From NCBI RefSeq assembly GCF_040564635.1, contig NZ_CP159837.1, positions 355,801-419,800 of the forward strand: a stretch of 64,000 bases of DNA. The letters are read 5' to 3'. A model generated the notes under the pieces. The model did no database searches, was not told the DNA's origin, and worked only from the letters and a program-made list of their open reading frames with translations. Positions 1 through 64,000 of this stretch are shown in pieces. Source of the stretch: Planktothricoides raciborskii GIHE-MW2. GTDB lineage: Bacteria; Cyanobacteriota; Cyanobacteriia; Cyanobacteriales; Laspinemataceae. How positions within the stretch are numbered: the first letter of the stretch is position 1; every line of letters starts with the position of its first letter. A program made the translations under genes and the position numbers.

Positions 1-1
1 C

Positions 2-280
2 CACCTAACGGAACGCACCCTAATTTCCCAATTAATCACGACCCTAGATACCCTCTCAACTTGCAAAAGTGAGATTGTCACCAAGCTTATGGTGAAATTA
101 GCCACTGATTTAAGTCAAGATTTACTTATATTTTATGCTGCCAATCCCATCTGGAGCAAAATTAAAACCGAAAATTTGGCTTTGGCACAAGCCAGATTAG
201 GCTTAATTTTAACCACGCAAATTGTCTTAAAACTCTTACTAGAAAAAGGTTTAGGGATTTTGCCCCCCCAAGAGATGTAA
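2..280 (+). CDS. partial CDS (3' end of a gene starting upstream of the window); unknown function
   Basis: Reading frame is open from base 2 to the TAA at 278-280 with no stop; the ORF track only reports the part from the internal Met at 89. Confidence 0.3.
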   Translation, partial: HLTERTLISQLITTLDTLSTCKSEIVTKLMVKLATDLSQDLLIFYAANPIWSKIKTENLALAQARLGLILTTQIVLKLLLEKGLGILPPQEM

Positions 281-354
281 CCACCGAACCATCAGACAAG
301 CAAAAAATTCCTCCCAAGACTCGAAAAAAACTTGATAATTTTTGCCCAAGGGGG

Positions 355-383
355 TGACAAATCGGGTAACTATTCGCTATACT
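355..383 (+). promoter_or_regulatory. sigma70-like promoter TGACAA-N17-TATACT
   Basis: TGACAA at 355-360, 17-nt spacer, TATACT at 378-383; followed about 7 nt later by a short ORF-free transcript-like segment ending in a terminator hairpin. Confidence 0.35.
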
Positions 384-388
384 GCGAT

Positions 389-472
389 TAGTGTGAGGAG
401 CGAACCAGTTAGAGCACCGAGACGAAACACGGCCAGTCGTCGGTGCTCTTTCTGATCTTTAGGTATTTTTTA
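389..472. ncRNA. candidate small RNA (either a plus-strand sRNA driven by the promoter above, or a Yfr1-like RNA on the minus strand)
   Basis: No ORF; perfect 14-bp GC-rich stem (411-424 / 436-449) followed by a T-rich tail on the plus strand; minus strand carries GCUCCUCACAC (391-400), which matches the conserved Yfr1 single-stranded motif ACUCCUCACAC at 10/11 positions, next to the same stem-loop. Confidence 0.3.
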
Positions 473-606
473 TTAGATATTGGTTGTTAAATATTGGTTG
501 TTAAATATTAGTTGTTAGATATTGGTTATTAGATATTGGTTATTCGAGAGCAACAACCCCTAATAACCAACAGCCCCTAATAACTAATAACTAACAACCA
601 ATAACA
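470..606. repeat. about 14-bp tandem repeat (ATATTGGTTGTTAA-like, about 5 copies) followed by its inverted complement (AATAACCAAC...)
   Basis: Direct reading; the two halves can form a long imperfect hairpin; related TTGGTTGTTGG/AATAACCAA low-complexity blocks recur at 4196-4256, 44892-44950, 46750-46860 and 59100-59210. Confidence 0.6.
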
Positions 607-609
607 AAA

Positions 610-1095
610 TTACTGGTGCAATTCTCGCTCAATTGCCCCAGTCAACTCCGCTGACTCGGGGGTGACGCTACTACGATAGCGCCCTACCACTTCACCTTTT
701 TTATTAACCAGAAATTTCTCAAAATTCCAAGAAACATCTCCCGGTGGTTTGCCCTGACTGGTTAACATAGTATAAAGGGGATGTTGCTGCGACCCTTTGG
801 CATGAACTTTATCAAAGAGATCAAAAGTAACACCATAATTTTTGGTGCAGAATTGGACAATTTCCTGATTAGTTCCTGGTTCTTGGGCACCATAATCATT
901 GCAAGGAAATCCCAAGACCCGTAAGCCAGAATCTTTATATTTCTGGTGCAGTTTTTCCAGACCAGCATATTGAGGAGTATAGCCGCAGTAAGAAGCTAAG
1001 TTAACAATTAGCAATACATTGCCTGCATAGTCTTTGAGGGATTTATCTTCCCCGGCGATGGTCTTAACGGTAAGGTCGTGAATTGTTTCGCTCAT
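610..1095 (-). CDS. gpx: glutathione peroxidase
   Basis: 161 aa; NLASYCGYT / LGFPCNDYGAQEPG / FLVNKKGEVV motifs typical of the GPx family. Confidence 0.9.
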   Translation of the reverse strand: MSETIHDLTVKTIAGEDKSLKDYAGNVLLIVNLASYCGYTPQYAGLEKLHQKYKDSGLRVLGFPCNDYGAQEPGTNQEIVQFCTKNYGVTFDLFDKVHAKGSQQHPLYTMLTSQGKPPGDVSWNFEKFLVNKKGEVVGRYRSSVTPESAELTGAIERELHQ

Positions 1096-1372
1096 TTGGG
1101 TTATGATTTTTTTGTAGGTAAACTCTATTATATGACAATTATGACAATTGGGAACAATTGCTGTTATTTTTATTTAATAGTTTCAATTATTTTTGATTAT
1201 TTAAAAGGCTGGCTGGCGGGCTTTTGTTGGCCAATGAAACTGCTGAAATTGACAATTCAATGGTTATATTCATTGGTTAAAATATCAAGTTAATCAACTT
1301 AATCAAGTTAAAAGGAAATCACCCCTAGTAAATATAGAGGTGATGCGGATGGTGTTTGCTGGTGGGGATTGA

Positions 1373-2089
1373 TTAATCCGCTTTGAAGCATTGAGAAATT
1401 AGCCAAGTCACGCCAGCACCACCGAGAGCGATCGCACTATATGATAACCAAGAGTTTTCTGCTGGCTGACTTTGAATTTGACTAGCCGGTGACTCATAAG
1501 AAGCGGAATAAGTCGTGGCATATTCAGGGTTGATTAACACCTTACCGGCTAACCCACCGCTAATGATTAAAATCATCCAAGTTGCGCCACAAACAGCCCA
1601 GCCATAGCGGGTCATTAGGTTTAAAAATACCCTTAACCTGGGGTAGGATCTGGCGACTCTTCGGGCCGGACGACGAACTCGGATTTTGCGGGGTCTTTCG
1701 ATGACCTGCGGTGAGGCACTGAGCGATCGCCTCACAGAAACCTCAGTGGTAGGAGGCAGCGGGTTCAATTGACGAGAAGCACGAGCCGCTCGCCAATGCT
1801 GAAAAGTAGGAATGGACTGGTTTTCTTCGATCTGGTTTACCGTTAAACGGCGCAACCGCTGTAGCTGATATTCTTGGTTTGGCGTCAGGTGGCCTAACTG
1901 CAAAGGGGGCGGTGACACTGGAGGCACTAAAGCTTGCAAGCGTTTTAGCTGCCGCTGCTGGTAAGAGTCGCGATCGTACCAGTCTAGATCGCTCCAACTT
2001 GATATGGAATTCAAGGGTTCAATGGTGGGCGATCGGGAGAAGAATGATTGCGAGTTTGGGTAATTCATCATTAGTCTGGAGTCTGGCAA
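1373..2089 (-). CDS. hypothetical proline/arginine-rich protein with a C-terminal transmembrane segment
   Basis: 238-aa ORF, low-complexity N-terminal two-thirds, one predicted TM helix near the C-terminus; start uncertain; no recognisable family. Confidence 0.35.
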   Translation of the reverse strand: MPDSRLMMNYPNSQSFFSRSPTIEPLNSISSWSDLDWYDRDSYQQRQLKRLQALVPPVSPPPLQLGHLTPNQEYQLQRLRRLTVNQIEENQSIPTFQHWRAARASRQLNPLPPTTEVSVRRSLSASPQVIERPRKIRVRRPARRVARSYPRLRVFLNLMTRYGWAVCGATWMILIISGGLAGKVLINPEYATTYSASYESPASQIQSQPAENSWLSYSAIALGGAGVTWLISQCFKAD

Positions 2090-2092
2090 TTA

Positions 2093-2205
2093 AGTCTGGC
2101 AATTAATTCTGGCAGTAGTATGGCAATTAATTTCTGGCAATGATCTGGCAATGATCTGGCAATGATCTGGCAATGAATTGAAATAAATGAATTGAAATAA
2201 CCGAT
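2093..2205. repeat. tandem repeats (CTGGCAATGAT x4; GAATTGAAATAA x2); a further CCGGGAAAAATT x3 block at 2366-2402
   Basis: Direct reading of the sequence. Confidence 0.6.
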
Positions 2206-2410
2206 TAACCTTTAAGCCGTTAAACTAAGCGGTTAAAGATCAAATATCCATGCTCAAGCATCAATTATCAACGATCCCAGAGCAGATTCCCGAACAAATT
2301 TCACCCTGAACTATTAATCAGGTTAACAATTCCGGGGGGAATTCCCTTGACTCCCCTCGGAAACAATAGGGGGAAAAATTCCGGGAAAAATTCCGGGAAA
2401 AATTAACTGG

Positions 2411-3478
2411 TTAACTCGCGGGATGTCGTTCTAAAGCCAGTTGAATCAGGCGATTGACTAATTCTGGAAACGGAATGCCCGTGGCCGCCCAAAGCTGGGG
2501 ATACATACTCAAAGAAGTAAAACCGGGCAGGGTGTTCACTTCATTAATCAAGATTTCGCCAGTTGCTTCTACATAAAAGAAGTCCATTCTCGCCAAACCC
2601 GCACAATCAATGGCTAAAAAGGCTTTGACCGCCATTTCTTGAATTTGCGTGGTCACGTCCGGGCTTAATGCTGCCGGAATATGCAGTTGCGCTTTACCGT
2701 CGGTATATTTGGTTTCGTAGTCGTAAAAATCACTTTGATAAGTAATTTCTCCCACCACAGAGGCTTTTGGCTGGTCATTTCCTAATACCGCACATTCTAC
2801 CTCTCTGGCGACAACTCCGGCTTCCACAATCAAACGGCGGTCAAAGGTGGCGGCTTTGTCTAAAGCGGCTTCCAGTTCAGAGCGCGATCGCACCTTGGAA
2901 ATGCCCACGGAAGAACCCAAGTTGGCCGGTTTCACGAAACAAGGATAGCCCAAAGTTTCCTCGATTTTGTCGCAAAGTTTGGGAAAGACACAAGGATTTG
3001 ACCAAACCTCTGAGCGACTAACACTCATATATTTAACTTGGGACAAACCAGCCTGAGCAAAGGCATCTTTCATGGCTAATTTATCCATACCCACCGCCGA
3101 ACCCGTGACCCCACTACCCACAAATGGCGCTTGCATTAAGGTCAATAATCCTTGAATGGTGCCATCTTCGCCGTTTGGCCCGTGGATGATGGGAAACCAA
3201 ACATCCACTTCTGCGGCAGCAGGGGGAAATTGCCATAACTGCGATCGCCGCTCGATAATTTCTGAACAGGCGATCGCCTCTCCGGTTTCTAGCACCTGTT
3301 GCGCCACCGCTGGGCCTTGCCACAAGCCATTTTTCTGCACATAAAACGGCAGCATTTCATATTTATCACCATTGCCGCCCTCTCTCAGTCCACGAGCGAT
3401 CGCCCGCGCTGAGATAATCGAGACTTCATGCTCCCCGGAACGACCGCCAAACAACAGACCCACCCGCAATTTTGTCAT
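2411..3478 (-). CDS. ddl: D-alanine--D-alanine ligase
   Basis: [20 protein letters not shown]... and ATP-grasp motifs; the ORF track extends 38 codons further upstream, but the Ddl-like N-terminus begins at the Met at 3478. Confidence 0.9.
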
Positions 3479-3620
3479 ACTTTCCTTTTCCTCTCTTTGA
3501 CTGAAGTCCGTACACCCCCAACCACACATTATCCGAGATAGCCTAGCATAACAGGCGATCGGCGAGGGTATAACATAATTGATAATTATCAATTATCAAT
3601 TACCTAAGATCCAGCCCGGA

Positions 3621-4046
3621 CTAAACCGTAGCCACCGCTGATTTAGTCGTAGCAGTTCCTTGAGTGCCGAGTTGAATCAACTCAATCTTGTAACCATCGG
3701 GATCTTCCACAAAAGCAATCACCGTGGATCCGTGCTTCATCGGCCCAGGTTCGCGAGTCACTTTTCCTCCTTGGGCTTTAATCTGCTCGCAGGTATCATA
3801 AATATCATCAACGCCTAAAGCAATATGACCATAAGCATTTCCCAGGTCGTACTTCTCAACCCCCCAGTTATAAGTCAACTCAATCACCGTATGGTCTGAC
3901 TCATCCCCATAGCCCACAAACGCCAGGGTAAACTCGCCCCCCGGATAGTCTTTTTGGCGTAAAAGCTTCATCCCCAGCACATTGCAGTAAAAGTCCAGAG
4001 ATTTTTCCAAGTTGCCGACTCGCAACATCGTGTGTAGCATTCGCAT
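3621..4046 (-). CDS. gloA: lactoylglutathione lyase (glyoxalase I)
   Basis: 141 aa; [20 protein letters not shown]...HIALGVDD...[13 protein letters not shown] is typical GloA. Confidence 0.9.
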
Positions 4047-4317
4047 ATCTGAATTATCCCAATTTCTTGACTTTATTTCTTGACTTTGATTTATTTTACG
4101 AGTCTATTCACAAATAGGGAATGTTGGCGGTTGACCGTCCGCAAGTCATAAGGGAACCAATGACCAAGGACTTCCTGGCAAACAACTTTCCAACTTTCCA
4201 ACTTTCCAACAAATAATAAATAATAAATAACAAATAACAAATAACAAATAACATTTTTTCGGGATCGATAGATATTCTTAAATATCGTCAGTTTTGAGAA
4301 AGTTGGCTGTATCTTGA

Positions 4318-5709
<1,392 letters not shown>

Positions 5710-5721
5710 TAGTCAAAAACT

Positions 5722-5810
5722 CCGGTTTTTTTCGGTAAAAACCGGGGTAATTCTACTGCTAAAATATCAGCTTAAATTTTGCCCGCTGATTCAGTATTTG
5801 AATCAGCGGG
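5722..5810 (+). terminator. two consecutive hairpins after eno (CCGGTTTTT..AAAAACCGG and CCCGCTGATTCA..TGAATCAGCGGG)
   Basis: Perfect inverted repeats with T-rich flanks directly downstream of the eno stop. Confidence 0.55.
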
Positions 5811-5879
5811 TTGATTATTCAGATTTTATAAGTTAAAATAATTAATTGATAATAATCATACCATTTTTGGTTACTAATT

Positions 5880-6480
5880 CCTGTAGGGGCAAACCATGAC
5901 CGCAGATATAGCAATTGTCATAGTTATGAAGTACAAAAAAAAACTGTCATTCCCGCGCGGGAATCCAGAAAAACTCTGTACTTCATTCGGACAATAACCG
6001 CTTTATTTGTCGGTTAAAAAATTAATTTTAATCCGGTCATGCTTTGCCCTGATCTGCGGTGTGTGTTCAAATCCAGAATTAACTGCCGGTCAGGGCGGCG
6101 TTGCATTCGGGTAAAGAATTAACTGTTCAAATCCAGAATTAACTGCCAGAATGCTTCGCCCCTACAACCCCCCTACAACTGTAGGGGCAAAGCATGACCG
6201 CAGATATTTCTTGGTTAACCGATTAATTTTAATACGGTCATGCTTTGCCCTTACCAGCCGTGTGAGTTCCAACCCAGAATTAACGGTCAGGGCGAAGGAT
6301 TCGGGTAAAGAATTAACTGTTCAAATCGAGAATTAACTGCTGGTAAGGGCGGCGTTGCATTCGGGTAAAGAATTAACTGTTCAAATCCAGAATTAACTGC
6401 TGGTAAGGGCGGCGTTGCATTCGGGTAAAGAATTAACTGTTCAAATCCAGAATTAACTGCCCGAATGCTTCGCCCCTACA
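5880..6480. repeat. composite tandem repeat: two copies of an about 300-bp unit, the second containing three copies of a 60-bp subunit (6301-6480); unit 1 carries an about 60-bp mini-MITE at 5926-5990
   Basis: CTGTAGGGGCAAAsCATGACCGCAGATAT starts both units (5880, 6178); GGGTAAAGAATTAACTGTTCAAATCCAGAATTAACTGC subunits are repeated; mini-MITE has 10-bp TIRs ATGAAGTACA / TGTACTTCAT around a GTCATTCCCGCGCGGGAATC core. Confidence 0.7.
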
Positions 6481-6558
6481 GAAACCATCACCATCGTCAA
6501 CCCGTGGCACAATAAATAAAAGAACCTGACCCACCAGCCAAACCCAGAGGCAAATATC

Positions 6559-9207
6559 GTGTATTGGCAACCCGGACATAAACTCAAAACCCGCCCCTAT
6601 CAAATTGAAGCGGAGATCGGACAAGGCGGTTTCGGCATCACCTACAAAGCGCGACATCTTGAACTCAAGCATCAAGTAGTGCTGAAAACCCCCAACGCCA
6701 TGCTCCGCAACGACCCCGCCTATCCCAGATTTGAAGAGCGTTTTCGCAAAGAAGGGCAAATGCTGGCCCAACTGAGCCAACAAGCTCATCCTTCCATTGT
6801 GCGGGTCAGCGACTTATTTACCGAAGATAGTATCCCCTGTTTGGTGATGGATTTGGTGCCGGGGGGTAGTTTATTCGACCTGGTACAAGAACGCGGCCCC
6901 CTCCCGGAAACCCAGGCGGTGGAGTGTATTCGCCAAATTGCCGATGCGTTGGTTGTGTCCCATGACATAGGAATTGTGCATCGGGACGCCCACGCCCTCA
7001 ATATTATGGTGGCGAATCAAAACCGGGCAGTATTGATTGATTTTGGCATTGCGGGGGATATTGCCCCGATGGTGAGCAAAACGCGCCTCGCATTTAATCC
7101 CGCATTTGCCCCTTATGAGCAAATTGTTAGGGGCAGTGGTTTACCCACGGTGGATGTTTACACTCTCGGTGCCTCCTTATATTATGCGGTGACAGGAGAG
7201 CTACCCACTCCGGCTTTAGAACGGAAAGATAACCAGGCTTTGATACCGCCAAAACAGCATAATCCCCAGATTAGCGATAAGTTACAGGCAGCGATTATTC
7301 AAGCAATGGCCCTGGAAGCGGCAAACCGACCCCAAACCATGCGGGATTTTTTGGCTTTGCTGCCAACAGGGGCAAACCAGCAGTCCGTGTCCCCGCCACC
7401 AGGGGCAAATCAACAACCCATGTCCCCGTCACCAAGGGCAAACTATTTTATCCTTCCAGAATTGACCGCCCAAGGCATGGTGCTACGACTGGGACGGGGA
7501 GAAATCAAAGAAGTAATTCCCCTGAACCAGGAATTAACCATAGTCATTGCTGGTGGCAGTGCAACCCTATTTAACCTGCGGACAGGGGAAGCCCTCTGGG
7601 AAATTGACTGTCCTGCTTGGGGTGGGGCGGTGACTGCTGACGGGCGGCTGTTGGCTTTAGGTGGATACAAAGATATTTACCTCTGGGATTTAACTACGGG
7701 GCAGTTTTTGCGCCAATTCCAGGGACATACATGGTATGTGAATAGCGTAGCCTTCAGTCCTGATGGTCGAACCCTGGCTTCTGGGAGTAGGGATAAAACC
7801 GTGCGACTATGGGATGTGGCAACGGGACGGGAACTGCGCCAACTCCAGGGACAGACAAGCATTGTGAGAAGCGTAGGCTTCAGTGCCGATGGGAAATACG
7901 TGGCTTCTGGGAGTGAGGACGAAACAGTGCGACTGTGGGATGTGGCTACGGGACGGGAACTGCGCCAACTCACTGGACATACAAACTATGTGAATAGCGT
8001 CAGCTTCAGTCCAGATGGTCAAACCCTGGCTTCTGGGAGTCGGGATAAAACAGTGCGACTGTGGGATGTGGCTACGGGACGGGAACTGCGCCTACTCCAG
8101 GGACATACAAACAGTGTGAGAAGCGTAGTCTTCAGTCGAGATGGTCAAACCCTGGCTTCTGGGGGTGAGGATACCGTGCGACTGTGGGATGTGGCTACGG
8201 GACGGGAACTCCGCCAACTCCAGGGACATACAGAATGGGTGTGGAGCGTCAACTTCAGTCCCAATGGTAAAACCCTGGCTTCTGGGGGTGAGGATACCGT
8301 GCGACTGTGGGATGTGGTGACGGGAGAGGAACTGCAACTGCGCCAACTCACCGGACATACAAGCTATGTGAATAGCGTCAGCTTCAGTCCCGATGGTCAA
8401 ACCCTGGCTTCTGGGAGTTCGGATAATACAGTGCGACTGTGGGATGTGGCTACGGGACGGGAACTGCGCCAACTCATCAGACATACATTCTGGGTGAATA
8501 GCGTCAGCTTCAGTCCCGATGGTAAAACCCTGGCTTCTGGGAGTAGGGATAAAACAGTGCGGCTGTGGGATGTGGCAACGGGACGGGAACTCCGCCAACT
8601 CACTGGACATACAAACGATGTGACTAGCGTCAGCTTCAGTCCCGATGGTCTAACCCTGGCTTCTGGGATTGGGAATAAAACAGTGCGACTGTGGGATGTG
8701 GCTACGGGACAGTTTTTGCGCCAACTCCAGGGACATACAGGCGGTGTGAAAAGCGTCAGCTTCAGCCCTAATGGCCAAATCCTGGCTTCTGGGAGTGGAG
8801 ATGAAACCGTGCGGCTGTGGGATGTGACCACGGGACGAGAACTGCACCAATTCACTGGACATACAAGCTATGTGAGTAGCGTCAGCTTCAGTCCTGATGG
8901 TAAAACCCTGGCTTCTGGGAGTTGGGATAATACCGTGCGACTGTGGGATGTGGCTACGGGACGGGAACTGCGCCAACTCACCGGACATACAAGAAGTGTG
9001 TATAGCGTCAGCTTCAGTCGAGATGGTAAAACTCTGGCTTGTGGGAGTTGGGATAATACAGTGCGACTGTGGGATGTGGCTACGGGACGGGAACTGCGCC
9101 TACTCCAGGGACATACAGACACTGTGTATAGCGTGGCATTCAGCCCCAATGGCCAAATCCTGGCTTCTGGGAGTAAGGATGGTGTGGTGCGGTTGTGGCG
9201 GTTGTAG
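6559..9207 (+). CDS. Ser/Thr protein kinase with about 14 C-terminal WD40 repeats
   Basis: N-terminal Hanks kinase motifs (VLKTP, HRDAHALNIMV, DFGIAG); then a Pro/Gln-rich linker and repeated ...GHTxxVxSVxFSPDGxTLASGSxDxTVRLWDVATGRELRQL... units with near-identical nucleotide sequence. Confidence 0.9.
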   Translation: MYWQPGHKLKTRPYQIEAEIGQGGFGITYKARHLELKHQVVLKTPNAMLRNDPAYPRFEERFRKEGQMLAQLSQQAHPSIVRVSDLFTEDSIPCLVMDLVPGGSLFDLVQERGPLPETQAVECIRQIADALVVSHDIGIVHRDAHALNIMVANQNRAVLIDFGIAGDIAPMVSKTRLAFNPAFAPYEQIVRGSGLPTVDVYTLGASLYYAVTGELPTPALERKDNQALIPPKQHNPQISDKLQAAIIQAMALEAANRPQTMRDFLALLPTGANQQSVSPPPGANQQPMSPSPRANYFILPELTAQGMVLRLGRGEIKEVIPLNQELTIVIAGGSATLFNLRTGEALWEIDCPAWGGAVTADGRLLALGGYKDIYLWDLTTGQFLRQFQGHTWYVNSVAFSPDGRTLASGSRDKTVRLWDVATGRELRQLQGQTSIVRSVGFSADGKYVASGSEDETVRLWDVATGRELRQLTGHTNYVNSVSFSPDGQTLASGSRDKTVRLWDVATGRELRLLQGHTNSVRSVVFSRDGQTLASGGEDTVRLWDVATGRELRQLQGHTEWVWSVNFSPNGKTLASGGEDTVRLWDVVTGEELQLRQLTGHTSYVNSVSFSPDGQTLASGSSDNTVRLWDVATGRELRQLIRHTFWVNSVSFSPDGKTLASGSRDKTVRLWDVATGRELRQLTGHTNDVTSVSFSPDGLTLASGIGNKTVRLWDVATGQFLRQLQGHTGGVKSVSFSPNGQILASGSGDETVRLWDVTTGRELHQFTGHTSYVSSVSFSPDGKTLASGSWDNTVRLWDVATGRELRQLTGHTRSVYSVSFSRDGKTLACGSWDNTVRLWDVATGRELRLLQGHTDTVYSVAFSPNGQILASGSKDGVVRLWRL

Positions 9208-9239
9208 GGGTTCGGTGGGGTTGGGGTGTAGGGTGTGCG

Positions 9240-9700
9240 GGGTGGTTCTGTAGGGGCGAAGCATTCCGGCAAATGATTTTTGACTGAAACGGAGGATATA
9301 TTACCGGAATGCTTCGCCCTCTGCGGGGTTCAACAATACCAGGGCGAAGCATCCCGGTAATAGGTTGCTGGTTAAGAGCGATAACATATCTGCCGGGATG
9401 CTTCGCCCCTACGGGGTTCATGCCATTATGTAGGGGCGAAGCATGATTGGCAAAGAATCTCTGGGACAAAACCAGCAACCTATTACCCGAATGCTTCGCC
9501 CTCATATTATTTTAGAGGAGAGAAACAGATAATTTTTCCAGCGGTAAGGGCGAAGCATTCCGTAGGGGCGAAGCATTCCGGCAGTCAATTTAATATTCCA
9601 AGCAATAGGTTATCTGCCGGAATGCTTCGCCCGTACATTAATATTTTAAGCAATAATTTATCCGCCGGAATGCTTCGCCCCTACAGGTATTTGTGGTTTA
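9240..9700. repeat. array of about 5 hairpin elements built from inverted copies of (T)GTAGGGGCGAAGCATTCCGG
   Basis: About 10 copies in alternating orientation, arms 45-60 bp apart; same family at 6150-6210, 6465-6480, 54486-54675 and 58800-58870. Confidence 0.75.
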
Positions 9701-9725
9701 TTAAATATAAAATTTCTGGCTGAAG

Positions 9726-9977
9726 ATGAATCCAATTAAATTACATGATTTAGTGGCAATTACAGAAAATATTAAAACCCAGCGGTTTATGAGTCCAGAA
9801 GAAATTATCTTACCCAGAGGGCAAGTGGGCACAGTTGTGGAAGAATATAATAATGGCACCGCTTTTGAAGTGGAATTTTCCGATGTGAATGGTCAAACTT
9901 ATGCGTTAGTTTCTTTGACTGCCGAACAAGTTATGTTACTTTATCCAGATTCGTCTAATCTTATTTTGACTTATTAA
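9726..9977 (+). CDS. DUF4926-family small protein
   Basis: 83 aa; hydrophobic beta-rich pattern (LHDLVAITENI...GQVGTVVEEYNNGTAFEVEF...YALVSLTAEQVMLLY) characteristic of DUF4926, a family usually found in two-gene (TA-like) cassettes; no partner gene here. Confidence 0.55.
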   Translation: MNPIKLHDLVAITENIKTQRFMSPEEIILPRGQVGTVVEEYNNGTAFEVEFSDVNGQTYALVSLTAEQVMLLYPDSSNLILTY

Positions 9978-10190
9978 GCAGAAACCCGGTTTCTAGGTTT
10001 TGGTGGGAGCAAAGAAACCGGGTTTCTGTTTGGCATTCCACAGATAATTGTGATATGTGGAAAAGAAACCCGGTTTCTAGGTTTGGGTGGGGGCAAAGAA
10101 ACCGGGTTTCTGTTTGGCATTCCACAGATAATTGTGATATGTGGAAAAGAAACCCGGTTTCTAGGTTTGGGTGGGTGCGATCGTTTCATT
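9978..10190. repeat. about 2.5 tandem copies of an 83-bp unit, each carrying two AGAAACCCGGTTTCT palindromes
   Basis: Unit boundaries at 9980, 10063 and 10146; lies between the convergent DUF4926 and DUF2281 genes. Confidence 0.8.
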
Positions 10191-10413
10191 CCATATATTC
10201 TTTCATGTCTTCAAGGGGTTCATCAAAGTCATCAGGCAGTGGTAAAACAAACATTCCTTGCATAGTTCCGGCAACACGACGCTTTTTTGGCGGCGGTTCT
10301 TGAACCGATGTTTCCGCGTGTTTCTCTATCAAAAACTCAATATAATGAAGCACTTCTGACTGAAGGGAATCAGGGAGTTTGGCTAATTTTTCTAAGAGAA
10401 CTGGCTGGATCAT
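10186..10413 (-). CDS. DUF2281-family small protein (antitoxin-like), solo
   Basis: MIQPVLLEKLAKLPDSLQSEVLHYIEFLIEKH... matches the DUF2281 N-terminal signature; the ORF track extends 43 codons upstream, but the family-like start is the Met at 10413. Confidence 0.55.
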   Translation of the reverse strand: MIQPVLLEKLAKLPDSLQSEVLHYIEFLIEKHAETSVQEPPPKKRRVAGTMQGMFVLPLPDDFDEPLEDMKEYME

Positions 10414-10703
10414 AGTTTCTGCTCGCGATCGCAAACTATCACTTCTATTAAAACAGCGATCGCCCAATTTTGTCAACATTAGCCATGATTTTTTTATGGT
10501 GCCTAGCTTAATTATTCGATAATTGTAAACCTGTAGGGACACGGCATTGCCGTGTCCTCAAACAATGCCGTGTCCTAAATATGAAAAATTAAGAGCGATC
10601 GCATATTTTTATCGAGGATTAATCGGTGCGTTACGACCCGATTAAAGGTTAAATTTATTTAGCATAAATAGTCGCGGGTCTAACGCACCCTACGCATATT
10701 TTA

Positions 10704-12080
10704 CTAGGTTTGGGTGGGAGCGATCGCGATTTCTAAAGTAAAAATGCTGCCTTTGCCTAACTCACTTTCAACTTTAAGATGGGCTTGATGTTTTTGGGCG
10801 ATCGCTTGGGCAATCGCTAACCCTAATCCAGTGCCACCAGTTTTACGAGAGCGATCGCTATCGACACGATAAAACCGCTCAAAAATATGGCTTTGTTGCT
10901 CCATAGAAATGCCAATCCCGGTATCTTTGACCGTAATAATCGCGGTGCGCTCGCGAAGGGTTAAAATCACCATTACCAAGCCCTCAGCGGTAGTGTATTG
11001 AATCGCATTCGCAATCAAATTTGAGACTAAACGATAAAGTTGTGATTCGTTGCCCAGCACATAAATTTCTTCTGCACAAACTTGACTATTTAATTGAATA
11101 TTAGCAGCGGTAGCCAGTTCTAAAAATTCTTCGGCTAAATCATTAACTAAATCATTTAAACAACAGGGTTTAAACGGTTTTGCCGACATATCTTGCTCTA
11201 AACTGGTTAGCAACAGTAAATCAGCGATGAGTTGGCTTAATCTTCTTCCCTGTCGTTCCACGGTTTGCAGCATGATCGGAATATCTTGCTGATTGGATGA
11301 CCCTAAACGCAGAATAGCTTCTACGGTTGCTAAGAGACTGGCAAGGGGCGATCGCAACTCATGGGCAGCATTCGCGGTAAACTGTTGCTGTTGCTGATAA
11401 GACTGATAAATCGGTTGCATTGCTAATGCTGAAAGCCACCAACTAGAGGCAGCAACTAAGCCCAAAGCGATAAAAAATCCTAGGGTTAAAATTTCTTTAA
11501 TTCTTCTGTTTTCGGCATCAAAAGAGGCTAAAGTGCGGCCAATTTGCAGATAACCCCAAGAACCATGATCGTGTCCGGGAATATGACCCTTAGCACTATG
11601 TAAAATAGTGGTGAATTGGCGATAGCGAATGCTATTTTTATCCTGAATAATTTGCCATGAAGTCGAAGTTAAACTCTGGGGAGGAGGAGAGGGTTGATTC
11701 GGGGAAAAAGCCAGTAGTTTTCCGTGACGATCGAATAAGCGAATGTAATAAAGATTGCGATCGCTAATCCCCGTGGTATGTCGCTGAATTAACGTGGGGC
11801 GAACATGACAAGATTGCCCAACTAAACATAAATCTGGAAAAATTTGCTGCAACACCACTGCCGGATCGCCGGAAGCCGGTAACATGGGTTCCAAGCTATC
11901 ATGCAAGGTTCCGGCGATCGACTCAATTTCTCGTTCCAACGCGACCCAGTTAGACTGAACAATCGATCGATACATCCCAAAACCCGATAAGCCCAAAATT
12001 CCCCCCATCACTACGGCATACCAAAGGGCTAACCGGATGCGACTACGGCGAAATAGCAAATGGATATTCATGGTTTTCAT
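10704..12080 (-). CDS. two-component sensor histidine kinase (two TM helices, periplasmic sensor, HisKA + HATPase_c)
   Basis: H-box AAHELRSPLASL, N/G1/G2 boxes (NLIANAIQYT, DTGIGI, GGTGLGLAIA); start overlaps the upstream response-regulator stop (ATGA). Confidence 0.9.
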   Translation of the reverse strand: MKTMNIHLLFRRSRIRLALWYAVVMGGILGLSGFGMYRSIVQSNWVALEREIESIAGTLHDSLEPMLPASGDPAVVLQQIFPDLCLVGQSCHVRPTLIQRHTTGISDRNLYYIRLFDRHGKLLAFSPNQPSPPPQSLTSTSWQIIQDKNSIRYRQFTTILHSAKGHIPGHDHGSWGYLQIGRTLASFDAENRRIKEILTLGFFIALGLVAASSWWLSALAMQPIYQSYQQQQQFTANAAHELRSPLASLLATVEAILRLGSSNQQDIPIMLQTVERQGRRLSQLIADLLLLTSLEQDMSAKPFKPCCLNDLVNDLAEEFLELATAANIQLNSQVCAEEIYVLGNESQLYRLVSNLIANAIQYTTAEGLVMVILTLRERTAIITVKDTGIGISMEQQSHIFERFYRVDSDRSRKTGGTGLGLAIAQAIAQKHQAHLKVESELGKGSIFTLEIAIAPTQT

Positions 12081-12811
12081 GGTTTCAAGGTAAAGCGATA
12101 GCCTTGACCGGGAACGGTTTCAATCGGGCAATCGCATTGGTAGCTGGCGAATTTCCGCCGCAACAGTCGCATTTGGGCGGCGACAACATTACTAATCGGT
12201 TCTTCATCGATATCCCAAAGTTGCTGGCGAATTTTGCTGCCGGAAATAATTCGATTGGGATTTTGCATCAAATAGGCAAGTACCTGAAATTCTTTGATGG
12301 TTAAAGGAATCATCAGGGGCGGGCGTTCGCTTTGTTGAACCGATAGCTGATTATTCCCATGATCCAGGGTAAACTCTCCCACCGTCAAGGTTAGAGGTTG
12401 TAGCTGGGGCGATCGCCGCTGAAGTGCCCGCAATCGTGCCAGCAATTCTTCCATCACAAAGGGTTTGACTAAATAGTCATCGGCTCCCGCATCCAACCCC
12501 GCTACCCGATTTTCCGGCTGTCCCAATGCGGTCAGCATCAGCACAGGTAAAGGATTTTTATGTAATCTGAGTTTTTGACACAACTCCAGACCGGACAATC
12601 CGGGAAGCAACCAATCCACGATCGCCACGGTGTAGTCCGTCCATTGGCTTTCGATGCAGTCCCATGCGCGTGTACCATCGGTCAGCCAATCCACCACATA
12701 TTTCTCACCCATCAGAACTTGCTTAATTGCCAGTCCTAAATCTGTCTCATCTTCCACCAGTAAAATTCGCATCGATTCACGGAAATCAACCACGGGGTTG
12801 ATTTTACCCAA
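12077..12811 (-). CDS. OmpR-family response regulator (receiver + winged-helix DNA-binding)
   Basis: MRILLVEDETDLG...D at the phospho-acceptor position; C-terminal trans_reg_C motifs (LTIKEFQVLAYLMQNPNRIISGSKI). Confidence 0.9.
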   Translation of the reverse strand: MGKINPVVDFRESMRILLVEDETDLGLAIKQVLMGEKYVVDWLTDGTRAWDCIESQWTDYTVAIVDWLLPGLSGLELCQKLRLHKNPLPVLMLTALGQPENRVAGLDAGADDYLVKPFVMEELLARLRALQRRSPQLQPLTLTVGEFTLDHGNNQLSVQQSERPPLMIPLTIKEFQVLAYLMQNPNRIISGSKIRQQLWDIDEEPISNVVAAQMRLLRRKFASYQCDCPIETVPGQGYRFTLKP

Positions 12812-12907
12812 ACATGGGCTATTTCATCTCAATTTCATCTGTGCTTTGGCAGACTATGAAAAATTTGAGTTGATTTTTGTTAAACCCCCTAGTTATTGTC
12901 AGGAGTA

Positions 12908-13573
12908 ATGATGAAAAGCTTTCCGCTAGTCAGTTCCATTCTTGCAGCCACTTTAACCATCAGTTGCCCCACCATTGTGTTTGCTCATGTGGGACATGGG
13001 GATGAATTCCAAGCAACTGGGGGAATTAACCGAGTGCAGGTTAACCCGCAAACCGATCAAATGTTGGGCATTGTGGTGACAGCGATCGACGCTACGACTG
13101 CTGATGGTTCTGGGGTGATGATTCCCTTTACTGCCTTAGTTGATGCGGACGGCAAGCAGCTTGTTTTTGTCCAATACAAAAATTTTTATGAGCCGGTGGA
13201 AGTGACCACGGGTGCAACCCAAGGGGATTTGATTTCGGTGACGCAAGGGTTGTCCGTTGGGGAAAAGCTGGTGACTCAGGGCAGCTTATCCCTGTATGCG
13301 GAATCGCGCAAAACTCAAACCGCCGATGCTGCCACAACTCCAGAGCCGATTTCTGCTCCCGCACCCGTTGCTTCGGCACCAGTTTCCCCGGCAACCGACC
13401 AGACCCATGATACTTCTGGCAATATGGTGCAATCCTCTGGGGAACAGTCTGGTGAAACGACTCAGAAATCCGGTGGTTTCCCAATGGGGATTTTGGCCGC
13501 CCTTGGGGGTGGGGCAGCGTTATTGGTGGGAGCGATCGCCGTTGTGGGCAACCGCAAGAAAGGGGGCGTTTAA
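12908..13573 (+). CDS. secreted/membrane-anchored protein resembling only the C-terminal membrane-proximal beta-barrel domain of RND periplasmic adaptors, with an N-terminal HxxHGDEF site and a C-terminal TM anchor
   Basis: Signal peptide; HVGHGDEF; core ...QMLGIVVTAID...MIPFTALVDADGKQLVFVQYKNFYEPVEVTTGATQGDLISVTQGLSVGEKLVTQGSLSL resembles the C-terminal domain of HlyD/CusB-type adaptors; Ala/Pro-rich linker; C-terminal GILAALGGGAALLVGAIAVVGNRKKGG anchor. Confidence 0.55.
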   Translation: MMKSFPLVSSILAATLTISCPTIVFAHVGHGDEFQATGGINRVQVNPQTDQMLGIVVTAIDATTADGSGVMIPFTALVDADGKQLVFVQYKNFYEPVEVTTGATQGDLISVTQGLSVGEKLVTQGSLSLYAESRKTQTADAATTPEPISAPAPVASAPVSPATDQTHDTSGNMVQSSGEQSGETTQKSGGFPMGILAALGGGAALLVGAIAVVGNRKKGGV

Positions 13574-13704
13574 GTAGGTGGGCAGAAATAAATGCACTAC
13601 AGACCCCACGAGAGAGAAGAAAGGCTGTCATTCCCGCGAAGGCGGGAATCCAAAGCCTATTGGCGGAAAACGAAAAGTGCAATTAATTATGTTCACCTAC
13701 TTAA
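13570..13704. mobile_element. MITE-like element (about 135 bp, TIR TAAGTAGGTG) containing the GTCATTCCCGCGAAGGCGGGAATC palindrome; copy 1
   Basis: Near-identical inverted copy at 52531-52659; the palindromic core gives the spurious IPAFAGMT ORF translation. Confidence 0.75.
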
Positions 13705-13710
13705 TTTAAA

Positions 13711-16700
13711 ATGCTGAATTCACTATTGAATCAAATCCTGAAAAACTCGATCGCCCAACGGTGGCTGATTGTGGTTGGTGCGATTTTTGTCACCGTCTGG
13801 GGCATCTTTACCATCACCCTTATGCCGTTAGATGTGTTTCCCGAATTTGCGCCGCCCCAAGTGGACATTCACACGGAAGCCTCTGGACTGGCCCCAGAGG
13901 AAGTGGAAACTCAAATTACGGTGCCGATCGAAAGTGCTGTCAATGGCTTGCCCGGAGTCACGATGGTGCGATCGTCCTCCAAAGTTGGACTATCAATGGT
14001 TCATGTAGTCTTTGACCAAGAGGCAGATATTTATAAAGCCCGACAAGCGGTGACAGAGCGACTTCAGCAGGTGACAAATCAACTGCCAGAGGGAACGCAT
14101 CCGCCAGAAATTTCGCCCCTGGTTTCGCCTTTGGGGACAATTTTGCAGTACGCCTTCACTGTTAATGGACAAGGGCAAACTTCGTTAATGGATTTGCGCC
14201 GTCTTGTGGAAGTCACCCTGAGTAATCAAATTCTTTCTGTAGCGGGAGTCTCTCAAGTCACGGTTTATGGGGGAGATGAACGGCAGGAACAGGTCTTAGT
14301 CGATCCCGCAAAGCTGCGATCGCTGAATGTTTCCCTTACCGAAGTCACCGATGCCGCCAGAAGTGCCAATGCCAATGCTCCGGGCGGCTTTCTCATTGGT
14401 GGCGGTCAAGAGTTATTGGTGCGGGGTATGGGGCAAATCAAATCGATTGAAGATTTGCAACAGTCTGTTGTCAAAGTCGAAAATAACCAACCGATTCTCT
14501 TAAAAGATGTGGCAGAGGTGAAAACCGGCAATGCCTTAAAACGCGGGGATGCCAGTTTTAATGGCCAGCCTGCGGTGGTGCTGATGATTAATAAACAGCC
14601 CGATGTGGATACGCCGACGGTTACGAAAGCCGTAGAAACGGTGATGGCATCTTTGCAGAGGACATTTCCCCCAGATGTGCAGCTTGTACGGACATTTCGC
14701 CAGTCTAATTTTATTGATACGGCGATTCAAAATGTCAGTGGTTCTCTGTTAGAAGGGACTATTATTGTGTCCGTAATTATGCTGCTGTTTTTGATGAATT
14801 GGCGCACGGCGGCGATTACTCTGAGCGCAATTCCCCTATCTTTATTGATTGGGTTAATGTTGATGAAAGCCTTTGGCTTGGGCATTAATACCATGACATT
14901 AGGCGGTTTAGTGGTGGCGATCGGCTCAGTGGTGGATGATTCGATCGTAGATATGGAAAACTGCTATCGCGGACTGCGAAAAAATCAAGCCCAGGGCAAT
15001 CCAAAACATCCCTTTCAAGTGGTTTATGACACATCGGTAGAAGTGCGTTTAGCCGTAATTTTTTCCACGGTAATTATCGTGGTTGTCTTTGCACCAATTT
15101 TTAGTTTGACCGGGGTGGAAGGACGCATTTTTGCCCCAATGGGTTTGGCTTATTTACTCTCGATTTGTGCGTCTACTTTCGTCGCCATGACCCTTTCTCC
15201 AGCACTTTGTGCTATTTTGTTAGCCAACCAAACCCTGCCACAAGAAGGCACGTTGATTTCACAATGGGCCGAACGCTTATATCGTCCGTTGCTAAATCTA
15301 TCGTTAAAAACTCCTCAAATTATTCTCGGTGTGGCACTCGCGGGATTAGTCGCTACTTGCGCGATCGTGCCATCTTTAGGAAGGGTGTTTTTGCCAGAAT
15401 TTCAAGAAAAATCTTTAGTAAATTCGATGGTATTGTTTCCTGGAGTTTCCCTGGAAATGACCAATCGCGCTGGGATGGCATTGTCTAATTTAATTCAAGA
15501 TAATCCTCTCTATGAATGGGTGCAAGTGCGGGCTGGACGCGCCCCCGGAGATGCTGACGGTGCTGGGGTGAATATGGCTCATGTGGATGTGGAACTGAGC
15601 GATCGCGCCCTGGAAAAGAGAGAAGCTAGTATTAAACAACTGCGGGAAACATTCCTCAAGTTACCGGGAGTTGCGCCTAATATTGGCGGATTTATTTCTC
15701 ACCGGATGGATGAGGTTTTATCCGGGGTGAGAAGTGCGATCGCCATCAAAATATTTGGTTCTGATTTAATCGAATTACGGAAAATTGGCGAACAAGTTAG
15801 AGATGCAATTCAGCCCATTACTGGAGTGGTAGACTTGCAACTTGAACCGCAATTACCCATTCGTCAGGTACAAATTCAGTACAGTCGCGCAGCCGCAGCC
15901 AACTATGGTTTAAGCATGGCGGATATTTCTGATGTAGTCGAAACCGCCCTCAACGGTCGAATCGTCTCCCAAGTACCGGAAAATCAACAATTAATTAATA
16001 TTGTGGTGGGCTTATCAGAATCAGCCCGAAATAATCTTGATGCGATTCGCGCTATTCCCATTAGCACTCCCACGGGACAAATCATTCCCCTGAGTACCGT
16101 TGCCAAAGTGGAATATGGCATGGGAGCCAATGTAGTAAATCGGGAAAATGTGTCTCGCTTAATTGTAGTTTCTGCCAACGTCCAAGGGCGTGACTTAGGC
16201 AGTGTGGTGGGCGATATTCAATCGCAAATTCAACAAAAAATCCAACTACCCAATGGTTATTTTATCCAATACGGTGGACAATTTGAGGCAGAAGAAAATG
16301 CTACTAATAATTTATTATTATATAGCATTTTAGCGGCGATCGTTATTACAGTCTTAATGTTCTTTTCGGTGAAATCACTCTCCGCCACGATCGCCATTAT
16401 GATTAACCTACCTTTGGCTTTAGTTGGTGGGATTGTTTCCATTATTTTGACTGGTGGCGTGATTTCCGTTGCCTCTTTAATCGGATTTATTACCTTGTTT
16501 GGGGTTGCGGTGCGAAATGGTTTGTTATTAGTCGATAACTATAACCAAAAATTCGCCGAAGGAATGCCCCTGAAAGATGTAATTATTAATGGTTCTCTAG
16601 AACGAGTCAATGCCATTCTGATGACCGCTTTAACCTCCGCTTTAGGAATGTTACCATTAGCGATCGCCAGTGGCGCTGGAAATGAAATTTTACAACCCTT

Positions 16701-16866
16701 AGCGATCGTGGTTTTAGGTGGTTTATTTACTTCCACGGCGTTGACATTATTAGTCATTCCGGCTTTATATGCCAAATTTGGCAAACAATTGATGCCAAAA
16801 CCAAAGCCAGCCGTTGTAGAAATCAGTTCTTTTTTCAGACCTGAATCATCAACGGAAGCAAGCTAA
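13711..16866 (+). CDS. RND efflux permease, heavy-metal-efflux (CusA/CzcA-like) family
   Basis: 1051 aa, 12-TM RND architecture; N-terminal pattern ...VNGLPGVTMVRSSSKVGLSMVHVVFDQEADIYKARQAV and TM4 AIGSVVDDSIVDMEN resemble CusA/CzcA. Confidence 0.85.
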   Translation: MLNSLLNQILKNSIAQRWLIVVGAIFVTVWGIFTITLMPLDVFPEFAPPQVDIHTEASGLAPEEVETQITVPIESAVNGLPGVTMVRSSSKVGLSMVHVVFDQEADIYKARQAVTERLQQVTNQLPEGTHPPEISPLVSPLGTILQYAFTVNGQGQTSLMDLRRLVEVTLSNQILSVAGVSQVTVYGGDERQEQVLVDPAKLRSLNVSLTEVTDAARSANANAPGGFLIGGGQELLVRGMGQIKSIEDLQQSVVKVENNQPILLKDVAEVKTGNALKRGDASFNGQPAVVLMINKQPDVDTPTVTKAVETVMASLQRTFPPDVQLVRTFRQSNFIDTAIQNVSGSLLEGTIIVSVIMLLFLMNWRTAAITLSAIPLSLLIGLMLMKAFGLGINTMTLGGLVVAIGSVVDDSIVDMENCYRGLRKNQAQGNPKHPFQVVYDTSVEVRLAVIFSTVIIVVVFAPIFSLTGVEGRIFAPMGLAYLLSICASTFVAMTLSPALCAILLANQTLPQEGTLISQWAERLYRPLLNLSLKTPQIILGVALAGLVATCAIVPSLGRVFLPEFQEKSLVNSMVLFPGVSLEMTNRAGMALSNLIQDNPLYEWVQVRAGRAPGDADGAGVNMAHVDVELSDRALEKREASIKQLRETFLKLPGVAPNIGGFISHRMDEVLSGVRSAIAIKIFGSDLIELRKIGEQVRDAIQPITGVVDLQLEPQLPIRQVQIQYSRAAAANYGLSMADISDVVETALNGRIVSQVPENQQLINIVVGLSESARNNLDAIRAIPISTPTGQIIPLSTVAKVEYGMGANVVNRENVSRLIVVSANVQGRDLGSVVGDIQSQIQQKIQLPNGYFIQYGGQFEAEENATNNLLLYSILAAIVITVLMFFSVKSLSATIAIMINLPLALVGGIVSIILTGGVISVASLIGFITLFGVAVRNGLLLVDNYNQKFAEGMPLKDVIINGSLERVNAILMTALTSALGMLPLAIASGAGNEILQPLAIVVLGGLFTSTALTLLVIPALYAKFGKQLMPKPKPAVVEISSFFRPESSTEAS

Positions 16867-17102
16867 AACCTGTCTGGTTATTCCAGAGTATAAAAGTGCG
16901 AAACATGGCGCGATTGTCTTTACCAAGTTGGTAGGCGATCGCTTTTTTCATAACCACCCGTCAAAAGCTAAAAAAAGGGGGAAAAAGAGGGGCTAATTTG
17001 TGATAAATTATCAATTTCATGTGCTGCTATGGTCAGTAAGTGATTCCCGAATTCGGTCTGAAGGGCGATCGCTGGTTTTGAGATTCGCCTCTCTCTGGTA
17101 AG

Positions 17103-17432
17103 ATGGAAGTTATTCCGCTAAATCATCATTCGGCTGTGAAAAATTTACTTTTACTGGGAACCTTAAGTTTTACTATTGCTTTTAGCTGCGGCTTAGTTGT
17201 CGAGAAAAATGTGACTAAAAGTGCGGCGATCGGTGCGATCGCCACCATTAGCACCCTGAGTAGTGGGTTGGTTTTAAGCAAAGTCTCAGAAAAAGAACGT
17301 CAAAAGCTTCAGGGACAGACCGAAAAAGTAAAAAGCCTGGAAAGTCAAATATCAAGCCTGACAGAGAAAAAGACCAACCTGGTCAAAGTCATTAATAATA
17401 AAACTCGTTCTAAAACAAAAGTTGAACAATAA
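17103..17432 (+). CDS. small membrane-anchored coiled-coil protein, or N-terminal part of an interrupted longer gene
   Basis: 109 aa; two predicted TM helices then heptad-like EKERQKLQGQTEKVKSLESQISSLTEKKTNL; ends at a TAA that is in frame with the downstream ORF. Confidence 0.45.
   Translation: MEVIPLNHHSAVKNLLLLGTLSFTIAFSCGLVVEKNVTKSAAIGAIATISTLSSGLVLSKVSEKERQKLQGQTEKVKSLESQISSLTEKKTNLVKVINNKTRSKTKVEQ
17430..17432 (+). other. in-frame TAA separating two halves of one continuous 460-codon frame (17103-18485)
   Basis: Translation from 17433 continues in the same frame (VNAKLKEIDRLKEEINSLKLQRDTLQDVIF...YNYILEGLEKSLVFYDPQKHKTFENYLESLQPAAEELWSAYRF...) with no stop until 18485, and no ATG/GTG/TTG until the TTG at 17712. 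Confidence 0.6.
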
Positions 17433-17711
17433 GTCAACGCAAAACTAAAAGAGATCGACCGGCTAAAAGAAGAGATTAATTCTCTAAAACTCCAGCGAGA
17501 CACTCTGCAAGATGTAATCTTCAATCTGGAAACTAAAGAGAAAAAAATCCCGGCTAAACGTTGGGTTAAACCTAAAGATAAACCCATTAAGAGTACCGGA
17601 TTATACAATTACATTTTAGAGGGATTAGAGAAATCGCTAGTTTTTTATGACCCCCAAAAACACAAAACATTTGAAAATTATTTAGAATCACTCCAACCAG
17701 CGGCAGAAGAA

Positions 17712-18485
17712 TTGTGGTCTGCTTATAGATTCAATCAGGTTCAAGTCAATTATGGGGAGCCGTCAATTCAAGCCGCTTATTTAATCCGTTATTATCCCCA
17801 CTATGCTTACATGAATTACCAAATATTAGAAATGATTCATCGTCAAAATCTATTTAAATGCTTCACAGATGAAACCCTAGAAGTATGCTTGTTTGGCGCT
17901 GGTCCTTGTCCAGAAATAGTTGGGTTAAGTAAACTATTGTCAGAAAATTATCAATTTATCAAAAAATTAGTGGTAAATGTATATGATCTTGCTGGCGCTC
18001 AGTGGTCTTTAAGCAGAGAGATTACTGAGAAATTTATTGTCCCCGAATACTGGTATGGAGATTTAACAGTAAATAGTAATTACCTGGATTTATGTGAATT
18101 TAATTCGCTTCAGTCAGTTAAGCAGAGCATTAAAAGAAGCCGGTTATTTGTTTTTCAAAATTGCCTAAATGAGATTTATAATGTATACACAGTTCAATTT
18201 AATTTGAATTTTTTGTTAGATGAAATTCCTGTGGGAGGGGCGATGGTGATTATAGACTTATGCAATTACAGTCAAAATGTCACCATCGTTGATGAATTGG
18301 AAAAAAAAGTAAAAAATAGAGGTGACTTTGAAATATATTGCCCACCAATTGATAACCTTAACATTAAAGCTTGCCCAAATCTGCCACAAATTATTAAAAA
18401 ACATCTTTTGACCAGTAAAGGTAGGTTAGTCCCTCGGAGTAAAGATATCCAGTGTCTTTTTATCAGTTTACACAAAATTATTTGA
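17712..18485 (+). CDS. hypothetical protein, possible class-I methyltransferase-like fold; putative partner of the convergent DUF1848 gene
   Basis: TTG start in the ORF track; the real N-terminus may lie upstream (see in-frame stop). Motif-I-like VCLFGAGPCPE followed by an acidic beta-2 end (NVYDL) suggests a Rossmann/SAM-MTase-like fold; AT-rich codon usage. Confidence 0.45.
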   Translation: MWSAYRFNQVQVNYGEPSIQAAYLIRYYPHYAYMNYQILEMIHRQNLFKCFTDETLEVCLFGAGPCPEIVGLSKLLSENYQFIKKLVVNVYDLAGAQWSLSREITEKFIVPEYWYGDLTVNSNYLDLCEFNSLQSVKQSIKRSRLFVFQNCLNEIYNVYTVQFNLNFLLDEIPVGGAMVIIDLCNYSQNVTIVDELEKKVKNRGDFEIYCPPIDNLNIKACPNLPQIIKKHLLTSKGRLVPRSKDIQCLFISLHKII

Positions 18486-18582
18486 GTATAAAATTAATCT
18501 AAATTTATTAGTTCAAATGAATTGCAAATATGTAGAATATTCTGCGATCGCCCAACTTAATTAAAAATTTTCAAATATGCGA

Positions 18583-19473
18583 CTATTCCACTAAAACAGG
18601 TGAGTTAGGATCGTGTTTTCGGTAATTTTCGCGGGCGCGATCAAAACTGGTCGTTGCATAGCAATACTGACAGCCAAACAAGCAAGTATCATACATACCA
18701 ATATCTCGGCTTTGGACACAACCACAAGCTTCTCGTTGACCCGGATCTTTTTGATGATTCACGTCTATGTCAAACACCTCCTTAATATAATCATCATCGA
18801 TACATTTACCATGCTGAATGCCATAGGCGGATAAATCACAAGATTCCGCACAGCTAAAAAGCCTTATCCCATATTTATAGGCAATTTTTGATATTTCTGG
18901 CAAAAACTTGTCCTTGACTTCCGGGATATCTGCAAAATTAATAATTTTAATATTTTGTTCTCGTTCAATTGTTTTCAGACGAGGATTATTTTTAGCGTAC
19001 CGATCCATAAAACTCAAAACGCACCGAGTAGCGGCGGGGAATAATCTATCGGCAATATCGCCGAATTGCTGAAGATGAAACTCGATATCGGTTGCCGAAC
19101 TAAAAACAATCGGATCGTAGCGCCAAATAACTTTGCGGTAGCCGATCGCCTGGACTAATTCGTGAAATGTGGCGATCGCCCGTTCCCAGGGAATGTTATT
19201 CTGGTCTAGAAACCGGGGATTATTCATAATTGTAAACTGAAAATAATATTTATATCCCCGTTCATCTAACTCTCGTAAGGATGACAACAAAGGTTTCGGG
19301 TTGCGCGTCCAGAAAACGATAACTTCTACATTTTCTGGAGTTAAATCAATCCGGGAAACTTGCTGGCGATTAAAGGGATTAGGCACCAGGCAGTAGCCCG
19401 CACGAATGCGATTCATAAACCATTGATGGTAAAAGGCAGGAATATCAGTCCGTCGGCTGGCACTAATAATCAT
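18583..19473 (-). CDS. DUF1848-family protein with C-terminal CxxxCxxC (radical-SAM-type Fe-S cluster motif)
   Basis: MIISASRRTDIPAFY N-terminus typical of DUF1848; C-terminal CGC...CLFGCQYCYAT contains C-x3-C-x2-C. Confidence 0.8.
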   Translation of the reverse strand: MIISASRRTDIPAFYHQWFMNRIRAGYCLVPNPFNRQQVSRIDLTPENVEVIVFWTRNPKPLLSSLRELDERGYKYYFQFTIMNNPRFLDQNNIPWERAIATFHELVQAIGYRKVIWRYDPIVFSSATDIEFHLQQFGDIADRLFPAATRCVLSFMDRYAKNNPRLKTIEREQNIKIINFADIPEVKDKFLPEISKIAYKYGIRLFSCAESCDLSAYGIQHGKCIDDDYIKEVFDIDVNHQKDPGQREACGCVQSRDIGMYDTCLFGCQYCYATTSFDRARENYRKHDPNSPVLVE

Positions 19474-19577
19474 ATTATCTAATCGATCTGTGTAATTATC
19501 GCACTACCATAATAGTATATCCCTACTAAATATTATGTAAGCTTTAAAAAATATTGAATATAATTTAAAATATGAGC

Positions 19578-19610
19578 ATATAAATTATTCTAGGCTAGAA
19601 TAATTTATAT
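19578..19610. promoter_or_regulatory. 33-bp perfect palindrome ATATAAATTATTCTAG-G-CTAGAATAATTTATAT (operator-like)
   Basis: 16-bp perfectly complementary arms around a single central base, in the AT-rich 310-bp divergent intergenic region between the DUF1848 gene and the 19784 gene. Confidence 0.4.
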
Positions 19611-19783
19611 TCACTTATTTAATTTAAATTAAACTAATTTCAAGGCAAAACAAGCCCAAAAAACACCAGGTTTACCCTCTACCTATATTATAGACAGTAT
19701 ATACACAGTGCCTAGACTTTGCATTGAGTTTCCATTTTGTTATAAAATGATGTAAACCCACTGGCAAAAACGCCATTGAATTT

Positions 19784-20608
19784 ATGCAAATTATCAACAT
19801 TATCGTTTCCGGTCTGCTTACCTTGGTTTCCCCAGTTGGGGCTGTTTTCGATCGCGTTGCGGAAAAAGCTGTCCTGGATCAACTTTACGCAGCGGAAGAA
19901 TTAGAAGTCCGAGTAGATAATACTCCCAATTATCAGTTACTCCAAGGCAAAATAGACCGACTGCGGTTTGCCGGTCGTGGGTTATACCTAACTCCAGAAT
20001 TTCGGATTGACACCATAGAATTTGAAACGGATCCCTTGGACGTGGATCTGGAACGTTTGCGGGCAGAAAATCAAGGGTCTGTGCCGCAATTTCTGCGCCA
20101 ACCTTTACAAGGGGCGATCCGGTTAGTGCTTACGGAGGCAGACTTAAATCAAGCCCTGCGATCGCCTGCGGTATTAGAACAACTCCGTCAGGGTCAAGGG
20201 ACATTTAGCGAGGGCACGGAAGCAGAATCACTGTTACAACGGTATCAACTGGTAAATCCTGAGATTGATTTTTTAGGAGAAAATCGATTAAGCTTGCAAG
20301 CAGAAATTCAAGATCAAAGAGACAACGATCGCTTAACAGTGAGGATAGAATCAGAGGTAAGGGTAGTCGAGGGATCTAAAATAAATTTGGTTAACCCAAA
20401 GCTGTGGTTGAATGATGAGGAAGCCCCAGCTAATATAAGTCGGGTGCTCGCTAAATTCGTGAATCAAAAGCTGGATTTAACCTCTTTTGACTCCCAAGGA
20501 CTCCAAGCGCGAGTGATCCAGTTAAATATGAATGGCGAACAAATAGAGATTGTCAGTTTTCTGCGGATCGATAATGCCAAAGTAGCAGCCACTCTGAATC
20601 AGCGATGA
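19784..20608 (+). CDS. conserved hypothetical protein with N-terminal TM anchor (possibly DUF2993/LmeA-like)
   Basis: 274 aa; N-terminal hydrophobic helix then acidic/Gln-rich repetitive soluble region; family assignment is from memory and weak. Confidence 0.45.
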   Translation: MQIINIIVSGLLTLVSPVGAVFDRVAEKAVLDQLYAAEELEVRVDNTPNYQLLQGKIDRLRFAGRGLYLTPEFRIDTIEFETDPLDVDLERLRAENQGSVPQFLRQPLQGAIRLVLTEADLNQALRSPAVLEQLRQGQGTFSEGTEAESLLQRYQLVNPEIDFLGENRLSLQAEIQDQRDNDRLTVRIESEVRVVEGSKINLVNPKLWLNDEEAPANISRVLAKFVNQKLDLTSFDSQGLQARVIQLNMNGEQIEIVSFLRIDNAKVAATLNQR

Positions 20609-20832
20609 AATTTTCAGGATGCGGATCGAAAAGCTTTGTATTATTTACCAGTTCTCTCAGCATATTGCTATAATGTAACGTGATATTTGAAACGTGAGAT
20701 TTGAAATTAGCGATCGCTGCCATAATTCTCACAGCTTGATATTTATACTGGGAATGCAAGGCGCTTTGACTGAATACTAATTTAAATTCCCACCCTAGAT
20801 TCTGTGCCATCCCAAAGGAGAAAAAACCAGAA

Positions 20833-21513
20833 ATGGAAGAGCAACAAAAAATTAATAAAACACCTGCCGACTTCAAATTTCTTGCGGGTATTTCTGCCCT
20901 CGTATTAATCGCTGGTGGCGCCACCGCTGGATGGCTCTGGACTTCTCAGAAATCCGAGTCTCCCGTCACCAAACCAAACCCGGTGGAAACATCGCAACCA
21001 TCAGTGACACCGAACAATCAAGCAACAACGGTGCCCCCAGAAGTGATCGCCCCCAACACCAATGCCAGCGCCCCCAACGCCAGCAAATCGGTAGACATCT
21101 ATCTGTTGAAAGATAACGGTCTCAAATCTGAACTGGTGCCGGTGCCCATCAAGATGCAGGGGAAATCTGAACCCGCAGAAATATTAACCGGGGCATTTCA
21201 GCAGTTACTTAGCAACCAGGAGAATCAGTCTGACGCTTTCAGCAATATTCCTCAAGGGACTCAACTGCGTAGCCTGACCGTTAAACCTGATGGGATTCAT
21301 GTTGATTTGTCCCAAGAATTTAAAGATGGCGGTGGCAGTAACTCCATGATTGGTAGACTCCAGCAGGTGCTTTACACCGCTACCAGTTTAGATCCGAATG
21401 CTCCCGTGTGGATTTCCGTAGCCGGTGAACCCCTAACAGTTTTAGGGGGTGAAGGATTGGAAGTCCCTCAACCGCTGACTCGGCAGATATTTGAATCTGA
21501 GTTTCAACCGTAA
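20833..21513 (+). CDS. GerMN-domain protein with N-terminal TM anchor
   Basis: TM helix, Pro/Thr-rich linker, then VDIYLLKDNGLKSELVPVP...IGRLQQVLYTATSLD...VWISVAGEPLTVLGGEGLEV typical of the GerMN domain. Confidence 0.7.
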   Translation: MEEQQKINKTPADFKFLAGISALVLIAGGATAGWLWTSQKSESPVTKPNPVETSQPSVTPNNQATTVPPEVIAPNTNASAPNASKSVDIYLLKDNGLKSELVPVPIKMQGKSEPAEILTGAFQQLLSNQENQSDAFSNIPQGTQLRSLTVKPDGIHVDLSQEFKDGGGSNSMIGRLQQVLYTATSLDPNAPVWISVAGEPLTVLGGEGLEVPQPLTRQIFESEFQP

Positions 21514-21579
21514 ACAATTTTCGGTAATGGCGATCAAAAATCGCGAGGGAATTAAGGGCGCTTGAAGAAAGCGCCCTGA

Positions 21580-21930
21580 TTATTTTCCATTGAGGCTGAT
21601 GTTGCGAAAATGGCGAGCCTGCTGTTCAATCCTCAAAGCGAGGCGATCGCAAACTAACTTACATAATTCAAAAATTAGGGGATCCTCTACTCGATAATAA
21701 GCAGAAGTTCCTTCGCTACGACGGGTCAAAATTCCCGCTTGTAGCATCACTTTCAAATGCTTGGAAACATTCGCTTGACTGGTCTCAGTGGCGGCGACTA
21801 ACTCTTGCACGCATTTTTCCTCATCGCGCAGCAAATTTAAGAGCTTTAGACGCATTGGCTCGCTCAAAATGCTGAAATATTCAGCCACGTGTTGAATCAC
21901 TTCTGGGGGAACAGGCGGCGTTCCTTTCAT
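21580..21930 (-). CDS. ArsR/SmtB-family transcriptional regulator
   Basis: 116 aa; ...FSILSEPMRLKLLNLLRDEEKCVQELVAATETSQANVSKHLKVMLQAGIL... winged HTH of ArsR type. Confidence 0.85.
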   Translation of the reverse strand: MKGTPPVPPEVIQHVAEYFSILSEPMRLKLLNLLRDEEKCVQELVAATETSQANVSKHLKVMLQAGILTRRSEGTSAYYRVEDPLIFELCKLVCDRLALRIEQQARHFRNISLNGK

Positions 21931-22117
21931 GCAAGTTTATCTCAAAGTACCCACGGGCAAATTATAGCATCGATCGTTTTTATAACAATCAAGTAATAAA
22001 TATTCGTCAGAATTCAGCATATTGATAGACTCTGGCCAAAAATCAGCCCTAAAAAAATCAATCCACCCCGGCAGATCGAATCAATACCGAGGTGATTTCT
22101 TAAATAGTCAATTGATA

Positions 22118-22687
22118 TTAATCCGGTTGAATCCGCATTAAAACTTGCTCATATTCCACCGGCTGGGCATTATCAACCACAATTTCCATCACTTGACCAG
22201 ACACTTCGGCCTCGATCTCATTCATCAGCTTCATTGCTTCAATAATGCAGACCGTTTGACCAATGCTGACGCGATCGCCAACCTTGACAAAAGGAGGCTC
22301 GTCTGGGGCTGGGGCGCGATAGAAAGTACCCACCATCGGGGCAGTCACCACTACCCACTTATTGTCTAGGGATGGGGGTGCGGCGGGGGTGCCTGGAGAT
22401 GAGGCACCTGCTTTCAGGCTCGGTTCGCCAGCCGCCGCCGAAGGCATGGGCGAAATGGGTGTTGCGGGAACCGTTGCCCCAGAAACAGAAGAGATATCTT
22501 CTGGAACACCCATCACTTTATCTGTAATTTGTAACTTGGGAGCCACCGGAGGAAAGACTCGTTCCCCATCAGCAATCCCTTTACGCACCGTGAGTTCCAA
22601 ATCGCCGCTTTTTAAGATCATCTCGGAAATATCAGTTTGATCTAAAGCGGCGATTAGCTCTCGGAGTTGGTTTAAGTCCAATTCCAC
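22118..22687 (-). CDS. accB: acetyl-CoA carboxylase biotin carboxyl carrier protein
   Basis: Ala/Pro-rich linker and C-terminal biotinyl domain with the CIIEAMKLMNEIEAE motif. Confidence 0.9.
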   Translation of the reverse strand: MELDLNQLRELIAALDQTDISEMILKSGDLELTVRKGIADGERVFPPVAPKLQITDKVMGVPEDISSVSGATVPATPISPMPSAAAGEPSLKAGASSPGTPAAPPSLDNKWVVVTAPMVGTFYRAPAPDEPPFVKVGDRVSIGQTVCIIEAMKLMNEIEAEVSGQVMEIVVDNAQPVEYEQVLMRIQPD

Positions 22688-22906
22688 AGTTGATTTGACC
22701 CCTTCATATGGCGCGATCGATCGGTGAGCGGGAAAAGTTCTGGCTTTCGGAGATCAAACAATTCTGTGGCTTTCGCCCTGATGAGCAAACATCAGCGTCG
22801 ATGCTTAAACTCAACTGATTCCGAGTGCCAGCCTCGCGGCCTGCCGATCGCCTTACTCTAAACATTTACTGAATCACAAGCAATGAATCACAAGCCAAGC
22901 GGCTGA

Positions 22907-23464
22907 TTATTCACGACCCAAGTAGCTATCATTGCGCGTATCAATTTTGATCCGCTCGCCAATAGAAATAAACAAAGGAACCATTACTTGAGCGCCTGTG
23001 GAAACAATCGCGGGCTTGGTGCCACCTGTTGCCGTGTCACCTTTAACTCCTGGATCGGTTTGGGTCACTTCTAAAACTACAGAATTGGGTAGTTCCACTT
23101 CTAGGACTTGGCCGTTCCAGGTAATCACATTCACTTCCATACTTTCTGTGAGATACTTAACGCGATCTCCAATCTGGTCTGGATTCAAGCGGGCTTCTTC
23201 GTAAGTTTCCATATCCATAAAGACGAACTGTTCGCCCTCTTTATAGGTATGCTGCATGGTACGTTTTTCTAAGGTGGCTTGAGGGACAGTTTCCCCAGCG
23301 CGGAACGTCCGCTCAACAACGCTCCCACTCTGCACGTTTTTTAGCTTGGTTCGCACAAAGGCAGAACCTTTACCGGGCTTCACGTGGAGAAATTCTACCA
23401 CCCGCCAAACCGCCCCATCTAATTCAATCGTGACGCCTGGTCGAAAATCGTTACTGGAAATCAT
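22907..23464 (-). CDS. efp: elongation factor P
   Basis: [43 protein letters not shown]...; accB directly downstream, as in the common cyanobacterial efp-accB arrangement. Confidence 0.95.
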
Positions 23465-23771
23465 TAATTTTATCTAGGGGAGAACAATCGGCATTTTATT
23501 GTACCGCGAGCGTACACGATTACTCATTTAACCTACTTAATGTTTTTTGGCTATTATTACCGATTAATTATTAAAAATTTGTTATAAAATCGAAAAACGG
23601 GAGTCATTCAGCCCCCAAGAATCACCAAGAATCACCAAGAATCACCAATAATGGTGACTAATGGTGGCGATCGCCAAGATTTTGCCAGAATAATCCACCG
23701 AATTCCATGAATCGACCGGCGCGGTGTGGGAAGATTTCATAGACGCCTTTGTTGATCTCAAAAACCAATCC

Positions 23772-24923
23772 ATGCCTTTTTCGAGCAAAAAAATCACAAA
23801 TTTATTAAAAAGTTGGCTGAAAACTAGCCTATTGCTCCTGCTGCTAGTCAACTTATCCATCGGTCTTAGTGCTGCCGCTTGGTGGGACTCTGGCAGTAGC
23901 CAAACCCCTCAGAAGCGTGAAAGCATTTTGCCACCGGGAAATGCGATTACCAATCCCAAAGCTCTGTTACGCTACGCTTTACCCATTGACAATCAACCCA
24001 TCCGCAAAATCCAAAGCTTGTTGGAAAGTATCTCCGACGAACTGCGGGCTAAACGCTGGAAACCCATCGAGGGCTATATCTCAAAGGTAGAAGTCATCCT
24101 GAAAACTCAGGACGATCAAATTCTCCAAGATATTCCCGAAGCGAAACAAGCTGAAGCCCAGGCTCTGATTGCTCAAATCCAAGCAGACCTCAACTCGTTA
24201 CGCACAGCGGTTGTGGCTGAAAATAAACCCAGCACTCAGCAAGCGCGAAATCAACTTTTAGACTTGGTGGGTGAAATTGAGTCATTAATGGTGAAAGAAT
24301 TTCCCTTTGAAGTTCCTTCAGAATATAGTCATCTACCCCAGTTAAAAGGTCGCGCTACGGTGCAGATGGAAACTGAGTTCGGTTACCTAACAATGGTTGT
24401 AGATGGTTACAGTGCCCCGGTTACAGCGGGTAATTTTGTGGATCTGGTGCAACGCGGTTTCTATGACGGTTTAGAATTTACTCGCGCCGAGGGTTCTTAT
24501 GTCCTCCAAACCGGAGATCCACCGGGAAAAGAAGAAGGGTTTATCGATCCAAAAACTGGCGAATATCGCAATATTCCTTTGGAAATTTTACTCCGAGGCT
24601 ACGATAAGCCGATTTATGGCATTACCTTAGAAGATGCCGGTCTATATCGGGAAAAGCCGGTTCTTCCTTTCTCGGCTTATGGGGCTTTAGCAATGGCTAG
24701 ACCGGAAGAAGAACCAGATGGTGGTTCTTCACAGTTTTTCTTTTTCTTGTTTGAACCAGAATTGACTCCCGCTGGTTTGAATTTACTCGATGGACGCTAT
24801 AGCGTTTTTGGCTTTGTCACCGAAGGTAAAGAGGTTTTGGAGAAACTGAAACGGGGAGATAAAATTCTCTCGGCCAAAGTCATTGAAGGGGCAGAAAATT
24901 TACAGTCTCCTCAAAGTATCTAA
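23772..24923 (+). CDS. cyclophilin-type peptidyl-prolyl cis-trans isomerase with N-terminal signal/helical domain (TLP40/CYP38-like lumenal PPIase)
   Basis: C-terminal cyclophilin motifs (GYSAPVTAGNFVDLVQRGFYDGLEFTR..., SQFFFFLF, GRYSVFGFVTEG); likely start at the Met preceding a signal-peptide-like KTSLLLLLLVNLSIGLSAAAW; the ORF track begins 16 codons earlier. Confidence 0.85.
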   Translation: MPFSSKKITNLLKSWLKTSLLLLLLVNLSIGLSAAAWWDSGSSQTPQKRESILPPGNAITNPKALLRYALPIDNQPIRKIQSLLESISDELRAKRWKPIEGYISKVEVILKTQDDQILQDIPEAKQAEAQALIAQIQADLNSLRTAVVAENKPSTQQARNQLLDLVGEIESLMVKEFPFEVPSEYSHLPQLKGRATVQMETEFGYLTMVVDGYSAPVTAGNFVDLVQRGFYDGLEFTRAEGSYVLQTGDPPGKEEGFIDPKTGEYRNIPLEILLRGYDKPIYGITLEDAGLYREKPVLPFSAYGALAMARPEEEPDGGSSQFFFFLFEPELTPAGLNLLDGRYSVFGFVTEGKEVLEKLKRGDKILSAKVIEGAENLQSPQSI

Positions 24924-24937
24924 GCAGGATATGTCAG

Positions 24938-24997
24938 ATATTGCCTCAGACATTGTCTCAGACATTGCCTCAGACATTGCCTCAGATATCATTGACG
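24938..24997. repeat. 12-bp tandem repeat CCTCAGACATTG (about 5 copies)
   Basis: Direct reading of the sequence. Confidence 0.7.
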
Positions 24998-25054
24998 ATT
25001 TCGCCCTGGAAAACTTCTGATTTTCCCTAAAGGGAGATTCCCGGCGATTAGTCA

Positions 25055-25091
25055 CAAAAAAACCCGTTTGTTAAAAAAAACGGGTTTTTTT
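25055..25091. terminator. bidirectional rho-independent terminator AAAAAAACCCGTTTG..AAAAACGGGTTTTTTT
   Basis: Perfect stem with A-run and T-run flanks, downstream of the PPIase gene. Confidence 0.7.
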
Positions 25092-25153
25092 GTGGAAATC
25101 CTGAAGCCTGATGATACCAAATACGGTTGTCAAAACCAGTTTATCAAGCCATA

Positions 25154-25342
25154 TGTCATTCCCGCCTTCGCGGGAATCAAGAAGCGTTTTAGGTGATTCC
25201 CTCGCATAGCTCATGCGAGGGAATCGTATGGGCGAGAAAGCGAATCGCCCGTACAGGAGAACCGGATTTGGTATGAGATATAGCGCTTCTTATTGGATGA
25301 ATTACAGAGGTTTTCTGGATTCCCGCCTGCGCGGGAATGACA
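25154..25342. mobile_element. composite palindromic MITE-like element (TIRs TGTCATTCCCGCCTTCGCGGGAATC / GATTCCCGCCTGCGCGGGAATGACA enclosing further palindromes)
   Basis: Terminal inverted copies of the GTCATTCCCGC..GCGGGAATGAC core; internal palindrome GATTCCCTCGCATAGCTCATGCGAGGGAATC; gives the spurious ...SRLRGNDK... ORFs. Confidence 0.65.
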
Positions 25343-25485
25343 AATTTTTTTGGTACTTCATAACTCCGAGAAGTGCTATAATGAACCAAAGGAGCGATCG
25401 CTTTATTATATAATGATTATTGTCTCAATGGTTTCAATTGCTTAAAATATTGAATTTAATCTATTACTACCAAGAGAGAAATACT

Positions 25486-25785
25486 ATGCCAATTTTAGAA
25501 TTTTTAGTAGCGTTCGGAATAGGAGTATTATCATTTCTATTCCTATCGAATACCATCAGTAAAAAAAATATTATGCAAAGACTTGATGAGGCATTTTATC
25601 AGCTTTTAGAATCAGAAAATGGTCACATTACGCTGATTCAATTGGCCACCACTGCTAGAGTGGACGCGGAAGTAACTCGCGCCTACTTAGAACATCAAGC
25701 CAAAGCGTTTGATGCTACTTTAGAAGTCGATGCTGATGGCGATTTTTTTTATCGTTTTCCTAAACTTCATCAAGGAAATCAATAA
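25486..25785 (+). CDS. small hypothetical protein with one N-terminal TM helix
   Basis: Likely start MPILEFLVAFGIGVLSFLFL; 100 aa; no recognisable family. Confidence 0.4.
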   Translation: MPILEFLVAFGIGVLSFLFLSNTISKKNIMQRLDEAFYQLLESENGHITLIQLATTARVDAEVTRAYLEHQAKAFDATLEVDADGDFFYRFPKLHQGNQ

Positions 25786-25925
25786 TTGATATATCAATTA
25801 TTGATGATAAAAATTGATTGGTTAATTTTTGGTAATTTTATTTTTATTTATGCTAAAATAAATCAAACATTTTTATGTTAATTACATCAAAATAAGAAAA
25901 ATTTAATTAAATAAATTCGGCGGAA

Positions 25926-26966
25926 TTGGTAATGGTTAACAATAATGTAGATTCCCTGAAAGTTGCCGAGATTGGCGAACAGGGACTTTTGCAACGATTA
26001 CACCAGTTTTGTCCCTCAGAGATTATTGGGGATGATGGAGCGGCGATCGCCTGGAAATCCGATCGCGGCGAAAACCTGGTCGTGACCACCGATGTGTTAG
26101 TGGATCGAGTCCATTTTAGCGATCGCACCACTTCGGCCCAAGATGCCGGTTGGCGAGCCGCTGCTGCGAACTTATCGGATTTGGCAGCAATGGGCGCCGC
26201 ACCCATTGGCATTACCGTGGGCTTGGGACTGCCAGGGCAAACCCCTGTCCGCTGGGTGGAAGAACTTTATCAGGGAATGGTCAGTTGCCTGAATCGTTAT
26301 CACACGCCGATTCTGGGTGGGGATGTGGTGCGGTCATCGGTGATTACCATTTCGATTACAGCGTTGGGGCAAGGGTCGCCAAAACAGGTGATTCGGCGGT
26401 CAACGGCTCAACCGGGAGATGCGATAGTGGTGACTGGGGCACATGGAGGGTCGCGGGCTGGTTTAGAACTGCTGCTCAACCCAGAGTTAAAAGGTCAACT
26501 CACCCCGGAAAACTATCAAGTTTTGGTGCGATCGCATCAACGCCCCATCCCCAGACTGGACATTTTGCCAATTTTGTTATCCTTAACTCAGAGCGATGGA
26601 GCGTCGATCCGGGTCAGTGGCATGGACAGCAGCGATGGTCTAGCGGATGCAGTCTACCAAATTTCCACCACCAGTGGCACAGGAGCAATAATTGAGGCGG
26701 AGAAAATACCAATACTCCCGGCCTTGTTAGACTGGGTGCCACCGGCAAAAGCTCTAGAGTGGGCTTTATACGGAGGTGAAGACTTTGAACTCGTCCTCTG
26801 TTTACCCCCAGCCACTGCCCGGGCATTGGTGGAAACATTGGGTCCGATGAGTGCCATTATCGGCACCATCACAAAAGAAACCGGCGTCTGTTTAGTCCAC
26901 AGCGCCGGTGTTAATCATATAGAATCTTTAACTGGTCAAAAAGGATTTGAGCATTTCAAATTCTAG
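25926..26966 (+). CDS. thiL: thiamine-monophosphate kinase
   Basis: AIR-synthase-related fold motifs (EIGEQGLLQRL..., LVVTTDVLVDRVHF, GMDSSDGLADA). Confidence 0.85.
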   Translation: MVMVNNNVDSLKVAEIGEQGLLQRLHQFCPSEIIGDDGAAIAWKSDRGENLVVTTDVLVDRVHFSDRTTSAQDAGWRAAAANLSDLAAMGAAPIGITVGLGLPGQTPVRWVEELYQGMVSCLNRYHTPILGGDVVRSSVITISITALGQGSPKQVIRRSTAQPGDAIVVTGAHGGSRAGLELLLNPELKGQLTPENYQVLVRSHQRPIPRLDILPILLSLTQSDGASIRVSGMDSSDGLADAVYQISTTSGTGAIIEAEKIPILPALLDWVPPAKALEWALYGGEDFELVLCLPPATARALVETLGPMSAIIGTITKETGVCLVHSAGVNHIESLTGQKGFEHFKF

Positions 26967-27020
26967 AGAGGTCACTGGTCAGCAAATCTCTAGAAAGCTC
27001 AAATCTTTTTTAAGCAATTT

Positions 27021-28037
27021 TTAAGCGACCCACTTTTGGGCCACCAGTTCAGCCAGGTCAACCACCCGCTGACTATAACCCCATTCGTTGTCGTACCAGC
27101 CGACCACTTTCACCATATCTCCACCCATGACCAAAGTGAGGCTGGAGTCTACGATAGAAGACTCATCAGTTCCTTTGTAATCACTGGAAACTAAAGGTTC
27201 ATCGGTATATCCGAGAATTCCTTTCAGGGAACCGTGGGCGGCATCATGCAGGGCTTGATTGACTTCTTCCACAAAGGTTTTCTTCTCAACTTGGGCTACG
27301 AAGTCTACCACAGACACATTGGGAGTAGGAACCCGCAAGGCAATCCCATTGAGTTTTCCGGCCACCGCTGGGTAAACCAAAGCCACGGCTTGAGCCGCCC
27401 CAGTGCTGGTGGGAACAATGTTCATCGCGGCAGCCCGGGCCCGACGCACATCCCGGTGGCTGGCATCTAAGAGACGCTGGTCGCCGGTATAGCTGTGAGT
27501 GGTGGTCATGGTGCCTTTGATGATGCCGAAATGCTCGTGGAGGACTTTGACGATTGGCGCCAAGCAGTTGGTAGTACAACTGGCGTTGCTCAGAACGGCG
27601 TACTCTTCGTGGGTGTACTCGTGATGGTTGACCCCCATCACATAAGTGCCGACGCCACTCCCTTTTCCAGGAGCAGTAATCAGGACTTTCTTGGCTCCCG
27701 CTTCAATATGCTTGGAGGCGCCCTCTTTGCTGACAAACACCCCAGTAGATTCGATAATTAAGTCAATATCCCAGTCTTTCCAGGGCAAGTTTAAGGGGTT
27801 GCGATCGGAGACGCATTTGATCGTCTTGCCGTTGACCGTAATGGAGTTCTCATCCGCACTGATATCAGCGTTCAACTTACCCAACATGGTGTCGTATTTG
27901 AGCAGATGGGAGTTGATTTTTGGGTCTGAAGTGTCATTGATTCCAACCACTTCGAGTTGACTATCAGTGCGGGTGAGCCAGCAGCGCAGAAAATTACGTC
28001 CAATCCGTCCAAAACCGTTAATCGCGACTCTAACCAC
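27021..28037 (-). CDS. gap: glyceraldehyde-3-phosphate dehydrogenase (type I)
   Basis: [18 protein letters not shown]..., [21 protein letters not shown] motifs. Confidence 0.95.
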
Positions 28038-29228
28038 TAGATACCTCCTAAATTTTTATACTTCCCTATCCACAACTAGCCAGAAGCTACTGTTGTGTTT
28101 GATTAATTGTGAGCGATATGATCTGGCTTGCTTCTGAAATTTAGGGCTGATGTCCCCTATCCCTGGATTTCTTCTGCCGATTCCTTTGGTGTTTTGCGCC
28201 ACGTTTCTCTACTTCCTGCTGAAATTTAACAGGTGGTAGGGAGTCCTTTTGACGAGATCCACACAAGTCACCTCAAACAATCAGAGATTAAATAATCAGA
28301 CAGTTAAATCCGCACCTGATTCAGGATTTTATCCTGAATGGGTTAATTCCCATAGTTATATGCACAATTCTCCCGTCTAAGTCGGGTGAGCTTGTTTAGC
28401 ATCAGCCTCGGATAATTCCAGAAAAGTCAAGATTCAGTAATGACCCAGATCATACCGCAAAGGCTGACCAACTCAACCAACCACGTCGATCGCATGCATA
28501 TTCATTTGGTAGTTTTGACTCTCGTATTTTTCAGTTTTTACTTTGGAGACTGCCGCACTAGGGGGATCGCCTTTGCATATGATGCTTGATTTCACGACAG
28601 GCGATCGCCGGAACGCCGGAATGTTTCTCTCTCGATGGAGCATAATTCAGAAACATTGAGTCTCAGTTGCAGTCTGTCGGAGATAGCCGATCGAACTTTG
28701 ATCCGTCAAACCGTAGATAAACTAATGAAAAAACTTAAAAAATATAGGTTTTGTATATATGTTAGGTCAAGCAAGAATGCTCCCATCTGTTCTCTGGTGA
28801 CAGTGAATTGGTGAGCCAATCGGTATCCTGTAGACTCAAATGCATATTTATCTGGCGTTTTCATCCCTCGTTGCACAACAAATTCCCCGACTTTGACCCC
28901 AAGGAAAGTGGTTTGTTGCCGAGCGATCGAAGTGGATTAGAATAAGCAGATAGCTGGCTAAGGGATTGGGCTTTTTGCGATCGTAAAAACTCCCATTCAG
29001 GACAGGGTTGGATAAAAGCTGTTTTTAAAGTTACTGTAGAACCAGAAATTTAAAAATGTTCAGGAAATGGCAGCACAGTCCTCGTATAAACGTTTAAGAT
29101 ATTGCTCAAGCTGATGGAGGCTGGATCTTCCTACGGTGATGACTGAACTATGATGGCGGAGTTGAACCGAGAAAAACAATTATTGGTATGATATCGCGTG
29201 TTATTGGTGTGGCGTGCAAGGAGCTAAA

Positions 29229-30761
29229 ATGTCAAATTCAATCGATTTGAACGGTAGACCTTTTCATTTTCTCGGCATCGGCGGAATTGGAATGTCAGCC
29301 CTGGCTTATATTCTAGCTAAACGGAATTTGCCAGTGTATGGTTCGGATATTCGTCCGAGCCATATTACTGAAAGACTCCAGGAAATTGGCGCTCATATAT
29401 TTTGGCGTCAAGATGCCAGTAATTTAGAATTTTTCGTTTCTAGACTCCAGGGATTAGGAGACAACGGATCTCCAGTCGCGGTAAATGCTGACGGCAGAAA
29501 CGGACATTCCCAGACCCGATCGAAGGAAGCGAAACCCGCGAATAGTGCCTTGCCCCAGGTGATTTGTTCTACAGCGATCGCCTCTGATAATCCTGAGTAC
29601 CAAGCTGCGGTCAATTTAGGCTGCCCGATTTTTCACCGATCGGATTTGTTGGCAGCCCTGATTCAGGAGTCTCAAAGTATTGCTGTAGCCGGAACTCATG
29701 GGAAAACCACTACCAGTAGCGCTATTAGCCATGTCCTGTTTAAGGCGGGTCTGGATCCGACCATTGTCGTGGGTGGGGAGGTCAATACTTGGGGCGGCAA
29801 TGCCTATGCCGGAACCGGGCGATTTTTAGTCGCGGAAGCGGATGAGTCTGATGGATCTTTGGTCAAGTTTGGCGCCAAAATTGGCGTGATTACTAATATT
29901 GAACTGGATCATCCAGATCATTATCAAAGCCTCGAAGAAGTGATCCAGATTTTTCAGGTGTTTCGCGATCGCTGTACTGATTTGGTGGGATGCATTGACT
30001 GTTCCACGGTGCGAGAACAAATTAAACCGAAGATTTCTTACGGTCTGAACCCAGATTTTAACCCCGACTACACCGTGTCTTCGGTAGTTTATGGTGCCGA
30101 TGGCACCACCGCCGAGGTTTGGGAACGCGGTAAAATATTAGGTGAATTGTTTGTGCCTTTGCTGGGTGAACATAATTTGAGTAATGCCCTGGCCGTGGTC
30201 GCGGTCAGTCGTCACCTAGGCTTGGATTTTGCCGTAATTAGTGAGGCGATCGCTTCTTTTCAGGGTGCCCGTCGTCGCTTTGAGCATCGCGGTGAATACC
30301 ACAATATTCTGTTTGTTGATGATTATGCCCACCACCCCAGTGAAATTCGCGCCACTCTGAAGGCAGCACAACTGCACGTCAGCAGTCCATTATCTCGGCA
30401 AAAGCGGATTGTGGCCATTTTTCAACCCCACCGTTACAGCCGAACTGAAGCATTTCTGCCAGAATTTGCTGCATCTTTACAAGCGGCAGATGTGGTCGTG
30501 GTCAGCGATATTTATGCCGCTGGGGAAAAAAATGTCCACAACATGAGCGGTGCTAATGTTGCTGATATCATTAAAACAGTTCATCAGAACGTACATTATC
30601 AACCTTCTTTGCCGTTGGTGTCTCAGTTGCTCCAAAAAATACTTGTTCCAGGGGATTTAGCATTATTTCTGGGTGCTGGTAATTTAAATCAGATCATTCC
30701 TGAGTTGATGGCGTATTATCAGGAAATGGAGCTTTGTCACCCTGCTGGTTCTTGCTCCTAA
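29229..30761 (+). CDS. murC: UDP-N-acetylmuramate--L-alanine ligase
   Basis: FHFLGIGGIGMSALA P-loop region, GTHGKTTTS, Mur ligase middle and C-terminal domains; has a low-complexity insertion of about 40 aa before the conserved ...ICSTAIASDNPE motif. Confidence 0.9.
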   Translation: MSNSIDLNGRPFHFLGIGGIGMSALAYILAKRNLPVYGSDIRPSHITERLQEIGAHIFWRQDASNLEFFVSRLQGLGDNGSPVAVNADGRNGHSQTRSKEAKPANSALPQVICSTAIASDNPEYQAAVNLGCPIFHRSDLLAALIQESQSIAVAGTHGKTTTSSAISHVLFKAGLDPTIVVGGEVNTWGGNAYAGTGRFLVAEADESDGSLVKFGAKIGVITNIELDHPDHYQSLEEVIQIFQVFRDRCTDLVGCIDCSTVREQIKPKISYGLNPDFNPDYTVSSVVYGADGTTAEVWERGKILGELFVPLLGEHNLSNALAVVAVSRHLGLDFAVISEAIASFQGARRRFEHRGEYHNILFVDDYAHHPSEIRATLKAAQLHVSSPLSRQKRIVAIFQPHRYSRTEAFLPEFAASLQAADVVVVSDIYAAGEKNVHNMSGANVADIIKTVHQNVHYQPSLPLVSQLLQKILVPGDLALFLGAGNLNQIIPELMAYYQEMELCHPAGSCS

Positions 30762-30883
30762 TCATCCCCTGAATCCGATCGCAAAAGCTGCCTAAAACAA
30801 ACTGTTAGAGATGCGATCGCTCGCATCTGCACTAAAAATGAAGTAGCTGTTAGTTCAGCTGTTAATTGAAATACTTGGATATT

Positions 30884-31861
30884 ATGACTGTTTCTTATCA
30901 GACGAGGCGGGTGGTAAATCCCACGATCGGTGTTCCCACCAACACACAACCAGAATCGATGTACTTGCCTGGAACTAAATGTCCCTTGAAATCGCAAGTG
31001 AAACTAGCCCCTTTAACCTCCTTCCGAGTAGGTGGACCTGCCCAATGGTATGTTTCACCCAAAAACCTCGAAGAACTTAAACAAAGTTTCGCTTGGGCTA
31101 CGGAACAACAATTGCCGATTACTTTGCTCGGTGCTGGATCGAATTTACTCGTAAGCGATCGCGGTTTACCGGGTTTGGTGATTGGCACTAAAGGTCTGCG
31201 TCACACTCATTTTGATCTAGAAACAGGTCAAGTCCGAGTGGCCGCAGGTCAGTCGGTCGCCCGTCTAGCTTGGAAAGCGGCTGAGTTGGGGTGGGAAGGT
31301 TTGGAATGGGCTGTGGGAATTCCCGGCACTGTCGGCGGTGCGGTGGTGATGAATGCTGGCGCTCATGGGAGTTGTGCGGCGGATATTCTGGTGGATACTC
31401 AAGTCCTATCCCCAGACGGAGCCGTTGAATTGTTGTCACTCAAAGACTTGGGTTATCGCTATCGGACTTCGGTGTTGCAAGGGGGCGATCGCTTGGTGAC
31501 AGAAGCGACCTTCCAACTCAAACCTGGAGCCGATCCCGCGAAAGTGACTGCCACTACAGCAGAACAGTTGGAACAGCGACGGCTGACTCAGCCTTATCAT
31601 TTGCCCAGTTGTGGTAGTGTGTTTCGCAACCCTGGAGGTCAACATGGGGCTGGATGGTTAATTGAGCAAATGGGTTTGAAAGGTTATCAAATTGGTTCTG
31701 CCCAGGTTGCCGAGCGTCATGCTAATTTTATTCTCAACTGTGGCGGTGCCAAGGCGATGGATATCTATCGGTTAATTCTTTACGTCCAAGAACAAGTGGA
31801 AAACCATTGGTCTGTAAAGTTAGAACCGGAAGTCAGAATCTTGGGTCAGTTTACGGCTTGA
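30884..31861 (+). CDS. murB: UDP-N-acetylenolpyruvoylglucosamine reductase
   Basis: [17 protein letters not shown]..., FAD-binding and C-terminal MurB motifs; start ambiguous (Met at 30884 or 30959). Confidence 0.9.
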
Positions 31862-32144
31862 TTCTCAAGCTTGTAGCTATTACCCACAATTCAGTCAGCA
31901 TTAGCCTCCAGAAATCGGGTGAGTCGTTTAACGACTCACCCGATTTTGGCGATCGCCCTTGGGGAGATCCACCCTTGCCGTCGGGATGCCTCAGATTTAG
32001 AGCAGTATTCCGATCGGCGTCTCTAGAATCAGCCCGATCTGACCGCCCTATAGCTGGTTTTATATGCATGAAAAGAAGCTTGTGATCTTTAGTAAGTTAA
32101 AATAACTGGATGTAACCTTAAACTCCGAAGAGAAAAAACTCATT

Positions 32145-32495
32145 ATGTCAAAAGGACAAGGACAGGGATTTGGTTTCGGTCTGGGAAAAATGAAAGAACT
32201 GACCGAAGCATTCAAAAAAGCCCAACAAGTACAAGAAGGAGCAAAAAAACTTCAGGAAGATTTGGATGAACTCGAAGTCACCGGAGAAGCGGGCGGTGGT
32301 TTGGTGAAAGTCATCGTCAGTGGCAACCAGGAACCCCGCCGGGTGGAAATCTCCCCAGATGTCATGGGAGAAGGTGCTGATGTCGTCTCTGAACTGGTGA
32401 CTCAAGCAGCGAAAGACGCTTATATCAAGTCTACGACGACGATGCGTGAGAAAATGGAAGAACTGACAGGTGGGCTGAGTCTCCCAGGCTTGTAA
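32145..32495 (+). CDS. ybaB: YbaB/EbfC-family nucleoid-associated protein
   Basis: 116 aa; [16 protein letters not shown]...[30 protein letters not shown]... typical YbaB. Confidence 0.9.
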
Positions 32496-32629
32496 TCCCA
32501 ATCGCAGTGAGTTCCGGCAAAATGCTTTTGAGGCAATGTCTTGGCTTCAAATCCCTTTTCAGGATATGGGATCGATCTTTTGATGGGATGATCTCGAAAT
32601 ACATCTGATTTATTTTGACCGAACTCACT

Positions 32630-32722
32630 CCGTTGAAGCATTGTTGAAGCATTGTTGAAGCATTGTTGAAGCATTGTTGAAGCATTGTTGAAGCATTGTT
32701 GAAGCATTGTTGAAGCATTTTT
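32630..32722. repeat. 11-bp tandem repeat GTTGAAGCATT (about 8 copies)
   Basis: Direct reading; gives the spurious minus-strand MLQQCFNNAST repeat ORFs. Confidence 0.8.
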
Positions 32723-32871
32723 GATGATTTCCGATGCTCTGCACAATTATCAGTCATCAGTCATCAAAAATGCTGGCTTTACCCAGTTATTTGGGGATAA
32801 TTAAATTAAAATTATTTGAGAATTGGCTCAAATTTAGTTGCTAAAATAAATCAGGTTGATTACTGGAAATT

Positions 32872-33345
32872 ATGCCGTATAAGTTACTATTTGTTTGTCT
32901 AGGAAATATTTGCCGATCGCCCGCCGCCGAAAATATTATGAATCATAAGATTCAAGAGAGAAATTTGGGCGATCGCATTGTCTGTGATTCCGCCGGTACT
33001 TCCAGTTATCATATTGGTTCTCCTCCCGACAAAAGAATGGTGTCAACGGCAAAAAAACGCGGGATGGAATTCACAGGTCAAGCCAGACAATTTAAAGGAT
33101 CAGATTTTGAAAAGTTTGACTTTATTTTAGCAATGGATCGCGATAATTATTGGGACATTTTATCTTTAGATACCCATAGTAAATATCGGGATAAAGTTAA
33201 AATGATGTGTGATTTTTGCCGTAACCATAATGTGAAAGAAGTCCCGGATCCTTACTATGGTGGCCCCGAAGGATTTAATCACGTCATTGATTTATTAATG
33301 GATGCTTGTGACGGATTGCTGGAATCCCTAGATTTGAAGGATTAA
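32872..33345 (+). CDS. low-molecular-weight protein tyrosine phosphatase
   Basis: LFVCLGNICRSPAAE P-loop (CX5R) and DPYY motif. Confidence 0.85.
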   Translation: MPYKLLFVCLGNICRSPAAENIMNHKIQERNLGDRIVCDSAGTSSYHIGSPPDKRMVSTAKKRGMEFTGQARQFKGSDFEKFDFILAMDRDNYWDILSLDTHSKYRDKVKMMCDFCRNHNVKEVPDPYYGGPEGFNHVIDLLMDACDGLLESLDLKD

Positions 33346-33608
33346 GGATTTCGGTAAATTTGGGACATTTTTCTGGGAAATTTTTCTGGGTTCTGAGCGG
33401 GCGATATTTTCTGAGAGTTTATACCATTTACAAAAAATCATGGTAGGGGCGCTACGTCCAAGCGCCCCCGCACATTGCGATCGCTTGGGGTGCTTTGCAT
33501 TGCGCCCCTAGATCAGCCCAAATAAATCTCGTATAAGTAATTTAAGTCATTTAAATAATTTAATTAATTATTTAAACTAAGAATTAGTTTAAATAATTAT
33601 CACTTTCA

Positions 33609-34016
33609 ATGGTGGCCATAATGAGCGAAAAATCACAAAACACTCTCACCATTGCTCACCAAGCATTTAACCATTTTACCCAAGGGTTAGCCACGGGAGA
33701 ATGGGAACCTTTTTTAGCCATGCTAACCGATGATTTTAGTTTTTGGTTTCCTGTGGGTCAATTCCACGGATTAAATCAAGGAAAAGAACGAGCCCGAGAG
33801 TTTTTTCAATATGCTTCCGAGGCTTACAGTGAGGGATTGACAGTCACCTTAGATCGCGTGACCAGCAATGAAAATACGGTTGTTTTTGAGTTTCGGGATG
33901 AAGGGCCGATGTGGGGACAGCCTTATAAAAATCGCGTCGCTGTTTCTTTTGATGTTCGCGAAGATAAAATTTGTTTTTATCGGGAATATTTTGGCAGTGA
34001 TGGCAAATCCAATTAA
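33609..34016 (+). CDS. NTF2-like / SnoaL-like small protein
   Basis: 135 aa; alpha+beta cone-like pattern with conserved aromatic/acidic positions; family assignment approximate. Confidence 0.5.
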   Translation: MVAIMSEKSQNTLTIAHQAFNHFTQGLATGEWEPFLAMLTDDFSFWFPVGQFHGLNQGKERAREFFQYASEAYSEGLTVTLDRVTSNENTVVFEFRDEGPMWGQPYKNRVAVSFDVREDKICFYREYFGSDGKSN

Positions 34017-34172
34017 ATCCATTTAAATCCATGATGATGCCTGCTGTGCTGATTCGGTCTGATTCGGTATCCCCTGAATCCGTAAGACTATTTTTTGATG
34101 GGTTGCCATTTCCGGTGAGAATCTGGGAAGATCGGATGCAGTAAGATGACCAATTCCTAGCGTTAAATACAA

Positions 34173-34625
34173 TTGCCCGTGAATACATCTCCTAAATTTT
34201 CTAGTGTTTCGGTGACTGATGCTACAGCGGCTGATGCCATTGATGTCATTGAGTCCGATCGCCCTTCCTCCGCGATCGCCCAGTCAAATCTACCGGAACC
34301 GCAAACGGATCCGGAACCCAGCGAACCCTTTACCCCAACCATTGACCCTGGTGCGGTGGCGGTTTTGGGTTCAACCTTTGTAACGATATTTTTTGCCGAG
34401 GTTGGGGATAAAACTCAACTGGCGGTTTTGTTAATGAGTGCTGAATCTGAAAAACCTTGGGTTGTGTTTGCGGGTGCAGCTTGTGCCTTGATTGCGACGA
34501 GTTTGTTAGGGGTGATGCTAGGAAAGTGGCTCTCCACTCGTGTGTCCCCAAAAACTTTAGAACGTTCGGCGGCAGTGGTGTTGCTGTTTATTTCCGCCAC
34601 CTTGCTTTGGGATGTGTTGCATTAA
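34173..34625 (+). CDS. UPF0016 (GDT1/TMEM165/Mnx-like) half-size membrane protein with acidic N-terminal extension
   Basis: E-x-G-D-K-T motif (AEVGDKTQLAVLLMSAE) and 3 TM helices; N-terminal 60 aa is acidic/Pro-rich. Confidence 0.8.
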   Translation: MPVNTSPKFSSVSVTDATAADAIDVIESDRPSSAIAQSNLPEPQTDPEPSEPFTPTIDPGAVAVLGSTFVTIFFAEVGDKTQLAVLLMSAESEKPWVVFAGAACALIATSLLGVMLGKWLSTRVSPKTLERSAAVVLLFISATLLWDVLH

Positions 34626-34641
34626 TTATTACAACTAAACT

Positions 34642-34929
34642 ATGGATTGGCAACTTTTGGGACTGAGTTTTATTACGGTATTTTTGGCGGAGTTAGGCGA
34701 CAAAAGTCAATTAGCCGCGATCGCCCTCGGAGGCAGTTCTAAACATCCGAATGCGGTGTTTTTGGGCACCGCTGGGGCTTTGGTATTGGCGACTTTAATC
34801 GGTGTTTTACTTGGAGAAGGAACCGCTTTGCTGTTGCCAACTCGTGTAGTGAAGGCGATCGCCGCCATTGGTTTTGCTATCATGGCTGTCAAGTTACTCT
34901 GGCCAGAAAACGAGGAATCAGAAAGTTAA
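34642..34929 (+). CDS. UPF0016 half-size membrane protein (second half of a split cation/Mn2+ transporter pair)
   Basis: AELGDKSQLAAIALG motif, 3 TM helices; begins 16 bp after its partner. Confidence 0.8.
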   Translation: MDWQLLGLSFITVFLAELGDKSQLAAIALGGSSKHPNAVFLGTAGALVLATLIGVLLGEGTALLLPTRVVKAIAAIGFAIMAVKLLWPENEESES

Positions 34930-34946
34930 GTTTCCGCACCAAAATC

Positions 34947-34979
34947 AAAACCCCGGCTTGATAAAAAGCCGGGGTTTTT
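34947..34979 (+). terminator. rho-independent terminator AAAACCCCGGCTT..AAGCCGGGGTTTTT
   Basis: Perfect GC stem plus T-run directly after the UPF0016 pair. Confidence 0.75.
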
Positions 34980-35023
34980 GTTGATTATTGTTTAATATTT
35001 CACAGATTTACTGAATCATTTAC

Positions 35024-35539
35024 CTATTCAGAAATCAAATGTTCATGGTGGTGGATAAACCAGCCCAAGACAATGGTTCCAGCGCCTAATTTCAGCATTT
35101 CTAAAACCCAATAACCGGCGTGCATTTGATTCATTACTACGGGGGCTGGGGCGGCGGGGTCAAACAGATTAAGCTGCATTCCCAAAGCACTCATTTGAGG
35201 AGTTAAGCCATAGGTATCAAATAACGCAACAGCCATGAGCATCAGGGAGCAAATAATGGCGATTAAATTTTTATTTTCTCCTTCTTTTTGCAATGCTAAA
35301 GTGGTAAAAAGTCCAGTTAAAACTAGGGCGGCACAAACTAATTCAATCCGATTAAAAACTGAAAACATTGTATAACCCGCTGAGGCAAAATCCGATTGAG
35401 TCATCATGCCGGAGGCATACATACTGGGCATAATTACCGCATCTAATAGGAGCAAAGCACTGAGCCAGAAGCCTAAAGTTAAGATGGCGACGGTTTGCCA
35501 TAAGGGTTGTTTATTTTCAAATGTAGGAATCGTTGACAT
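35024..35539 (-). CDS. conserved hypothetical integral membrane protein (4-5 TM)
   Basis: Likely start MSTIPTFENKQPLWQTVAILTLGFWLSALLLL...; multiple hydrophobic helices; C-terminal HHHEH. Confidence 0.5.
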   Translation of the reverse strand: MSTIPTFENKQPLWQTVAILTLGFWLSALLLLDAVIMPSMYASGMMTQSDFASAGYTMFSVFNRIELVCAALVLTGLFTTLALQKEGENKNLIAIICSLMLMAVALFDTYGLTPQMSALGMQLNLFDPAAPAPVVMNQMHAGYWVLEMLKLGAGTIVLGWFIHHHEHLISE

Positions 35540-35832
35540 AATAATTACCTTTGATTTCTTTGATTTTTTATCGATGTTTCTACTATAGCGAAGTTTTCCC
35601 AAAAAAGATATGAAGTAATTTTGCAAAAAGATACAAATTGCATCAAATTAGAGGGTATTTACGGTTATTATTGTGAATAAATATTAAGCAAAGGGACTAA
35701 TGGGCTGGTTGATGAGTATTTATGCTGATTTTTTCCGCAGCGCCCAAGGCATCAGGTGGTTGTGATTAATCAGTAATTGGTAATATATCCCAAAGATTCC
35801 GATCTATTTGTAATGTATTAACAGGAAAATCC

Positions 35833-36507
35833 GTGAAAGCAGTCATTTTATTGTCGGGAGGACTTGATTCCTCGACGGTGCTGTATCAAGCGAAGGCCGA
35901 TGGTTGTGAATGTTATGCAATTTCGTTTGATTACCAACAACGGCATCGCCGCGAGTTGGATTCGGCAGCAGCGATCGCGAGGGTCGCAGGAGTGGTGGCC
36001 CATCAGGTGATTACCTTTGATTTGCGGCAGTGGGGGGGGTCAGCGTTAACCGATGATGGGATTGATTTGCCGGAAGGGCGATCGCTCTCGGAAATGGCAA
36101 GTCAAATTCCGGTGACTTATGTCCCAGCCCGAAATACGATATTTCTCAGTTTTGCTTTGGCTTATGCGGAGGCGATCGCTGCCGAACGAGTCTATATTGG
36201 GGTCAATGCTTTGGACTATTCGGGATATCCCGATTGTCGCCCAGATTACATTCAAGCGATGCAGGAAGTGTTTCGTCTGGGGACAAAACAAGGTCGCGAA
36301 GGACAGGCGATCGCTATTATCAGCCCCTTACTGGAGTTGCACAAAACCGAAATTATTCAATTAGGCAATAAATTGGGCGTCCCTTGGCAACATACTTGGT
36401 CTTGTTATGCCGGAGAGGAAAAAGCTTGTGGGGTCTGTGACTCCTGCCAATTGCGGTTAGCGGCTTTTGCTGAATTGGGCTTATCGGATCCGTTGCCTTA
36501 TCGGTAA
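35833..36507 (+). CDS. queC: 7-cyano-7-deazaguanine synthase
   Basis: MKAVILLSGGLDSST PP-loop and C-terminal Zn-binding CYAGEEKACGVCDSCQLR. Confidence 0.95.
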   Translation: MKAVILLSGGLDSSTVLYQAKADGCECYAISFDYQQRHRRELDSAAAIARVAGVVAHQVITFDLRQWGGSALTDDGIDLPEGRSLSEMASQIPVTYVPARNTIFLSFALAYAEAIAAERVYIGVNALDYSGYPDCRPDYIQAMQEVFRLGTKQGREGQAIAIISPLLELHKTEIIQLGNKLGVPWQHTWSCYAGEEKACGVCDSCQLRLAAFAELGLSDPLPYR

Positions 36508-36790
36508 TGGGGAGCGGGGTGTAGGGTGTAGGGTGTAGGGTGTAGGGAGAAGCCGCCGTCGTGTAGGGTGTAGGGTGTAGGGAGAAGCCGCCGTCGTGTA
36601 GGGTGTAGGGTGTAGGGTGTAGGGAGAAGCCGCCGTCGTGTAGGGTGTGGGGGGAAGAGAGAAAAGAGAATAGAGAAAAGAGAATAGAGAATTTTCCTAT
36701 GCATCCTATGCATCCTATGCATCCTATGCATCCTATGCATCCTCTTCCCCTACACCCTACACCCCCCGCCCCTACCCACCCATAGATTAA
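36508..36790. repeat. complex repeat element: (GGGTGTA)n G-tract heptamers, 3 copies of GAGAAGCCGCCGTCGTGTAGGGTGTAGG, (AGAGAAAAGAGAATAG)x2, (ATGCATCCT)x5, closing with complementary CCCTACACC heptamers
   Basis: Direct reading; the GGGTGTAGGGTGTAGGGTGTAGGG run fits the G3N4G3N4G3N4G3 G-quadruplex consensus; the two ends are inverted complements forming a long hairpin. Confidence 0.75.
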
Positions 36791-39700
36791 TTAATCCGGT
36801 AAACGCAGGGGGAGAATAATGACAAATTCTGTTCCTTTGCCCGGTTCAGAATGACAGAAAAGGTTGCCTTGATGTTTTTCCACTACAATTTGATAACTCA
36901 CAGAGAGTCCGAGTCCGGTGCCACTGCCCACAGGTTTGGTGGTAAAAAAGGGATCGAAAATCCGGTTTTGGATGTTTTCGGGAATTCCCAAGCCATTATC
37001 GGCAATGCTAATTCTCACAGATTCATGGATCTGTTCGGTTTCGATGATAATCTGAGGGAAATTCTCATCGGATGATAGATTTTGCGCTGGTTTTTCTTTG
37101 GAGTTGAGATATTTTTGTTGAAGGGCATCAATCGCATTGGCGAGAATATTCATAAAGACTTGATTGATTTGGGCGGAGTAACATTCAACGGGGGGTAATT
37201 CGCCAAAGTTTTTAACTAGCTGAATTTCTTTGAGTTGGTTTTGCAGAATTAATAAGGTGCTTTCCAGTCCTTCGTGGATATCCACCCGTTTTTTGGCCGC
37301 TTCGTCGAGGCGAGAAAAATTCCGTAAAGACAGGACAATTTTTCTAATGCGATCGGCGCCACTTTTCATGGACTCTAAAAGTTTCGGGATATCTTCGACT
37401 AAGAAATCTAACTCAACGGCGGCGATTCCTTCTTCAATAATCGGGTTTATTTGGGGATATTCTTGCCGGTAAAGATTCAATAAGTGCAATAAGTCATTAA
37501 TGTAATGGTTCAGGGGATCGAGATTGCTATAGATAAAACTTACGGGGTTATTAATTTCATGGGCAATTCCCGCTACAAGCTGTCCGAGACTGGCCATTTT
37601 TTCATTTTGTACCAGTTGAATTTGGGTGCGTTGGAGTTGATCTAAGGCGTTTTGCAGTTCTTGGGTTTGGTCTTTTAAGCGAGATCGGGAATAGCGCAGG
37701 GCTTCTTCGGTGGTTCTACGGAAGATAATTTCATCTTGGAGTTGCTTGTTGGCATTTTGCAAGGAGGCGATCGCCTCTTGTAGTTCCGCCGTCCGTGCTT
37801 CTACCCGGATTTCCAACTCTTCGTTGGCTTGCTTCAGGGCGGCTTCGGCTTCTACGCGATAGGTGATATCGTGAACTACGGCATAAATTAATTCCCGTTC
37901 CAGATCCGGTGTGGCGTTCCAAAATAGCCACCGATAAGAACCATCGGCACAGCGATAACGATTTTCAAAGGTAATGATTTCTTGTTGAGAAACCAGTTTT
38001 TCTGTCGCTGTCTGGGTGCTGGGTCGGTCTTCGGGATGGACAAATTCCAGAAATGATTTGCCTAACATTTGTTCGGTGGAGATAGCGAGGGTTCTTTCCC
38101 AGGCGGGGTTGAGTTGGGTAAATTGTCCCTGAAAATCGATGACGCAGAGTAAGTCTTGGGAGAGACTAAAGAAGCGATCGCGTTCTTGTTCCGCTTTCGC
38201 CCGATAAGACCGTTCAATGGCCAAGGCCAATAAATCCGCTAACGAGGCGGCAAAGTTTTCTTCTTCAATCGCCCAATGCCGGGGCGCACCGATATGTTCG
38301 TGGCATAAAACTCCCACCATTTGCCCTCCTACGCGAATCGGGGCTTCCAGCATGGAGGTGATACCGAGGGGAATTAAATATTGGTCGCGAAATTCCGCCG
38401 TTCTCATGTCGGTGCGACCATCGTAGGCGGCGATAATTCGTTCCGTGGATAAAACCCGAAAATACGTCGGATAGTCGGAAACTGACAGATCCATGCCAGA
38501 GGTATGACGGTTGGGAGTCTGTTCGTAAAGGTCGAAGCATTTTATCTGAGTGCGTTGGTCATTGTAGATCCAGACGCTGACTCGTTCAATTTCCAAGGTT
38601 CTAGCACTGGCTTCTAGGATTTCTTTGACGGATAACAGCAGATCGTCGGAGCGATCGCTGCTATGAGTTTTGCCAGGGGTGAAATCCTGGGACAGACTGG
38701 TTAGCTTCTGCTGAAAATTGCGGTTGACTAAGGCAAAAATATCTTGAGTTGGCGCATAAGCTTTTCTAAACTCCAGAGAATTTTGTTGTCGATTTCGCTG
38801 CGAGAGTTTTAGTAAGGTGCTGCTTTGAGAACGCAGCCGTTTTTCCCGGAGGGAAATACTGTTGTAAAGCTGGGCATTTTCCCAGCAAATCGCTGCTTGG
38901 GAAGAGAGGAGTTTTAAAATGGTCAGGTTTTGGGAGCTAAACGCGGAACTGGTGAGATGATTTTCCAAATACAGCAAACCCATCATTTTATTCTGATGCA
39001 GAATTGATGTACAAATCATTGATTTTGGTTGCTTGGTCTGGATATAAGCATCTTGGCTAAAGCGTTCGTCCAGGGTGGCATCATCTAGGACCAAATCTTC
39101 GCCGGTTTTCTCCACATAATTAATCACCGACAAGGGGACATACTCACGGGTTTCTACCGGGGAACGTTCGCGACAGCGGTGCGGAGCACTTTCACCCATG
39201 ATGGTTTGGGCTTCATTTAAGACTGCCCTGGCTTTGATCTCCCAGGTGCCTTCTAATTCCCAAAGCAGGCAGCCCGTAGTTGCCCCGGCATTTTCCACCA
39301 GCATTGTCATAATTTGATCGAGTAAATTTTCCAGTATTATTTCACTGCTTAGAGATTGCAAGGCTTTGATGACTGTATTGAAATCCACGGACGGGGGTTG
39401 AGTGGGGGTGATGGGACGGGATGTCCGATCTATCCGATATATCGGATCTATTTGATCTGTTGTGGCGGCAGAATCCAGCTTGATTGGTTGAGTGATGCTG
39501 GAGGAAAATAGTTGTGGATATTTGGTTTCTAGTTGTTTAACGATCGCGATCGCTCCCCAATTTAAATAACCATCATAAGCATCCCGCAGATAAATTTCGG
39601 CAATTTTCTGGTTGCCCCGTTCTTGATAGAATTCTCCTGCCCTTTGGTTGGCGATCGCCGCTTCATGGATATAGCCTTGTTGCGTTGCTCCGGTAATGGC

Positions 39701-42700
39701 GCGATCGTAAGCGGCGATCGCCTGATTTGCATCCCCAAGTAATCGCGCCGTTTCTGCTGCCACCAAGTCAACTTTATGCTGAAAATTCATCGGCGCAGAC
39801 AAAGCCCACTTTTTCAGTTTTCCTTGATACTTGGTGACAATTTTTAACAGTCGGCGCTGTTCTTTTTTTGGCAAGGTTCGCCCCTGCATTAATAACAGTA
39901 AAGAAATATAAAATTTAAATTGAATTTGCGTTATTAAATCCGCATCCTGGTGAATCTTTTGATATCTCTCGATCGTCTCAATTGCTGATTCTGGTTGATT
40001 CCGTAAATAAGCTACTATGATTTTTGCCAGGGCGTTGGCATGGTTGACCGCTAGAGGGCTAGATGCTTCCTGGTTCGGGAAAATTTGCTCGGTTTGGCGA
40101 TCGCATTCACGGCGACTTAAACTAAAAGCCAATTGTTTCCAGAGATTTAACTGGGCGATCGCTAAATTTTGATTCAAGGGTGCTAATAATTCCAGATATT
40201 GCGTAGCCTTATGCCACACAAATAGCAAATTTTCGCCCAAGAAAAAACGGTGCAGACACTCATCAACTGCTGCATATCCTGCATATTCAAAGTCTCCGTT
40301 TTCTAACCCTGATTGAACCGTTTCTCTTAACGGTATAATACTTTCTTTTAAGTGGCATTTGGCTACATTAATCTGACCATAAAACGTTCGATAGACTCTG
40401 GGTTTTAATTCCGTAGCCTCAAATTTATCCAATAAATTTAAAGACAGTTGACCTAACTCATATCCCAGGGCGATCGCCAGCCCCCGCCGACAGAGAAGCG
40501 CCCCATAAATTCCGTACCCATAAGCCGCAAAAGGAGAATTGCCATAAGTCCGGGATAATTGCACCATTTTTAACACCACTAAACTGAATAATCTCGGATT
40601 AATCTGGGCGGTGGGTGGGGCTAAATTCAGCAATATTCGCATGGCAGCTAATTGATAGGTATCGGTCATCAATGGTAATTTTTTTATAGATGTAATCTGA
40701 TTTTCTTCTATAAATAAATTAGCCAGCAATTTTTCCCAAAACTCTGAAAATTGACTGGGAAATTGAGGTAGGATAATTTTTAGTTCTTTTAAGGCAATCA
40801 ACCCATTCATCACCGCTGGCTGAATTTGATTGCTACCGATATAAAACTGAATTTTTAGCTCATATACTTTAACTCGTTCTAAGGTAGTTTTGGCATTTTG
40901 CAGAATCACCTCAGCCCAGGGTTCAATTTGGGCAAATTCCATATTCAGATAAGCCGCTTGTAGGGCTTCGATATGCAGCACCAGGGTCAGGTCATAATGG
41001 GTTTGCCAACTTTCTGGTGTCAGCAGTTTTAACCCCATCGTTAAATACTGATAAGCCGCTTCATAAGCCGTCGCTATTTTTGCTTTTTGTCCGGCCATTA
41101 AATTTAATCTAGCTAATTCATATTTTTGAGATAAATCGGTGATGCTGCTGCTGCCCAAATTCATTTGATTCACAATGGCAAAAATTTCCTCATACCGTCG
41201 ATCCGGTGGCGTATGTTGCAAAAGCGACTGACCAATTTTTAAATGAAGTTTGCTAGATTCATTGGCAGAAATTAAGCCATAAACTGCTTGCTGTACTCGG
41301 TCATGGAAAAATTGATAAACTAATTGAGGAAACTTAATAATTTCAATGTCTGACTGTAGAGACTTTGCGGTCTCTAAATCCTGGGAAATTACCGTCATTT
41401 TCCCCTGATTTAGGCAGGGATTTAGGTAGGGATTTAGGCAGGCGATCGCATAAGGATCGTGTCCTTGGAGGACAATCAAATCACCTTGGATTGCCGGTTG
41501 CATTTGTTCCAGGGTAATTACCAAAGAAGTTTGGGCAGCGATCGCCAGAAACTCTAAATTAAATCGGTTGCCTAGGCAAGCTGCTAATTTTAAAATCTCC
41601 AAAGTGCCTGATGGCAAATTGATCAATTTTTTCTGAATTAATTCCCCGACGTTTTCGGTAATTTCTACGGATTGAATCTGCTCGATATCCCATTGCCAGC
41701 GGCGGGTTTCCCGGTTATATATTAATAGCTTTTGCTGATACAAAGATTGTAAAAGTTGCTTTAAGAAAAAAGGATTGCCGCTGGTTTTATGAAATAACAG
41801 TTCTGCCAAGGGTTGAGTCCATTCTGGAGGACATTGCAGGGTATCACTGATCAGTTCATCGATCGCATTAATCGTTAAGGGACGGAGTTTAATCTCGGTG
41901 ACTCGCTGAGGGTTAGGCTGAGGGTTAGATTGAATTTGATCTAACGTCAATTGCCAAGCTTCAGTTGCCGATAGATCGCGATCGCGATACGTCCCCACGA
42001 TCACCAGACGACTGGGGCGATCGCTCTCAGGATCCCTGTCAGGATCGCTGTCAGGAACCGATAATGGGTCAACCGGGGCGATCGCTTCTGGATCCTCCCC
42101 TGAACTGTTGCTGACTAAGGGGCGATTCCGCGAAGCGGATCCGGAAAGGGAATCGCGATCGCGAACCGTTGCGGATGCAATATCGAAAATCAAGCACTCT
42201 AGTAACTTAAGGGAAGCAGAATCTGCCCACTGGAGATCGTCCAAAAATATCACCAATGGAGAGTTCTGACTAAACACCGAGATCAACTCTAAAAACAGTA
42301 AATTAAACTGATTTTCTGATTCCGTCACCCCAAGTTTTTTGACTGGCGGTTGTTTACCCAGAATCAATTCCAACTCAGGAATGACCTCAACCATGACCTG
42401 AGCATTTTGGCCTAACTTATGCATAATTTTTTCCTGCCAAGCTTGCACTTTGGCTTCGCTTTCCGTTAAAACTTGGCAAATTAATTCCTGCATTGCATTC
42501 AGCCACGCGGAATAAGGAACATTCCGCTGATACTGATCGAATTTTCCCCCAATAAAATAACCCCGATTCGCCACAATCGGCTGATGAATTTCCCGGACTA
42601 AGGCAGATTTGCCAATCCCAGAATACCCAGAAATTAAAACGACTTGTGGGTGGCGGGGACATTTTTTTTTCATGGCATCATGGCCAGACTTACTCGCCGA

Positions 42701-43675
42701 ATTAACCGCTTGAAAAATTTTAATTAAAGTCGCCAGTTCTTTTTCTCGACCGTAGAGCTTCTGGGGAATTTGAAATTGCTCCGCCATATCCTGTTGTCCC
42801 AGGATAAAATTTTCTATAGTTCCGGTAAAAATCAACTGATCTAAACAAGTTTGTAAATCGGCTTGAAGTCCCCGAATGCTTTGATATCTGTCTTCAGCAT
42901 TTTTCGCCAATAATTTGAAAACAATGTTAGCCAATGACTGGGGTATTGCCAATTTTGGATTTAGTGACGGGGCAATCGGCTGGGGAGTTTTGGCAATATG
43001 ACAATAAATCCATTCTAAAGGTTCACTGGCTTCAAAGGGTAGATTTCCCGTTAACATTTGATAAAATGTCACACCCAAAGAATAGAAATCTGTGCGATAA
43101 TCAATGCCCCGATTCATTCTGCCGGTTTGTTCAGGAGAAGTATAAGCGCTGATACCAGGGATATGGCGAAAATCTCTCAAATTATTTCCTTGCCCAGGGA
43201 GGTGTTCTACCGGGCTGGCCATGCTAAAATCAATCAGTTTAATGATTTTACTAATCGGGTTAATTAAAATATTTCCGGGATGAATATTTTGATGAATTAT
43301 TTGTGCTTTTTGTAAGACATCTAAACTCTGGGTTAGCTGAAGCGCCAGAGTCAAAAAATCCAGACAAGATAAGGGATGATTGACTAAAAATTTTGTCAAA
43401 GATTCCCCGCCAAAGTCTTCTAATATTAAAGCCGGGATTCCTTGATTAGTTTGGCAGAGTTCATAGATTTTGATTAATCCCGGATCGTTGAAATTTTTGC
43501 CGATCGCATACTCATGGGTAATCCGCGAAATATTTAACCAATGATTTGGCGATTCTGCCCTAGGAATTTTAATTATTACTGGCTGGCGATCGCGTTGTCG
43601 TTCTCCTCGGTAGACTAATGTGCGATCGCTCTGATGGATCGTTTCATTCATGTTGTATCCAGGGATAAAAATCAT
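36791..43675 (-). CDS. HstK-like giant hybrid signalling protein: Ser/Thr kinase - P-loop (STAND/AAA-like) NTPase - TPR-like helical region - GAF - GAF - PAS - histidine kinase (HisKA + HATPase_c)
   Basis: 2294 aa; N-terminal Hanks motifs (HQNIHPGNILIN, DFSMA); Walker A VLISGYSGIGKSAL; C-terminal H-box HEINNPVSFIYSNL and G-boxes (DNGLGI, GSGTGLGLSVS). Confidence 0.9.
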   Translation of the reverse strand: MIFIPGYNMNETIHQSDRTLVYRGERQRDRQPVIIKIPRAESPNHWLNISRITHEYAIGKNFNDPGLIKIYELCQTNQGIPALILEDFGGESLTKFLVNHPLSCLDFLTLALQLTQSLDVLQKAQIIHQNIHPGNILINPISKIIKLIDFSMASPVEHLPGQGNNLRDFRHIPGISAYTSPEQTGRMNRGIDYRTDFYSLGVTFYQMLTGNLPFEASEPLEWIYCHIAKTPQPIAPSLNPKLAIPQSLANIVFKLLAKNAEDRYQSIRGLQADLQTCLDQLIFTGTIENFILGQQDMAEQFQIPQKLYGREKELATLIKIFQAVNSASKSGHDAMKKKCPRHPQVVLISGYSGIGKSALVREIHQPIVANRGYFIGGKFDQYQRNVPYSAWLNAMQELICQVLTESEAKVQAWQEKIMHKLGQNAQVMVEVIPELELILGKQPPVKKLGVTESENQFNLLFLELISVFSQNSPLVIFLDDLQWADSASLKLLECLIFDIASATVRDRDSLSGSASRNRPLVSNSSGEDPEAIAPVDPLSVPDSDPDRDPESDRPSRLVIVGTYRDRDLSATEAWQLTLDQIQSNPQPNPQRVTEIKLRPLTINAIDELISDTLQCPPEWTQPLAELLFHKTSGNPFFLKQLLQSLYQQKLLIYNRETRRWQWDIEQIQSVEITENVGELIQKKLINLPSGTLEILKLAACLGNRFNLEFLAIAAQTSLVITLEQMQPAIQGDLIVLQGHDPYAIACLNPYLNPCLNQGKMTVISQDLETAKSLQSDIEIIKFPQLVYQFFHDRVQQAVYGLISANESSKLHLKIGQSLLQHTPPDRRYEEIFAIVNQMNLGSSSITDLSQKYELARLNLMAGQKAKIATAYEAAYQYLTMGLKLLTPESWQTHYDLTLVLHIEALQAAYLNMEFAQIEPWAEVILQNAKTTLERVKVYELKIQFYIGSNQIQPAVMNGLIALKELKIILPQFPSQFSEFWEKLLANLFIEENQITSIKKLPLMTDTYQLAAMRILLNLAPPTAQINPRLFSLVVLKMVQLSRTYGNSPFAAYGYGIYGALLCRRGLAIALGYELGQLSLNLLDKFEATELKPRVYRTFYGQINVAKCHLKESIIPLRETVQSGLENGDFEYAGYAAVDECLHRFFLGENLLFVWHKATQYLELLAPLNQNLAIAQLNLWKQLAFSLSRRECDRQTEQIFPNQEASSPLAVNHANALAKIIVAYLRNQPESAIETIERYQKIHQDADLITQIQFKFYISLLLLMQGRTLPKKEQRRLLKIVTKYQGKLKKWALSAPMNFQHKVDLVAAETARLLGDANQAIAAYDRAITGATQQGYIHEAAIANQRAGEFYQERGNQKIAEIYLRDAYDGYLNWGAIAIVKQLETKYPQLFSSSITQPIKLDSAATTDQIDPIYRIDRTSRPITPTQPPSVDFNTVIKALQSLSSEIILENLLDQIMTMLVENAGATTGCLLWELEGTWEIKARAVLNEAQTIMGESAPHRCRERSPVETREYVPLSVINYVEKTGEDLVLDDATLDERFSQDAYIQTKQPKSMICTSILHQNKMMGLLYLENHLTSSAFSSQNLTILKLLSSQAAICWENAQLYNSISLREKRLRSQSSTLLKLSQRNRQQNSLEFRKAYAPTQDIFALVNRNFQQKLTSLSQDFTPGKTHSSDRSDDLLLSVKEILEASARTLEIERVSVWIYNDQRTQIKCFDLYEQTPNRHTSGMDLSVSDYPTYFRVLSTERIIAAYDGRTDMRTAEFRDQYLIPLGITSMLEAPIRVGGQMVGVLCHEHIGAPRHWAIEEENFAASLADLLALAIERSYRAKAEQERDRFFSLSQDLLCVIDFQGQFTQLNPAWERTLAISTEQMLGKSFLEFVHPEDRPSTQTATEKLVSQQEIITFENRYRCADGSYRWLFWNATPDLERELIYAVVHDITYRVEAEAALKQANEELEIRVEARTAELQEAIASLQNANKQLQDEIIFRRTTEEALRYSRSRLKDQTQELQNALDQLQRTQIQLVQNEKMASLGQLVAGIAHEINNPVSFIYSNLDPLNHYINDLLHLLNLYRQEYPQINPIIEEGIAAVELDFLVEDIPKLLESMKSGADRIRKIVLSLRNFSRLDEAAKKRVDIHEGLESTLLILQNQLKEIQLVKNFGELPPVECYSAQINQVFMNILANAIDALQQKYLNSKEKPAQNLSSDENFPQIIIETEQIHESVRISIADNGLGIPENIQNRIFDPFFTTKPVGSGTGLGLSVSYQIVVEKHQGNLFCHSEPGKGTEFVIILPLRLPD

Positions 43676-44324
43676 AGGAATTCCTAAATGGTAGATTCTG
43701 ATCTTTTTTTGGTTTTAATCAAGACTTGACTAGGCTTTTATGTCGCGGCTGCTTGCTGATTTCCCATAATAGTCTGAGTCCATCTTCCCTTGTCCATAAA
43801 AGAGCTAACAGTAGCTGCTGTAACAGAGATGATGTCAATTGTAGCAAAATTTTGCCCCCTGACTTACCCAGCTTTTTGCCGGGGCTGACTGCCCAAGGAT
43901 TTGATGCCCATCCTTTTGACGATTGCCAACTAATATTTTTTGCACATTGAGGGATTTGCATCAGACCCAATTCTTCAGAATTTTAAGCCAGGTTTATCCC
44001 GGAGTTACAGCCTTAATTAAACCCAGGCATAATCCAGCCCCAGGCTTAGGTAAAAAAACTGGTGTTCCCTATGCGATCGCCGAAAAAAGCTAAAAAATCG
44101 CTTTAATCCCTGGGCAATCCTGAAAACCACGTGCTATAATAGTATGTAAGATAAACGGGATTTGATGCCCTAGTAAATTGTTGATTTTGTCGAAGATATT
44201 TCTATTTATTTTTCACCTTTGTTCCCATAAATATGCATCGATCATATCTTATGCCCAAATACGCCCAAATATCCCATTAGCTATTCCGCTTTCAGGATTT
44301 TTTTGATTCAATAGGTAAAAACTT

Positions 44325-44891
44325 ATGTTGCATAATTTTTTAAGCAAAATCGAATTACAGCAAGTTATTGAGAAAATCAATCAACGACAGCAAGGAGATG
44401 CGTTTTCCTCTGTGATGGTGGAAAAAGTCTTAGGGGTGGGAAAACCCTGGAAACAATTAAATAAGTCAGAACTTTGTCAAATCCTAGAAGCTTGGGAACA
44501 CCTGTTAGCCAAATGTCCCCAAACTTCTGATTGGAAAACTATTAAAGTCAGCGATCGCCTCTTGTCAGCGACAGGGGATGGTCAACGCTGGGTAGACTAT
44601 TTTGGCTTTCCCTCATTCACCCCAGCGGCAGAGTTTGTTAGGCAAATTTTGCCTGATTGCCAATGGGTGCTGATTCGCAAAAGTGGCAAACGCTTAAATG
44701 CCAGTATCGAGTGCAAAGTCTGGGGCTTATCAGAGGCAAAATACCAAGAACTTGTTGATCAAGAAACAACCAAAAATATTCCATCCATGATTATGGTTTA
44801 TGACGCGGTAAACGGAGGTGAATACCAAACTTATATCAGAACCAATAATCCTGAAGTGGTGGAAAATTTTAAGGATTTAATCCTGAAATAG
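44325..44891 (+). CDS. hypothetical protein
   Basis: 188-aa ORF with plausible codon usage; no recognisable family; immediately followed by complex repeat element A. Confidence 0.5.
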   Translation: MLHNFLSKIELQQVIEKINQRQQGDAFSSVMVEKVLGVGKPWKQLNKSELCQILEAWEHLLAKCPQTSDWKTIKVSDRLLSATGDGQRWVDYFGFPSFTPAAEFVRQILPDCQWVLIRKSGKRLNASIECKVWGLSEAKYQELVDQETTKNIPSMIMVYDAVNGGEYQTYIRTNNPEVVENFKDLILK

Positions 44892-45135
44892 TTATTGGTT
44901 GTTGTTGGTTGGTTGTTGTTGGTTGGTTGTTGTTGGTTGGTTTTTGTTGGTTGGGGAAAGTGAAAAGTCGTAGGGGCGAATGGCCATTCGCCCGTACAAG
45001 TGAAAAGTGATGCATTTCCATGAAATATCACTATTCACTATTCACTATTCACTATTCACTTGTCACTTTTCACTCTCTCCTCTGCTCCTCTGCTCCCTAC
45101 ACCCTACACCCCACACCCCACACCCTATTGGTTGT
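44892..45135. repeat. complex repeat element A: (TTGGTTGTTG)n + 28-bp palindrome GTAGGGGCGAATGGCCATTCGCCCgTAC + (CACTATT)4 + (CTCTGCTC)2 + (CCCTACACC/CCCCACA)n
   Basis: Homologous copy B at 46747-47037 in the same orientation; C-rich heptamers are the complement of a G-quadruplex-capable GGGTGTA array. Confidence 0.8.
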
Positions 45136-45216
45136 TGGTTGTTTGGCTAAACTAATAACTAATAACCAATGCTGAGGGTAATTTTGCTAGAAGCAAAATT
45201 ACCCCAGGTATTATTT

Positions 45217-45687
45217 TTACTTAATTTGTCGAGTATTTGGGGATGCTGCCGACCCATAATTAATTCGACAACCAATATTAAAGATACTCGAACCACACTC
45301 CAGGGGAACCACCTGGTCTTTGAGCATGGCACTACAGCTTACATATTGATCGTTATTGGTATCTTTAATCATACATTCAATCGGTTCAGCCCCCGCACGG
45401 GCTGACCAAGCTTTCATTCCCCAAACTGCCACAAAATGCTGCCAAAAGAAGATGATGAAAAATCCAGCCAATAATACAGAAAGGGCAATGCCAACTTTAA
45501 ACTGCCAACTTTTCAGAATTTCTGTTAACTTCCCCATCAGATTAGCCGATAAGGAAGTGACTGGATTAGTATTTTCTGGATTGGTTGCTTCTGGAGTTTT
45601 ATTTTCCTGATTTTCAGACATTAAGTAGACTCCTTGCCGATAAATTTCGATGACTGGTTTTCCAGGAATAGCCTGAATTTTAGCCAA
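45217..45687 (-). CDS. hypothetical membrane protein with Cys-rich C-terminal tail
   Basis: One strong TM helix (VGIALSVLLAGFFIIFFW); C-terminal region has 4 Cys; start uncertain (Met at 45687 or 45621). Confidence 0.45.
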   Translation of the reverse strand: MAKIQAIPGKPVIEIYRQGVYLMSENQENKTPEATNPENTNPVTSLSANLMGKLTEILKSWQFKVGIALSVLLAGFFIIFFWQHFVAVWGMKAWSARAGAEPIECMIKDTNNDQYVSCSAMLKDQVVPLECGSSIFNIGCRINYGSAASPNTRQIK

Positions 45688-45943
45688 TTACTTAGTCAGT
45701 TTAGCAAAATAGTCCCGCTCTTGGCTGAGGATTTCACAAATTATTAATATGTGATTTAGAATTTTTGCTTTAGATTTGCTTTCGGAAGTCTCTGACAAAA
45801 AAACCCGGTTTGTTCAAAAAAACCGGGGGTTTGGGGATTTCGCTTATGCTAAAAGGCTATAAATCAATTTTTAATCCGGTTTTTGGGGGTTAATCAAGCG
45901 ATCGCGGAAAAAAGACTGAGTTAATCAAAAAATAGGTTCTAGG

Positions 45944-46255
45944 CTAAACCGTGCAAGCAATTTTGCTATGCAGTTCGTTAATAAAGTGTTGAAATTCTCT
46001 TTGTTTTCTGGCATCCGCTTCTTCTTCTAGCCAAGTTTTCACGGAGGAAACTGTATTTTGTATCCGCTCTTTTTCAACTCGAAATTCATCGAGAACTTGG
46101 CTTAAAGTTTCATCGGATAAATGTTCTATCATCACGTTGATATATTCAGCCACCAGTTCTTCTGCTTCATTGTCTTTAACTGGGCCTTCCGCACCTACCG
46201 CATCATGGAATCGGCGGGCTAGACGATTAAATGCTTCGTATGCTTGATGAGACAT
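45944..46255 (-). CDS. hypothetical acidic helical protein
   Basis: 103-aa ORF, predicted all-alpha, no recognisable family. Confidence 0.45.
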   Translation of the reverse strand: MSHQAYEAFNRLARRFHDAVGAEGPVKDNEAEELVAEYINVMIEHLSDETLSQVLDEFRVEKERIQNTVSSVKTWLEEEADARKQREFQHFINELHSKIACTV

Positions 46256-46479
46256 TTGTGATTCTCCTTTAATATATATGCTTTGCCTATACTGTTACTA
46301 TAGCTACAATTTTTTTGTTTGTCAAGATATGATGACATTACTTCATAATCAATCCCCAGGGGATGAAATCGCAGTAAAATAAACGTTGTTGGTGATTGGT
46401 GATTTGTGATTTGCAGTTCAGCCAAATTCTTAATCACCAGTCATCAATCACTAAACACCAATAAAAAACGGAGGAAACG

Positions 46480-46746
46480 ATGCCAAGTCCAATTATGTAT
46501 GAAGCGGAAGAAACTTTTGTGGTTCTAGACCCGAACCTGTTGGAAGAAGAATTTATGACTGGGGAGGAACTTTTGATTAAGTTAAAACAAATTTTATCCC
46601 AGACTCCTGTGGATGAATTAACCCCAGATATCAGAAAATATAGCTCCCTTGATGAGCAAGCGAAATATTTACTTACCACCGGCTGTGAGTTGCAAATGGC
46701 ACCAGGAAAAACTCTGCAATGGTATGTAGTGCGATTGGAAAAATAG
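46480..46746 (+). CDS. hypothetical small protein
   Basis: 88-aa ORF preceded by GTGATTGGTGATTTGTGATTTG / ATCACCAGTCATCAATCAC inverted repeats and directly followed by repeat element B. Confidence 0.45.
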   Translation: MPSPIMYEAEETFVVLDPNLLEEEFMTGEELLIKLKQILSQTPVDELTPDIRKYSSLDEQAKYLLTTGCELQMAPGKTLQWYVVRLEK

Positions 46747-47037
46747 CTTAATTTTTGTTGTTGGTTGGTTGTTGTTTGTTGGGTAGGGATTCTTTGGTTG
46801 TTGTTGGTTGTTGGTTGGTTGTTGGGTAGGGATTCTTTGGTTGTTGGTTGTTGGTTGGTTGTTGGGGAAAGAGGAAAGTTGTAGGGGCGAATGGCCATTC
46901 GCCCCTACAAGTGAAAATAAGTATCACTATTCACTATTCACTATTCACTTTCCCCTCTGCCCCTCTGCCCCCCTGCACCCCTACACCCTACACCCCACAC
47001 CCTACACCCTACACCCTACACCCTCTCTTCCCTGGTT
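46747..47037. repeat. complex repeat element B (second copy of element A, with expanded TTGGTTGTTGG block)
   Basis: Shares the GTAGGGGCGAATGGCCATTCGCCCCTAC palindrome, CACTATT triplet, CTCTGCCC pair and CCCTACACC heptamer array with element A. Confidence 0.8.
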
Positions 47038-47587
47038 AATTTTTGGGCTGGGTAATCAGGGCTACATCTATTCTATCTTTTTTCGGTTGGGTAATTTCAG
47101 CCCGGATTCCTGGCCCAAAAAACTTTTCGATTTTTTCCCGTTTTTCTTGCCAGGTTTCTAGGGTAAATTTGGGTGAGTCAAATTCTAAAATTAACCCATA
47201 GTTGTCATCAATTTCTATTTCCCGTAATGCCGCCAGTACCGGACGTTCTTTGTCGTTAGGATTTAAGCCAAATCGCTGTAATGAATCATCCAAGTGAGCA
47301 TCTTGACCGTAACGATACCGGGTCACGTCTTTGCGGATTTGATTTTGAATTTCCGTGGCCATTTTTTGACGCAATGCCAGGACTTTCTCGGAGGTTGGTT
47401 GACTAAATGGGACGGGTTTGAGTTCGGCAGATTTGAGGGCTAAACCTCCGAGTAATAAGGGAATGCCATAAAAAAATCCGGCTAGGTTTAAGGTGGCATA
47501 GTCGGCAAAGTAAGCCGCAAATCCCACTACGGTGAGGATACCGCCAATGACTAAACCGACAGAACTGAGAGAGATTTTACCAAACAT
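47036..47587 (-). CDS. conserved cyanobacterial membrane protein (two N-terminal TM helices + soluble C-terminal domain; possibly DUF2854)
   Basis: MFGKISLSSVGLVIGGILTVVGFAAYFADYATLNLAGFFYGIPLLLGGLAL... then a charged soluble domain; family name from memory. Confidence 0.5.
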   Translation of the reverse strand: MFGKISLSSVGLVIGGILTVVGFAAYFADYATLNLAGFFYGIPLLLGGLALKSAELKPVPFSQPTSEKVLALRQKMATEIQNQIRKDVTRYRYGQDAHLDDSLQRFGLNPNDKERPVLAALREIEIDDNYGLILEFDSPKFTLETWQEKREKIEKFFGPGIRAEITQPKKDRIDVALITQPKN

Positions 47588-47757
47588 AAGATAACGTTGA
47601 ACGAATCAATAATGTTCAAATTTTACAAAAAACAAGCGATCGCCTTTTTATTGTACCCCAAAGCGAGCGCTTTGATGATTTTATTTGGCTAATCGGTGGA
47701 TCTGCGTCCCCGAAATCCTGACACAAAGGTCAATTATTTAAGGATTATTTGACTAAT

Positions 47758-48945
47758 TTAAGGACTAACAATGTAAGAATTGTTCAACGGTTCGACTGCC
47801 CCAGCGATCGCCAAAGCTTGATGAATCATCACCGCTACTTCAGCCCGCGTTGCCGGTTGATTGGGATTCAGTAATGTGTGATCGGGATAATTAACTACCA
47901 GACGGTTTTGCGTCGCTGCCGCTACTTTCTGGATGGCATATTTGGGGATATCTTTGGCATCTTTATATTGTTTAATCATCCCCGCTGATTGGGACGGCAA
48001 ATTTAGATTTAAGCCGCTGGCAAGGGCGACTAAAACTTGCACGCGAGGAACTTTTTGTTCTGGTTGGAAAACTTCTCCGGGATATCCCCGTAAAAAGCCG
48101 CTTTCAGAAACTTGATTAATCGCCTGTGCTGCCCAATATTCTTGGGTAATATCTTTATATTTAACTCTTGTTTGCTTGGCTTTATGTTCAAAAACTTTTT
48201 GCAACTGAGCGGCTAATTCGGCACGGGTTATAGGCTCATTTGGTCGAAAAGAACCATCGGGAAAACCCGAAAGTACGTTAATCGTAAGTAGCGATTGAAT
48301 TTGGGGTTTTGCCCAATAATCATCGGGGACATCAGAAAATTTTTCTGCTGGCGTATTTGTTGGCGTATTTGTTGGGGTTGTCACCGCTGGTTTGCTGTCA
48401 GTTTTTTGGGCATTTTCTCCGGGAGTAGCGGTTTCAGCATTTGGGATTTTTGGGATAGCCCCTGAACCATTTTTTTTGCTGGTTTCTGGGGTTTCAACCT
48501 GGGGGGTTATTGGGGTGGAAAATGATGCAGTTTCAGGTAATTTTTGCGGCGTTGAGGCGGTTGAATTCACCCCAATTATTGCGTTTGAACCCAAGTCTGA
48601 TTTTGATGAGTTTTGATTCGTGGCACTCGGTGCAATTTTTCCCGGTAAGGAGGCATCTTTTTCTAAGGTTGGGGAATCATTAACAGATAATTTGGGCTGA
48701 TTTTCCCTAGTTGGCTGAATAGCGGCAACTTTTGAGGGTTCTGATGATTGACTTGATGGTGGAGAACTGACAAAAATTTGGGGAGATTTTAAGGTTAATG
48801 CTGAGTTATCCCGCAGCATAATCCAAAAGAATATGCTACCGATACCTAATAAAGCCACAATCACCGCAATGAATTCGTCCCATTGCCGGTTGTCTTTTGG
48901 TGATGCTTGGTCGTTTGAATTCGGTGAATTAGATGAGTTAGTCAT
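47758..48945 (-). CDS. S-layer-homology (SLH) domain cell-envelope protein with Pro/Thr/Ser-rich linker
   Basis: Three C-terminal SLH repeats (FSDVPDDYWAKPQIQSLL..., YKDITQEYWAAQAINQV..., YKDAKDIPKYAIQKVAAA...); N-terminal TM/signal; low-complexity middle. Confidence 0.8.
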   Translation of the reverse strand: MTNSSNSPNSNDQASPKDNRQWDEFIAVIVALLGIGSIFFWIMLRDNSALTLKSPQIFVSSPPSSQSSEPSKVAAIQPTRENQPKLSVNDSPTLEKDASLPGKIAPSATNQNSSKSDLGSNAIIGVNSTASTPQKLPETASFSTPITPQVETPETSKKNGSGAIPKIPNAETATPGENAQKTDSKPAVTTPTNTPTNTPAEKFSDVPDDYWAKPQIQSLLTINVLSGFPDGSFRPNEPITRAELAAQLQKVFEHKAKQTRVKYKDITQEYWAAQAINQVSESGFLRGYPGEVFQPEQKVPRVQVLVALASGLNLNLPSQSAGMIKQYKDAKDIPKYAIQKVAAATQNRLVVNYPDHTLLNPNQPATRAEVAVMIHQALAIAGAVEPLNNSYIVSP

Positions 48946-49285
48946 AGCGATCGCTCACAATGCAATAAGTGCAGCACCTACGCAGGGAGAGGATCGGGGC
49001 AACCATCGCCATCGGATTGCCCCTACAAAATCCCCCGCAAAATATTTACAGATAAATATTCTGCGTAAGTCCTAAAATTTATTTTGACACTGATTCTGGC
49101 TTTTGGGGCTGCGATCGCCCCTTCGCCCCCAAGCAAATCGCTGCCAAAGAAACCGGGTTTCTCCGATAATTTGTGTCGGAACGCCGATATTCCCTAAAAA
49201 AACCCGGTTTCTCAGAAAATATTTATCCCCTGAGAAACTCAGCGGTAGGATGAAATTATTGACGTTTTGTAACCGATCTAAATCT

Positions 49286-50599
49286 ATGACTTTGACTGCA
49301 ACCGGATCGCCCAGTTTAGAAGATATTGCCCGCAAAACCCGTGACGCTGCCCGTCAGTTGGGGATTCTGTCCACCGAGGAGAGAAATCAAGGAATTGAAG
49401 CGATCGCCGCTGCCTTGGAAGCTGCCACCCCGGACATTCTCGCTGCTAATGCGATCGACTGTGAAAACGCTGTGGCTGACGGCATTGCCAAACCTTTGTA
49501 TCATCGACTGAAACTCACCGCAAGCAAACTCCAAGCCACTATTGCCGGAGTACGAGATGTGGGGAAATTGCCGGATCCCGTTGGCGCAGTGCAAATTCAC
49601 CGAGAACTAGATGAAGGATTGATTCTCAAGCGAGTGACTTGTCCCCTGGGAGTTTTGGGGATTATTTTTGAAGCGCGACCGGATGCGGCGATTCAAATTT
49701 CGGCTTTAGGGATTAAATCCGGTAATGGGGTAATTCTCAAAGGCGGAAAAGAGGCGATTCATTCTTGTACCGCGATTGTGAAAGCCATTCGCCAAGGTCT
49801 TGGGACAACGAAAATCGCTCCAGAGGTGGTGCAATTGCTGACCACTAGAGAGGAAATTCAAGAGTTACTGAAACTGGATAAATATGTTGACTTGATTATT
49901 CCCAGAGGTTCTAATTCTTTTGTCCAGTTCGTGATGAATCACACGAATATTCCCGTGTTGGGTCATGCGGATGGCGTTTGTCATCTCTATATAGATGCGG
50001 CGGCGGATATGGAAAAAGCGGTTAACATTACGGTGGATTCTAAAACTCAGTATCCCGCTGCTTGTAATGCTACGGAAACTTTGTTAGTTCACCGGAATAT
50101 TGCTGCTAATTTTTTGCCTTTGGTGGCGAAAGGTTTGCAAGTTCATCAAGTAGAATTACGGGGCGATCGCATTACCCGTGATTTTCTCCGGGATTTGGCG
50201 ATCGCGGAAGCTACGGACGAAGATTGGGCTACAGAATATACGGATTTAATCCTATCAATTAAAATTGTGGATTCCCTGGAAGCGGCGATCGCTCATATTA
50301 ATCAATATGGATCGGGACATACTGATGCGATCGTCACCGAAGATAGCGCTGCTGCCAGTAAATTTTTAGCCCAAGTAGATGCGGCTGGAGTGTTTCATAA
50401 TTGTTCCACCCGCTTTGCCGATGGTTTCCGCTATGGTTTTGGTGCGGAAGTGGGCATTAGTACCAGCCAAATGCCGCCCCGTGGCCCCGTGGGACTCGAA
50501 GGATTAATTACTTATAAATATCAAGTCACGGGCAACGGTCACATTGTGGCCACATACGCTGGCGACCATCCTAAATCTTTTACCCACCGGGATTTATAA
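49286..50599 (+). CDS. proA: gamma-glutamyl phosphate reductase
   Basis: ALDH-fold ProA motifs; conserved N-terminus starts at the Met at 49286 ([25 protein letters not shown]), so the 61 upstream codons in the ORF track are probably untranslated. Confidence 0.9.
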
Positions 50600-50603
50600 T
50601 CAG

Positions 50604-50654
50604 AAAAAAAACCGGGTTTTTGTGGCTAATTCCGCATAAAAACCCGGTTTTTCA
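50604..50654. terminator. paired AAAAACCGGGTTTTT / AAAAACCCGGTTTTT palindromes after proA
   Basis: Member of the AAACCCGGTTT palindrome-pair family. Confidence 0.6.
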
Positions 50655-50912
50655 TACCAAGTTTTAAAATTTTTGCTACAATTTCAGTGTTACAGCAATT
50701 TTCTCCACGAGTAAATTGCTGTAGTGGCTGGTGCTTAAATTTTGTTGTTAGTTTGAACCAATAAAAGTGATCGCATTTAGGACTGAACCAGCGATCACTT
50801 AATTTATTGCAACAAATCGCAATAAATATTCAACTATTTAATACAAAAATTTACACACATTGGAAAATATATAGTGTAACATAGATCGCTAACTTCAGTA
50901 AAATAGTGCAAA

Positions 50913-51215
50913 TTGGATGTGTTTGACCCAATCACAATGGAAGTGGAGTCAGAGTCAGGAAACAACGTTCCCGCGTGGTTTCTTGACACAAACTATGACG
51001 GCCTATGTTTCCATGTCAATCAGGCTTTCTTCCCCGGTACAAGTGCTTGGGACGGCATCAAGAAGGCACTAAAGAGAACCTATGATAATGAAGTTTGGGA
51101 GCATTTAGCGGGGACAATTAGCGCACCATTTGAGGCAGGGAAGCATCAGGAAATTGCGGTTAAAGTTATTGATGACCGGGGTAATGAATTGTTATTTACT
51201 AAGCGTTTATCGTAG
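50913..51215 (+). pseudogene. C-terminal remnant of a beta-class N6-adenine/N4-cytosine DNA methyltransferase (Type III Mod / Type II MTase tail)
   Basis: ...WFLDTNYDGLCFHVNQAFF...ALKRTYDNEVWEHLAGTISAPFEAGKHQEIAVKVIDDRGNELL matches, from memory, the conserved C-terminal tail (W.iDtdYDg..F...Ff......L...l.......w..l....S.PFe.G....IAVKVID..GnE) of these MTases; no catalytic N-terminal region exists upstream (300 bp of AT-rich non-coding DNA). Confidence 0.45.
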
Positions 51216-51236
51216 TTATTGGAGCTACTGTAGAAA

Positions 51237-52406
51237 ATGAATTACCGAGAAAATGAAATTCAAGAACCTTTTTTTGATATCGATATTTCTGAAGGAATCG
51301 ATTACTCCTCAATAGATTGTAATAATCGCCACTTTCAACAAGCCCAGCGATTCCATCAAAAACTGAGATCAGTAAATCGGTTTATTCAGTATTGTTTTAT
51401 GTATGACCCGTTAGTCAATTTAGAAACAGGAAATTCAATATCAATTTATCTAAATCCTAGGCTACTTATTGTACACAATATTTTGGAAGAAAGCAATAAA
51501 ACGTACAGTCAAATTTTTATTTTAAATAATCTCATCAAAATACCTAGTCTTAAAAAGCTAGAACAACAATATTTAGAAACCACAAAACGTGATAGCGAGG
51601 ACTATTTGCAAAAAGCTCAAATGCAAATTAACTGTTATAGCTGTATTGCACCATTCCGAATTATAAATCCAGAACAAATAACTGAAGAATACTTAAATAA
51701 ATACTCGGGTAAAAACAATCAGTCAAAGGTCACGGATAAAAAAATTGATTTGATTAATAAAAAAAGAAACGCTAAAAAATTTGAAACTAGCGAAGTATTG
51801 TATTACAAGCAATATATTTGTTGTGAACATGAAGGTGAAAAAGGATGGATTATTCTTTATAGAAGCCCACTTTTAAGTATCGATGATTTTAAATCAGAAA
51901 TAATAGGTATAGGTGAAACTCTCTTAGAGGCAGATTTAGACTTTCAAAGGAAAAAAGCCGGGTTATTTTTAGAAACTATGGAGTTAAAGCAAAATGTTTT
52001 AAATTCAAACACACCAGTTAACATAAATCAGATGAGAACTTTTTGCCAACAATACGACAAGAATATAAAATATGATAGTTTTACTCACGAATACACTGGT
52101 TGTTTCAAAAGAAAAACATTTGGGTTTAAGCTAACTTGTCGGTCTGAATTATATAAATTTACAGTTTCCGTTTCGTCTCATTCTACTAAATGGACTGTGG
52201 AAACCCACATAAATGCAAGATACAAAATACCAATAGAAGCAACAGGTAAATCCTTGGAAGAAGCTTTTAACAAAGCTAAAGAAAAGCATGACCGTATTTT
52301 ATCAAATCCGGAACTTATTCAGAAGGAAATTGCATTTATAGAGCAAGACTACCAACCAAACTATGATGAATATATAAACCTAGACCTAAGTTCCGAGTTT
52401 GAATGA
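51237..52406 (+). CDS. hypothetical protein, AT-rich (Lys/Asn/Ile-rich), no recognisable family; candidate restriction-endonuclease-like partner of the MTase remnant
   Basis: 389-aa intact ORF starting 22 bp after the MTase remnant; GC content clearly below the window average. Confidence 0.55.
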   Translation: MNYRENEIQEPFFDIDISEGIDYSSIDCNNRHFQQAQRFHQKLRSVNRFIQYCFMYDPLVNLETGNSISIYLNPRLLIVHNILEESNKTYSQIFILNNLIKIPSLKKLEQQYLETTKRDSEDYLQKAQMQINCYSCIAPFRIINPEQITEEYLNKYSGKNNQSKVTDKKIDLINKKRNAKKFETSEVLYYKQYICCEHEGEKGWIILYRSPLLSIDDFKSEIIGIGETLLEADLDFQRKKAGLFLETMELKQNVLNSNTPVNINQMRTFCQQYDKNIKYDSFTHEYTGCFKRKTFGFKLTCRSELYKFTVSVSSHSTKWTVETHINARYKIPIEATGKSLEEAFNKAKEKHDRILSNPELIQKEIAFIEQDYQPNYDEYINLDLSSEFE

Positions 52407-52530
52407 TGTATTTCACCCAGTTAAAGACATCAAAAAATTAGATTTTTTAAAAATGACCTACGAAGTCAACGAACCCATCCTCAATTCCCCTTTTGATGAA
52501 CCATCCCGGTATTGGTTTATTCGAGAGGGC

Positions 52531-52659
52531 TAAGTAGGTGAAGATAATTAATTGCACTTTTCGTTCTCCGCCGATAGGCTTTGGATTCCCGCCTTCGCGG
52601 GAATGACAGTTTTTCTTCTGATATGGTCTGTGGTGCATTTATTTCTGCCCACCTACTTA
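52531..52659. mobile_element. MITE-like element, copy 2 (inverted relative to copy 1 at 13570-13704)
   Basis: TAAGTAGGTGAAGATAATTAATTGCACTTTTCGTT...GATTCCCGCCTTCGCGGGAATGACAG...CACCTACTTA is the reverse complement of copy 1 at about 90% identity. Confidence 0.75.
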
Positions 52660-52761
52660 TCTTATTCTTTCTATGAGTTTGCCCCGACCGTCAGCCTTGG
52701 CAAGTCACGATCTAATAAATCAGTTAAAATAAACTAACTGCGATCGACTATTGTATAACTA

Positions 52762-53481
52762 ATGATTCAAGCCCCTTTTTCTGCTCAACTACTTTACCCT
52801 GATTCTGACGGGAAACCGATGGCCGATAATACAGAACAATATGAATGGATTGTGCGTTTGGTGACAAATCTGAAGCATTTATTAAAAGATGAAGTAGCGT
52901 TTGTAGCCGGAGATTTGCTGTGGTATCCCGTGGAAGTAGAGGAACCACCGGCACCCCGCCAAGCGCCAGATGCAATGGTGGCTTTGGGTCGTCCTGCGGG
53001 ATATCGCGGCAGCTATAAGCAATGGGAAGAAGACAACATTGCCCCGCAAGTAGTATTTGAGATTCTCTCACCAAGCAACACCCGTCGGGAAATGGCGGAA
53101 AAGCAAAAATTTTATGAAGACTACGGGGTTTTAGAGAGTTATTACTATGACCTCGAACGCAAAGATTTCTGGGGATTTGTGCGATCGCAGCCTGATGATA
53201 TTTGCACCTTGATTACCGCGTTGTATTTGCCTTGGACATCGCCGTTATTGCAGATTAGATTTGAACTAATGGAGGATGGGTTAGCGGTGTTTCATCCCAA
53301 TGGCGAACCTTTTGCTGAACCGGAAACCATGTTTCTGGAAAGAGATGCCGCCCGACTCGCAGAACAAGAGGCACAAGCTGAACGCGATCGGGCACTGTTG
53401 CGGGAAGAACAAACTCAAGCCAAACTCAATCAAGCCTTAGCAAAACTTCAGGAGTTGGGCATCGATCCCGATACCCTCTAG
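52762..53481 (+). CDS. Uma2-family (DUF820) putative restriction-endonuclease-like protein
   Basis: YPDSDGKPMADNTEQYEWIVRL... and PQVVFEILSPSNTRRE...FYEDYGVLESYYYDLE hallmark motifs. Confidence 0.85.
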   Translation: MIQAPFSAQLLYPDSDGKPMADNTEQYEWIVRLVTNLKHLLKDEVAFVAGDLLWYPVEVEEPPAPRQAPDAMVALGRPAGYRGSYKQWEEDNIAPQVVFEILSPSNTRREMAEKQKFYEDYGVLESYYYDLERKDFWGFVRSQPDDICTLITALYLPWTSPLLQIRFELMEDGLAVFHPNGEPFAEPETMFLERDAARLAEQEAQAERDRALLREEQTQAKLNQALAKLQELGIDPDTL

Positions 53482-53726
53482 GGAGAGGCATAATAGACAA
53501 GAGCGCAAAATAAATATTTCGATCCCCCCAACCCCCCTAAAAAAGAGGGGCTTTTTATAATGAAAGCTTTCTTGTCTAATGAGAAAAGAAACCGGGTTTC
53601 TTGGGTTGAGGATCGAGAATGACCAGTTGTAACCCATGAGAAACCCGGTTTCTGGGCTGATAAATTATAAATATTTTCCTGATATACCATCTCGAAATAC
53701 AATAAAATCAGATTCGGCCTCAACCC

Positions 53727-54470
53727 ATGCCCATGATTAACTCCCTAGAAACACAACTTTATCACCTGCAACAACTGGCAAACAACCTGGTCACGAACCA
53801 AATCACCCATTTAACTTTTGTCAGTGTTGGGGTCATTTTTCTGGCGGGTTTACTCACCAGTTTAACCCCTTGTATGCTTTCCATGTTGCCAATTACCATT
53901 GGCTATATTGGCGGTTATGAAACTAAAAATCGCCTGGAAGCAGCGGCCCAGTCTGCCTGGTTTTCCCTGGGACTCGCCACCACCCTAGCGGCTTTAGGAA
54001 TTGCCGCCGCGACGTTGGGCAAAGTCTATGGACAAGTTGGCATTGGTTTGCCAATTCTGGTTAGCGCGATCGCCATTTTAATGGGTTTAAACTTACTCGA
54101 AGCCTTACCCATTCAACTGCCATCATTTGACGGAATGCAGTGGATTTCCCAAGACTTACCGAAAGGCATTCGTTCTTACTTACTCGGTCTAACCTTTGGC
54201 TTAGTGGCTTCTCCTTGTAGTACCCCGGTTTTAGCCACATTATTAGCTTGGGTTTCCACCAGCCAAGACCTCATCTTAGGCGGGGTATTGCTATTAGCTT
54301 ATGCCGCTGGTTATGTTTCCCCATTAATTTTAGCAGGAACTTTTACCGCCAGCATCAAAAAACTCTTAGAATTAAGAAAATGGTCTAGTTGGATTACTCC
54401 AGTCAGCGGCGCATTATTAGTCGGATTTGGGGTGTTTACCCTGTTATTTAGACTCTTGCCCGTAGCTTAA
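53727..54470 (+). CDS. ccdA: cytochrome c-type biogenesis protein CcdA (DsbD-family thiol-disulfide transporter)
   Basis: 6-TM protein with LTSLTPCMLSMLPITIGYIGG and ...SPCSTPVLATLL Cys motifs. Confidence 0.9.
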   Translation: MPMINSLETQLYHLQQLANNLVTNQITHLTFVSVGVIFLAGLLTSLTPCMLSMLPITIGYIGGYETKNRLEAAAQSAWFSLGLATTLAALGIAAATLGKVYGQVGIGLPILVSAIAILMGLNLLEALPIQLPSFDGMQWISQDLPKGIRSYLLGLTFGLVASPCSTPVLATLLAWVSTSQDLILGGVLLLAYAAGYVSPLILAGTFTASIKKLLELRKWSSWITPVSGALLVGFGVFTLLFRLLPVA

Positions 54471-54485
54471 TTTGCGCCGCGCCGC

Positions 54486-54675
54486 ATCTCCAGTAGGGGC
54501 GAAGCATTCGCGGATATATCTCCCGGATAAACAGAAAAATTATCTATATACGCGAATGCTTCGCCCAATATATTTCTGCTTTTATATAATTCTGTAAGGG
54601 CGAAGCATGACCGGATAAAATTTCGGCTTTTAACCAATAATTTACCTGCGGTCATGCTTCGCCCTTACCCAAGTG
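54486..54675. repeat. three hairpin elements of the GTAGGGGCGAAGCAT(T/G)(C/A)C(G)G family
   Basis: Inverted pairs GTAGGGGCGAAGCATTCGCGG...CGCGAATGCTTCGCCC and GTAAGGGCGAAGCATGACCGG...GGTCATGCTTCGCCCTTAC. Confidence 0.75.
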
Positions 54676-54739
54676 GGATGATCCTATGTTCGCTTTTCAG
54701 TTGATTTAAGTAACACAATAAATCTGGAACACATAAACC

Positions 54740-56161
54740 ATGAACTTAAACGAATCTAAAGACTCTGTACCCTCAGAAAATCCGCCGGAAAATTCAGCAC
54801 CCAAAAATTGGACAGCTAAACAATTGCTCCGCAAAGTATTACTGATTATTGGCGATTTACGATTAGCGATTATCTTACTATTAGCGATCGCCTTTTTTAG
54901 CATCTCTGGCACCGTCATAGAACAAGGAGAATCCCTACAGTTTTATCAAGCCAACTATCCCGAAAACCCAGCCTTATTTGGCTTCCTCACCTGGAAAGTA
55001 GTTAAAACTGTTGGCCTGGATCATGTTTATAAAACCTGGTGGTTTCTCTCTATTTTAATCTTATTTGGTTCCAGCTTAACCGCTTGTACCTTTACCCATC
55101 AATTCCCTGCCCTCAAAGCAGCCCAAACCTGGAAATTTTATGAAAAACCCAGACAATATGAAAAATTAGCCCTCAGTACCCAACTCAGTGGCGGCCATCT
55201 CAACGAACTGGAACAAGTATTACAAAATCGGCGCTATCGCGTATTTCGAGAAGGCAATAAAATTTATGCCCGCAAAGGCATAATCGGCAAAATTGGCCCA
55301 ATTATTGTCCATGCCAGTATGTTGATTATTTTGGCGGGGGCAATTTGGGGCACCCTCACGGGAATTATGGCCCAACAATTAATCCCCAGTGGGGATAGTT
55401 TCAGCATTAATAATATTATCGATGCGGGGCCATTGGCGCAATTAAATGTATTTAAAGATTGGTCAGTCAAAGTCAATCGATTCTGGATTGAATACCAAGA
55501 AGATGGCAAGATTGACCAGTTTTATTCTGACTTATCTGTATTGGATAATCAACAACAAGAAGTCGATCGCCAAACTATTTATGTAAACAAGCCCTTACGC
55601 TATCGGGGCGTAACCCTTTACCAAACCGATTGGGGCATTGCCGGGATTAAAGTCCGGCTGAATAATAGCCCAGTTTTGCAATTACCAATGGGTGAATTAA
55701 AAACCGGAAGTAAGACCAGAGTTTGGGGGACTTGGATTCCCACCAAAACCGATTTAAGTGATGGAGTTTCCGTGATTGCCATTGACTTACAAGGCACGGT
55801 TTTACTCTATGGCAACGATGGCAAATTGATCGGCACTGCCCGCACCGGCAGCGCGATCGAAGTCAATGGTATCAGCCTCACCATTGTCGATTTAGTAGGC
55901 AGTACCGGCTTACAAATTAAAAGCGATCCGGGCATTCCCATTGTTTACACCGGCTTTGGTTTACTGATGCTAGGAGTAATGATGAGTTACGTCTCTCACT
56001 CCCAAATTTGGGCCTTACAAAAAGACGGCAAATGTTATATTGGCGGTCGGACAAACCGGGCTTTAGTCACCTTTGAGCGGGAAGTTTTACAAATTTTAGA
56101 ACAACTCAACCAACCCCCGTCCGAAGGCAGTTCCCTAGAAACGAGTTCCGTGGGCATTTAA
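54740..56161 (+). CDS. ccs1: cytochrome c biogenesis protein Ccs1/ResB
   Basis: 473 aa; N-terminal TM ([25 protein letters not shown]), large lumenal domain, C-terminal TM helices; follows ccdA as in other cyanobacteria. Confidence 0.9.
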
Positions 56162-56182
56162 TGCCAATTTCCTGCAACTGTA

Positions 56183-56214
56183 GGGTGGGTCAAATTTTGC
56201 CCACCTTACTAACT
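56183..56214 (+). terminator. hairpin GGTGGGTCAAATTTTGCCCACC after ccs1
   Basis: Imperfect 10-bp stem directly after the stop codon. Confidence 0.5.
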
Positions 56215-56218
56215 AATA

Positions 56219-56595
56219 CCATTTACAAAAATTCATCCAACAGTAGGGGCGCTACGGAAAAGCGCCCAAATAAACCTGGGAATTGTATAGTTTCTAAAAT
56301 TAGTAAAATAGTCGATTTCAACCGCCTGTAGGGGTCAACGGCCGTTGACCCCTACAGGCGGGGATTTTAATCCCCGCCGGATTTTAATCCCCGCAATCGT
56401 CGGTTAATTGCGGGGGTACATAAACCGCCGGGGGTTAAAACCCCCGGCTAATAGCGCAAGTCGGTTAAAACCGACTTTGGATTATTTTGAAATTGGTAAT
56501 TTTATTTACAAAAATTCATACAACAGTAGGGGAGCAATGCTTGCGCCCAAATAAACCAGGGAATTGTAGCAGTAGTTTCTAAAATTGGTATAACC
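56219..56595. repeat. two about 90-bp direct repeats (56219-56312, 56497-56595) bracketing a 185-bp array of six hairpins with TTAA/TTTAA/TTAAAA loops (includes a perfect 38-bp palindrome at 56322-56359)
   Basis: Direct repeats about 85% identical (ATTTACAAAAATTCATmCAACAGTAGGGG...GCGCCCAAATAAACC.GGGAATTGTA...AGTTTCTAAAATT); hairpins CGCCTGTAGGGGTCAACGGCCGTTGACCCCTACAGGCG, GGGGATTTTAATCCCC (x2), CCCCGCAAT..ATTGCGGGG, CCGGGGGTTAAAACCCCCGG, AAGTCGGTTAAAACCGACTT. Confidence 0.75.
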
Positions 56596-56640
56596 ACTCC
56601 CCGCAACCATGCCCCGAATGAAATAACCAAAATTGTCAAA

Positions 56641-58710
56641 CTAAAGCCATCCTCTAATCTCACTTTCGGTCAGGGTGCGCTCAATTTTTATATATTCACT
56701 TTTCGTCGCTTCTAAAATATGTTTCATCATCACAGGTTCCCCGGCTTCAGCGGCTAAAAATGCCGCATTTATGGCAATATTGCGGATATTTCCTCCGGCT
56801 ACATTCAGTTTGGCTAACTTCTTAAACGCTAATCCTTCCGTTGGGGTTTTTTCGGGGAAAATGCGCTGCCAAATTTCTCCCCGTTGATTGATATCTGGGA
56901 AAGGAAATTGCACCACAAATCTAATCCGGCGCAAAAATGCTTGGTCAATGGAATTTTTTAAGTTAGTGGTGAGAATGGCTAAACCCCGATAGGCTTCCAT
57001 GCGCTGCAAGAGATAGCCCACTTCAATATTGGCATAGCGATCGTGACTATCTTTAACATCAGACCTTTTGCCAAATAAAGCATCAGCTTCATCAAATAAT
57101 AATATCGCGCCGCCCCCTTCAGCAGCATCAAAAACCCGCCGCAAGTTTTTCTCGGTTTCGCCAATATATTTACTGACAATTGAACTTAAATCAATTCGAT
57201 AAAGGTCGAGTTGTAATTGTTTGGCTAAAATTTCCGCTGCCATTGTTTTTCCCGTGCCACTAGACCCGGCAAATAAGGCACTAATGCCTAAGCCTCGGCC
57301 ACTTTTGTCCCCAAAACCCCATTGTTCATAAACTTTTACTCGTTGTTTGACTTGGGCGTAGCATTCTTGCAAAACTTGTTTCTCTTTTTCCGGCAAAATT
57401 AAGTCATCCCAAGTGGCGTTTGTGTCGATGCGTTGGGCTAATTCATCCATTTTTAATCGGGCTTGAAGGCGACAAGTTTGCCACAGTTGATGATGAATTT
57501 TTTCCTGAAGTTCTGTAGTTTCTGTAGGTTCAGTTTGGGCAAAATTTTCGGGTTGACTTGTTTGATATATGTTTTGATTGATTTGATGATTTTCTAGTTT
57601 TTGATTGATGATTCCTTTGGCTTGCAAACAAGCAGAATTAATCGCCGAAGGACTGAGGTTAAAATGGGCGACTAAAGATTCAATATGGCCATTGAGTTGA
57701 GTGGCCATATCACCCAAGGCATTTTGCCAAACTATGCGTTGTTCGCGGGCTGTGGGATGAGTGACTTCTAGGGTAATTAGGGGGCGTTGCCGTTGGGTGC
57801 GCCGATCGCGACTACTGACTATTAAAGGACATTTAATCGTATCAATAAAACGGGCTACGGTTGCCTCTCTCCATGCTTCATTACTTTCTAAGTGGTCGCA
57901 GTCGAGAAATATGGCACTTTTATTTAAAATATATTCGCGATCGCACAAACTTTTCAGTAAATTTTGTTGGGTTTGATCCGCTGGTAAAGCATCTGCTGAC
58001 ATCACCAATAAATTTAGGCCAAGGTCTGCACAAGCTTTAGCCGCGATCGCCTGTTTACTAGCCGGTTCCATCCCACATAATTGTAACACTGGAAAGCGGC
58101 CAAATTCGGCATAACTTTGCCCCCAACTAGCGACAATTTCTTGCGCCAACTCTTGATGAGACGAAACCAACAGTAGGGGCGAAATGCCGTTCTCCCCTAC
58201 CTCAACATAAAACTCTGGACTTAAAGGTTCAACAATGCCATGCAAGCGTTCATCTAAATAATTAACCCCCACCAAATAATGTAAAATTCGCTCATCAATT
58301 CGCAGGGGACTCGTGGCCAAAGTTCTGGCCACACCCACTTCAATTAATCGCCATTTTCGCAGGGGATTTATCGGACTCAGAGCATCCCAATGTCCCCCCG
58401 GAAATATGGCCAAAGCTAAACTAAAAGTCGGATAAATTTTTTGCTCATTATGTTGGGCTTGGGCACAAAGTCCGGCAAATTGAGCATCAAATTCTACCGC
58501 CGCACATAATACTAATAAATCCCTTTCAAAAGGGGAAAGTTGGAAAGATTTACAGACCGTTTCTAACGCCGTCGGTTGGCTGAACTGGCTAGGAGGCAAA
58601 GTCGGCAATTTAACTTGACCAGGATTCTGGTTAATCATTAGTTCTAATGCCTCTTGCACCCGCGCGATCGCACCCATCAAATACTTTTGATTTTCTTCTT
58701 GCCAGTTCAT
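56641..58710 (-). CDS. AAA+ ATPase of contractile-injection-system type (Afp15/Pvc15-like)
   Basis: C-terminal AAA module (GLGISALFAGSSGTGKTMAAEILA...ILLFDEADALFGKR...LLQRMEAYRGLAILTTN) preceded by a 450-aa N-terminal region; last gene of the tail-like cluster. Confidence 0.75.
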   Translation of the reverse strand: MNWQEENQKYLMGAIARVQEALELMINQNPGQVKLPTLPPSQFSQPTALETVCKSFQLSPFERDLLVLCAAVEFDAQFAGLCAQAQHNEQKIYPTFSLALAIFPGGHWDALSPINPLRKWRLIEVGVARTLATSPLRIDERILHYLVGVNYLDERLHGIVEPLSPEFYVEVGENGISPLLLVSSHQELAQEIVASWGQSYAEFGRFPVLQLCGMEPASKQAIAAKACADLGLNLLVMSADALPADQTQQNLLKSLCDREYILNKSAIFLDCDHLESNEAWREATVARFIDTIKCPLIVSSRDRRTQRQRPLITLEVTHPTAREQRIVWQNALGDMATQLNGHIESLVAHFNLSPSAINSACLQAKGIINQKLENHQINQNIYQTSQPENFAQTEPTETTELQEKIHHQLWQTCRLQARLKMDELAQRIDTNATWDDLILPEKEKQVLQECYAQVKQRVKVYEQWGFGDKSGRGLGISALFAGSSGTGKTMAAEILAKQLQLDLYRIDLSSIVSKYIGETEKNLRRVFDAAEGGGAILLFDEADALFGKRSDVKDSHDRYANIEVGYLLQRMEAYRGLAILTTNLKNSIDQAFLRRIRFVVQFPFPDINQRGEIWQRIFPEKTPTEGLAFKKLAKLNVAGGNIRNIAINAAFLAAEAGEPVMMKHILEATKSEYIKIERTLTESEIRGWL

Positions 58711-58871
58711 AATAATTCCCGATTATTCCCGATTATTCCCGGTACTATCTTACAGCGGTTTTAAGATTAATTAACCATAAATTTTCTTAGGGGCAATCCG
58801 ATGGCGGTGGTTGCCCCTACACTACCGGAATGCTTCGCCCCTACAATGCCGGAATGCTTCGCCCCTAAAGT

Positions 58872-59090
58872 CTAAGTTGATTTCAGCAAATCCTCTAAAT
58901 ACTTTTCCGCCTCTTCTGGAGTCAGCAGCAGTTCTTGATCTTTTCTCAGAATTTCATACTTTCCGCCCCGATAACCATGCCCAATAATCAGCTTCGCTTT
59001 AACTGCCTCATTCCCCAACTTATGCAACCGATTATAACTCAGGGTTTCCATCTCTCTTTCTAATTGTTGTCTCAATTCTTCTTCATTCAT
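58872..59090 (-). CDS. small hypothetical protein (72 aa) between the cap and ATPase genes
   Basis: ORF with a charged N-terminal helix and GHGYRGGKYEILRK segment; no recognisable family. Confidence 0.35.
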   Translation of the reverse strand: MNEEELRQQLEREMETLSYNRLHKLGNEAVKAKLIIGHGYRGGKYEILRKDQELLLTPEEAEKYLEDLLKST

Positions 59091-59201
59091 CGCTTTAATT
59101 CCTTACTTTTGTTATTGGTTATTTGTTGTTAGTTATTAGTTATTTGTTAGGCAAATTTAAGTCAACTAACCACTAACAAATAACCAATAACATATAACAA
59201 T

Positions 59202-60542
59202 TTAGCGGACTAAAATCCTCGGCTCTTTATACCATTGAAATGTCTTACTATTCGGGTCTGTATCCACAGTCAGAAGACTTTCCGCCCCATCAATTTGCAA
59301 CCGCACCAAATATTCCCCTGGTTTAACATTTTCCACCGGAATTGCGATCGTATTTTGATTGGTGCGCCGGACTGGGGCATCAAACAAATAAGCATTGGGA
59401 TTTTCGATGGATTTCTCATTTAAAATTAGCACCACCCGCTGCTTTTTGCCCACAGTCAAATTCACCCGCACTTTGATTTGGGCCGATCGCGTTGGTTCTT
59501 CCCGACCCTGCAAATTAGAAACCGTAGCTTTCAGAACTGTGGGACGCAAAACAAACGGCGCGGCATTCGACTCCAAAGACTGATACGATTTATTGTCTGG
59601 GGAATGATACAAATTTGTCGCCGCTTGTTCACCCTCGGTCGCTGCCGCACCATAGACCGGAATTACATTTAGACGTTGTGTAATCCGATGAATCACCTGT
59701 AAACTTTGCACCCCAGGCATCAAGACATCATCGGGTACTGAACTCAAGGGTAAAATAATCTGATTTTCCGTCACCTCCTGGGGGGTGAGTTCCAATTCCC
59801 CAATGCGGACTAGGGTAGTGGAAGCTTTCAGATTTCTCCCTTGAATTAATAAGGTACTATCTTTAAGAATGGGTTCCCCCGGCCCGACTCGAGAAATCAC
59901 CCGATCCACTATCGGGGAATAACCAAACGGCACCGCTGCCAGCCCGCGAAGACGCACCGGCAAAGCTTTTTTGCTGACTTGTTCCCCTTCCAAAATCACC
60001 ACGCTGGCTTTATAAGCTAAGGATAAAGCGTAGGGAGTTTGGAAAAATACCGACCAAATTTTTGATAAATCTTCCAAAGATAAATTCAGCGGCGTGAAGA
60101 TAATTTGCTCCACCTGTTGATCTAAGTCAGAACTGGCTAAATAAGGAAAAGTTTCATCGGCAATGGTTTCTAGGATAGAGTCTTTATCCAAAATCGCGCG
60201 ATCGTTCAACGCCCGAATCACACTCCCCATGATCCGTTGCGGTTCCAGATCCATATCATTGCCGTAGAAACTAATCAGATAATTCAAATCCCAAGCGGTG
60301 CGGTTTTGCTTACTATCTCTGCTGGTCTGCGATCGCGATCGCGCATCTGCATTCTTTTGCCAAATTGGATTTGGCGTCGTTTGATACAAATACAGATTCA
60401 CACCGCGTTCGGGGGTCGCACTGCCTGCATTCGCTGGTCGAGCCATTGTCACCCTGGTGCCATCGATGTCAATTTGAATCGCCTCCTGCAAAACTCGCTG
60501 CAAAGCGGCGGTGACAGTCGGAATGGCTAAATAATTACTCAT
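59202..60542 (-). CDS. DUF4255-family protein (Afp16/Pvc16-like tail terminator/cap of contractile injection systems)
   Basis: N-terminus MSNYLAIPTVTAALQRVLQEAI... and overall beta-rich 446-aa pattern match the DUF4255 family found in eCIS loci. Confidence 0.7.
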   Translation of the reverse strand: MSNYLAIPTVTAALQRVLQEAIQIDIDGTRVTMARPANAGSATPERGVNLYLYQTTPNPIWQKNADARSRSQTSRDSKQNRTAWDLNYLISFYGNDMDLEPQRIMGSVIRALNDRAILDKDSILETIADETFPYLASSDLDQQVEQIIFTPLNLSLEDLSKIWSVFFQTPYALSLAYKASVVILEGEQVSKKALPVRLRGLAAVPFGYSPIVDRVISRVGPGEPILKDSTLLIQGRNLKASTTLVRIGELELTPQEVTENQIILPLSSVPDDVLMPGVQSLQVIHRITQRLNVIPVYGAAATEGEQAATNLYHSPDNKSYQSLESNAAPFVLRPTVLKATVSNLQGREEPTRSAQIKVRVNLTVGKKQRVVLILNEKSIENPNAYLFDAPVRRTNQNTIAIPVENVKPGEYLVRLQIDGAESLLTVDTDPNSKTFQWYKEPRILVR

Positions 60543-60595
60543 AATTATCTACGGATATCGGCGGATACTTTTCATCTAATTCTAAGGGTAAATTA

Positions 60596-61051
60596 TCATT
60601 TATGCAGTTGGGAAATCAACTGCACCCAGCGCGATCGCTCGGAATGTTCCAAACTTAAAATATCATCTAAAGACCAATGAAAATAAAAAGCAATCAAAGC
60701 TACCTCTTGGTATAATTGCTCCAAGGGGTAGCCGAAAACTTTCCCACCCGACACCACATCCAAAGGCTGGTGAATCTGAGCAAAAAAGTCCCGCAAATAG
60801 AGGAGATCGATTAAAAAAAGCTGTTCCAACATTTCGGGAGTCACCACCGATAAATGCCCGAAATCATCAATTAACCGGGACAACATCACCAACATCGCAT
60901 AAGCTGGATTTTGCCTAACTTGGGGATGCTTTTGCACATAAATTTCATCCTCACCCGTAGCGAGTCGCATCATCCCGACTTGATGAATACTTCCCTCTGC
61001 ATCCAAAAATCCCTTGGGCAGGGTAAACTCAAATATTGTCGAATTCCTCAT
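60596..61051 (-). CDS. hypothetical protein, paralog A of a tandem pair (151 aa)
   Basis: Shares FEFTLPKG(F/Y)LD.EG..H..G.MRLA...EI......P.V..NPAYA..(L/V).(M/I)LSR.I...G.L..V.P.M.E.LF..DL.YL..F..QI with the neighbouring gene. Confidence 0.55.
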   Translation of the reverse strand: MRNSTIFEFTLPKGFLDAEGSIHQVGMMRLATGEDEIYVQKHPQVRQNPAYAMLVMLSRLIDDFGHLSVVTPEMLEQLFLIDLLYLRDFFAQIHQPLDVVSGGKVFGYPLEQLYQEVALIAFYFHWSLDDILSLEHSERSRWVQLISQLHK

Positions 61052-61120
61052 ACCAAAACATATATAATACTTAACTATAATACTTAACTATAATACTTGA
61101 CTATAATGCTTAACTGAATC

Positions 61121-61495
61121 TTACTGAAATTCCGTCATCATCCTGCCCATTTCTGGATTTTCTTCAGGGGGGGAAGCGGGGGAAATAAACTCTGGGTCTG
61201 GGGGTTCCAACTCATTAATCTGGCGATAAAACTTTTGTAAATAATTCAAATCAACCGCAAACAGATTTTCCATCATCATCGGACTGACTGACTCCAATGC
61301 CCCCAGACGGGTAATCACCCGCGATAAAATCAGAATCGTCGCATAAGCGGGATTAGATTTCACTCGCGGATCCCGCAAAGGAACAATCTCATCGATCGCC
61401 CTTGCCAAACGCATCACCCCTTTGCGGTGGAGGTTGCCCTCTTCATCCAAATATCCCTTGGGCAAAGTAAACTCAAACTCCGTTTGAATCATCAT
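61121..61495 (-). CDS. hypothetical protein, paralog B of a tandem pair (124 aa)
   Basis: About 45% identical to paralog A; no recognisable family. Confidence 0.55.
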   Translation of the reverse strand: MMIQTEFEFTLPKGYLDEEGNLHRKGVMRLARAIDEIVPLRDPRVKSNPAYATILILSRVITRLGALESVSPMMMENLFAVDLNYLQKFYRQINELEPPDPEFISPASPPEENPEMGRMMTEFQ

Positions 61496-61516
61496 AAGAT
61501 CGCCAATATATATTTT

Positions 61517-61999
61517 TTATAATTTTACTCTTTTTAGCTCTTCCACTGCCACTTCCATTTCTTCAATTTCAAACTCTCCAGAAGTGACAGCCAGGTCAGA
61601 AATCGTATAACTGACTGGCCAAGCATTTTTAAATTCTAATCTAAACTGCGCTTGAGCCCCTTGGTCATAAATCACTAAAGACCCATCCTTTCTTTTCTCC
61701 CCCCACTTCCCTTCTTGTACGGCTTGTAACCAATTCCATAGGGTCATCGAACAAGTCAGCCCTCGACGCAATATTAGATTATTATATTTCACATTGCCAG
61801 GGATTTTTGTAGTCACCACTAAGCCTTTTTTAGATTTGCCCCACTTTTGCGGCGTCACCTCAGTGGCTTCGATAATATCCTGAGTCACTTTAAAGCCGCT
61901 ACATTCCATAAAATAGCCATCCACTGACTCATCGCTGCCATCAAGTTTCAGTTCTAAAAAAAAGCGACATTTGGCTAAAACTTCGGGAAATTTGCCCAC
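61517..61999 (-). CDS. phage T4 gp19-family tail tube protein (CIS tube paralog 3)
   Basis: ...VDGYFMECSGFKVTQDIIE...KIPGNVKYNNLILRRG...LWNWLQ...KDGSLVIYDQ...NAWPVSYTISDLAVTSGEFEIEEMEVAVEEL follows the PF06841-type tube pattern. Confidence 0.8.
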   Translation of the reverse strand: MGKFPEVLAKCRFFLELKLDGSDESVDGYFMECSGFKVTQDIIEATEVTPQKWGKSKKGLVVTTKIPGNVKYNNLILRRGLTCSMTLWNWLQAVQEGKWGEKRKDGSLVIYDQGAQAQFRLEFKNAWPVSYTISDLAVTSGEFEIEEMEVAVEELKRVKL

Positions 62000-62171
62000 G
62001 GTTATATCCTTATTTTGCTCTAATTTAATTTGCTTAAATTTGCTTAAATTTCCTTTAATTTTCTTTAATTTTTTTTAATTTTATTAAATCTTCTTAAATA
62101 TCGATCTCCCGTAGGGACACGGCAATGCCGTGTCCCTAAAAATAAAAGGTAATTTATATCAGAAACAATCA

Positions 62172-62657
62172 CTATTTCTTACGCATCAAATATTCATAAG
62201 CAAAGGTGACGGTTTCTGTCAGGGATTGGTTGCCTGCTGCATCAAAGTCTGACATGGCATAAGTCATAGGCATCACCCCTTTAAATTCCCACTGGGCTGA
62301 CTCGGTGCCATCTTGTTTAAAAACTGTAATGGTTGCAACTTGATTTTTTCCTTTGGTTTTGGTTGCCCCACCCACATCAGGGGTCGAATGGGAATCATAA
62401 AACCAATCAGAAACGGCTTTGGGGTTTTTACTAGAGGTAATAAATTTGATCGTGATATCGTGGGATTCTACGGCGGAAGGAGCGGCTTGTCGGTTAACTT
62501 TACTCCCCTTAGTCACCCCCAATGGCCCATCAGATTGAGTCACCGGAATGGTCAATTTCAAGCCAGAAACAGATTCGACTAAGAGACCCTCATCGAGATT
62601 ATCTGCTTTAAATTGAAACCTAGCCTGGGATAGCGGTTCGCCTACGGTATCTGGCAT
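62172..62657 (-). CDS. tail tube protein (CIS tube paralog 2, Afp1/Afp5-like)
   Basis: 161 aa with the tube-family pattern (F.FK.D......ESVSGL.L.I......ITIKFITSSKN...SDWFYDS....NQVATITVFKQDGTESAQWEFKGVMPMTYAMSDFDA...ETVTFAYEYL). Confidence 0.75.
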   Translation of the reverse strand: MPDTVGEPLSQARFQFKADNLDEGLLVESVSGLKLTIPVTQSDGPLGVTKGSKVNRQAAPSAVESHDITIKFITSSKNPKAVSDWFYDSHSTPDVGGATKTKGKNQVATITVFKQDGTESAQWEFKGVMPMTYAMSDFDAAGNQSLTETVTFAYEYLMRKK

Positions 62658-62736
62658 TGTATTTCTCCTAATATTGAGTGTATGCGGCGTTATTGAATCA
62701 TGTTACTGAGCGCCAATTCCGATCTATCTTGTTTTT

Positions 62737-63210
62737 TTAACTTTGTTTGCGCTCAACGCTTTCTACATTCAGGGTGAATGTTTCCGTTAAAAAGTCTTGA
62801 CCGCCAACATTAAATTCAGAAACTTCATAACCTACCATCTGACATTGTTTCAGGTTGTAGGTGATGACTAATTTAGCGTCGGCATCAAAGATTTCTATGG
62901 AACCATCGGTAAAACATTGACTCCATTTGCCATCGCCGCCATAAGTGGCTGGCATCCCTTTTTTGAAGAGGTCAAATAGTTTTTTATTCTTATCTTCAAT
63001 AACGGCGGTAATGGTGACATCTTGGTTGTTGTAGTACCCAGTTGAAGTGGTGTTTCTGGTCATCTGGGCTTTGGCTGTAGAGGCGATCGGCTTACCGTGA
63101 CCAGCGGTTTTGGCTTGAATATTAATGCCGCTAACTTTCAAGAGTGGATACTCGGTGCCACCATATTTAAATGAAAACCTGTTAGAAGAAATAGTAAGCA
63201 GGTCTGCCAT
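62737..63210 (-). CDS. tail tube protein (CIS tube paralog 1)
   Basis: 157 aa; ...YPLLKVSGINIQAK...VTITAVIEDKN..LFDLFKK...GSIEIFDADAKLVITYNLKQCQMVGYEVSEFNVGGQDFLTETFTLNVESVE tube-family pattern. Confidence 0.75.
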   Translation of the reverse strand: MADLLTISSNRFSFKYGGTEYPLLKVSGINIQAKTAGHGKPIASTAKAQMTRNTTSTGYYNNQDVTITAVIEDKNKKLFDLFKKGMPATYGGDGKWSQCFTDGSIEIFDADAKLVITYNLKQCQMVGYEVSEFNVGGQDFLTETFTLNVESVERKQS

Positions 63211-63305
63211 TTTTTTCCTCCTTGTAAGTCAAGGTGTATTGTTGATAGGTGTCGTGTAGCCGCTTTGGCTACTTAACTTGGTCTGCTTAAAAAGATTAGC
63301 GTAGG

Positions 63306-63456
63306 TTGGGTTGAACCAAAGTGAAACCCAACATTTGTCAGGTGGCAATTTTCAGTAATGCCTAACATCTGTTATTTCGGTTGGGTTTCGTGCCTCAACC
63401 CAACCTACTACCTTTCCTCTTTAAAAGTTGGGTTTCGTGCCTCAACCCAACCTACA
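63306..63456. repeat. three hairpins sharing the stem GTTGGGTT/AACCCAAC in the sheath-tube intergenic region
   Basis: GTTGGGTTGAACCAAAGTGAAACCCAAC (63306-63333) and two direct copies of GTTGGGTTTCGTGCCTCAACCCAACCTAC (63379-63408, 63427-63456). Confidence 0.7.
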
Positions 63457-63517
63457 ATTTTCCATGTGTCATTCCAGCAAACAAACGATGCGGGGATGAC
63501 ATTTACCAGATCATCAA

Positions 63518-64000
63518 TTATTGGCCATATTGGCCAGGAGCCCACTGACTGATGCGGAAGATGACAAATTCCGCTGGACGCACAGGGGCGACACCCACTT
63601 CGATATAGAGGCGTCCTTTCATCATGGTGTCTGGGGTATTGAGATCCCCGTCGCACTTGACATAGAAGGATTCACTGACGTTGCTGCCCACTAAAGCCCC
63701 TTCACGCCATAGCCCAGTTAAGAAGCTGGAAACGGTCTGACTGACTCGACCCCAGAGGGCTTCGTCGTTGGGTTCAAAGACTACCCATTGAGTGCCAATT
63801 TCAATGGATTTTTCGATGTAGCTCATTAAGCGGCGAACGGGAATATAGCGCCATTGGATGTTGTCCGGTTCAACGAGGGTGCGAGCGCCCCAAATTTTAA
63901 TGCCCCGGTTGAAGTTGGCAAAGTTGCGGATGCAGTTGATGCCGAGGGGGTTGAGGAGTTCTTGTTCCCGGAAGTTGGTTTCGTAGGCTAGACCAATGAC
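63518..64000 (-). CDS. contractile tail sheath protein, C-terminal part (gene continues beyond the window end)
   Basis: Frame stays open upstream of the listed Met to position 64000 (...GINCIRNFANFNRGIKIWGARTLVEPDNIQWRYIPVRRLMSYIEKSIEIGTQWVVFEPNDEALWGRVSQTVSSFLTGLWREGALVGSNVSESFYVKCD...GRLYIEVGVAPVRPAEFVIFRISQW), the canonical sheath C-terminal domain. Confidence 0.85.
   Translation of the reverse strand, partial: VIGLAYETNFREQELLNPLGINCIRNFANFNRGIKIWGARTLVEPDNIQWRYIPVRRLMSYIEKSIEIGTQWVVFEPNDEALWGRVSQTVSSFLTGLWREGALVGSNVSESFYVKCDGDLNTPDTMMKGRLYIEVGVAPVRPAEFVIFRISQWAPGQYGQ

Follow-up and report, generated by a model that had tools for sequence, protein, structure and literature searches.

The 64,000-nucleotide stretch of Planktothricoides raciborskii DNA analysed here (the window) carries nine open reading frames on the minus strand between positions 56641 and 64000, all found where and in the order in which a preliminary description of the sequence had placed them. 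Pfam assigned the C-terminus of a contractile sheath, three gp19-type tube proteins, a DUF4255 (Pvc16_N) protein and an AAA+ ATPase, so that the profile search proposed in that description as a check on the sheath, tube and DUF4255 ORFs gave families for all of them. This part of the window represents most of one operon-like block, the first genes of which lie beyond 64000, where the sequence was read from a contig (L001) that is 99.7% identical over 12 kb without gaps. The order of the complete block is short DUF4255 cap, sheath, three tubes, two chaperones, long DUF4255 cap, a 72-aa protein and the AAA+ ATPase. Three isolates and several metagenomes carry all ten ORFs in intact form, and comparison with a relative that has the same gene order gives dN/dS values of 0.07-0.18 for all ten genes (dS 0.8-1.2), a substitution pattern indicating that every gene of the block is under purifying selection.

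The window contains the C-terminal 160 residues of the Cis2-like sheath (63518..64000, minus strand; Phage_sheath_1C, Pfam E 3e-15), whose translation is open to the window edge. The full gene codes for 572 aa and extends about 1.2 kb further, and the full-length ortholog at L001 6764-8482 has both Phage_sheath_1 and Phage_sheath_1C domains. The top PDB matches of the sheath are sheaths of contractile injection systems (CIS), the best being that of the Streptomyces cytoplasmic CIS (8BKY/8BL4), which aligns over the full length with an E-value of 7e-108 (query residues 4-568 on residues 3-528 of 8bky_A), whereas the C-terminal domain alone aligns with the sheath of the Anabaena thylakoid-anchored CIS (E 4e-49). 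The nearest solved relative is therefore the Streptomyces system and not the Anabaena system mentioned in the initial description. Beyond 64000, the contig contains the rest of the sheath gene, a gene for a short DUF4255 (Pvc16_N) protein of 177 aa, a divergent histidine kinase/GerE response regulator pair and unrelated genes. The original gene list was thus right about the sheath, but the block does not start with it, as the short DUF4255 protein precedes it outside the window.

Three tube paralogs follow, which are 23-31% identical to each other and all match PF06841: paralog 1 (157 aa, 62737..63210, minus strand, E 2e-9), paralog 2 (161 aa, 62172..62657, minus strand, E 2e-15) and paralog 3 (160 aa, GTG start, 61517..61999, minus strand, E 7e-28). 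The assignment of the third protein to the gp19 family, made in the earlier description, holds, but the other two match this family as well. Paralog 1 is 73-79% identical to its orthologs in the related loci L007 and L010, has a dN/dS of 0.10-0.18 and a TIGR02241 score under the cut-off, and a PDB sequence search with it gave no match. Paralog 2 matches PHROG 4542 'tail tube protein' (E 6e-9; dN/dS 0.11-0.15). Judged by sequence similarity, paralog 3 comes closest to the characterised CIS tube proteins; it reaches 83 bits with TIGR02241 (cut-off 62.4), and its PDB matches include AlgoCIS 7adz, Pvc1, Streptomyces 8bl4_v, Anabaena All3324 (E 1e-3) and 9r9h_B, which is labelled just 'Phage tail protein', while it stays far under the NCBIfam CIS5_fam and CIS1_fam cut-offs. 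The roles proposed for the three tube paralogs, as well as those of the ATPase and the 72-aa protein, follow from gene position and from distant analogues.

The two proteins encoded downstream of the tubes had been described as paralogous and unknown. They are indeed true paralogs (53% identity over 91 residues), but both are predicted tail-assembly chaperones. Chaperone 1 (124 aa, 61121..61495, minus strand) consists of the chaperone N-domain and a short low-complexity tail, and chaperone 2 (151 aa, 60596..61051, minus strand) is a long form, in which the N-domain (approximately residues 1-95) is fused in frame to a DUF6760 C-domain (residues 110-149, E 9e-11). Both match PHROG 508 'tail assembly chaperone', with E-values of 1.7e-4 for chaperone 1 and 1.3e-3 for chaperone 2, and chaperone 2 also has a weak Phage_P2_GpE match in Pfam under the cut-off (E 0.008). 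The top PDB fold match (Foldseek) of the AF2 model of chaperone 2 is the HK97 tail assembly chaperone 2ob9, a weak match with an E-value of 0.12 and a probability of 0.87. Within the cluster, chaperone 1 shows the highest conservation, being 85-94% identical to its counterparts in L009 and L010 and 68-96% identical across 80 cyanobacterial genomes. Of 62 related loci, 54 have the DUF6760 domain in the -1 frame downstream of the second chaperone gene, where a G-run or GGGAAAG shortly precedes the stop codon, and one relative has the lambda-type heptamer G_GGA_AAG, which suggests from sequence that -1 frameshifting may occur in these relatives. An in-frame fusion was found among the related loci in Planktothricoides and Ancylothrix only. 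The position after the tubes, the PHROG 508 matches, the -1 frame extension in relatives and the HK97 fold match together lead us to predict that the two proteins, one of them with DUF6760, are a pair of tail-assembly chaperones whose -1 frame extension is conserved. As in the phage chaperones of lambda (G/GT), P2 (E/E+E') and HK97 (2OB9), the genes lie directly after the tubes, there are two products with a common N-domain, and in most relatives of the locus the longer product would likewise arise through a -1 frame extension. Here, in contrast, the long form is hard-wired by the in-frame fusion, a separate paralogous gene supplies the short form and no tape-measure gene follows. In phages, such chaperones act on a tape measure whose anchor is the baseplate hub, and the T part of lambda gpGT recruits tube subunits. 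No mention of DUF6760 was found in the full-text literature searched.

The long DUF4255 protein (446 aa, 59202..60542, minus strand; Pvc16_N, E 3e-42) is Cis16-like and has a weak TIG match in Pfam. Sequence and profile searches of the PDB with it gave no match. Its AF2 model (mean pLDDT 75) has an N-domain with the cap fold, matching Anabaena Cis16A (7b5i_AA), Alg16A (7adz_0A; target-normalised TM-score 0.63) and PVC caps, followed by two C-terminal Ig/FN3-like beta-sandwich domains that match tandem FN3/Ig domains. The 72-aa protein (58872..59090, minus strand) has no Pfam, PHROG or NCBIfam match; however, it is a conserved ORF with 55-79% identical orthologs at the same position in L007, L009 and L010 (dN/dS 0.10-0.15), and in relatives, where its family has 18 members in the locus survey, it always lies between the long cap and the ATPase. 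The ATPase (689 aa, 56641..58710, minus strand), Afp15/Cis15-like by position, combines a long N-terminal region containing a winged-helix variant domain (PF22977, E 4e-18) with one C-terminal AAA module (PF00004, E 2e-25) and resembles Cdc48/p97-type AAA proteins in the PDB; its linkage to the long cap recurs in 36 of the loci surveyed. The convergent spacer between the ATPase gene and ccs1 (56162..56640) marks the end of the cluster. It contains stacked perfect palindromes, confirming the hairpin array seen earlier, at 56322-56361 (20-nt arms, 100% complementary), 56357-56378, 56427-56448 and 56458-56477, as well as a duplicated segment of about 75 nt (56214-56287 and 56497-56568). A 20-mer of the palindrome occurs nowhere else in the 64-kb window, and the palindromes likely act as bidirectional terminators.

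Neither Pfam nor tblastn searches of the window and its 10-kb flanks revealed baseplate wedge (gp25, gp6/Baseplate_J, gp7/Tail_P2_I) or spike (VgrG, PAAR) genes, and spike, wedge, tape-measure and effector genes are absent from about 57 kb of sequence to one side of the block and about 6 kb to the other. This agrees with the earlier observation that no baseplate genes lie between tubes and cap. Their suggested position upstream beyond 64000, on the other hand, is contradicted by the near-identical contig, which has only the sheath remainder, short cap, kinase/regulator and unrelated genes there. Searching by tblastn with a 1219-aa tape-measure candidate from a relative gave no match, which is a weak test as such proteins diverge fast. 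Effector proteins used as tblastn queries likewise found nothing in the whole window and flanks, extending the previous finding that no effector follows the ATPase, and homologs of CHASE2 or DUF928 proteins were not found in the same region. Next to the locus lie ccs1, ccdA, genes of a two-component system, DUF4330 and further housekeeping genes.

A genome scan returned at least 563 related stretches, of which the best 80 are all cyanobacterial, and 84 loci were surveyed. The sheath-tubes-chaperones core is invariant across the survey, and a sheath followed by three tubes is found in 67 of 74 loci. The gene order is indeed unlike that of Afp/PVC, as had been proposed, but it is neither an oddity nor a local rearrangement, since sheath plus three tubes is the norm in a lineage that is very widespread in cyanobacteria. 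The unusual part is the cap-72aa-ATPase block, which is located upstream and divergent in 48 loci, together with the kinase/regulator pair, and downstream, as here, in 4-5. Spike or wedge genes follow the chaperones in 24 of the 69 assessable loci and adjacent baseplate genes are absent in the other 45; in this lineage, the shaft/assembly module is thus usually found apart from the modules for spike and wedge. In Coleofasciculus chthonoplastes GCA_040222015.1, for instance, contig L051 has the same order as the locus described here, and a different contig (L092) codes for CIS_tube, VgrG, DUF4280, gp25, a 741-aa protein, Tail_P2_I, a DUF4159-like protein and a WD40 protein. In Amazonocrinis, a urease operon sits between PAAR and gp25. 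On these sequence relationships, the block belongs to a cyanobacteria-wide lineage whose modules are often unlinked.

Among known systems, the Streptomyces CIS (CIS-Sc, PDB 8BKY/8BL4), labelled dbeCIS subclade IId and reported to have no typical tape measure (Casu 2023), has the nearest solved sheath and also shares several tube paralogs after the sheath (cis1a, cis1b), a DUF4255 cap, an AAA+ ATPase and a multicellular filamentous host. Its cluster, however, is contiguous (sco4242-4260) and includes baseplate and spike genes, with two tube homologs as compared to three here, whereas our locus has two DUF4255 proteins and a chaperone pair and lacks a linked baseplate. The Anabaena PCC 7120 CIS (all3313-all3327; PDB 7B5H/7B5I), which is anchored through the Cis19 crown, the Cis12 extension and the Cis13 transmembrane helix (Weiss 2022), features of baseplate and fibre genes that are absent from our locus, shares the cyanobacterial host, the cap fold of Cis16A and a two-protein cap (Cis16A of 192 aa and Cis16B of 399 aa versus 177 and 446 aa here). 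It belongs to another lineage, as seen from the similarity confined to the C-terminal domain of the sheath (All3325) and the weakly matching tube (All3324; E 1e-3), and its contiguous cluster has no ATPase. Algoriphagus AlgoCIS (clade Ib, PDB 7ADZ) resembles our system in its tube, in the cap N-domain fold and in having a second cap-associated protein with an Ig-like domain, but Alg16B lacks the DUF4255 N-domain of the long protein, and its contiguous 18-gene cluster contains DUF4157 cargo genes. With the Afp/PVC extracellular CIS, the locus shares the sheath, gp19-type tube, DUF4255 cap and AAA+ ATPase families. Afp/PVC differ by a single operon in which tube, sheath and baseplate genes precede those of the ATPase and the cap and effector genes form the 3' end, and by one cap protein and no annotated chaperone pair; in addition, the tube proteins described here are far under the NCBIfam CIS1 and CIS5 cut-offs.

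Taking these observations together, we propose, with a probability of roughly 0.78, that the block codes for one half of a contractile injection system of P. raciborskii, the half responsible for shaft, assembly and termination. By analogy with its relatives, and given the purifying selection on the block, we infer that the baseplate, spike and tape-measure genes of Planktothricoides would be encoded at another locus. The divergent histidine kinase and GerE response regulator just past the window would turn the block on; as a conserved pair, they are likely the switch of the system. The two chaperones would then hold the tape-measure protein encoded elsewhere, while the DUF6760 domain probably recruits tube subunits in a manner comparable to the T part of lambda gpGT. 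Tube and sheath would polymerise on a baseplate/spike complex supplied from the other locus and be capped by the two DUF4255 proteins, much like the Anabaena and Algoriphagus systems, whose caps also consist of two proteins. The ATPase, possibly with the 72-aa protein, might aid assembly or cargo loading, similar to Afp15/Pvc15. The local gene order could be explained by a move of the cap-72aa-ATPase block from its usual upstream divergent place to a position downstream of the chaperones. Since the sheath is most similar to that of the Streptomyces CIS, a cell-internal, stress-triggered role (lysis or cell death) and a released particle are equally plausible.

One might argue that Planktothricoides has lost the baseplate/spike half and that the remaining genes are a decaying, non-functional remnant, as baseplate genes are absent from the window and flanks, no Planktothricoides was seen among the 120 listed of 2866 VgrG profile matches or in the ten clusters examined, and the sole Planktothricoides genome in the census of Geller et al. 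(2021) was scored as eCIS-negative. That census defines a system as one cluster with at least 10 linked core genes, a rule that the locus cannot meet and to which the negative score is due. The ten intact ORFs speak against decay, and dN/dS values of 0.07-0.18 at a dS of about 1 are not expected of pseudogenes, making a remnant improbable.

The selected, self-contained block, the 45 of 69 related loci without adjacent baseplate genes and the lack of Planktothricoides among the VgrG matches listed would also fit a machine in which sheath, tubes, caps, chaperones and ATPase need no canonical baseplate or spike. Planktothricoides, and perhaps many cyanobacteria with the unlinked block, would then have no baseplate/spike genes at all, and the selected set, with its three tubes and two caps, would form a contractile or tubular structure that serves some purpose other than injection. 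We consider this somewhat less probable still, since spike and wedge modules are present, either nearby or at another locus, in both genomes checked (C. chthonoplastes and Amazonocrinis), the absence of Planktothricoides from the VgrG matches is explained by a listing of 120 out of 2866, and chaperones of this type act on a tape measure anchored in the baseplate hub. That the block is a piece of a prophage tail or R-type tailocin is hardly credible. Sheath, gp19-type tubes and -1 frameshift tail-assembly chaperones are phage-tail features, but two DUF4255 caps and a dedicated AAA+ ATPase are CIS hallmarks that phage tails and pyocins lack (Weiss 2022, Table S1). Among solved structures, CIS sheaths are the nearest to the sheath of the block, which itself lies in the chromosome and shows synteny and vertical conservation throughout cyanobacteria, and capsid, portal, terminase and integrase genes are absent from the window and flanks. 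An R-type pyocin or prophage tail was also rejected as a comparison on account of the two DUF4255 proteins, the ATPase and the lack of head or lysis genes; the initial reading of the locus as a CIS module rather than a prophage tail is therefore upheld.

If the block is one half of an injection system with unlinked modules, the split arrangement, which is common in this cyanobacterial lineage, is missed by cluster-based surveys, and genomes with such modules, including that of the bloom-forming Planktothricoides, are scored as lacking the system. As shaft and spike/wedge modules are unlinked, the prevalence of CIS in cyanobacteria is probably underestimated, and housekeeping operons may even separate injection-system modules in this lineage. 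In addition, DUF6760 and its partner protein gain a putative function as a tail-assembly chaperone pair, and the likely kinase/regulator switch makes a dispersed injection-system regulon open to testing.

The minus-strand cluster at 56641-64000 is a contractile injection system (CIS) module, and all nine ORFs listed for it in the preliminary description were recovered by an ORF check and Pfam annotation. They code for the C-terminal domain of a sheath (63518-64000), whose frame is still open at the window edge, three tube paralogs of the gp19 family at 62737-63210 (E 2e-9), 62172-62657 (E 2e-15) and 61517-61999 (E 7e-28), a 124-aa protein, a 151-aa protein with a C-terminal DUF6760 domain (60596-61051), a 446-aa protein with a Pvc16_N/DUF4255 domain and a weak TIG domain (59202-60542, E 3e-42; the long cap), a 72-aa protein, and a 689-aa ATPase with a winged-helix variant and one AAA module (56641-58710). 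The sequence beyond the window is provided by a contig of Planktothricoides FACHB-1370 (L001), which matches 52000-64000 with 99.7% identity and no gaps. On this contig, the full sheath has 572 aa and a second, short DUF4255 protein of 177 aa is encoded ahead of it. For all ten genes, dN/dS lies between 0.07 and 0.18 against a relative with the same gene order (dS 0.8-1.2), and between 0.10 and 0.34 against a relative with 96% identity. Selection on all ten genes indirectly supports the idea that the locus is functional.

The sheath of the Streptomyces cytoplasmic CIS (8BKY/8BL4, subclade IId) aligns with that of the window over its full length (E 7e-108), whereas the sheaths of Anabaena (All3325), PVC, Afp and AlgoCIS align with the C-terminal domain only (E 1e-42 to 4e-49). 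Since the Anabaena CIS cluster is also contiguous and lacks an ATPase (Weiss 2022), the locus, though a CIS, appears to lie outside the thylakoid-anchored Anabaena type. Its gene order is likewise unlike that of Afp/PVC, as had been claimed before. Tube 3 shows weak matches to several CIS tubes, tubes 1 and 2 have no sequence match in the PDB, and all three score far under the NCBIfam cut-offs for CIS1 and CIS5. One could read the three tubes as Cis1 together with the Cis5 and Cis7 initiators, but we dropped this reading because the spike module of complete relatives adds a distinct Cis5-like tube and a CIS_tube protein to their three tubes.

With 53% identity across 91 residues, the 124-aa and 151-aa proteins are genuine paralogs. 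They had been described as unknown, but are probably tail-assembly chaperones, judging by PHROG 508, their position and the predicted recoding in relatives. Both match PHROG 508, 'tail assembly chaperone' (E 1.7e-4 and 1.3e-3), and the longer one also has a weak match to Phage_P2_GpE. The top PDB fold match of its AlphaFold2 model (pLDDT 81) is the HK97 tail assembly chaperone 2OB9, a match that is weak when taken alone (E 0.12, probability 0.87). In a metagenomic relative (L010, about 8040-8210), the second chaperone gene ends after 104 codons with EGKF and a stop, and DUF6760 resumes in the -1 frame immediately 3' of G_GGA_AAG, the slippery heptamer of lambda G/GT. Of 62 surveyed cyanobacterial CIS loci (L010 and L012-L089), 54 encode DUF6760 in the -1 frame after the second chaperone gene, where it is preceded by a GGGGGA(A/G) run that is conserved 1-3 codons before the stop. 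To judge from these sequences, this looks like a conserved programmed -1 frameshift in CIS chaperone genes. The window gene at 60596-61051 is a fused version of chaperone and DUF6760, and such in-frame fusions were seen among the surveyed loci only in two Planktothricoides-type genomes and Ancylothrix. Position, paralogy, predicted recoding and weak homologies all point to tail-assembly chaperones. A full-text literature search found no mention of DUF6760.

Strains FACHB-1370 and SR001 have the identical long cap, and the window's ATPase and Ccs1 do not differ from those of strain GIHE-MW2, which assigns the window to Planktothricoides raciborskii. As sequence and profile searches against the PDB returned no relative of the long cap, it is tied to solved caps by its predicted fold alone. 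Its AlphaFold2 model (pLDDT 75) has an N-domain that resembles Anabaena Cis16A, Alg16A and the PVC caps, followed by two confident beta-sandwich domains similar to tandem FN3/Ig modules. Anabaena and Algoriphagus have two-protein caps, which the predicted pair of 446-aa and 177-aa DUF4255 proteins would resemble. The 72-aa ORF is conserved, under purifying selection and always flanked by the long cap and the ATPase. In SR001 (L003, 13153-13336), collinearity with the window is lost over roughly 130-180 bp at 58711-58871, within the intergenic stretch that separates the ATPase from the 72-aa gene; this break represents an insertion or a divergent stretch and may be a small mobile repeat. Genes for class I SAM methyltransferases recur at the junctions of the block formed by long cap, 72-aa protein and ATPase. 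Oscillatoria/Laspinema have three of them in tandem (L007 6180-9530; in L015-L017 they lie upstream of the response regulator), and L010 has a single one (8410-9210), flanked by the chaperones and the cap.

The spacer between the convergent ATPase and ccs1 genes (56162-56640) contains four strong palindromes and a duplicated segment of about 75 nt (56214-56287 and 56497-56568; copies 283 nt apart, 87-96% identity), whose copies flank a perfect 40-nt palindrome (56322-56361). A miniature repeat element or a stack of terminators could account for duplicate and palindrome. Terminator-like sites are in modest excess (14 versus 8.8 expected) and cluster in this spacer, promoter-like sites are not enriched (19 versus 16.2 expected), and an Rfam search of 52000-64000 gave no match. 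Elsewhere in the window, a 389-aa ORF without Pfam match (51237-52406, plus strand) lies in an AT-rich stretch (GC 0.29-0.37) and may be a foreign insertion, and a 2294-aa signalling protein with kinase, AAA_16, GAF, PAS and histidine-kinase domains is encoded at 36791-43675 on the minus strand.

A homolog search with the 151-aa protein returned only 18 matches, owing to the word index. A pattern-based genome scan with the chaperone alignment was far more sensitive and yielded at least 563 matching stretches, of which the best 80 are all cyanobacterial, from Gloeobacterales to Nostocales, with 68-96% identity to the 124-aa protein. For 84 loci, ORFs were grouped into clusters and representatives annotated with Pfam. 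The part that never varies is (short cap)-sheath-tubes-chaperone(s); three tubes are present in 67 of 74 loci. The long cap is upstream and divergent in 48 loci, mostly with a kinase/regulator pair and the ATPase, and downstream and co-directional in only four; a fifth, sheath-less locus shares the latter junction. What follows the chaperones could be assessed in 69 loci: unrelated genes in 27, a spike module (Cis5-like tube, tape-measure candidate of 1000-2200 aa, CIS_tube, VgrG and PAAR) in 20, only CHASE2/DUF928 sensor genes in 13, the cap block, as in the window, in five, and a wedge module (gp25, Baseplate_J and Tail_P2_I) in four. An adjacent baseplate is missing as well from the closest relatives, Laspinema and Oscillatoria acuminata (sheath 78% identical); O. 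acuminata carries DUF4157 effector-type genes after the ATPase, whereas the window has none there.

CHASE2 sensor proteins, in some cases joined to an adenylate/guanylate cyclase, recur together with DUF928 proteins beside CIS modules, downstream of the chaperones in L013-L019, L031, L039, L043 and others, and also in L008 (1-1933). In the Laspinema clade they are joined by an Apyc1-like metallo-beta-lactamase and a cNMP-binding MscS channel. A tie between cyclic-nucleotide signalling and CIS is suggested.

The baseplate genes had been expected upstream, beyond 64000, or elsewhere, but are not in the adjoining sequence. L001 shows the remainder of the sheath, the short cap, a divergently oriented histidine kinase and GerE-type response regulator and, further out, DUF4330, small ORFs and a 653-aa protein without CIS features; the remaining large ORFs of the window have housekeeping or signalling functions. 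We searched the window and three Planktothricoides-type contigs by tblastn with VgrG, gp25, Cis11, Tail_P2_I, CIS_tube, Cis5-like tube, tape-measure candidate, PAAR, DUF4157, CHASE2 and DUF928 sequences from relatives, and the sole match was that of the Cis5-like tube to tube 3 (24% identity). The earlier statement that no cargo gene is linked holds. A single inversion of the usual order is ruled out, as the baseplate would then adjoin the response regulator, where unrelated genes are found instead. An 882-aa WD40 protein in the window (6559-9207, plus strand) is a Ser/Thr kinase-WD40 fusion and, repeats aside, unrelated to the WD40 proteins that end relatives' baseplate modules. In Ancylothrix sp. 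C2 (L009 11085-20462), the genes that come after the chaperones were first considered as the missing baseplate and then rejected, as they form a different, small-sheath Mu/P2-like tail module (359-aa sheath, Phage_tube_2-like, DNA_circ_N, 1188-aa coiled-coil protein and GPD-like hub); this genome thus has two kinds of tail machinery in tandem, the second of which adjoins the CIS chaperones.

Searching with a VgrG profile produced 2866 matches; none of the 120 listed, nor any member of ten clusters examined, could be attributed to Planktothricoides, a result that does not argue for absence of the baseplate genes from its genome. Two relatives' genomes were checked for a separate baseplate. In Coleofasciculus chthonoplastes GCA_040222015.1, contig 85 (L051) has the Planktothricoides-type order and contig 173 (L092) encodes CIS_tube, VgrG, DUF4280, gp25, a 741-aa wedge protein, Tail_P2_I, a DUF4159-like and a WD40 protein. 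In Amazonocrinis nigriterrae CENA67, spike and wedge modules adjoin the shaft module, with a complete urease operon (ureA, ureB, ureG, ureD, ureF, ureC) between PAAR and gp25 (L093 12057-18704). The published census counts one Planktothricoides genome and no eCIS (Geller et al., 2021); it requires at least ten linked core genes per eCIS and therefore misses this locus, which has seven recognisable ones.

Taken together, the preliminary description misjudged what is unusual here: the succession of sheath, three tubes and chaperones is the norm of a large cyanobacterial lineage. Peculiar to this locus are the relocated block of cap, 72-aa protein and ATPase, the long chaperone form fused in frame, and the absence of all spike, wedge, tape-measure and effector genes from its surroundings.

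Follow-up and report, generated by a model that had tools for sequence, protein, structure and literature searches.

A gene pair of a cyanobacterial contractile injection system that probably encodes tail assembly chaperones, with the DUF6760 extension read in frame

The 64,000-nucleotide stretch of DNA analysed here (the window) carries two adjacent minus-strand genes within a contractile injection system (CIS) cluster. Gene A (61121–61495) is a 124-aa ORF and gene B (60596–61051) a 151-aa ORF that runs in one continuous frame, both as given in a preliminary description of the locus. Residues 1–95 of A form the N-domain assigned below to tail assembly chaperones (TACs); the remainder is a Pro/Glu-rich tail, and an extension domain is absent. 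B carries a diverged paralog of the same domain (aa 1–96; 60764–61051, minus strand) and a C-terminal DUF6760 domain (PF20546; aa 110–149; 60596–60724 including the stop codon, minus strand), which is made up of three helices at residues 109–123, 127–131 and 135–149. BLASTP aligned residues 5–95 of both proteins with 48 identities over 91 positions (53%), 74% positives and no gaps (E = 2e-34), a similarity far beyond chance. The preliminary description had written out the motif common to A and B correctly; its identity of about 45% captured the similarity and was slightly low for the aligned part.

A and B are separated by a tandem repeat at 61063–61115 (no strand), for which Tandem Repeats Finder reports a period of 13, 4.1 copies and 92% matches, in place of the three 14-bp copies described earlier. 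The minus-strand unit reads AAGTATTATAGTT. The repeat is not conserved: a syntenic relative (L001) has different repeats and a 384-nt spacer at the corresponding place, and the A–B spacing across loci ranges between about 25 nt and over 400 nt. Promoter and terminator scans never gave counts above those of shuffled sequence, with no sign that the spacer regulates B, and an Rfam scan of 56–64 kb yielded nothing above threshold.

Upstream of A lie three gp19-type inner-tube genes (62737–63210, 62172–62657 and 61517–61999, all on the minus strand; PF06841, E = 2e-9 to 7e-28), of which the one at 61517–61999 also scores with the NCBIfam models CIS5_fam and CIS1_fam, each below cut-off. The 3' part of a sheath gene (63518–64000, minus strand; Phage_sheath_1C, E = 3e-15) is cut by the window end, its frame being open to base 64000. 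Downstream of B follow a cap/terminator gene with Pvc16_N/DUF4255 and TIG domains (59202–60542, minus strand; PF14065, E = 2.9e-42), a 72-aa ORF, and an AAA+ ATPase of the Cis15/Pvc15 type with WHD and AAA domains (56641–58710, minus strand; PF00004, E = 2e-25; PF22977, E = 3.5e-18). None of A, B, the cap gene and the 72-aa ORF matched an NCBIfam family. The placement of the pair between tube genes and cap gene is as previously reported. A position directly downstream of the tube gene or genes, as expected of a TAC gene and comparable to that in phage P2, was found both in the window and in other loci. The tape-measure gene expected immediately 3' of a TAC gene is replaced here by the Pvc16_N cap gene, and no tape-measure candidate was found within the region of the window examined. 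In other loci, the pair adjoins tube genes and a candidate tape-measure gene, away from the cap. One such locus (L088) has an unannotated 381-aa ORF without a family match after DUF6760, and the ORFs of about 375 aa adjoining the TAC module in L086 and L088 matched no Pfam or NCBIfam family.

The N-domains of A and B are related to those of phage tail assembly chaperones. PHROG 508 (phrog_508, 'tail assembly chaperone') was matched by 51 of 55 N-domains of relatives, with a best E-value of 2.3e-10, and by A and B themselves at E = 1.7e-4 and 1.3e-3. Pfam Phage_TAC_7 (PF10109), which P2 gpE itself matches at 1.5e-12, was matched by 21 of the 55 (best 1.5e-4, below the gathering score), and A additionally gave a weak match to Gp41_Mu. 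The profile match to TACs is thus moderate for the family overall and weak for the window proteins alone (E = 1e-3 to 1e-4). Fold comparison recovered a TAC fold, and matches in BFVD include a tape measure chaperone and Mu FS-gp41. It was fold comparison alone that succeeded here, as sequence and profile searches of the PDB with B, the N-domain alignment and the DUF6760 alignment returned no meaningful match. An hhalign comparison of the N-domain alignment with the single P2 gpE sequence also found no match; a template consisting of one sequence is probably too weak for this. Models of CIS tube proteins and tube initiators (PF06841, CIS_tube) matched neither A nor B; the three neighbouring genes do match PF06841.

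In B, residues 110–149 match DUF6760 above the gathering threshold (E = 8.7e-11, 42.2 bits, cut-off 27), and the same family was matched by all 45 C-domains of relatives. Phage_P2_GpE (PF06528) was weakly matched by B and by 23 of these 45 C-domains. Comparing the DUF6760 alignment A2 with P2 E' by hhalign gave a probability of 90% and an E-value of 1.5e-6 over 39 columns, and the two have the motif (D/E)VA.I..FHW in common. Judged by these profile matches, the DUF6760 part of B and the frameshift extension E' of phage P2 gpE+E' are homologous. The preliminary description had placed the pair in no CIS core family, which holds for tube, gp25 and PAAR; it missed DUF6760 in B and the TAC profiles in both proteins. 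It had also named, as the outcome that would speak against a new component, the recognition of ordinary known CIS components by HHpred or structure prediction, and this is essentially what emerged.

The family is large, with at least 8000 members in a word-indexed search and 1923 clusters at 50% identity, and occurs in cyanobacteria, NC10, Thermodesulfobacteriota, Nitrospirae, Calditrichaceae and the archaeon Methanoperedens. Relatives are already entered in source databases as 'phage tail assembly protein', 'phage FluMu protein gp41' or 'DUF6760 family protein'. The suggestion of an assembly component, with a chaperone among the options offered, is borne out by the TAC matches, whereas a lineage-specific and previously undescribed protein is contradicted by this distribution and naming. 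It had further been proposed that the pair is a lineage-specific tube–cap adaptor or a membrane or thylakoid anchor of an undescribed family, and in this cyanobacterial cluster type the genes do lie between tube genes and cap gene. However, the family is widespread across phyla and archaea, its members are not adjacent to the cap gene in other loci, the proteins show the TAC fold and TAC profile matches, and neither sequence contains a hydrophobic segment or any other transmembrane or anchor feature. We regard an adaptor or anchor as extremely improbable.

Taking A and B as tail assembly chaperones, their relatives point to an origin of the long form by recoding. Of 78 related loci, 74 encode DUF6760 in the -1 frame, with the two open frames overlapping briefly. 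These 74 loci carry an in-phase heptamer, which is GGGGGAR in 69, GGGAAAG in two, GGAAAAG in two and TTTTTTT in one, and in 56 of the 74 the 0-frame stop follows two codons past the GGG codon. The protein sequence of the -1 ORF is strongly conserved. A hairpin located 5–6 nt 3' of the slippery site covaries across 50 aligned loci: 97.6% of its cells are paired, compared with 33–58% when the 3' partners are slid, its closing pair covaries between AU (20) and GC (17), and UA compensations are present in L045 and L081, with another in L088. An outer helix proposed by RNAalifold, pairing the slip site with a downstream U-rich sequence, was not adopted and shows no covariation. Synonymous sites are frozen, with GTA in 69 of 70 against a background of 23%, GAG in 70 of 73 against 24% and GGG in 54 of 54 against 16%. 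Heptamer, stop and hairpin are also found in the Methanoperedens and Calditrichaceae loci. This comparative evidence suggests that the long product of related loci arises when ribosomes shift to the -1 frame at G_GGG_GAR, with the hairpin as stimulator, and that in most of them one gene would yield two proteins, the N-domain on its own and the N-domain joined to DUF6760.

Alternatively, the relatives may produce DUF6760 as a separate small protein, with GGGGGAG acting as a Shine–Dalgarno (SD) sequence or with termination–reinitiation at the overlapping stop; in that case, B in the window would have arisen secondarily, by fusion of two proteins that interact. In E. coli reporters, sites of the G_GG.G type were barely slippery, and the authors suggested a possible Shine–Dalgarno role, proposing that G_GG.G and the following G form an SD sequence that drives -1-frame initiation (PMC4066793). 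This reporter result counts against the frameshift reading. Moreover, gene callers annotate stand-alone ORFs of 52–77 aa, and AUGA or UUGA stop/start overlaps are present in a few loci, for example L049 and L054. Most loci, however, have no conserved start in the -1 frame, the stop-overlapping codon NUA/NUG is merely due to the stop codon, and the distance from GGAG to any candidate start is 0–4 nt. Without exception, the heptamer keeps the phase of the upstream frame, its variants G_GGA_AAG and G_GAA_AAG are slippery sequences but no better as SD sites, and the covarying hairpin sits at the canonical frameshift spacing of 5–6 nt. The homologous P2 E/E' is itself annotated as a -1 frameshift. 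Proteins with the N-domain and DUF6760 in frame occur in several lineages, which argues that the two act as one polypeptide. Separate synthesis of DUF6760 is accordingly unlikely in our assessment, and a programmed frameshift is the reading followed here for the relatives.

The window itself departs from this arrangement. Rather than the frameshift product expected of a TAC gene, B is a single continuous ORF. The former frameshift junction (60734–60751, minus strand) now reads in frame as TCG GGT GGG AAA GTT TTC (S G G K V F) and contains a relic heptamer, GGGAAAG, at 60737–60743 (minus strand). It is followed by a relic of the frameshift-stimulating hairpin at 60696–60733 (minus strand; GGCUACC.CUUGG...CCAAG.GGUAGCU in the centroid structure). 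The homologous hairpin is conserved and covarying in the 50 aligned loci and is also found in archaeal and Calditrichaceae loci, whereas the relic region of the window folds no more stably than shuffles (z = -0.16); support for the hairpin thus comes from comparative data and not from the window sequence alone. In L001, the corresponding sequence is GAG GGA AAG TTT TAG, with DUF6760 in the -1 frame, and the window has one extra nucleotide upstream of GGGAAAG. A one-nucleotide change brought the two parts of B into one frame in the window's lineage. An assembly error as the source of the in-frame B was considered and rejected, since the arrangement recurs in L003, P0001 (5 contigs), P0002, P0003 and P0005, and L003 and P0001 are independent assemblies with the in-frame gene.

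An A-type gene stands upstream of B in almost all of 83 surveyed loci. In cyanobacteria, the TAC gene has been duplicated, A being a conservative N-domain without extension and B carrying the extension. Compared with single-copy TACs, A shows 73% identity to that of a Thermodesulfobacteriota CIS (P0054) and 68% to that of Methanoperedens; against single-copy TACs of other phyla, A reaches 73% identity and B 47%. A is therefore the conservative and B the diverged paralog. Since B is read in a single frame in the window, it can provide only the long form, and the N-domain-only protein comes from A. In most cyanobacteria, however, paralog A coexists with a B that still has the frameshift, so that A cannot be regarded as a mere stand-in for the short form of B. 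Taken together, we put the probability at roughly 0.8 that this CIS has A and B as its tail assembly chaperones, with a -1 frameshift in the relatives and an in-frame B in the window.

By analogy with phage lambda, a mechanism can be proposed. In lambda, G binds the tape measure and T the tube protein, G and GT are made at a ratio of about 30:1, and neither protein is present in the virion (PMC5009743). In the window's system, N-domains would coat the tape-measure protein and the DUF6760 domain would recruit tube subunits, the three neighbouring tube genes encoding the expected clients. The inner tube would then polymerise on the baseplate to the right length, after which the chaperones would depart from the particle.

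A different role for the extension is suggested by the spike plug Cis6/Afp6/Pvc6, a helical trimer that sits in the spike cavity and faces the tube lumen. If the DUF6760 domain of B were its counterpart, the pair would be structural and not a transient chaperone. The plug (Cis6/Afp6/Pvc6/Alg6) is likewise a small, helical, assembly-essential protein (PMC12546770; PMC8894136), afp6 directly follows the tube gene afp5, which is the position of the TAC gene, and afp6 is reported to be missing from most lineage II loci (PMC6899500). The resemblance in sequence is confined to 11 residues, in which hhalign pairs RWVERIKQ with RWVxEIxK; the comparison of A2 with Afp6 has a probability of only 26% over these 11 columns. 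Afp6 belongs to Pfam DUF5908 (1.8e-10) and not to DUF6760, and neither A nor B matches DUF5908. PDB profile searches with the DUF6760 alignment retrieved no Cis6, Alg6 or Pvc6 chain at E-values up to 10. The plug belongs to the structure of the particle, which is not known of TACs, and the lambda frameshift product is not found in the virion. We therefore consider a structural plug role for B highly unlikely. A related idea holds that the DUF6760/E'-type extension stays behind as the plug of the spike cavity, the stand-alone Cis6/Afp6/Pvc6 being what is left of an ancestral TAC's frameshift extension. This is speculative and has a low chance of being right; it would link two components treated as unrelated, and would explain both the chaperone gene position of afp6 and its apparent absence from most lineage II systems.

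Read as tail assembly chaperones, A and B belong to a kind of protein that is already familiar and in part annotated ('phage tail assembly protein', DUF6760). The standard CIS nomenclature (Cis1–16, Cis19) nevertheless has no tail assembly chaperone, although the TAC and DUF6760 module is widespread and well conserved in bacterial and archaeal loci. Literature searches on DUF6760, on TAC with CIS and on eCIS with frameshift gave no relevant match, and the comparative and structural CIS papers searched mention neither chaperone nor frameshift. No published account was found of contractile injection systems using a frameshift, nor of the window's lineage having lost it, within a literature coverage that is incomplete, so that absence is no proof. 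Judged by sequence, hundreds of species appear to use a programmed -1 frameshift in chromosomal genes, at a G-rich slip site that is unusual; if confirmed, this would extend the known cases of recoding by a large set outside phages. The window's lineage constitutes a natural experiment in which the frameshift appears to have been replaced by a duplicated gene and an in-frame fusion, and it may serve to examine why the ratio of short to long chaperone is held constant in phage tails. The same arrangement offers a frameshift-free design for engineered injection systems. For annotation, DUF6760 ORFs should be joined with the upstream 'phage tail assembly protein' gene.

On the reading favoured here, the counterparts of A and B are lambda gpG/gpGT, P2 gpE/gpE+E' and Mu gp41/FS-gp41, all of them among the closest known systems. 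B. subtilis YqbN (3klu) and the HK97 TAC (2ob9) are solved TAC structures among the closest systems. P2 also has a contractile tail, and its chaperone genes directly follow the sheath and tube genes. It has a matching N-domain family (Phage_TAC_7, PF10109) and a homologous C-terminal extension (PF06528) with the motif (D/E)VA.I..FHW...W, which, as proposed for the window's relatives, is reached by shifting to the -1 frame shortly before the short ORF ends. The window's own extension is read in frame and a frameshift is unneeded, there is a second paralog consisting of the N-domain only, and the next gene is the cap and not the tape measure. The slippery sites also differ, being T_TTT_TTG in P2 and G_GGG_GAR in the window's relatives, and P2 is a phage whereas the window's element is a chromosomal CIS.

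Lambda gpG/gpGT likewise comprises two products with a common N-terminus. The lambda heptamer G_GGA_AAG is exactly that of L001 and L002, and its relic is kept in the window. The proposed mechanism of tape-measure binding and tube-protein recruitment is borrowed from lambda, the tail of which is non-contractile, unlike the contractile CIS. Whereas the product ratio in lambda is set by frameshift efficiency, in the window it would necessarily be set by the expression of two genes.

At its right end, the window has, on the minus strand, one operon-like gene row that extends from a contractile injection system (CIS) sheath gene through an AAA+ ATPase. The 3' part of the sheath gene (63518 to beyond 64000, its frame open to the window end) is followed by three gp19-type tube genes (62737–63210, 62172–62657 and 61517–61999), gene A (124 aa, 61121–61495), gene B (151 aa, 60596–61051), a Pvc16_N/DUF4255 cap gene (59202–60542), a small ORF of 72 aa (58872–59090) and the AAA+ ATPase (56641–58710). 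Aligning A with B yields 53% identity without gaps over residues 5–95 (E = 2e-34), and the paralogy noted in the preliminary description is therefore real. The repeat between the two genes, described there as three copies of 14 bp, actually comprises 4.1 copies of 13 bp (61063–61115). The 72-aa ORF has no family match in Pfam, NCBIfam or PHROGs; it is conserved as a 71-aa ORF (10969–11184) in the metagenomic contig L001. A 70-aa ORF also lies upstream of the ATPase in the Calditrichaceae locus L088, without sequence similarity to that of the window. The stretch that separates the 72-aa ORF from the cap gene holds an AT-rich imperfect inverted repeat (59110–59200; arms of 26–28 nt, 86–88% complementary), whose sub-threshold Rfam matches to miRNA-precursor models occur on both strands, so that it is simply a long hairpin. 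Elsewhere, the window contains an ORF as long as 2294 aa (36791–43675, minus strand).

Residues 110–149 of B match DUF6760 (PF20546) in Pfam with 42 bits, above threshold, and B has a second, weak match to Phage_P2_GpE. A weakly matches Gp41_Mu in Pfam, and the N-domains of both proteins match phrog_508, ‘tail assembly chaperone’, in PHROGs. These matches suggested a classical phage tail assembly chaperone (TAC) pair, in which two proteins have a common N-terminus and the longer one bears an extra C-terminal domain. Proteins of this kind are known and partly annotated, and relatives already carry the names ‘phage tail assembly protein’, ‘phage FluMu protein gp41’ and ‘DUF6760 family protein’ in source databases. 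The gene order of phage P2 is sheath FI, tube FII, E, E+E' (an annotated −1 frameshift) and tape measure T; in Pfam, gpE has a match to Phage_TAC_7 and the E' part one to Phage_P2_GpE. Among the CIS N-domains, 51 of 55 match phrog_508 (best 2.3e-10) and 21 of 55 match Phage_TAC_7 (best 1.5e-4). All 45 C-domains match DUF6760, 23 of them also weakly Phage_P2_GpE. Comparing the DUF6760 alignment with P2 E' in hhalign gave 90% probability (E = 1.5e-6, 39 columns), and the two have the motif (D/E)VA.I..FHW(S/P)..(D/E)(I/L) in common. The AlphaFold model of B (pLDDT 87, pTM 0.79) shows a β-hairpin plus helices (residues 1–92), a disordered linker (97–104) and a three-helix C-domain (109–149). DUF6760 could also be a structural ‘spike plug’ like Cis6/Afp6/Pvc6, a short, trimeric helical protein located in the spike cavity that is essential for assembly and encoded right behind a tube gene (PMC8894136, PMC12546770), and which is reportedly lacking in most lineage II loci (PMC6899500). 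We assign this a low probability, as Afp6 belongs to Pfam DUF5908, the sole similarity to Afp6 is an 11-residue stretch with 26% probability, and PDB profile searches found no plug chain.

Close homologs of B occur in two sizes: those of about 151 aa have DUF6760, and those of about 105 aa terminate with ...G-E-F or G-K-F. In L001, which is syntenic with the window (sheath, three tubes, A-like gene, short B, cap, 71-aa ORF, AAA+), the stop codon of the short B is directly followed, in the −1 frame, by DUF6760 sequence. At the junction, GAG GGA AAG TTT TAG, lies G_GGA_AAG, the heptamer of lambda G/GT, and a −1 slip here yields a product colinear with B of the window. A class I methyltransferase gene is located between the B-type gene and the cap in L001 (8410–9210) and L002 (7552–8352), with synteny otherwise kept.

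With one genome scanned per species, relatives were found at no fewer than 538 loci, of which the best 80, nearly all cyanobacterial, were kept; 83 loci were then surveyed with HMMs for the N-domain and DUF6760. DUF6760 lies right behind a B-type N-domain at 78 of the 83 loci, and in the −1 frame at 74 of these 78. The two open frames of the 74 loci overlap by 25–226 nt, mostly 31–40 nt. Within the overlap, 69 loci have an in-phase G_GGG_GAR, the other five heptamers being G_GGA_AAG (two), G_GAA_AAG (two) and T_TTT_TTT (one); the 0-frame stop falls two codons past the GGG codon at 56 of 74 loci. Protein conservation of the −1 ORF is strong (YP..L.EEVA.IA..FHWS..DIL.LEH..R.RWV), which indicates that it is translated. 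B and DUF6760 are in frame at only four of the 78 loci: the window, L003 (Oscillatoriales cyanobacterium S07.Bin090, 98% identical to B), the NC10 locus L004, and L005, where a run of N makes the call unreliable.

Several variants were seen among the relatives. The T_TTT_TTT overlap, in place of a G-rich heptamer, belongs to L070 (1803–2263), a contig of only 2.3 kb with the non-cyanobacterial label Candidatus Izemoplasma acidinucleici MAG. Most family members contain a single-CPxC insert (e.g. ...QCPHCNTQFSVELELAGG) between N-domain and slip site (L011, L013, L047 and most other loci; proteins P0054, P0106 and P0118), which is absent from B of the window and its close relatives. In P0019, P0022, P0020 and P0135, two or three N-domains are fused in tandem, and the C-terminal ...PGES slip-site motif is kept. 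The A-type gene of L077 (5491–5770) is seemingly split into two partial N-domain matches in different frames, perhaps through a sequencing error or because it is a pseudogene.

A hairpin begins 5–6 nt past the heptamer, composed of (A/G)GCUACC.CY, a 16-nt loop and RG.GGUAGC(U/C). In an alignment of 50 loci, 97.6% of cells are paired, a share that falls to 33–58% if the 3' partners are shifted by 1–3 columns. The closing pair covaries (AU 20, GC 17), and in L045 and L081 an inner C-G pair is compensated to U-A, which changes a Val to Ile. Synonymous sites of the stem and slip site hardly vary compared with the long ORFs of the same loci: Val is GTA in 69/70 cases (background 23%), Glu is GAG in 70/73 (24%), Pro is CCC in 65/73 (26%) and Gly is GGG in 54/54 (16%). 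The codon ahead of GGG ends in G in every case. In-phase heptamer and hairpin are also present in Candidatus Methanoperedens (L086, L087) and in L088, the latter with a further compensatory variant, GGCUAUC...GAUGGCC. RNAalifold additionally placed an outer helix in which the slip-site G-run pairs with UUUUCACUGG about 55 nt downstream (alignment A6, columns 20–28 with 82–91; window about 60680–60745); its pairs are mostly G-U, with no covariation in A6.

Sharma et al. described G_GG.G as barely slippery in E. coli and able to act as a Shine-Dalgarno site (PMC4066793), and the DUF6760 of relatives could accordingly be translated separately. We consider this unlikely, given that no start codon is conserved, the phase of the heptamer is strictly kept, G_GGA_AAG and G_GAA_AAG occur as slippery variants, the hairpin sits at canonical spacing and in-frame fusions exist in nature. 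Judged from sequence, the heptamer, hairpin and frozen codons of the relatives are standard hallmarks of programmed −1 frameshifting.

In the lineage of the window, B reads TCG GGT GGG AAA GTT TTC GGC TAC CCC in a single frame, with one extra nucleotide upstream of GGGAAAG compared with L001; heptamer and hairpin persist as relics. An assembly error is ruled out, because in-frame B recurs in independent assemblies (P0001, five contigs, and L003) and in more distant relatives (P0002, P0003 and P0005 from Ancylothrix). In-frame fusions occur in other phyla as well (P0026, P0033 and others).

In almost all surveyed cyanobacterial loci, an A-type gene is followed by a B-type gene. With the single-copy TACs of a Thermodesulfobacteriota locus and of the archaeal one, the N-domain of A shares 73% and 68% identity, respectively; that of B reaches only 46–47%. 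A is therefore the conservative paralog, from which the extension was lost, and B is the diverged one, which has retained it. The simplest reading of the window pair is subfunctionalisation, in which the frameshift of B became dispensable because A provides the N-domain-only chaperone. Most cyanobacteria retain both A and the frameshift of B, so the short form of B probably still has a role outside this lineage.

The family comprises at least 8000 members in a word-indexed search, and 1923 clusters at E ≤ 1e-3 (987 at E ≤ 1e-10) in an exhaustive search of 50%-identity representatives. In Methanoperedens and Calditrichaceae the gene order is cap, sheath, tube, TAC and DUF6760, then a further tube, LysM, VgrG, PAAR and gp25. 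A 381-aa ORF without family match directly follows DUF6760 in L088 and is a plausible candidate for the tape measure. Based on the cluster counts and these loci, TAC plus DUF6760 is a widespread module of Afp/PVC-related injection systems and no cyanobacterial invention, contrary to the lineage-specific component initially proposed. The tube-cap adaptor or membrane/thylakoid anchor suggested with it is contradicted by both this distribution and the fold.

Directly shown are the homology, the domain architecture, the order of the genes, the signals for frameshifting in relatives and the single reading frame of B in the window; the proposed chaperone mechanism has its source in lambda (PMC5009743). 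By analogy, the N-domains of A and B would bind the tape-measure protein, and DUF6760 of B would bind a tube protein, so nucleating tube polymerisation on the baseplate. The chaperones would then be displaced and absent from the finished particle. Within the incompletely covered searchable literature, we found nothing that ascribes a G/GT-type chaperone to these injection systems, identifies DUF6760 as the E'/T-type extension, describes a conserved frameshift signal for them, or reports frameshifting replaced by duplication plus fusion in some lineages. Repeat, locus-spacing and promoter/terminator analyses gave no evidence that a variable A–B spacer or the 13-bp repeat sets the A:B ratio. Whereas in phages the ratio of short to long chaperone is given by frameshift efficiency, in the window the expression of A relative to that of B would have to determine it.
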